Positions 1 to 17,225 are shown, counted from the stretch's first letter. The stretch is 17,225 nucleotides of DNA from Candidatus Bathyarchaeia archaeon (GCA_038883795.1 JAVZLK010000034.1:1-17225); one strand, 5' to 3'. Notes: a model not told the origin generated them from the sequence alone. Numbers and translations: made by a program.

Positions 1-26
1 CCAAAATGATTTAGAGGCCTAAAGAA

Positions 27-767
27 ATGGAAAATAAAGTCGTTAGCCTAAAAATCGAGCAGATTCTAGGATTAGAATCGCCGCTGATAGCTGTTAAAAT
101 AGTTAAAACAGAGGAGCAAAAACCAAACATAAAGTCTCCACCACAGAAATCCAGATATTGTCAACTTCTCATGCTTGCTCGAAGAGGGCAAACACTAATG
201 TTGACTGCTGAGGATTTAGCCTGTCCAGCGGCTAAATCAGCCTTGGGCTTTGCGCCTTTGCCAGAGAAGATTGCAAGTGGAGAAATGCTTTGTTCCTTGG
301 GACTTTACATGACCAAGGAAGCTGCTGCAAAAACGATGAGCATGATACCTCGAATAAAACTTGGGGAGGCAAAGGCAGTAGCCGCCGGCCCCTTAAAAGA
401 TTTTATTTTAACGCCGGACGTCGTCGTGGTTGAAGGGCTTCCTGAACAGATAATGTGGCTTTGCCTAGCCAGAAACTTCAAAGAAGGGGGGCGCCTCCAT
501 TTCAGCTCATCAATCTTCCAATGCTGCTGCGTAGACGTGACAGTGGTTCCCTATATTACAGGCGAGGTTAACATAAGCCCTGGATGTTACGGATGCCGCG
601 AAGCCACAGACACACCGCCCGAACACATGTTCATGGGAATTCCAGCAAAAATCATTCCAGAAATTGTTGAATCCCTCGAATATTTGTCAAAAAAGGCTAT
701 GCCAGCTGTCAGAGAAAAGCGCGTATACAAAGTCTACATGGCATCTCGAGAAGGAAAGGTTCGATGA
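27..767 (+). CDS. DUF169 family protein (Cys-rich, putative metal-binding)
   Basis: 246 aa ORF with DUF169-type motifs RYCQ, LACPAA..ALG, PDVVVV.G.PEQ.M.L, QCCC, SPGCYGCR; stop overlaps next start (ATGA 764-767). Confidence 0.85.
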   Translation: MENKVVSLKIEQILGLESPLIAVKIVKTEEQKPNIKSPPQKSRYCQLLMLARRGQTLMLTAEDLACPAAKSALGFAPLPEKIASGEMLCSLGLYMTKEAAAKTMSMIPRIKLGEAKAVAAGPLKDFILTPDVVVVEGLPEQIMWLCLARNFKEGGRLHFSSSIFQCCCVDVTVVPYITGEVNISPGCYGCREATDTPPEHMFMGIPAKIIPEIVESLEYLSKKAMPAVREKRVYKVYMASREGKVR

Positions 768-1318
768 GCAAAGATTTCACCAAAATCAGCATCAGTGAAA
801 GGGTTCCGTGCCTCCTTGAGCCTAGAAAGCTTCAGATAACAGCCCAAGCAGACAAGCCTCTGAACGAGATTGTTCCCATACTTTTTTTGGCTATACCCCA
901 TTCGCAATATGCCAAAGCCTTCGGCTCTGTCACATTTTTATTAGAAGGGAAGCTTGTAACAGTTTACTCTGATGGAAAGATTAAGTTAGGCTGCGTCTTT
1001 AGGGAGGAAATCGCCTTAAGGCTTCTAGAAAAGTTAAAGGCTATACTGGACAAGGCTTATGAGTACTATGAGAAGCATGGTTCTCCAGACCCCAAGCTTT
1101 TAGAAGCCAAACAGAAGCTCAATCCCATTGAAATATACAAGCACCTACCAAAAACGAACTGTAAAGAATGCGGAGAGCAGGGATGCTTCCCCTTCGCCGT
1201 AAAACTTGCAAACGGAGAGAAAACCCTACAAGAGTGCACCCAAATCCAACAACCACAATACAGTGCTGACGAGGAAAAACTAGAGAAAATGATACAGCCA
1301 ATAAAGCTGGAAATCTGA
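764..1318 (+). CDS. (Fe-S)-binding protein with C-terminal putative 4Fe-4S domain (COG4871-like)
   Basis: C-terminal LPKTNCKECGEQGCFPFAVKL...EC (CxxCxxxxC...C), the Fe-S domain type found at the N-terminus of AcsC/CdhE and in RnfB; N-terminal VPC...LVTVYSDGKI domain. Confidence 0.8.
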   Translation: MSKDFTKISISERVPCLLEPRKLQITAQADKPLNEIVPILFLAIPHSQYAKAFGSVTFLLEGKLVTVYSDGKIKLGCVFREEIALRLLEKLKAILDKAYEYYEKHGSPDPKLLEAKQKLNPIEIYKHLPKTNCKECGEQGCFPFAVKLANGEKTLQECTQIQQPQYSADEEKLEKMIQPIKLEI

Positions 1319-1330
1319 GAATGGTAATGT

Positions 1331-1657
1331 GTGGGGTTCATCAGCTTGGATTTGAAAGTTAAGCTTCCGAAAGAAAAGGCGTTCTATTTTTTCTCTTCCA
1401 TTGGAAACTATACTGGTGAAAGTGCAGCATCGATAGAGGATTTCCTGAATAAAATTGAGCGTATAGATGTTAAATCCATAGAGTTTCATTTTTATAGAGG
1501 CGATTTCGAGAAATGGTTGGCTGAAACTATAGGCGACAAAGAGTTAGCAGAAAAGATTGGAAAATTGAAAAGCCAAAACCTTACAGGGGAGAGTTTAAGA
1601 TATCAGCTTCATAAAATCGTTTCAAAAAAGTTGGAAGCGTTGCGGCTTGAACGATGA
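1331..1657 (+). CDS. DUF5752 family protein
   Basis: GTG start; AFYF..G.YTG..A.S..DF...I......SIEFH..RGDFEKW.....GD.ELA pattern; ATGA overlap with next gene. Confidence 0.75.
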   Translation: MGFISLDLKVKLPKEKAFYFFSSIGNYTGESAASIEDFLNKIERIDVKSIEFHFYRGDFEKWLAETIGDKELAEKIGKLKSQNLTGESLRYQLHKIVSKKLEALRLER

Positions 1658-3171
1658 CAACTATGAAGGTTTTATTAACTGCTGATAGAACTTTGATGAG
1701 TAATTATCGGAACGACGAGTTCTTGGGCTTTGGAACAACAGCGCCTCCAAACGTTGTTCCAGAATGGTTTTTTCAAATGCTCTTCTTTCCACCTATAAAA
1801 AAAGTTAACGGCATTCCCGTTCAGGCGCCCTATGGACTTAGAAAAATTGAGGCTCAACTGTTAAATGAAGGATTCAAAGTTTTAACAGTTGATCCAGACC
1901 ACCTTAGTAAACATTTGGACGACGCTAAGGCGTTGGGAATCCACGTTATGGATCCCTTCGGTTTAGGTCCTGCATCATCCACATTCTCCCGCATTTTAAA
2001 AACTGGCGAGCCATATGTTGCAAAACACTTCCGTCTTTTGCTTGAAAAACCAGAATTGGCCGAAGCGAAGAAAAGCGGCCTAAAAGTAATCGTGGGCGGA
2101 CCTGGAGCATGGCAGCTTAGGCTTAGACCAAAATTTGTTGACGACCATGGAATCGACTGTGTGATAGACGGAGAAGCCGAAAAGGTTGTAGGCAAAATAT
2201 TTAGGACGGCAGTTGAAGGCGATGAACTTCCAAAATTCTATGAGGTTAGCGCTAAAGAATCGCCAAGCTTGGATGAAATACCTGAGATTAAAAACCCGTC
2301 AATAAATGGTTTAATTGAGATAGGGCGTGGGTGTTGTCGTGGATGCCAATTCTGCAGCGTCACGTTAAGGCCTCTAAGATGGTACCCATATAAAAAGATA
2401 GAAAGAGAACTCTTAGTAAACGTGGATTCTGGAGTAAGATATGCTATACTACACGCTGAAGATGTGTTGCTCTACGGCTCAAAAACCGTGTTGCCGGACA
2501 GAGAAAAAGTGCTGAAACTGCATAAGCTATGCAAAGATTATGTTGAAGAGTTAAGCTGGAGCCACACATCAATGGCTGCGGTTGCAGCTGCCCCAGAACT
2601 TGTGGAGGAAGTTGCAGAACTAATAATAAGTGATAAGCAGGAATGGTGGGGAACTGAAATAGGAATAGAAACAGGCTCACCGGAGCTTGTAAAGAAAGTT
2701 ATGCCTGCCAAGGTTCGCCCGTTCCAGCCTGAGCAGTGGCCCGAGGTTATCAAAACAGCTGCTGGCATAATGACGGATAACAACCTTGTTCCTGCATGTA
2801 CTCTAATAACGGGTTTGCCTCAAGAAACAGAAGACGACGTAGTAAAAACAATAGAGTTAATGGACGACTTAAAAGATTTCAAAAGTCTAATTGTGCCCCT
2901 GTTTTTCGTTCCATTAGGCAAATTGAAAGACAAAAACTGGTTTACAATGGAGCAGATGAGCGACCTGCAAACGGAGTTGCTGATAAAATGTTTAAGGCAT
3001 GACATTTACTGGACAAAAGTGATAATGAAGTCATACTTTAAAGGGAAATGGTACAGTAGAATTCTATCCTTTCTATACTGGCTCTTTGTGAAAATAATTG
3101 AAAGGAAGGCGAAAAGCATCTACAACATTCCATTTAAAACGAAACCCACAAGGATAGAGGCGAAAACATGA
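1654..3171 (+). CDS. grs: Radical SAM protein, GDGT ring synthase (Grs)/GMGT synthase (Gms) family
   Basis: CxxxCxxC (GRGCCRGCQFC); N-terminal motifs LTADRTLMSNY, EFLGF, QAPYGLRKIEA, DPDHL, MDPFGLGP, VGGPGAWQ recalled from Grs-family tetraether-lipid-modifying enzymes; Grs versus Gms not resolved. Confidence 0.72.
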   Translation: MTTMKVLLTADRTLMSNYRNDEFLGFGTTAPPNVVPEWFFQMLFFPPIKKVNGIPVQAPYGLRKIEAQLLNEGFKVLTVDPDHLSKHLDDAKALGIHVMDPFGLGPASSTFSRILKTGEPYVAKHFRLLLEKPELAEAKKSGLKVIVGGPGAWQLRLRPKFVDDHGIDCVIDGEAEKVVGKIFRTAVEGDELPKFYEVSAKESPSLDEIPEIKNPSINGLIEIGRGCCRGCQFCSVTLRPLRWYPYKKIERELLVNVDSGVRYAILHAEDVLLYGSKTVLPDREKVLKLHKLCKDYVEELSWSHTSMAAVAAAPELVEEVAELIISDKQEWWGTEIGIETGSPELVKKVMPAKVRPFQPEQWPEVIKTAAGIMTDNNLVPACTLITGLPQETEDDVVKTIELMDDLKDFKSLIVPLFFVPLGKLKDKNWFTMEQMSDLQTELLIKCLRHDIYWTKVIMKSYFKGKWYSRILSFLYWLFVKIIERKAKSIYNIPFKTKPTRIEAKT

Positions 3172-4538
3172 AAGTATGCCTAATTTCGCCTCCATACAAT
3201 TCAGAGGCCAAATCAGTTGTTGGAGTATCATCGCCCCCATTAGGCTTAGCATATATTGCTTCAATGCTTAGGCAAAACCACGAAGTGAAAATTATAGATT
3301 CAAACATCCTCAACTATTCATTGGAAGATGTTGAAAGGGAAATGCGAAGTTTTAATCCAGACGTTGTTGGAATCACTTCGGTAACGCCCTCCATCTATGG
3401 GGCATACAAGGTCGCGGAAACAGCTAAAAAGGTTAAAGAGAATTGCACCGTAGTTTTAGGTGGACCGCATGCAACTTTCATGCCGAGGCGAACTATGGAA
3501 GAATGCAAATACGTTGACATAATCGTTAGAGGCGAAGGCGAGGAGACAACAAGAGAATTAATCGAAACTATTGAAAAAGGAGCCTCACTAAACGAGGTGA
3601 AGGGAATTACTTTCAGAAAGGAAAATGAAATAATTGACGCTGAACCTAGACCGTTCATAAAGAATGTTGATGATATACCGTTTCCAAGCATAGACTTGCT
3701 GCCCATGCACCTTTACAAATTTAACGGAGTAAAATACACAGCGATGCTGACAAGCAGAGGATGCCCATTCAAATGCTCATTCTGCTCATCCTCAAGGCTT
3801 TTCGGAGGATACTGGAGGGGAAGAAGCCCTGAAAACGTCCTGGAAGAAATTAGAATAGTATATGATGATTACAACATCAGAAACATCGAGTTTGTGGATG
3901 ACACTTTTACGCTTAACCGAGAAAGAGCGGAAAAGATATGCGATGGAATAATCAAGGAAGGCATAGATATAAGCTGGGGAGCATCGTCAAGAGTAGACAC
4001 ACTATCCAAAAAACTTGTTGAAAAAATGAGGAAAGCAGGATGCTGGATTCTGTTTCTTGGAATAGAATCAGGCTCCCAGAAAATACTAGACGCCATCGGG
4101 AAAAGAATCACAATTGAGCAAGCAAAGAAAGCAGTAAAAATTGTGAAAGATGCTGGAATTAAAGTTTTAGGCTCCTTTATAATAGGTTTCCTACAAGACA
4201 CCACAGAAACAATTAAGGAGACAATAAAATTCGCTAAAAGCCTAAATCTAGACTACGCAGAATTCTCAATACTTACGCCATATCCAGGGACTCCAATATT
4301 TGATTACTCCAAAAAGAACAACATGCTTCTCACAGAAAACTGGTCCAGATACACAGCTGCCGAGCCAATCGTCAAAATCGAAGGGGTATCTGAAAAAGAA
4401 GTCAAGGCCCTGTTCCAAAAAGCATACATCACATTTTATCTTAGACCAAAAATTGTTATAGGATGGCTCAAAAACAAACAGTTCAGCTTCATGAAAAGCG
4501 GAATTAAAGCCGTGATAAACTATTTAGAAGGAAGATAA
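3168..4538 (+). CDS. Cobalamin-binding radical SAM protein (class B methyltransferase/BchE-like)
   Basis: N-terminal B12-binding domain (PPLGLAYIAS, DVVGITS, GGPHAT, GEGE); SRGCPFKCSFC; GIESGS and TPYPGT motifs. Confidence 0.9.
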   Translation: MKVCLISPPYNSEAKSVVGVSSPPLGLAYIASMLRQNHEVKIIDSNILNYSLEDVEREMRSFNPDVVGITSVTPSIYGAYKVAETAKKVKENCTVVLGGPHATFMPRRTMEECKYVDIIVRGEGEETTRELIETIEKGASLNEVKGITFRKENEIIDAEPRPFIKNVDDIPFPSIDLLPMHLYKFNGVKYTAMLTSRGCPFKCSFCSSSRLFGGYWRGRSPENVLEEIRIVYDDYNIRNIEFVDDTFTLNRERAEKICDGIIKEGIDISWGASSRVDTLSKKLVEKMRKAGCWILFLGIESGSQKILDAIGKRITIEQAKKAVKIVKDAGIKVLGSFIIGFLQDTTETIKETIKFAKSLNLDYAEFSILTPYPGTPIFDYSKKNNMLLTENWSRYTAAEPIVKIEGVSEKEVKALFQKAYITFYLRPKIVIGWLKNKQFSFMKSGIKAVINYLEGR

Positions 4539-4539
4539 A

Positions 4540-6009
4540 ATGCATGAGGCAGATTTGGTTGCAAACACCGTTAAGACATGGCTAGGCAACCCCATATCGA
4601 GAAGTCTATTAAGGTGGGTTTCAAAAAGAACGGAGAAAGGCAGCAAACTGGAGTCCGCCCTAAAGAAATACGTGGGTGAACAGGAAAAATTAAGCTTACA
4701 AGAAAAACTAGCCTACGCGATAGTTAAGCTAGCCCTCAATAAAGGTTCAGAATCCTTCGGCGTTTCAAAGGAGCAACTGGTAGAATCTTTAAGAAACCCC
4801 ATGGTAAGGCGAGGCATCGCAAACGTCCTTGAGGGCATAGGCCACTACGGCGTGCAAAGACCCCAAACAACAGCCGCACCATTTCTCATAGTGTGGAACT
4901 TCACAAAACAATGCAATTTAAGATGTAAACACTGCTATGAAAACGCTGGACCGAAACCCGCTCCTGACGAACTAACAACAGAAGAAGCAAAAAAAGCCAT
5001 AGACGATTTTGCAAGCGCTGGAGTAGTCGCCCTCTCATTCTCAGGTGGAGAACCATTGGCAAGAAAAGACTTCCTTGAAGTAGCCAAGTATGCCGCTGAT
5101 AGGGAATTTTATGTTTCCGTAGCATCCAATGGAACATTAATCACAAAAGCGACTGCACAGAAAATGAAGAAGGCTGGCGTCCAATATGTTGAAATTTCTT
5201 TAGACGGATTTGAAGAAACTCATGACGAATTTAGGGGGATACCTGGCGCTTGGAAACGAGCTGTAGAAGGTATAAAAAACTGTGTTGAAGCTGGTTTAGA
5301 CACGGGCATTGCAACAACAGCAACACATTACAATCTGAAAGAAATACCGAAACTTGTAGAATTCATCGAGAATGACCTTCACGCAAAAAGGTTCATAGTC
5401 TTCAACTTCATACCCGTAAATAGAGGAAAAGAAATAGTGAATCAGGATATAACTCCAAAAGAGAGAGAAGAACTCTTGGATTTTCTTTACTCAAAACTCA
5501 TAGACAACAACAGAAAATTAGACACATTTTCCACAGCTCCCCAATATGCTGTTACCTCATACAAGTTTGCCTTTGGTCCAGTAGTGGCAACACACTTCAC
5601 AAATAGAGCTGCCTCAGAAATGCTTAAGGGAAGAACTAAATCACTAACCGAGTTCATCGGCGGATGCGGCGCTGGCCGCCTCTACTGCGGCATGGAACCA
5701 AATGGAGACATTGAACCATGCGTCTTCATACCCATAAAAGTTGGAAACATTCGAGAGCAAAGCCTAGTCAAAATCTGGAGAGAATCAACGGTCCTAAAAC
5801 AGATAAGGAACAGAGACGTTTTCAAGGGCTGCGGAGAATGCGAATACAAGTTCATATGCGGAGGGTGCAGAGCGAGAGCCTATGCCTACTTCAACGACTT
5901 ACAAGGTCCAGACCCAGGCTGCAGCATCAACCAAAAATACTGGGAAAAAGTGGCGCAGTCAAAACATCAATATAGGCTTCTAAAAGAATTGGAAAGGGAA
6001 AATTTATGA
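4540..6009 (+). CDS. Radical SAM/SPASM domain protein (NirJ/AhbD-like) with ~110 aa N-terminal extension
   Basis: WNFTKQCNLRCKHCY, SGGEPL, ISLDG; SPASM cysteines CGAGRLYC, PC, CGECEYKFICGGCRARAY, DPGC. Confidence 0.9.
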   Translation: MHEADLVANTVKTWLGNPISRSLLRWVSKRTEKGSKLESALKKYVGEQEKLSLQEKLAYAIVKLALNKGSESFGVSKEQLVESLRNPMVRRGIANVLEGIGHYGVQRPQTTAAPFLIVWNFTKQCNLRCKHCYENAGPKPAPDELTTEEAKKAIDDFASAGVVALSFSGGEPLARKDFLEVAKYAADREFYVSVASNGTLITKATAQKMKKAGVQYVEISLDGFEETHDEFRGIPGAWKRAVEGIKNCVEAGLDTGIATTATHYNLKEIPKLVEFIENDLHAKRFIVFNFIPVNRGKEIVNQDITPKEREELLDFLYSKLIDNNRKLDTFSTAPQYAVTSYKFAFGPVVATHFTNRAASEMLKGRTKSLTEFIGGCGAGRLYCGMEPNGDIEPCVFIPIKVGNIREQSLVKIWRESTVLKQIRNRDVFKGCGECEYKFICGGCRARAYAYFNDLQGPDPGCSINQKYWEKVAQSKHQYRLLKELERENL

Positions 6010-6785
6010 AAATTTTCGTTACGATGGGACGCGGGGGGACGGGAAAAACAAGTTTCGTTGCCTTGATGGCTAAATACTTCATCGAAAATGGAGAAACCCC
6101 GCTTCTTTTGGTGGATTCCGACCCTGACCAAAATCTTGGGGAAATGGTCGGTGTAGACTTGCATGAGTATAGGAAAAAGACAATTTCAGAGCTGCTCGTC
6201 GAAACTTTCTTAGAACAGGGCGGAACCTTGGTCGGTGTTCCGCCAAGCGAACGCATAGAAAGTCGCATATGGGCTCATGGAATGTACGAGGGTGAACACT
6301 TCGATTTTATTGCTGTTGGAACAAAATGGATTGAGGGATGCTATTGTCTACCAGACGCAGCTTTAAAGGGCGCTCTAGAATCATTAACGAAAAATTACAG
6401 ATATGTCCTAGTTGACTCACCAGCTGGCTTGGAGCATCTTAACCGGCGAATAACATCAAAAGTTGACGACATCTTCGACGTAATAGATCCATCAAAAAAG
6501 TCCTTCGATCACATTGAACGCGCTTATCGCGTGGCCAAAGAGGTTAAGATAGACTTTAGAAACCTCTATGTTATTGGAGGCTTCAGGTTTCCAGAAAGCC
6601 TAGAAAGCCAGGCTGAAAAGGTTTTACCATTCAAATTTTTGGGAAGGATCGCCTATGACGAAAACGTCGAAGAATACGTCCTAGCTGGGAAATCCCTTTT
6701 AACTTTGCCATCAAATACTCCAGCATACCTTTCTGTCGAGGGAATATTGGAAAAGGCAGGATATGGCAAGGCAGTTAATTTATAA
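6006..6785 (+). CDS. cooC: CooC/AcsF-type MinD-family ATPase (metal-insertion/maturation factor)
   Basis: Deviant Walker A GRGGTGKT, VDSDPDQNL, metal-binding GCYC, DSPAGLEHLNRR. Confidence 0.8.
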   Translation: MKIFVTMGRGGTGKTSFVALMAKYFIENGETPLLLVDSDPDQNLGEMVGVDLHEYRKKTISELLVETFLEQGGTLVGVPPSERIESRIWAHGMYEGEHFDFIAVGTKWIEGCYCLPDAALKGALESLTKNYRYVLVDSPAGLEHLNRRITSKVDDIFDVIDPSKKSFDHIERAYRVAKEVKIDFRNLYVIGGFRFPESLESQAEKVLPFKFLGRIAYDENVEEYVLAGKSLLTLPSNTPAYLSVEGILEKAGYGKAVNL

Positions 6786-6812
6786 CGTGTACCTATATTC
6801 AATAGAGAAAAC

Positions 6813-6818
6813 GGAGGT
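6813..6818 (+). promoter_or_regulatory. Shine-Dalgarno site of DGC-domain gene
   Basis: GGAGGT just upstream of ATGATG at 6822/6825. Confidence 0.6.
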
Positions 6819-6821
6819 AAG

Positions 6822-7265
6822 ATGATGAGCATACCCAAAATAGGGCTTGTTGCATGCAACAGTGGCGCTTCAAATACTGGATATTTAACAGGGTTAGCCG
6901 CACTGGAAGTAGTTAAAAAATTTGGAAGCGAAGTCGGAATATGCTCATTACCCGCATTAGCTAACAACATTTCAAGACAAATCGTGCTCGTTAAGAAAAT
7001 TAAACATCTAATCGTTATTGACGGCTGCCGTAATGAATGTTCAAGAAAAATACTGAACACTTTAGGAATCAAATATGAAAAATACTTAAATCTGGAATAT
7101 GATCTCCAAATCACCAAACTGGGACCATTCACCACTTTGAACTGTTCCGGAGAGGACGTCGAAAAAGTTTCATCAGCTATAATAGAAAAGATAAAAGAGA
7201 TTGATAGCATTTCATTATCCAACTTTGTTAGGCCTAGCTGCACTCACGAAAGTGCAAGAACATAA
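6822..7265 (+). CDS. DGC domain putative zinc-binding protein
   Basis: ACNSGASNTG, GIC and IDGCRNECS motifs typical of the DGC family. Confidence 0.85.
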   Translation: MMSIPKIGLVACNSGASNTGYLTGLAALEVVKKFGSEVGICSLPALANNISRQIVLVKKIKHLIVIDGCRNECSRKILNTLGIKYEKYLNLEYDLQITKLGPFTTLNCSGEDVEKVSSAIIEKIKEIDSISLSNFVRPSCTHESART

Positions 7266-7339
7266 AATCCATAACTACATTAATCACAATACTGAACCCA
7301 AAAGTATACGTCGTAACTAACTTAGGCGTTCTCAACTTA

Positions 7340-7367
7340 ATTTCTATTAGTGTCTCTTAACAGAATA
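7340..7367 (-). repeat. 28-bp 11-6-11 quasi-palindromic site A (Xer/dif-like site or operator)
   Basis: Reverse complement reads TATTCTGTTAA-GAGACA-CTAATAGAAAT; matches sites B and C in opposite orientation. Confidence 0.8.
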
Positions 7368-7481
7368 AATAACTATTCAATTTTGGATTTGAGTTAAATC
7401 TAAGTTAATTATAGAGGATTTTTCCGTAATTTTTTAGTTTAAGAGTTTTGTATTTATATTTGAATAAAGGAGGGGTAGGTT

Positions 7482-9437
7482 GTGAGGAGGATTGTTTTTG
7501 GAACAGCGTTAACGCTGATGGTTTTAGTTGGTATGGTAATGACTATTGATATTAACTTAGTCATGGGTGAGTGGACAGGAACGGTCTATATTAGGTATGA
7601 CGGAAGCGTTTATCCAGAAGACGCGCCGATTAGCACATCTGATAACATTACATATAGTTTAACCGATGACATATATGGTGGGATCGTGATTGAAAGGAAC
7701 AACATAATTGTTGATGGGTCCAGGTTTACAGTTTATGCCGAAGTTGTGGGCCTGGAAATCTATCAAAGGTCTAATGTGACGATTAAAAATTTCAACATTG
7801 TGAACGGTTATGACCCTGAGGCTGGACAGTTTCCAGAATGGCAGTTTGGTATACGCGTCTATGGATCATCACACATCAAGATTGTTGGAAATAATGCGAC
7901 GAAAAACCTGTTTTTCATATGGCTTGAAGATTCGCACCACAATGAGATAGTGGGAAATAGCGTATTCAAAAATTATGAAGCTATACGCCTCAACTATAGC
8001 TCATATAACGTTATTAGTCATAACAACATCTCCTATAACGAATGGGGCCTTATTCTTGACTGGCACAACACAAACAATAACATCACAGAAAACATAATCG
8101 GTAATAATTCCCGAACCGGGATAGAGCTTTACACCTCCTCAAATAACTTGATTTTGGAAAACCAAATAGTCTGGAACAATGATGGTGTCTGGATTGACTC
8201 ATCTAACAACAACAGAATACTTGAAAATAACATTGTAAATAATTCAGTGGGCATAACATTTAGTGATTCTTCTAGCAACACAATTTACCACAACAACTTC
8301 ATAAATAATTCACAACAAGTATTTGACTTCCACTGGACTTCACCATGGATCCCACCTTCAATAAACATGTGGAATAATACGTATCCGTCGGGCGGAAACT
8401 ATTGGAGCAACTACACAGGCGTTGATAATCTTAGCGGCCCAAACCAAGATCAACCAGGAAGCGATGGGATAGGGGATACCCCGCATACTATAGATGACAA
8501 TAATATAGACTATTACCCACTTATGAATCCTTGGGGCTTCCCGCCGCCTCCGCCTATTGTTGATGATGTCCCACCTGTGACCTCTCTGGTAATTGGAGAG
8601 CCCAAATTCGTTGTCGACGGAATGATATACTTGACTTCAGCTACTCCTATCCAGTTGATTGCTGAGGACAACCCAGGCGGTTCAGGCGTAGCCCTAACAG
8701 CCTACAGAATTTATAACAATACATATGATAGTGGATGGCTAATTTACAAGAGGCCTTTTTACTTGACAGAACTATCAGATGGTGCTTATAACATAGACTT
8801 TAACAGCACTGACAACGTCGGAAATGCGGAGCAAGCAAAAACCGCTACAATTATCCTTGACGATACTCCACCATCAACAGACATCATTGTCGGCGAGCCT
8901 AAATTCGTGGCCAACGTGATATATGTCACTCCGGAAACCCCGTTCGCGCTCTATGCAGATGACGACGCTGGATCAGGAGTCTATTCAACAGCCTACAGAA
9001 TCTACAACAGCACATACAATACTGGATGGACATTGTATTCCAGTCCTTTCTGCCTGACCGCATTATCCGACGGAGCCTACATCATTGAATACTACAGCAC
9101 AGACAAACTTGGAAACACCGAACCCACCAATTCAATTCAAATAACGTGGTTCTCATGGAATTACATATTCACCGACACCCAAGGCAGAGGGACGACCCTT
9201 AAAATTAACCTCGCTCACAAACTCTTCCAATTCATAACACCAGACAAGGATTACAGCATAAGACAAGCCTTCGCGATGCTCAAACTCGGAAGAGTATATA
9301 TGGTAGCACACTATGATGGCCAACTAGCGCTATCCGCCGTATTCATGAACACCAACATAGACTTCTGCATAACCACAGCATGGGATCTGCAGACAGGTAA
9401 ACATTACATATTACTAGACAAAATGGGAAAAGAGTAA
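7482..9437 (+). CDS. Secreted NosD/CASH parallel beta-helix protein with two Ig-like (OmpL47-type) repeats
   Basis: GTG start with GGAGG at 7469-7473; hydrophobic signal peptide; Asn-rich beta-helix repeats; GGNYWSNY.G.D...DGIGDTP..ID..N.D.YPLMNP NosD cap; poly-Pro linker; two D.PP.T...STD..GN.E repeats. Confidence 0.88.
   Translation: MRRIVFGTALTLMVLVGMVMTIDINLVMGEWTGTVYIRYDGSVYPEDAPISTSDNITYSLTDDIYGGIVIERNNIIVDGSRFTVYAEVVGLEIYQRSNVTIKNFNIVNGYDPEAGQFPEWQFGIRVYGSSHIKIVGNNATKNLFFIWLEDSHHNEIVGNSVFKNYEAIRLNYSSYNVISHNNISYNEWGLILDWHNTNNNITENIIGNNSRTGIELYTSSNNLILENQIVWNNDGVWIDSSNNNRILENNIVNNSVGITFSDSSSNTIYHNNFINNSQQVFDFHWTSPWIPPSINMWNNTYPSGGNYWSNYTGVDNLSGPNQDQPGSDGIGDTPHTIDDNNIDYYPLMNPWGFPPPPPIVDDVPPVTSLVIGEPKFVVDGMIYLTSATPIQLIAEDNPGGSGVALTAYRIYNNTYDSGWLIYKRPFYLTELSDGAYNIDFNSTDNVGNAEQAKTATIILDDTPPSTDIIVGEPKFVANVIYVTPETPFALYADDDAGSGVYSTAYRIYNSTYNTGWTLYSSPFCLTALSDGAYIIEYYSTDKLGNTEPTNSIQITWFSWNYIFTDTQGRGTTLKINLAHKLFQFITPDKDYSIRQAFAMLKLGRVYMVAHYDGQLALSAVFMNTNIDFCITTAWDLQTGKHYILLDKMGKE
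8562..9149 (+). repeat. Intragenic tandem duplication of a ~98 aa Ig-like domain (8562-8858 and 8859-~9149)
   Basis: Shared blocks DD.PP.T, GEPKFV, GSGV..TAYRIYN.TY..GW, PF.LT.LSDGAY.I, STD..GN.E. Confidence 0.85.
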
Positions 9438-9520
9438 AAATACTTCGCTTTCACTCCCCACATTTTTCTACAAAATGAAAATCGTAAAAATTTAATCATC
9501 TCTATGTTAAGGAAACGTTG

Positions 9521-9548
9521 TGTTCTGTTAATCATCGCTAACAGAAAG
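9521..9548 (+). repeat. 28-bp 11-6-11 quasi-palindromic site B (Xer/dif-like site or operator)
   Basis: TGTTCTGTTAA-TCATCG-CTAACAGAAAG; perfect 8-bp inverted arms TTCTGTTA/TAACAGAA; lies between two convergent gene 3' ends. Confidence 0.8.
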
Positions 9549-9603
9549 TTTAAATATAAAGAGATGTTACCTGATCGTTACTCGTTGCTTTCACTTTTTA
9601 ATC

Positions 9604-10479
9604 TCACTTATCCATATAAAACCAAATTTTGTTTCCAGTTAAGAAATCTTCCCTCTCTTTTTTAGTTGTTTTCTTAATCGTAAATTCGCAGTAATCGTCG
9701 CCGCTGGGAATAGCTTTGGTGTGTACAAGCTTATAGTTCGGATTGTACGCTATGTATTTTGCTACATCCACATAACAGTATAATCGGCCTAACTTTTCTT
9801 CCCCATATTCTTTCCATAGTTTTGCAAGTACACAATCATAAGCTCTGATTCGCGATTCGCCATCAACATTGACTATTTCAATTTTAGAGTGCATGCCAAA
9901 TTTTGGTACTCTAAGCGATTCCCCTGCGTCAAAGTTTTCAGGCGTTAAGCTTAAACCCTTTGCTTTCACCTCCTCACGAGTTCTTTCCCCTATTCGAATA
10001 CCATAATCCTTTATAGCCTTAGCTATAATTTCAAGCCCTTTTTCTTCTCCAAGTTTTTCTATAATGGTTTTGGCATATGAAAGATGTAGAAGAGCTATTC
10101 TTCTGCTTGTTATTTCTATTTCCTTTTTTGCTTCGCTTAGGGGGATTGTTTCGTCCCTTTTAGGCACTGTGTATACAAGATCCCTAATTACCTGAAATTT
10201 GGATGGAGGTTCAATGGTTACGTCTCCCTGCACAATGGTCTGACAAGCAAGAGAAGCTTTGCCGTTAATCATTAGAGTGCATCGTCCGCATACTCCGCGC
10301 CTACACGCCGTGTGGCTATAATAGGCTAAAGTGCTGTCCACATTCTTATAAATGTAGTCTAAGACATCCATTAAACTCATTCCATCTTCCAATGGAACCT
10401 TGTAAATTGTGTAATATGGTTTATCATCAACATCTGGATTAAACCTCAATATTTTAACCTCAAAATTTTTTTCTTTCAT
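9604..10479 (-). CDS. Fusion of SdhB/FrdB-type 2Fe-2S domain and L-2-amino-thiazoline-4-carboxylate (ATC) hydrolase-like domain
   Basis: N-term ILRFNP...Y.VP...MSLMDVL, CRRGVCGRC, ING..SLAC, IRDL; C-term YG.RIGE, YDCVLAKLW, LYCYVD, GDDYCEF; no 4Fe-4S/3Fe-4S domain. Confidence 0.8.
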   Translation of the reverse strand: MKEKNFEVKILRFNPDVDDKPYYTIYKVPLEDGMSLMDVLDYIYKNVDSTLAYYSHTACRRGVCGRCTLMINGKASLACQTIVQGDVTIEPPSKFQVIRDLVYTVPKRDETIPLSEAKKEIEITSRRIALLHLSYAKTIIEKLGEEKGLEIIAKAIKDYGIRIGERTREEVKAKGLSLTPENFDAGESLRVPKFGMHSKIEIVNVDGESRIRAYDCVLAKLWKEYGEEKLGRLYCYVDVAKYIAYNPNYKLVHTKAIPSGDDYCEFTIKKTTKKEREDFLTGNKIWFYMDK

Positions 10480-10489
10480 TTTAATTCGC

Positions 10490-12271
10490 CTACTTGCATT
10501 TTTCTATGGCATTTAAAATCGCATCCTCAAAGCTCATTATTCCTTTAGGGGGCTCAATTTTTGTTGTTGTAATTGGATAAAATTTTGTCTGTATATTTTC
10601 GCCTCTTTTTTCAATCACAATCTCTTTTAACCAGTTGTTATTGTTGACGTTAGGATGGTCTATACGGTAATGAACCCCGCGGCTTTCCTTACGCATGAGC
10701 GCGGATTTGGCTGAAATTTCCAACACTTGCAGAATATTTTCTAGCTCCAAAGCTTCAATCCACTCTTTGTTATATTTTTGAACTTTTGCAGTGACGCGTA
10801 TTTTTGGCAGTTCATTTTGCCTTATTTTTTGAAGTTGCTCAAGGGCCTCTTTCAGACTTTTTCTGTCTCTAACGACTCCAATGCTCTGTTGTGCAATATG
10901 CTGAATCTTCCTTTTAACCTCTATGGGTTTGACTCCAATTTTTCTATTTAAAGGAGCGAAATTTTTCTCTTTAAATTTCTTAACCTGCCTTAAATTAACA
11001 TCGATGCTTTGCACCTTCTTTACGTATTCTGCGGCGTATTTGCCCGCTATTGCACCTTGTACAAGTATTTCGGTAGTAGCGGCAACAACTCGATTGGCGC
11101 CAAATAAGCCACCGCCGCATTCTCCGGCTGCGTAAAGCCCACTCAAATTTGTTTCGCACTTTTCATTTATTTTTATGCCGCCTTCAAAGTAGTGTGCTGC
11201 CGGCCCCACCTCTACGAGTTCTCCATTGAGCATTTTTTCAATTAGATTAACGTAGTGTGTTCCTTGAAATTTCCAATTAGGCATGAGTTCAAAGGCTTCG
11301 CTTTTTTCCAGTTCGTTCTTTGTTAAATCTTTGAGAGAAAAGTATACACCACCATGAGGAGATCCTTTTCTCTGCCTTATTTCAAAAGTTGAAAATAAAG
11401 AAAGTAACAATTTATTCCATTCAGTTTTCGTTGCCAATTCGACTATACTTGGATTGTATTTCTCTAAAAACTTCTCTCCTATACCATTAAGAAGAGTCCC
11501 ACAAAACATTCCAAGCACATAAAGAAAGATGCTCCCTCGATAAATCTGTGGCCATATAATTACATTAGGGCAAAAGGTGACCATCTCCATATTTACAAGC
11601 TCTGCTCCAGCTCTGTATGCCATTGCCTGTCCGTCGCCTGAAAGTCCTTCAGATCCTGTATTAAATAAGTAAGCTGTGTGCCAGCCACCAGTAGCTAAAA
11701 CAACCGCTTTGGACTTTAATACAATAAAATCGCCAGTGGTTATATCTACTCCAACAGCACCAATAACTCTGTCCTTTTTTGTTAAAAGGTCCGTAATCAT
11801 AACATCTTCAATTATTTCAACATCATGTTTTCGTACTTCTCTCGATAAAACTCTCATTATTTCAATTCCAGTAGTATTAATCTCTCTTTTTCCGCTAGAA
11901 TAAACTTTAAGACCCCAGTCAAGAAGCTCTTTTACTCTATTCGGTGCATCGGAAACGTAAACTTCTACTAGCCTTTGGTTATTTAGATAGAAGCCTTGTA
12001 CAATTATATCTCTAAAGAATTTATCCTTGCTGTCTTCGGGGTCGCCATCAAATCCCAACTCATGTAAACTTTTTCCGTCAAGTGTTATATCGGCACCTGC
12101 CATTATTGTAACCCCTGATTTAGCAATTTTTCCCTTGCTGACAATTGTAACATCCACACAATGTTCTGCTGCTTCTATTGCCGCCCTAGAACCTGCCCCT
12201 TCGCTTCCAATAACTAAAACATCGGTGTCAATAACTCTGTCAGCCACATTATTAATATTTGACATAATCAT
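10490..12271 (-). CDS. FAD-dependent oxidoreductase, SdhA/FrdA/NadB flavoprotein family (non-canonical active site)
   Basis: DVLVIGSEGAG, AVVLATGG, SGDG.AMAYRAGA, HYFEGGI, GLYAAGE, GANR, R.ESRG.HYR.DHP. Confidence 0.88.
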   Translation of the reverse strand: MIMSNINNVADRVIDTDVLVIGSEGAGSRAAIEAAEHCVDVTIVSKGKIAKSGVTIMAGADITLDGKSLHELGFDGDPEDSKDKFFRDIIVQGFYLNNQRLVEVYVSDAPNRVKELLDWGLKVYSSGKREINTTGIEIMRVLSREVRKHDVEIIEDVMITDLLTKKDRVIGAVGVDITTGDFIVLKSKAVVLATGGWHTAYLFNTGSEGLSGDGQAMAYRAGAELVNMEMVTFCPNVIIWPQIYRGSIFLYVLGMFCGTLLNGIGEKFLEKYNPSIVELATKTEWNKLLLSLFSTFEIRQRKGSPHGGVYFSLKDLTKNELEKSEAFELMPNWKFQGTHYVNLIEKMLNGELVEVGPAAHYFEGGIKINEKCETNLSGLYAAGECGGGLFGANRVVAATTEILVQGAIAGKYAAEYVKKVQSIDVNLRQVKKFKEKNFAPLNRKIGVKPIEVKRKIQHIAQQSIGVVRDRKSLKEALEQLQKIRQNELPKIRVTAKVQKYNKEWIEALELENILQVLEISAKSALMRKESRGVHYRIDHPNVNNNNWLKEIVIEKRGENIQTKFYPITTTKIEPPKGIMSFEDAILNAIEKCK

Positions 12272-12304
12272 GACCTTACTCGATTTTAGTAAATTTGTAG
12301 ACTT

Positions 12305-13069
12305 TTAAAATTTTTGTTTTTCATTTATTTCTGGAAGTTGATACCATTGTCTTTTTTCACCGATGATTGCTCTAGTTTTCCACGCAAGAGATTTAGGTTC
12401 TTTTTCGATGATTTCAAGCAGGAAACTACATTTATCCTTCAGATTTACCTTAATTTGGGCATTTTTTTGATCGAGGCATTTCTCAAGATAACGCAACACT
12501 CTATTAACATTCATTGTAAAGGTTTTGTAGATTCCCCAATTGTCAGAGCAAAGCTTGGCTATATATTTAGCGTTGATTTTTTCCCGGTCATTATCAGTAT
12601 CCGAAAGCTCATGGTCGTTTAGCAGAAATATAATATCCTTTAAGTCTTTTTCATCTAACTGGACTATTTGCAGCTTTGTTATTAATAAGTCTGATACTGA
12701 AAGTGTTGGAAAGTCAAGTTTTAACCTTTTTCTAAAGTCAAACTGGTGGCACATCGAAAATTTGTCTAGAAAGATATCAACTCTTATTTCACCTTTGTTA
12801 TATATAAGTCTCTCTGATCCATGAAATGCGTTAAAATTTTCGTCAGGCGTATATTCAAGGTTCTCAAAAATTTTCTCAATCTTGTTTTTTTCTTTTGAAT
12901 ATCCAACGAAATCGATATCGGTGAGAGCTCGCGGTATCACCTGTCTTTTAGCAGTTTCAGAATGTAACCTGATTGCTATTGAACCAAGTAATCTTAAAGT
13001 TACGTTGCTTTCTTCAGCCGAATTCAAGATTTTATATACTTCAGATAAGAAACTTTCGTCGCCCACCAT
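12305..13069 (-). CDS. Nucleotidyltransferase-fold protein (uncharacterised)
   Basis: LLGSIAIRLH...RALTDIDF (hG[GS]...DxD) and third acidic residue in RVDIF; C-terminal LLITKLQ...KDLKD. Confidence 0.65.
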   Translation of the reverse strand: MVGDESFLSEVYKILNSAEESNVTLRLLGSIAIRLHSETAKRQVIPRALTDIDFVGYSKEKNKIEKIFENLEYTPDENFNAFHGSERLIYNKGEIRVDIFLDKFSMCHQFDFRKRLKLDFPTLSVSDLLITKLQIVQLDEKDLKDIIFLLNDHELSDTDNDREKINAKYIAKLCSDNWGIYKTFTMNVNRVLRYLEKCLDQKNAQIKVNLKDKCSFLLEIIEKEPKSLAWKTRAIIGEKRQWYQLPEINEKQKF

Positions 13070-13072
13070 GAA

Positions 13073-14032
13073 TTATCCCTCAACCCGGTAGTATCTAATT
13101 ATTTTTTCTTTATCAACGTCTATTATGTATCCTCGAAGTATGCCTTCACTGTATTCGCTTCCAGGATTAAGGCAAAGGGTTCTTCCAATGTAGATGTCTC
13201 CTGGAGACTCATGTATGTGACCAAAAAGTCCGAGTTTGGGCTGGTGCTTTTCTATAGCCTGACGTACAGCCGTGCTTCCTACTGGAACCTTAAGTATTTC
13301 TCCTCCTATGATAACTGGTTGGAGTTCCTCGTTTAATTTTGGCGCCAAGTCTAATCCAGAGTTAAAAGGTGGGCAATGAAAATTGAAAATACAGTTGTTA
13401 ATATTTTTCACTTTTGACACCATATTCTCGATTTTTTGACTCAGTTCGTCTTCTGGGAACTCGCCATGTGTCCGCCAAGGGGTTATGTTTGTTGCACCCA
13501 TACTGATCATTTCATGGAAATCGTCTAACATTACAACATCGTATTCAGGATAAATTATGATGCTTGAACGTTTTAGGACATCGATGATTTTTGGGTCATC
13601 ATCATTCCCCGGAATCATAAAAAATTTGACCTTTCTGTCTTTTAAGCGCTCTTCAGCTAATCGGACCCACTCTTCCATTCTTTTGGTTATGAGACTGGAA
13701 AATATGTTTAAAAATTTTTCCTTGTCCTTTTTAAGCTCTTCAAATTCATTGGTGTCAGTTATATATGGGTAATATCCGCAATCAGAAATCTGCTTAACTA
13801 CTTCTTGAAGCCTGTTTTCTGAACTGATTGAAATATCTGAACCCAAAAATCTTGTTTTAAAGACGCTGTCAGTTTTTTTAATGATTGGGACAATTACTTT
13901 CCCTGTAAGATCACCGCTTACGATAACAACCGACGCGTGATAAATATCATACTTAACTACATTTAGAATTTTTCTAAAGCAGATTTCTGATCCGTGTATA
14001 TCGCAACAGTAATAGATTCTGGTATGCACCAA
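13073..14032 (-). CDS. Calcineurin-like metallophosphoesterase (Icc-related)
   Basis: TTG start; motifs DIHG, GDLT, GNDD, HCPP, GHIHE, LNPGS. Confidence 0.88.
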   Translation of the reverse strand: MVHTRIYYCCDIHGSEICFRKILNVVKYDIYHASVVIVSGDLTGKVIVPIIKKTDSVFKTRFLGSDISISSENRLQEVVKQISDCGYYPYITDTNEFEELKKDKEKFLNIFSSLITKRMEEWVRLAEERLKDRKVKFFMIPGNDDDPKIIDVLKRSSIIIYPEYDVVMLDDFHEMISMGATNITPWRTHGEFPEDELSQKIENMVSKVKNINNCIFNFHCPPFNSGLDLAPKLNEELQPVIIGGEILKVPVGSTAVRQAIEKHQPKLGLFGHIHESPGDIYIGRTLCLNPGSEYSEGILRGYIIDVDKEKIIRYYRVEG

Positions 14033-14079
14033 TGTTGGAATTCCCTTCCAATAGAGAAAAAAGGTAAGGTATAAAAGGC

Positions 14080-15687
14080 TTATTCTGGAGGAATCAATTT
14101 GAACATTTTATCAAATTCTATGCCTTTCTTTATGTTCCATGCGCGAACGGAGTAGTATATGATTATCCCAGCTATTACTACGACCAGTGTGGCAATTAGT
14201 CCTGTTGTTACTGCCCATGACCAAAGAGACATTTCAGGGGTTATGGGAGCAGATCCATATACGCCAGCTATAAGATACACTGGGAGTATCCATGCCAGCT
14301 GAAGTACTCCTAATGGAATGAAGACCTTTTTCCATGGCACTGATCTATAAAGATCTGGGCGTCTCTTTTTCATGACTATCGGAATTATCCCCGGGAATAT
14401 TAATGAAGTTGACATTAAAAGTGTTGTCCATAGGGCGTATGAAACAGGGTTTACCCCTGCAATAGTTGTCGCAAAGAATATTATCCCAATTAAGCCTTCT
14501 AATATGAAGATTTTCATTGGTTGGTGTAGTCTAGGATGAACATCCGCGAGGGTTTTTGGAATCATTCTATCTATTCCCCAAGCGAAGATTTGCCTGTTAA
14601 TGTAAACCATGCTTGCCGGTATGCAAAGCCAAGTACCAAAAACTCCAGCTATACCCGCGATAAACCATAATGGCCATAGATTGGGGGTTCCAATGGTACA
14701 TATTAGTGCGTTGATAGGAGGTAAACCGAATGGAGCAGCGTCAGTATTCCAGAACAAGTAGCTCCAAGCTATGATGTTTTTGTACCCAAAGCCAGTTAAT
14801 ATAAGCCAAACAAAAGGTATTTGGTACAGCATAAAGAAAGTTAAAGACCCAATTATTGAAATTGTTAAGCCTTTTTTCACATCACCTTTTATTTCACCAC
14901 TTATCGTCGCTGAATATTGATAACCGCCTATTACAAAAAGTACGTATCCCAATAGCCCTATCAGAGAATTAAATGTTAGAGTTTCATTTGGATTCCAGCC
15001 ATTCTCAATGGCCTTGCTTACCAACGCAGTTGTTGAATAGCCTACGTATTGCTGAAAATTTGTTTCAAACGCAGATGCCCCTGCGATCACTCCTATAATT
15101 GTCAAAATCAAGCCTATAATGCTAAACACTGCAAGTACTGACAAAATTGTATAATATTTTCTTGGAGGCAACATGCATAGAATCATTGCAAAGACAATTG
15201 TAAAGATGCCTAAAACCCACACAAGTGGCGACTGAGTAATATAGCCAAATGGGCCTTGCAAAATGCCCACAATTGCCAACACGTCGAACAATTGCTTCAG
15301 ATTTCTAACAGTTACCCACGCCATCCATCCCCAAACTGGAATCCATGACCAGACTATCATCCATGAGTTTATAAAACCCCAAAATGGGCCTAGTATCCTC
15401 GCAGGTATAACATAATCGGCACCACTCCGCGGCATAGGTGTCGTAAATTGAATATAAAGTATCGCTGTTATATAGCTCAATAGTCCGATCAATAGACAAA
15501 CAAGCAAAAACGGCGGCCACCCAAGAATAAGACCGGCAGGAAAAAGTCCAAGATAGGCAACAGACCACGCAAATTTACTGCCCATTATATTCGCGATATT
15601 GAAAAATGCTGCTTTAGTAGCACTTGCTTCCTTGATCAATCCAGAAGCTTTTCTTGCAAACAATTTTTCCTCTTTTTCTTGAGCCAT
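14080..15687 (-). CDS. APC-family amino acid/amine permease
   Basis: About 12 hydrophobic segments; F.RKASGL..E N-terminus, MPRSGADY, GEIK, R.IFAWG.DR.IP, C-terminal IPPE; GGTGA SD upstream. Confidence 0.88.
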   Translation of the reverse strand: MAQEKEEKLFARKASGLIKEASATKAAFFNIANIMGSKFAWSVAYLGLFPAGLILGWPPFLLVCLLIGLLSYITAILYIQFTTPMPRSGADYVIPARILGPFWGFINSWMIVWSWIPVWGWMAWVTVRNLKQLFDVLAIVGILQGPFGYITQSPLVWVLGIFTIVFAMILCMLPPRKYYTILSVLAVFSIIGLILTIIGVIAGASAFETNFQQYVGYSTTALVSKAIENGWNPNETLTFNSLIGLLGYVLFVIGGYQYSATISGEIKGDVKKGLTISIIGSLTFFMLYQIPFVWLILTGFGYKNIIAWSYLFWNTDAAPFGLPPINALICTIGTPNLWPLWFIAGIAGVFGTWLCIPASMVYINRQIFAWGIDRMIPKTLADVHPRLHQPMKIFILEGLIGIIFFATTIAGVNPVSYALWTTLLMSTSLIFPGIIPIVMKKRRPDLYRSVPWKKVFIPLGVLQLAWILPVYLIAGVYGSAPITPEMSLWSWAVTTGLIATLVVVIAGIIIYYSVRAWNIKKGIEFDKMFKLIPPE

Positions 15688-15723
15688 ATATTTTATTCAC
15701 CGGATTTTGAGTTACTATCATAA

Positions 15724-15739
15724 CTTTAAAAAACTTTCT
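15724..15739 (-). promoter_or_regulatory. BRE/TATA promoter of the minus-strand operon
   Basis: Minus strand AGAAAG-TTTTTTAAAG, ~37 nt upstream of the permease ATG, leaving a short leader that contains GGTGA. Confidence 0.6.
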
Positions 15740-15852
15740 ATCTAAGACGATCTCCTATATCTACGTGTCAAGAAAACAAGCTTTACATATGGAATAAATG
15801 TAAATGCCAATTCATATTAAAATTGCACATTGAACCTAACAACGCTGGTTAT

Positions 15853-15880
15853 GTTTCTATTAATCGACGCTAACGGAAAT
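15853..15880 (+). repeat. 28-bp 11-6-11 quasi-palindromic site C (Xer/dif-like site or operator)
   Basis: GTTTCTATTAA-TCGACG-CTAACGGAAAT; same orientation as site B, spacer matches B at 4 of 6 positions. Confidence 0.8.
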
Positions 15881-15923
15881 TATTATAGGCAATTACTGTT
15901 AATGTTTTTATAGTTATTTTTGG

Positions 15924-15937
15924 GCAAAATTTTTAAG
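15924..15937 (+). promoter_or_regulatory. BRE/TATA promoter, probably leaderless transcript
   Basis: GCAAAA-TTTTTAAG ending ~24 nt before the ATG at 15961; no SD. Confidence 0.55.
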
Positions 15938-15960
15938 GTTTAAAATGCATTTTTTGAAGC

Positions 15961-16536
15961 ATGAGCACGCCTGAGCCTTTTGTTTTATATGTTGGTGAGA
16001 GGTTTGTTGATAAGGCTTCTAAAACTTTTGGTTTAGGCCTTATTGTTAGGAAACCCCTTGTGGATATTTTAAAGAAGATGGATGTAAAGTTTAAAGAGCT
16101 TGACAGGGATGAGGCCAAAGCGGCCCTTGAAAGACTCGGCGAGTCAAAAGGCATAACTGTGTCTACTGCCCAGCTTATTAAAGGCTTGGCGCTTGCATTT
16201 TTTCTTCCAACAGGCATTTTCCTAGCCACATTGAAGAAAGTTTTCTATAGGTCGGGAGCTGAAACCGAAGACAGCATAATACTCGAGTTCCTTGCAGAAA
16301 TACCGAGGGCCTTCAGGCCAACCATATTCTACGACATCTGGCTCGTCGTGCCAAAAACAGAAAAAGGAGAAGCAAACACAAAACAAATAATCAAAACAAT
16401 AGTGGAAAAGACTGGGGTTCCACCACTAACAGAAGAAGAATGGGAAAACGCAAAACCCATAATTGAAAAACTGAAAGGAAAACTGGAAGTAAAGGGCGTA
16501 GCAGAAAACCTATGGACGTTAATACTAACTACTTAA
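15961..16536 (+). CDS. Hypothetical protein
   Basis: 191 aa ORF with promoter at leaderless spacing and protein-like composition; one short hydrophobic stretch (GLALAFFLPTGIFLA); no family recognised. Confidence 0.75.
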   Translation: MSTPEPFVLYVGERFVDKASKTFGLGLIVRKPLVDILKKMDVKFKELDRDEAKAALERLGESKGITVSTAQLIKGLALAFFLPTGIFLATLKKVFYRSGAETEDSIILEFLAEIPRAFRPTIFYDIWLVVPKTEKGEANTKQIIKTIVEKTGVPPLTEEEWENAKPIIEKLKGKLEVKGVAENLWTLILTT

Positions 16537-16550
16537 GTGGGTGGCAAAGG

Positions 16551-17225
16551 ATGCGCTGTAAGTTTGTTAGATTTACGGCGATTTTGACCTTTCTGAGCTT
16601 CATTTTTCTTCCGCTGTGTAAGGCTTCTTTATCTCCGAGGGGTCCAATCCGCATAAGTAGTAATATGGACTTTACCGCTGTTAACGGGGTGACTGGTGGT
16701 TCTGGAACGGCTATCGACCCGTATGTCATTGAGGTTGGGCTATAACCGAAGACTATGGCGTTGATTATGGAATTTGGCTTGAAAATACAGATGCCTATGT
16801 CGTTATTAGGAACTGCTTGATAGTTTCACCATACACCGATATTAGGCTTGAACATGTGGCAAACGTTTTAATTGAAAATGTTACAAGTGAATGGAGGTCA
16901 TCAAGGCTTATACGTGTACGACTCAGCAGATATTGTCATTTCCAACAGCCATATTGACCATATAGTCGGCGACGTTGTTCTGCTCTATTCATCAACCAAC
17001 ATTAAAGTGGAGAATTGCATAATCGGAGAAGGCCAATACTATAGCCTCTACATGCAACACGTAAACAACACCACCATCAAAGATTGCGAGATCTACGGTA
17101 GCCTTTACGGCGTCTACGCTGAATCGTCATCGAGCATTTCCATAAACAACTGCAACATCCACGACAACTCTGGGGACGGCGTGCACTTTTACGTTACCAT
17201 TGACAGCGCAATCCTAAACTGCCTA
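16551..17225 (+). pseudogene. Secreted right-handed beta-helix (NosD-like) protein gene with two frameshifts, truncated by the window edge
   Basis: Signal peptide and GSGT..DPYVIE motif; shifts frame at ~16733 into GWAITEDYGVDYGIWLENTDAYVVIRNC; returns to the original frame at ~16886 (VNGGHQGLYVYDS...INNCNIHDNSGDGV), open to the end. Confidence 0.75.

Follow-up and report, generated by a model that had tools for sequence, protein, structure and literature searches.

What are the short sites, with inverted arms, that lie between unrelated gene modules in Bathyarchaeia? The question arises from a stretch of 17,225 nucleotides (the window) belonging to the metagenome-assembled genome (MAG) of a hot-spring archaeon, which is 87% complete. 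According to the original prediction, made from the window alone, three sites (A, B, and C) of 11-6-11 Xer/dif-like architecture are recombination sites that allow functionally unrelated modules to be stacked. All evidence described here is comparative, from MAGs and contigs. Note that the bin may pool several strains.

Three sites and two cassettes in the window

All three sequences were located where the original prediction had put them (Table 1). Its core pattern matches the window three times, once per long intergenic spacer as described, and this number is unchanged with two mismatches allowed. By chance 0.01 matches would be expected, and three or more were seen in 0 of 200 shuffled windows. 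A relaxed arm pattern, applied to the whole window, detected no copy beyond A, B, and C. A possible fourth intergenic spacer, at 16537-16871, was rejected; this is the start of the right-flank NosD-like gene, frameshifted in this assembly. Contigs from the source run have an extra C after position 16735, in the frameshift region.

Table 1. Sites, cassettes, and flanks of the window
Feature	Position	Strand	Description
Left flank	27..7265	+	Operon: DUF169, Fe-S protein, DUF5752, three radical SAM enzymes, ParA-like ATPase, DGC-domain protein (Pfam)
Site A	7342..7365	-	Class GAGACA; minus-strand sequence TTCTGTTA-AGAGACAC-TAATAGAA; spacer 7265-7482
A-B cassette	7366..9522	+	GAGACA>CGATGA slot; one gene, 7482-9437, NosD/beta-helix protein with Ig-like domains (Pfam)
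Site B	9523..9546	-	Class CGATGA, subtype GCGATGAT; spacer 9437-9604, between two 3' ends
B-C cassette	9547..15854	-	Five genes: Fer2_3/ATC_hydrolase protein, fumarate-reductase-like flavoprotein, hypothetical protein, metallophosphoesterase, amino-acid permease
Site C	15855..15878	-	Orphan centre, CGTCGA on minus strand; orientation as site B; spacer 15687-15961, between two 5' ends
Right flank	15879..17225	+	Hypothetical gene 15961-16536; NosD-like gene from ~16545, 1-base frameshift; conserved in congener G003

The single gene of the A-B cassette probably encodes a surface protein, judging from its domains. Neither this cassette nor the B-C cassette has a close match among 25 relatives. The left flank may be chromosomal context, or else it fills a slot to the left of site A. 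In the source sample, contig depth is 42-45 over the left flank and 25.5 across A-C. Sites B and C are direct repeats, as first described. The claim that A and B are inverted is not supported and depends on an ambiguous criterion; when aligned by class, B has the orientation of A, as in nearly all other arrays. The centre of site C differs from that of site B at two of eight bases, compared on the plus strand. The 8-base centre of B itself recurs, in the same genome, at C25:14697 and C33:352.

Sites are 24 base pairs long with an asymmetric centre

To define the site we used 211 unique family members. Conservation spans 24 base pairs only, and not the 28 of the dif architecture that had been proposed; the two outermost bases of the supposed 11-bp arms are near background composition on each side. 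Inverted arms (TTCYRTTA, positions 1-8 and 17-24) are conserved around eight central bases that are variable and asymmetric, so that the layout can be written as 9-6-9 or 8-8-8. Position 9 is A or G, and position 16 is C in 83% of sites and T in 17%. Position 15 is A in 211 of 211, an invariance that is partly built in, since sites were oriented by class and A is the last base of each of the five class cores. With that reservation, the inner-base asymmetry originally noticed in three sites extends to the whole family. Inverted arms and an asymmetric centre, the simple core-site layout of tyrosine recombinases (lox, FRT, or dif type), are found throughout the 211 sites. Since both arms are alike, use by one recombinase, rather than two, is suggested.

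The sites are intergenic, and each could also fold into an 8-bp stem and an 8-base loop. Sites might then act as folded single strands or RNA hairpins: attC-like, as REP elements with a Y1 transposase, or as transcription terminators. However, the 211 sites give no sign of covariation between variable positions of the arms. Their complementarity, 0.630 (0.608 expected) and 0.521 (0.525 expected), is no higher than for independent arms. In addition, an Rfam search of the window returned no family match, and PF01797 (Y1_Tnp) has no match in the 87% complete genome. On the latter ground, and for want of arm covariation, REP elements with a Y1 (RAYT) transposase were rejected. Identity with integron attC sites was also rejected. 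According to one account, a conserved single-strand fold is what defines attC, and cassettes of integrons, including those of archaeal MAGs, mostly point the same way (PMC9668308). Bathyarchaeia sites, by contrast, are 24 bp long without such a fold, have arms that behave independently, and are ordered by class; their cassettes carry genes on both strands (26 plus and 30 minus in the GAGACA>CGATGA slot, for example) and up to 14 genes each. The likeness to integrons is that small, very diverse cassettes are arrayed between recombination sites, and that a tyrosine-recombinase gene heads some arrays. We disfavour the hairpin explanation and regard it as extremely improbable.

Centre classes occur in a fixed order

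A scan of the genome that contains the window gave 60 pattern matches, of which 9 were dropped, leaving about 51 sites. The reversed-pattern control gave 0 matches. At least 120 contigs from metagenomes have sites of this kind. Centres form discrete classes: ACGTTA, GAGACA, CGATGA, CAGCGA, and CTGCAA. In arrays, they follow one another in that order, after a site with palindromic arms ('pal'). The last four classes are co-oriented; only ACGTTA is inverted. Order and orientation are obeyed by 20 of 21 neighbouring pairs in the genome from which the order was derived (label shuffles, mean 6.2 and maximum 13 in 10,000). Independent tests are provided by relatives, where 18 of 19 neighbouring pairs are in order, and by metagenome loci, where 63 of 68 are. 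Exceptions hence number one, one, and five respectively. When 80 metagenome loci were fetched by the GAGACA class alone, 66 of their 78 other sites belonged to the four other classes, compared to 3.7% by chance. Class centres are kept across genera while their flanks are unrelated. Neither the fixed order nor the 'pal' subclass was visible, from the window alone, when the original prediction was made.

Homology between cassettes ends at sites

Between sites are unrelated cassettes of 0.3 to 12 kb, but near-identical copies of a cassette recur in contexts that are themselves unrelated. In six pairs, homology stops at the site edge. For example, L112:83-877 and L121:5757-6551 are 99.75% identical, exactly from a CAGCGA site to a CGATGA site, with both outer flanks unrelated. 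Similarly, L123:69-1171 and L151:1151-2270 are 98.2% identical, again between unrelated flanks. Considering slot pairs with at least 87% identity (at least 200 nt aligned), eight of nine agree in slot type; the remaining pair (230 nt, 90.8%) has the CAGCGA end in common.

Synteny with congeners is broken at site A and inside site C, which is where a check put forward with the original prediction would look for recombination. In congener G002, the left-flank gene is also present (88% identical), with a GAGACA site and then different cassettes. The window and congener G003 are 96% identical rightwards from 15851. This homology begins inside site C; the right arm is common to both, and the centre and left arm differ. 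Five pairs of sites share one flank. In each, the arm beside the common flank is the same in both members, rare variants TTCAATTA and TTCGGTTA included, and the far arm is different. A sixth pair (site C and its G003 counterpart) conforms except for one change in the near arm, and a seventh (site A and its G002 counterpart) does not conform. This comparison suggests that arms stay with their own flank, and that the point of exchange is inside the site.

Sites are concentrated on short contigs and near contig ends. Within 300 nt of an end are 28 of 69 sites (about 12.5 expected), and in the genome of the window 20 of 51 are less than 1 kb away (3.8 expected). We count this clustering, along with the 9 of 60 genome matches located between convergent genes, in favour of recombination sites.

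The two cassettes of the window are distributed as a mosaic across samples. Contigs of other samples contain the A-B cassette without B-C, or both at unequal divergence. In run X3, contigs are ~90-92% identical over the B-C cassette and ~98-99% over A-B; in run X5, the B-C cassette is mostly uncovered. Another study provides a contig of 2220 nt that aligns to 7410-9541, its first 62 letters being unplaced, and hence spans roughly site A to site B. A contig from the source sample has a different left flank joined at 7341. Recombination events were not directly observed; the sole excision-like joint, 7365 to 9523, has only 24 letters on one side, a length flagged as unreliable. We conclude that synteny breaks, shared cassettes ending at sites, and arms that segregate with their flanks support the proposal of recombination sites bounding unrelated modules.

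Candidate recombinases

The genome containing the window (2.18 Mb) has 26 matches to PF00589, 22 of them above the cut-off. One candidate is a family of 304-aa XerA-like integrases, encoded 111-124 nt from the 'pal' site in all six close relatives with visible upstream DNA. The family was found in 7 of 41 relatives. In all 16 members read, Ser is aligned at catalytic Arg I. By sequence, the sole match among solved structures is 4a8e ('probable tyrosine recombinase XerC-like', E-value 2.1e-9), which we take to be Pyrococcus abyssi XerA. A Zn-ribbon integrase family is encoded by 34 of 41 genomes, whether or not sites are present.

Alternatively, the host housekeeping XerA might act at the sites, much as XerC/XerD act at Acinetobacter pdif, in which case they would be true dif-like sites. 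A full-length XerA-like gene is present at C21:888-1769, and G012 (98% complete) has four arrays and no detected 304-aa integrase. Furthermore, inverted arms, a 6-bp centre, and TAA-type inner ends broadly resemble pdif sites such as ATTTCGTATAA-CGTGTA-TTATGTTAATT, as given in a report on Acinetobacter (PMC13141974). Against this, the XerA-like gene scores 173.7 bits, below the family cut-off of 220 bits, and conservation covers 24 bp, not 28. In 20 of 41 relatives, some of them with genomes scored 98-100% complete, even the relaxed arm motif was absent. Since all of these should have dif, the motif is probably not the chromosomal dif conserved in this order. Two sources describe dif as a single 11-6-11 site per chromosome (PMC2958812, PMC8371274). 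An inverted repeat with a 6-bp centre is common to archaeal XerA/dif and the Bathyarchaeia sites, but the latter number dozens per genome. Nor do orientations alternate, as those of pdif modules (C and D) must according to the same Acinetobacter source (PMC13141974); four classes are co-oriented and ACGTTA alone is inverted. Action of XerA at these sites is, we believe, very unlikely.

Only 'pal' sites keep a fixed distance from genes

A different view is that a regulator encoded by an integrated mobile element binds the sites, as operators or as palindromes of another kind. Candidates would be the RHH-like or integrase-like proteins encoded beside 'pal'. The mosaic would then have arisen with sites as linkers for homologous or microhomology recombination. 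In lambdoid phages, short conserved linkers at module boundaries have reportedly been proposed for such recombination. The 'pal' subclass fits this view. Its distance to the start of a conserved RHH-like gene is 165, 177, 176, 177, 191, or 187 nt, with a conserved promoter-like repeat adjacent. Where it lies 111-124 nt from the 304-aa integrase gene, it is also beside a conserved repeat, TTTTTCAAAAAGCCTTGAAAAA. A half-site, TTCCATTAA, is found ~30 nt before the start of this integrase gene. Arrays adjoin a mobile-element core (AEP primase, D5-like helicase, and integrase) and, among 41 relatives, no candidate recombinase family co-occurs cleanly with sites; both observations favour the operator view.

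The cassette-bounding classes behave differently. Of 184 gene ends next to sites, 97 are starts and 87 are 3' ends, at widely varying distances and without fixed orientation. For these classes, the interquartile range of the distance to gene starts is 56-210 nt, unlike the fixed position of a regulon operator. Hence, a fixed distance to genes, named at the outset as evidence against recombination sites, was found for the 'pal' subclass only. The sites between convergent genes also tell against operators. So do breakpoints located between the two arms. Moreover, a dimeric regulator reading the arms leaves unexplained why there are few exact centre classes, in a fixed order across genera, between unrelated flanks. 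Finally, 24 bp is short for homologous exchange. We therefore consider operators or linkers an unlikely explanation.

Discussion

Our preferred reading is that A, B, and C are probably heterospecific core sites of a tyrosine recombinase, permitting cassettes to be exchanged slot by slot. A tyrosine recombinase is the most likely enzyme. Inverted arms of 8-9 bp (TTCYRTTAR) would bind the protein, and strands would be exchanged in the asymmetric 6-bp centre. The centre classes, at least five in number, would not be expected to recombine with one another. Because their order in arrays is fixed, each interval would be an addressed slot with a cassette of 1-14 genes. Crossover between sites of the same class, in two arrays or replicons, would cause fusion. 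If another crossover followed at the neighbouring class, the fusion would be resolved and that slot alone would be swapped. If a circle were joined by one crossover only, the cassette gained would have the same site class at both ends. We infer that such exchange is still under way.

Heterospecific lox and FRT variants, engineered for recombinase-mediated cassette exchange, have identical arms and centres that do not cross-react. A cassette between two different sites swaps only with one between the same site pair. The restriction of Bathyarchaeia cassettes to the same slot fits this logic. Unlike these man-made variants of single natural sites, the Bathyarchaeia series is apparently natural and has at least five classes.

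Sites are best read as resembling Acinetobacter dif modules, of which they would be a new archaeal variant. In Acinetobacter, modules recombine and are replaced at pdif sites whose spacers are identical or nearly so, and replacement of a single module is proposed to occur via a cointegrate, formed at one matched site pair and resolved at the next (PMC13141974). In both systems, functionally unrelated modules are bounded by short sites in which inverted arms enclose a 6-bp centre, and the same module is found in different contexts. The Acinetobacter modules are on Rep_3 plasmids, whereas the Bathyarchaeia arrays are chromosomal or in integrated elements. Bathyarchaeia sites further differ in their 24 bp of conservation, in orientation, in having a small set of centres in fixed order across genera and samples, and in being probably distinct from the conserved chromosomal dif of their order.

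More tentatively, Bathyarchaeia and their integrated elements may possess a natural, addressable docking rack. At least five mutually exclusive site classes, in an order fixed across genera, would be read by one recombinase, and a double crossover with any other array could refill one slot independently of the rest. If true, nature would have its own equivalent of engineered multi-lox cassette exchange, and thermophiles could supply several orthogonal sites.

The window contains three copies of a 24 bp site

The original prediction placed three related sites in the window and all three were confirmed where it had put them (see the table). Its core pattern matches the window exactly three times, and still only three times if two mismatches are allowed. 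The chance expectation is 0.01. A relaxed arm pattern identified no further copy within the window. We can rule out a chance origin for the sites; none of 200 shuffles generated three or more matches and, across the whole genome, a control search with the reversed pattern found 0. Each site is assigned to a class by the six bases at its centre. Reading across the window, the series is GAGACA(-), CGATGA(-), and then an orphan centre, which differs from that of site B at 2 of 8 bases.

Sites in the window, the genes around them, and full copies of the 304-aa integrase elsewhere in the same genome
Feature	Location	Strand	Remarks
DUF169, Fe-S protein, DUF5752, three radical SAM enzymes, ParA-like ATPase, DGC-domain protein	27-7265	+	Operon; ORFs and Pfam
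Site A	7342-7365	-	
NosD/beta-helix gene	7482-9437	+	Between sites A and B; ORFs and Pfam
Site B	9523-9546	-	
Fer2_3/ATC_hydrolase protein, fumarate-reductase-like flavoprotein, hypothetical protein, metallophosphoesterase, amino-acid permease	9604-15687	-	Between sites B and C
Site C	15855-15878	-	
Hypothetical gene, then second NosD-like gene	Right of site C		ORFs and Pfam
304-aa integrase	Contig C25, 19702-20616		Full copy
304-aa integrase	Contig C58, 6555-7481		Full copy

An apparent spacer, between positions 16537 and 16871, is the frameshifted 5' part of the second NosD-like gene. This gene starts near 16545, encodes a signal-peptide-like N-terminus, and meets a stop codon at about 16744 before continuing in another frame. 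The frameshift is probably an assembly error, because contigs from the source run insert an extra C after position 16735 at full depth.

The site is probably read as duplex DNA

We aligned 211 unique sites from the same genome, its relatives, and metagenome contigs. Conservation is limited to 24 bp, with the consensus TTCYRTTA, R, five variable bases, A, Y, and TAAYRGAA. Position 9 is A (59%) or G (39%) and position 16 is C (83%) or T (17%). All 211 sites have A at position 15, an invariance that partly reflects the method, as all five class cores have A for their last base and class was used to orient the sites. The two variable positions of the arms do not covary; complementarity is 0.630 (0.608 expected) at one and 0.521 (0.525 expected) at the other. 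Hence, the site appears to be read as duplex DNA, half-site by half-site, rather than as a hairpin. We rejected a hairpin, attC site, REP element, or terminator on this basis, and because the genome (87% complete) has no Y1 transposase and the window no Rfam family match. A larger repeat or MITE was also rejected, since flanks are unrelated within a class, except for the CACCTC and CATTTA classes described below. A viral origin found no support in the viral_contigs collection, to which this result is confined: the GAGACA and CAGCGA patterns had 0 matches there.

Sites are numerous in the genome and lie on short contigs

The MAG to which the window belongs, as contig C34, comprises 81 contigs (2.18 Mb, 40.6% G+C) and is from hot-spring Bathyarchaeia, according to run descriptions and the titles of related records. 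With up to two mismatches, the core pattern has 33 forward and 30 reverse matches in this genome. Allowing at most one mismatch per arm gave 60 matches. These lie between divergent (17), tandem (18), or convergent (9) genes, inside ORFs (10), or with a contig end on one side (6). Nine were set aside before all later counts: three on contig C1 and one on each of C3, C7, C17, C18, C23, and C42. Eight of the nine have two mismatches, and that on C7 has one; all have unfamiliar centres and seven are inside ORFs. Of the 51 sites kept, 45 are on contigs shorter than 35 kb, which hold 41% of bases, and 20 are within 1 kb of a contig end, compared to 3.8 expected. Note that, for the contig-end count on fetched loci, 11 of 80 were omitted, being pieces of longer contigs.

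Compared to its four congeners, the genome is larger by 0.5-1 Mb. Its 45 relaxed-motif sites contrast with no more than 11 in any one relative. Variable regions of several strains may have been pooled in the bin.

Site centres form classes with a fixed order

Centre sequences are non-random and fall into discrete classes: GAGACA, ACGTTA, CGATGA, CAGCGA, CTGCAA, and a subclass of ‘pal’ sites. The latter have fully palindromic arms, with centres such as CACCTC, CATTTA, CAAACA, and CGTGAA. Identical classes recur in further genera belonging to the family and in a second family within the order. Strict matches occur in 10 of 41 relatives' genomes, with 0 for controls.

Along contigs, classes keep to one order, with a set relative orientation: pal, ACGTTA(+), GAGACA(-), CGATGA(-), CAGCGA(-), CTGCAA(-). 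This order was derived from the genome of the window, where it holds for 20 of 21 neighbouring pairs; in 10,000 label shuffles, the mean was 6.2 and the highest value 13. Loci from relatives obey the order in 18 of 19 pairs. At least 120 metagenome contigs match the GAGACA pattern and 80 of these were fetched, selected by GAGACA alone. In this set, 63 of 68 pairs obey the order, and 66 of the 78 non-selected sites belong to the four other classes (3.7% by chance). The sites of G012, a nearly closed genome of a relative, are in four arrays. The sole exception in the genome of the window is on contig C25 (7132-19600), where a CGATGA-GAGACA unit occurs twice in tandem.

Homology ends at the sites

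Some loci share individual intervals but not their surroundings. For example, L112 (83-877) and L121 (5757-6551) are 99.75% identical, with the match starting at the first base of a CAGCGA site and finishing at the last base of a CGATGA site; the outer flanks are unrelated on both sides. Similarly, L123 and L151 share a CGATGA-to-GAGACA unit (98.2% identity) with unrelated flanks. In four further pairs, including two arrays of one genome, homology also stops at the site edge. Homology blocks between contigs of the genome of the window likewise stop at sites.

Some loci share one flank only. In five such pairs the near arm is identical, including rare variants TTCAATTA and TTCGGTTA, and the far arm is different. 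A sixth pair nearly follows this pattern and a seventh does not fit. Since the near arm travels with the shared flank, and the far arm differs, the point of exchange would be between the arms. The original reading of these elements as recombination sites is largely upheld.

The window can be compared with two congeners. In G003, identity is 96% over positions 15851-17151 and the DNA leftwards is unrelated; the alignment at site C shows a common right arm, with centre and left arm different. For site A, G002 has the DGC gene of the left flank (88% identical) and a GAGACA site, followed by different cassettes split by CGATGA, CGATGA, and CAGCGA sites. Neither the NosD cassette, between sites A and B, nor the five-gene cassette, between B and C, has a close match in 25 relatives.

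We also compared the window with public contigs, rather than reads, from sequencing runs. In the likely source run, which is not independent of the window, contig depth is 42-45 for the left flank, 25.5 between sites A and C, and at least 67 to the right. One contig from this run joins another left flank at position 7341. A run from another study has a 2220-nt contig that covers 7410-9541. The first 62 letters are outside the alignment and, therefore, the contig spans roughly site A to site B. A third run shows about 98-99% identity for the A-B cassette and about 90-92% for B-C. Window parts lacking contig cover in runs X2, X3, and X5 were not counted as sequence absence.

Contigs of runs X1 and X5 have a joint linking 7365 to 9523. 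This skips the NosD cassette and places a GAGACA-type beside a CGATGA-type site. One side is 24 letters long; the joint could be an empty slot, and we did not count it as an excision product. Around an integrated element, contig C6 of the genome and G012 have synteny on one side only.

Cassettes carry diverse genes

We extracted 97 intervals between ordered neighbouring sites (93 unique), ranging from 282 to 12,249 nt with a median of 1,928. One gene is present in 43 and the largest has 14. Neighbouring sites of the same class bound 5 of the 97. Genes are on either strand (26 plus and 30 minus in the slot from GAGACA to CGATGA) and sites face a gene start in 97 cases and a gene end in 87, with distances that vary widely. 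For fetched loci, 130 of 163 cassette ORFs were scanned with Pfam, with some short ORFs of the first 150 (by hand) and the last 13 omitted. The proteins scanned have 142 families, most commonly NosD/beta-helix (8), SAM methyltransferases (7), PKD (4), and CARDB (4). Cargo DNA is almost never common to two intervals. Nine pairs share it at 87% identity or more; eight of these have the same slot type, and the ninth has a CAGCGA end in common.

Candidate recombinases are found beside ‘pal’ sites

Matches to PF00589 (tyrosine recombinase) number 26 in the genome, mostly on short contigs, and 22 of them pass the cut-off; there are also two serine recombinases on a single contig. One candidate, a 304-aa integrase, is about 100 nt from a CACCTC ‘pal’ site. 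In all six close relatives with visible upstream DNA, a ‘pal’ site is 111-124 nt before the integrase start. The only solved structure matched by sequence is 4a8e, an Xer-like recombinase (E-value 2.1e-9). All 16 members read, a count leaving out L067 and L076 (out of frame in the integrase alignment), have Ser where the catalytic Arg I of XerA aligns. GLR is replaced by GLS[ILV]SD in the family (own copies and L060-L074), more distant clade included. Upstream of that clade there is no palindrome of this site family; for L071 and L072 at least, tRNA-3'-end-like sequence precedes the integrase gene.

The region upstream of the integrase in L060, L061, L063, L067, L079, and L080 contains a conserved inverted repeat, TTTTTCAAAAAGCCTTGAAAAA, about 25 nt from the ‘pal’ site, and a half-site, TTCCATTAA, about 30 nt before the start codon. 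Together with the ‘pal’ site, these suggest autoregulation. In L067, a second inverted repeat, of about 130 nt (2010-2137 and 9751-9879), ends in two ‘pal’ sites with different centres and flanks a 7.6-kb segment adjoining the integrase gene. The arrangement may represent an invertible structure, or a terminal one, in the element. On contig C8 (994-1560), a copy of the integrase is truncated to the N-terminal 188 residues; next come an O-methyltransferase-like gene and a GAGACA site, as though the integrase gene had been cut by a cassette boundary.

On the far side of the ‘pal’ sites, G012 and contig C80 carry the core of a mobile element, which encodes an AEP primase, a D5-like helicase, and a Zn-ribbon integrase. 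The distance from each ‘pal’ site to the start of a conserved RHH-like gene is 165-191 nt. On contigs C79 (113-871), C54 (136-849), and C20 (425-1147), each CATTTA ‘pal’ site is preceded, at 52 nt, by the end of a conserved gene whose product has about 240 aa and a TFIIB-type zinc ribbon. Because all three contigs begin just upstream of the gene, it belongs to a repeated element.

Of 41 genomes, 34 have the Zn-ribbon integrase family, whether or not sites are present, 7 have the 304-aa integrase family (not found in G012), and 7 have the RHH-like protein. None of these three distributions has a decisive fit with the 10 of 41 genomes containing strict sites. The XerA-like gene of the genome scores below its family cut-off. 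The original prediction also likened the sites to dif. This label was not supported; even the relaxed motif is absent from 20 of 41 relatives, with no universal dif-like single copy, which argues against the sites being the conserved chromosomal dif.

Discussion

Sequence comparison makes it probable that these sites serve as the crossover points in a site-specific exchange of cassettes. We envisage core sites for a tyrosine recombinase, with the centre serving as the overlap region. Sites of the same class would recombine and those of different classes could not. The fixed class series would then protect the array from internal deletion. Any slot might be replaced by two crossovers with another array, forming a cointegrate at one class that is resolved at the next. 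A single crossover with a circle would create neighbouring sites of the same class and, therefore, would account for the duplicated unit on C25.

The closest known system is the dif module. For Acinetobacter, the same cointegrate-then-resolution route is proposed for module replacement, and the pdif sites involved have identical or near-identical spacers (PMC13141974). Integrons differ in that sites are defined by a single-strand fold, cassettes are co-oriented, and IntI is used (PMC9668308). We found no description of such arrays in the literature searched; in a 2021 review of archaeal tyrosine recombinases, ‘cassette’ and ‘Bathyarchaeota’ each have 0 occurrences (PMC8371274).

Confirmation would make this a third kind of gene-cassette system, alongside integrons and dif modules, and the first in Archaea to resemble dif modules. 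Its distinctive property would be a conserved ordered class series that makes each slot separately exchangeable. The sites are short and directly testable, and a single thermophilic recombinase acting on several sites that do not cross-react would be of use in genome engineering. Such a system would also account for poor genome assembly around site regions, and for the turnover of surface proteins, methyltransferases, and small metabolic operons in uncultured hot-spring Bathyarchaeia.
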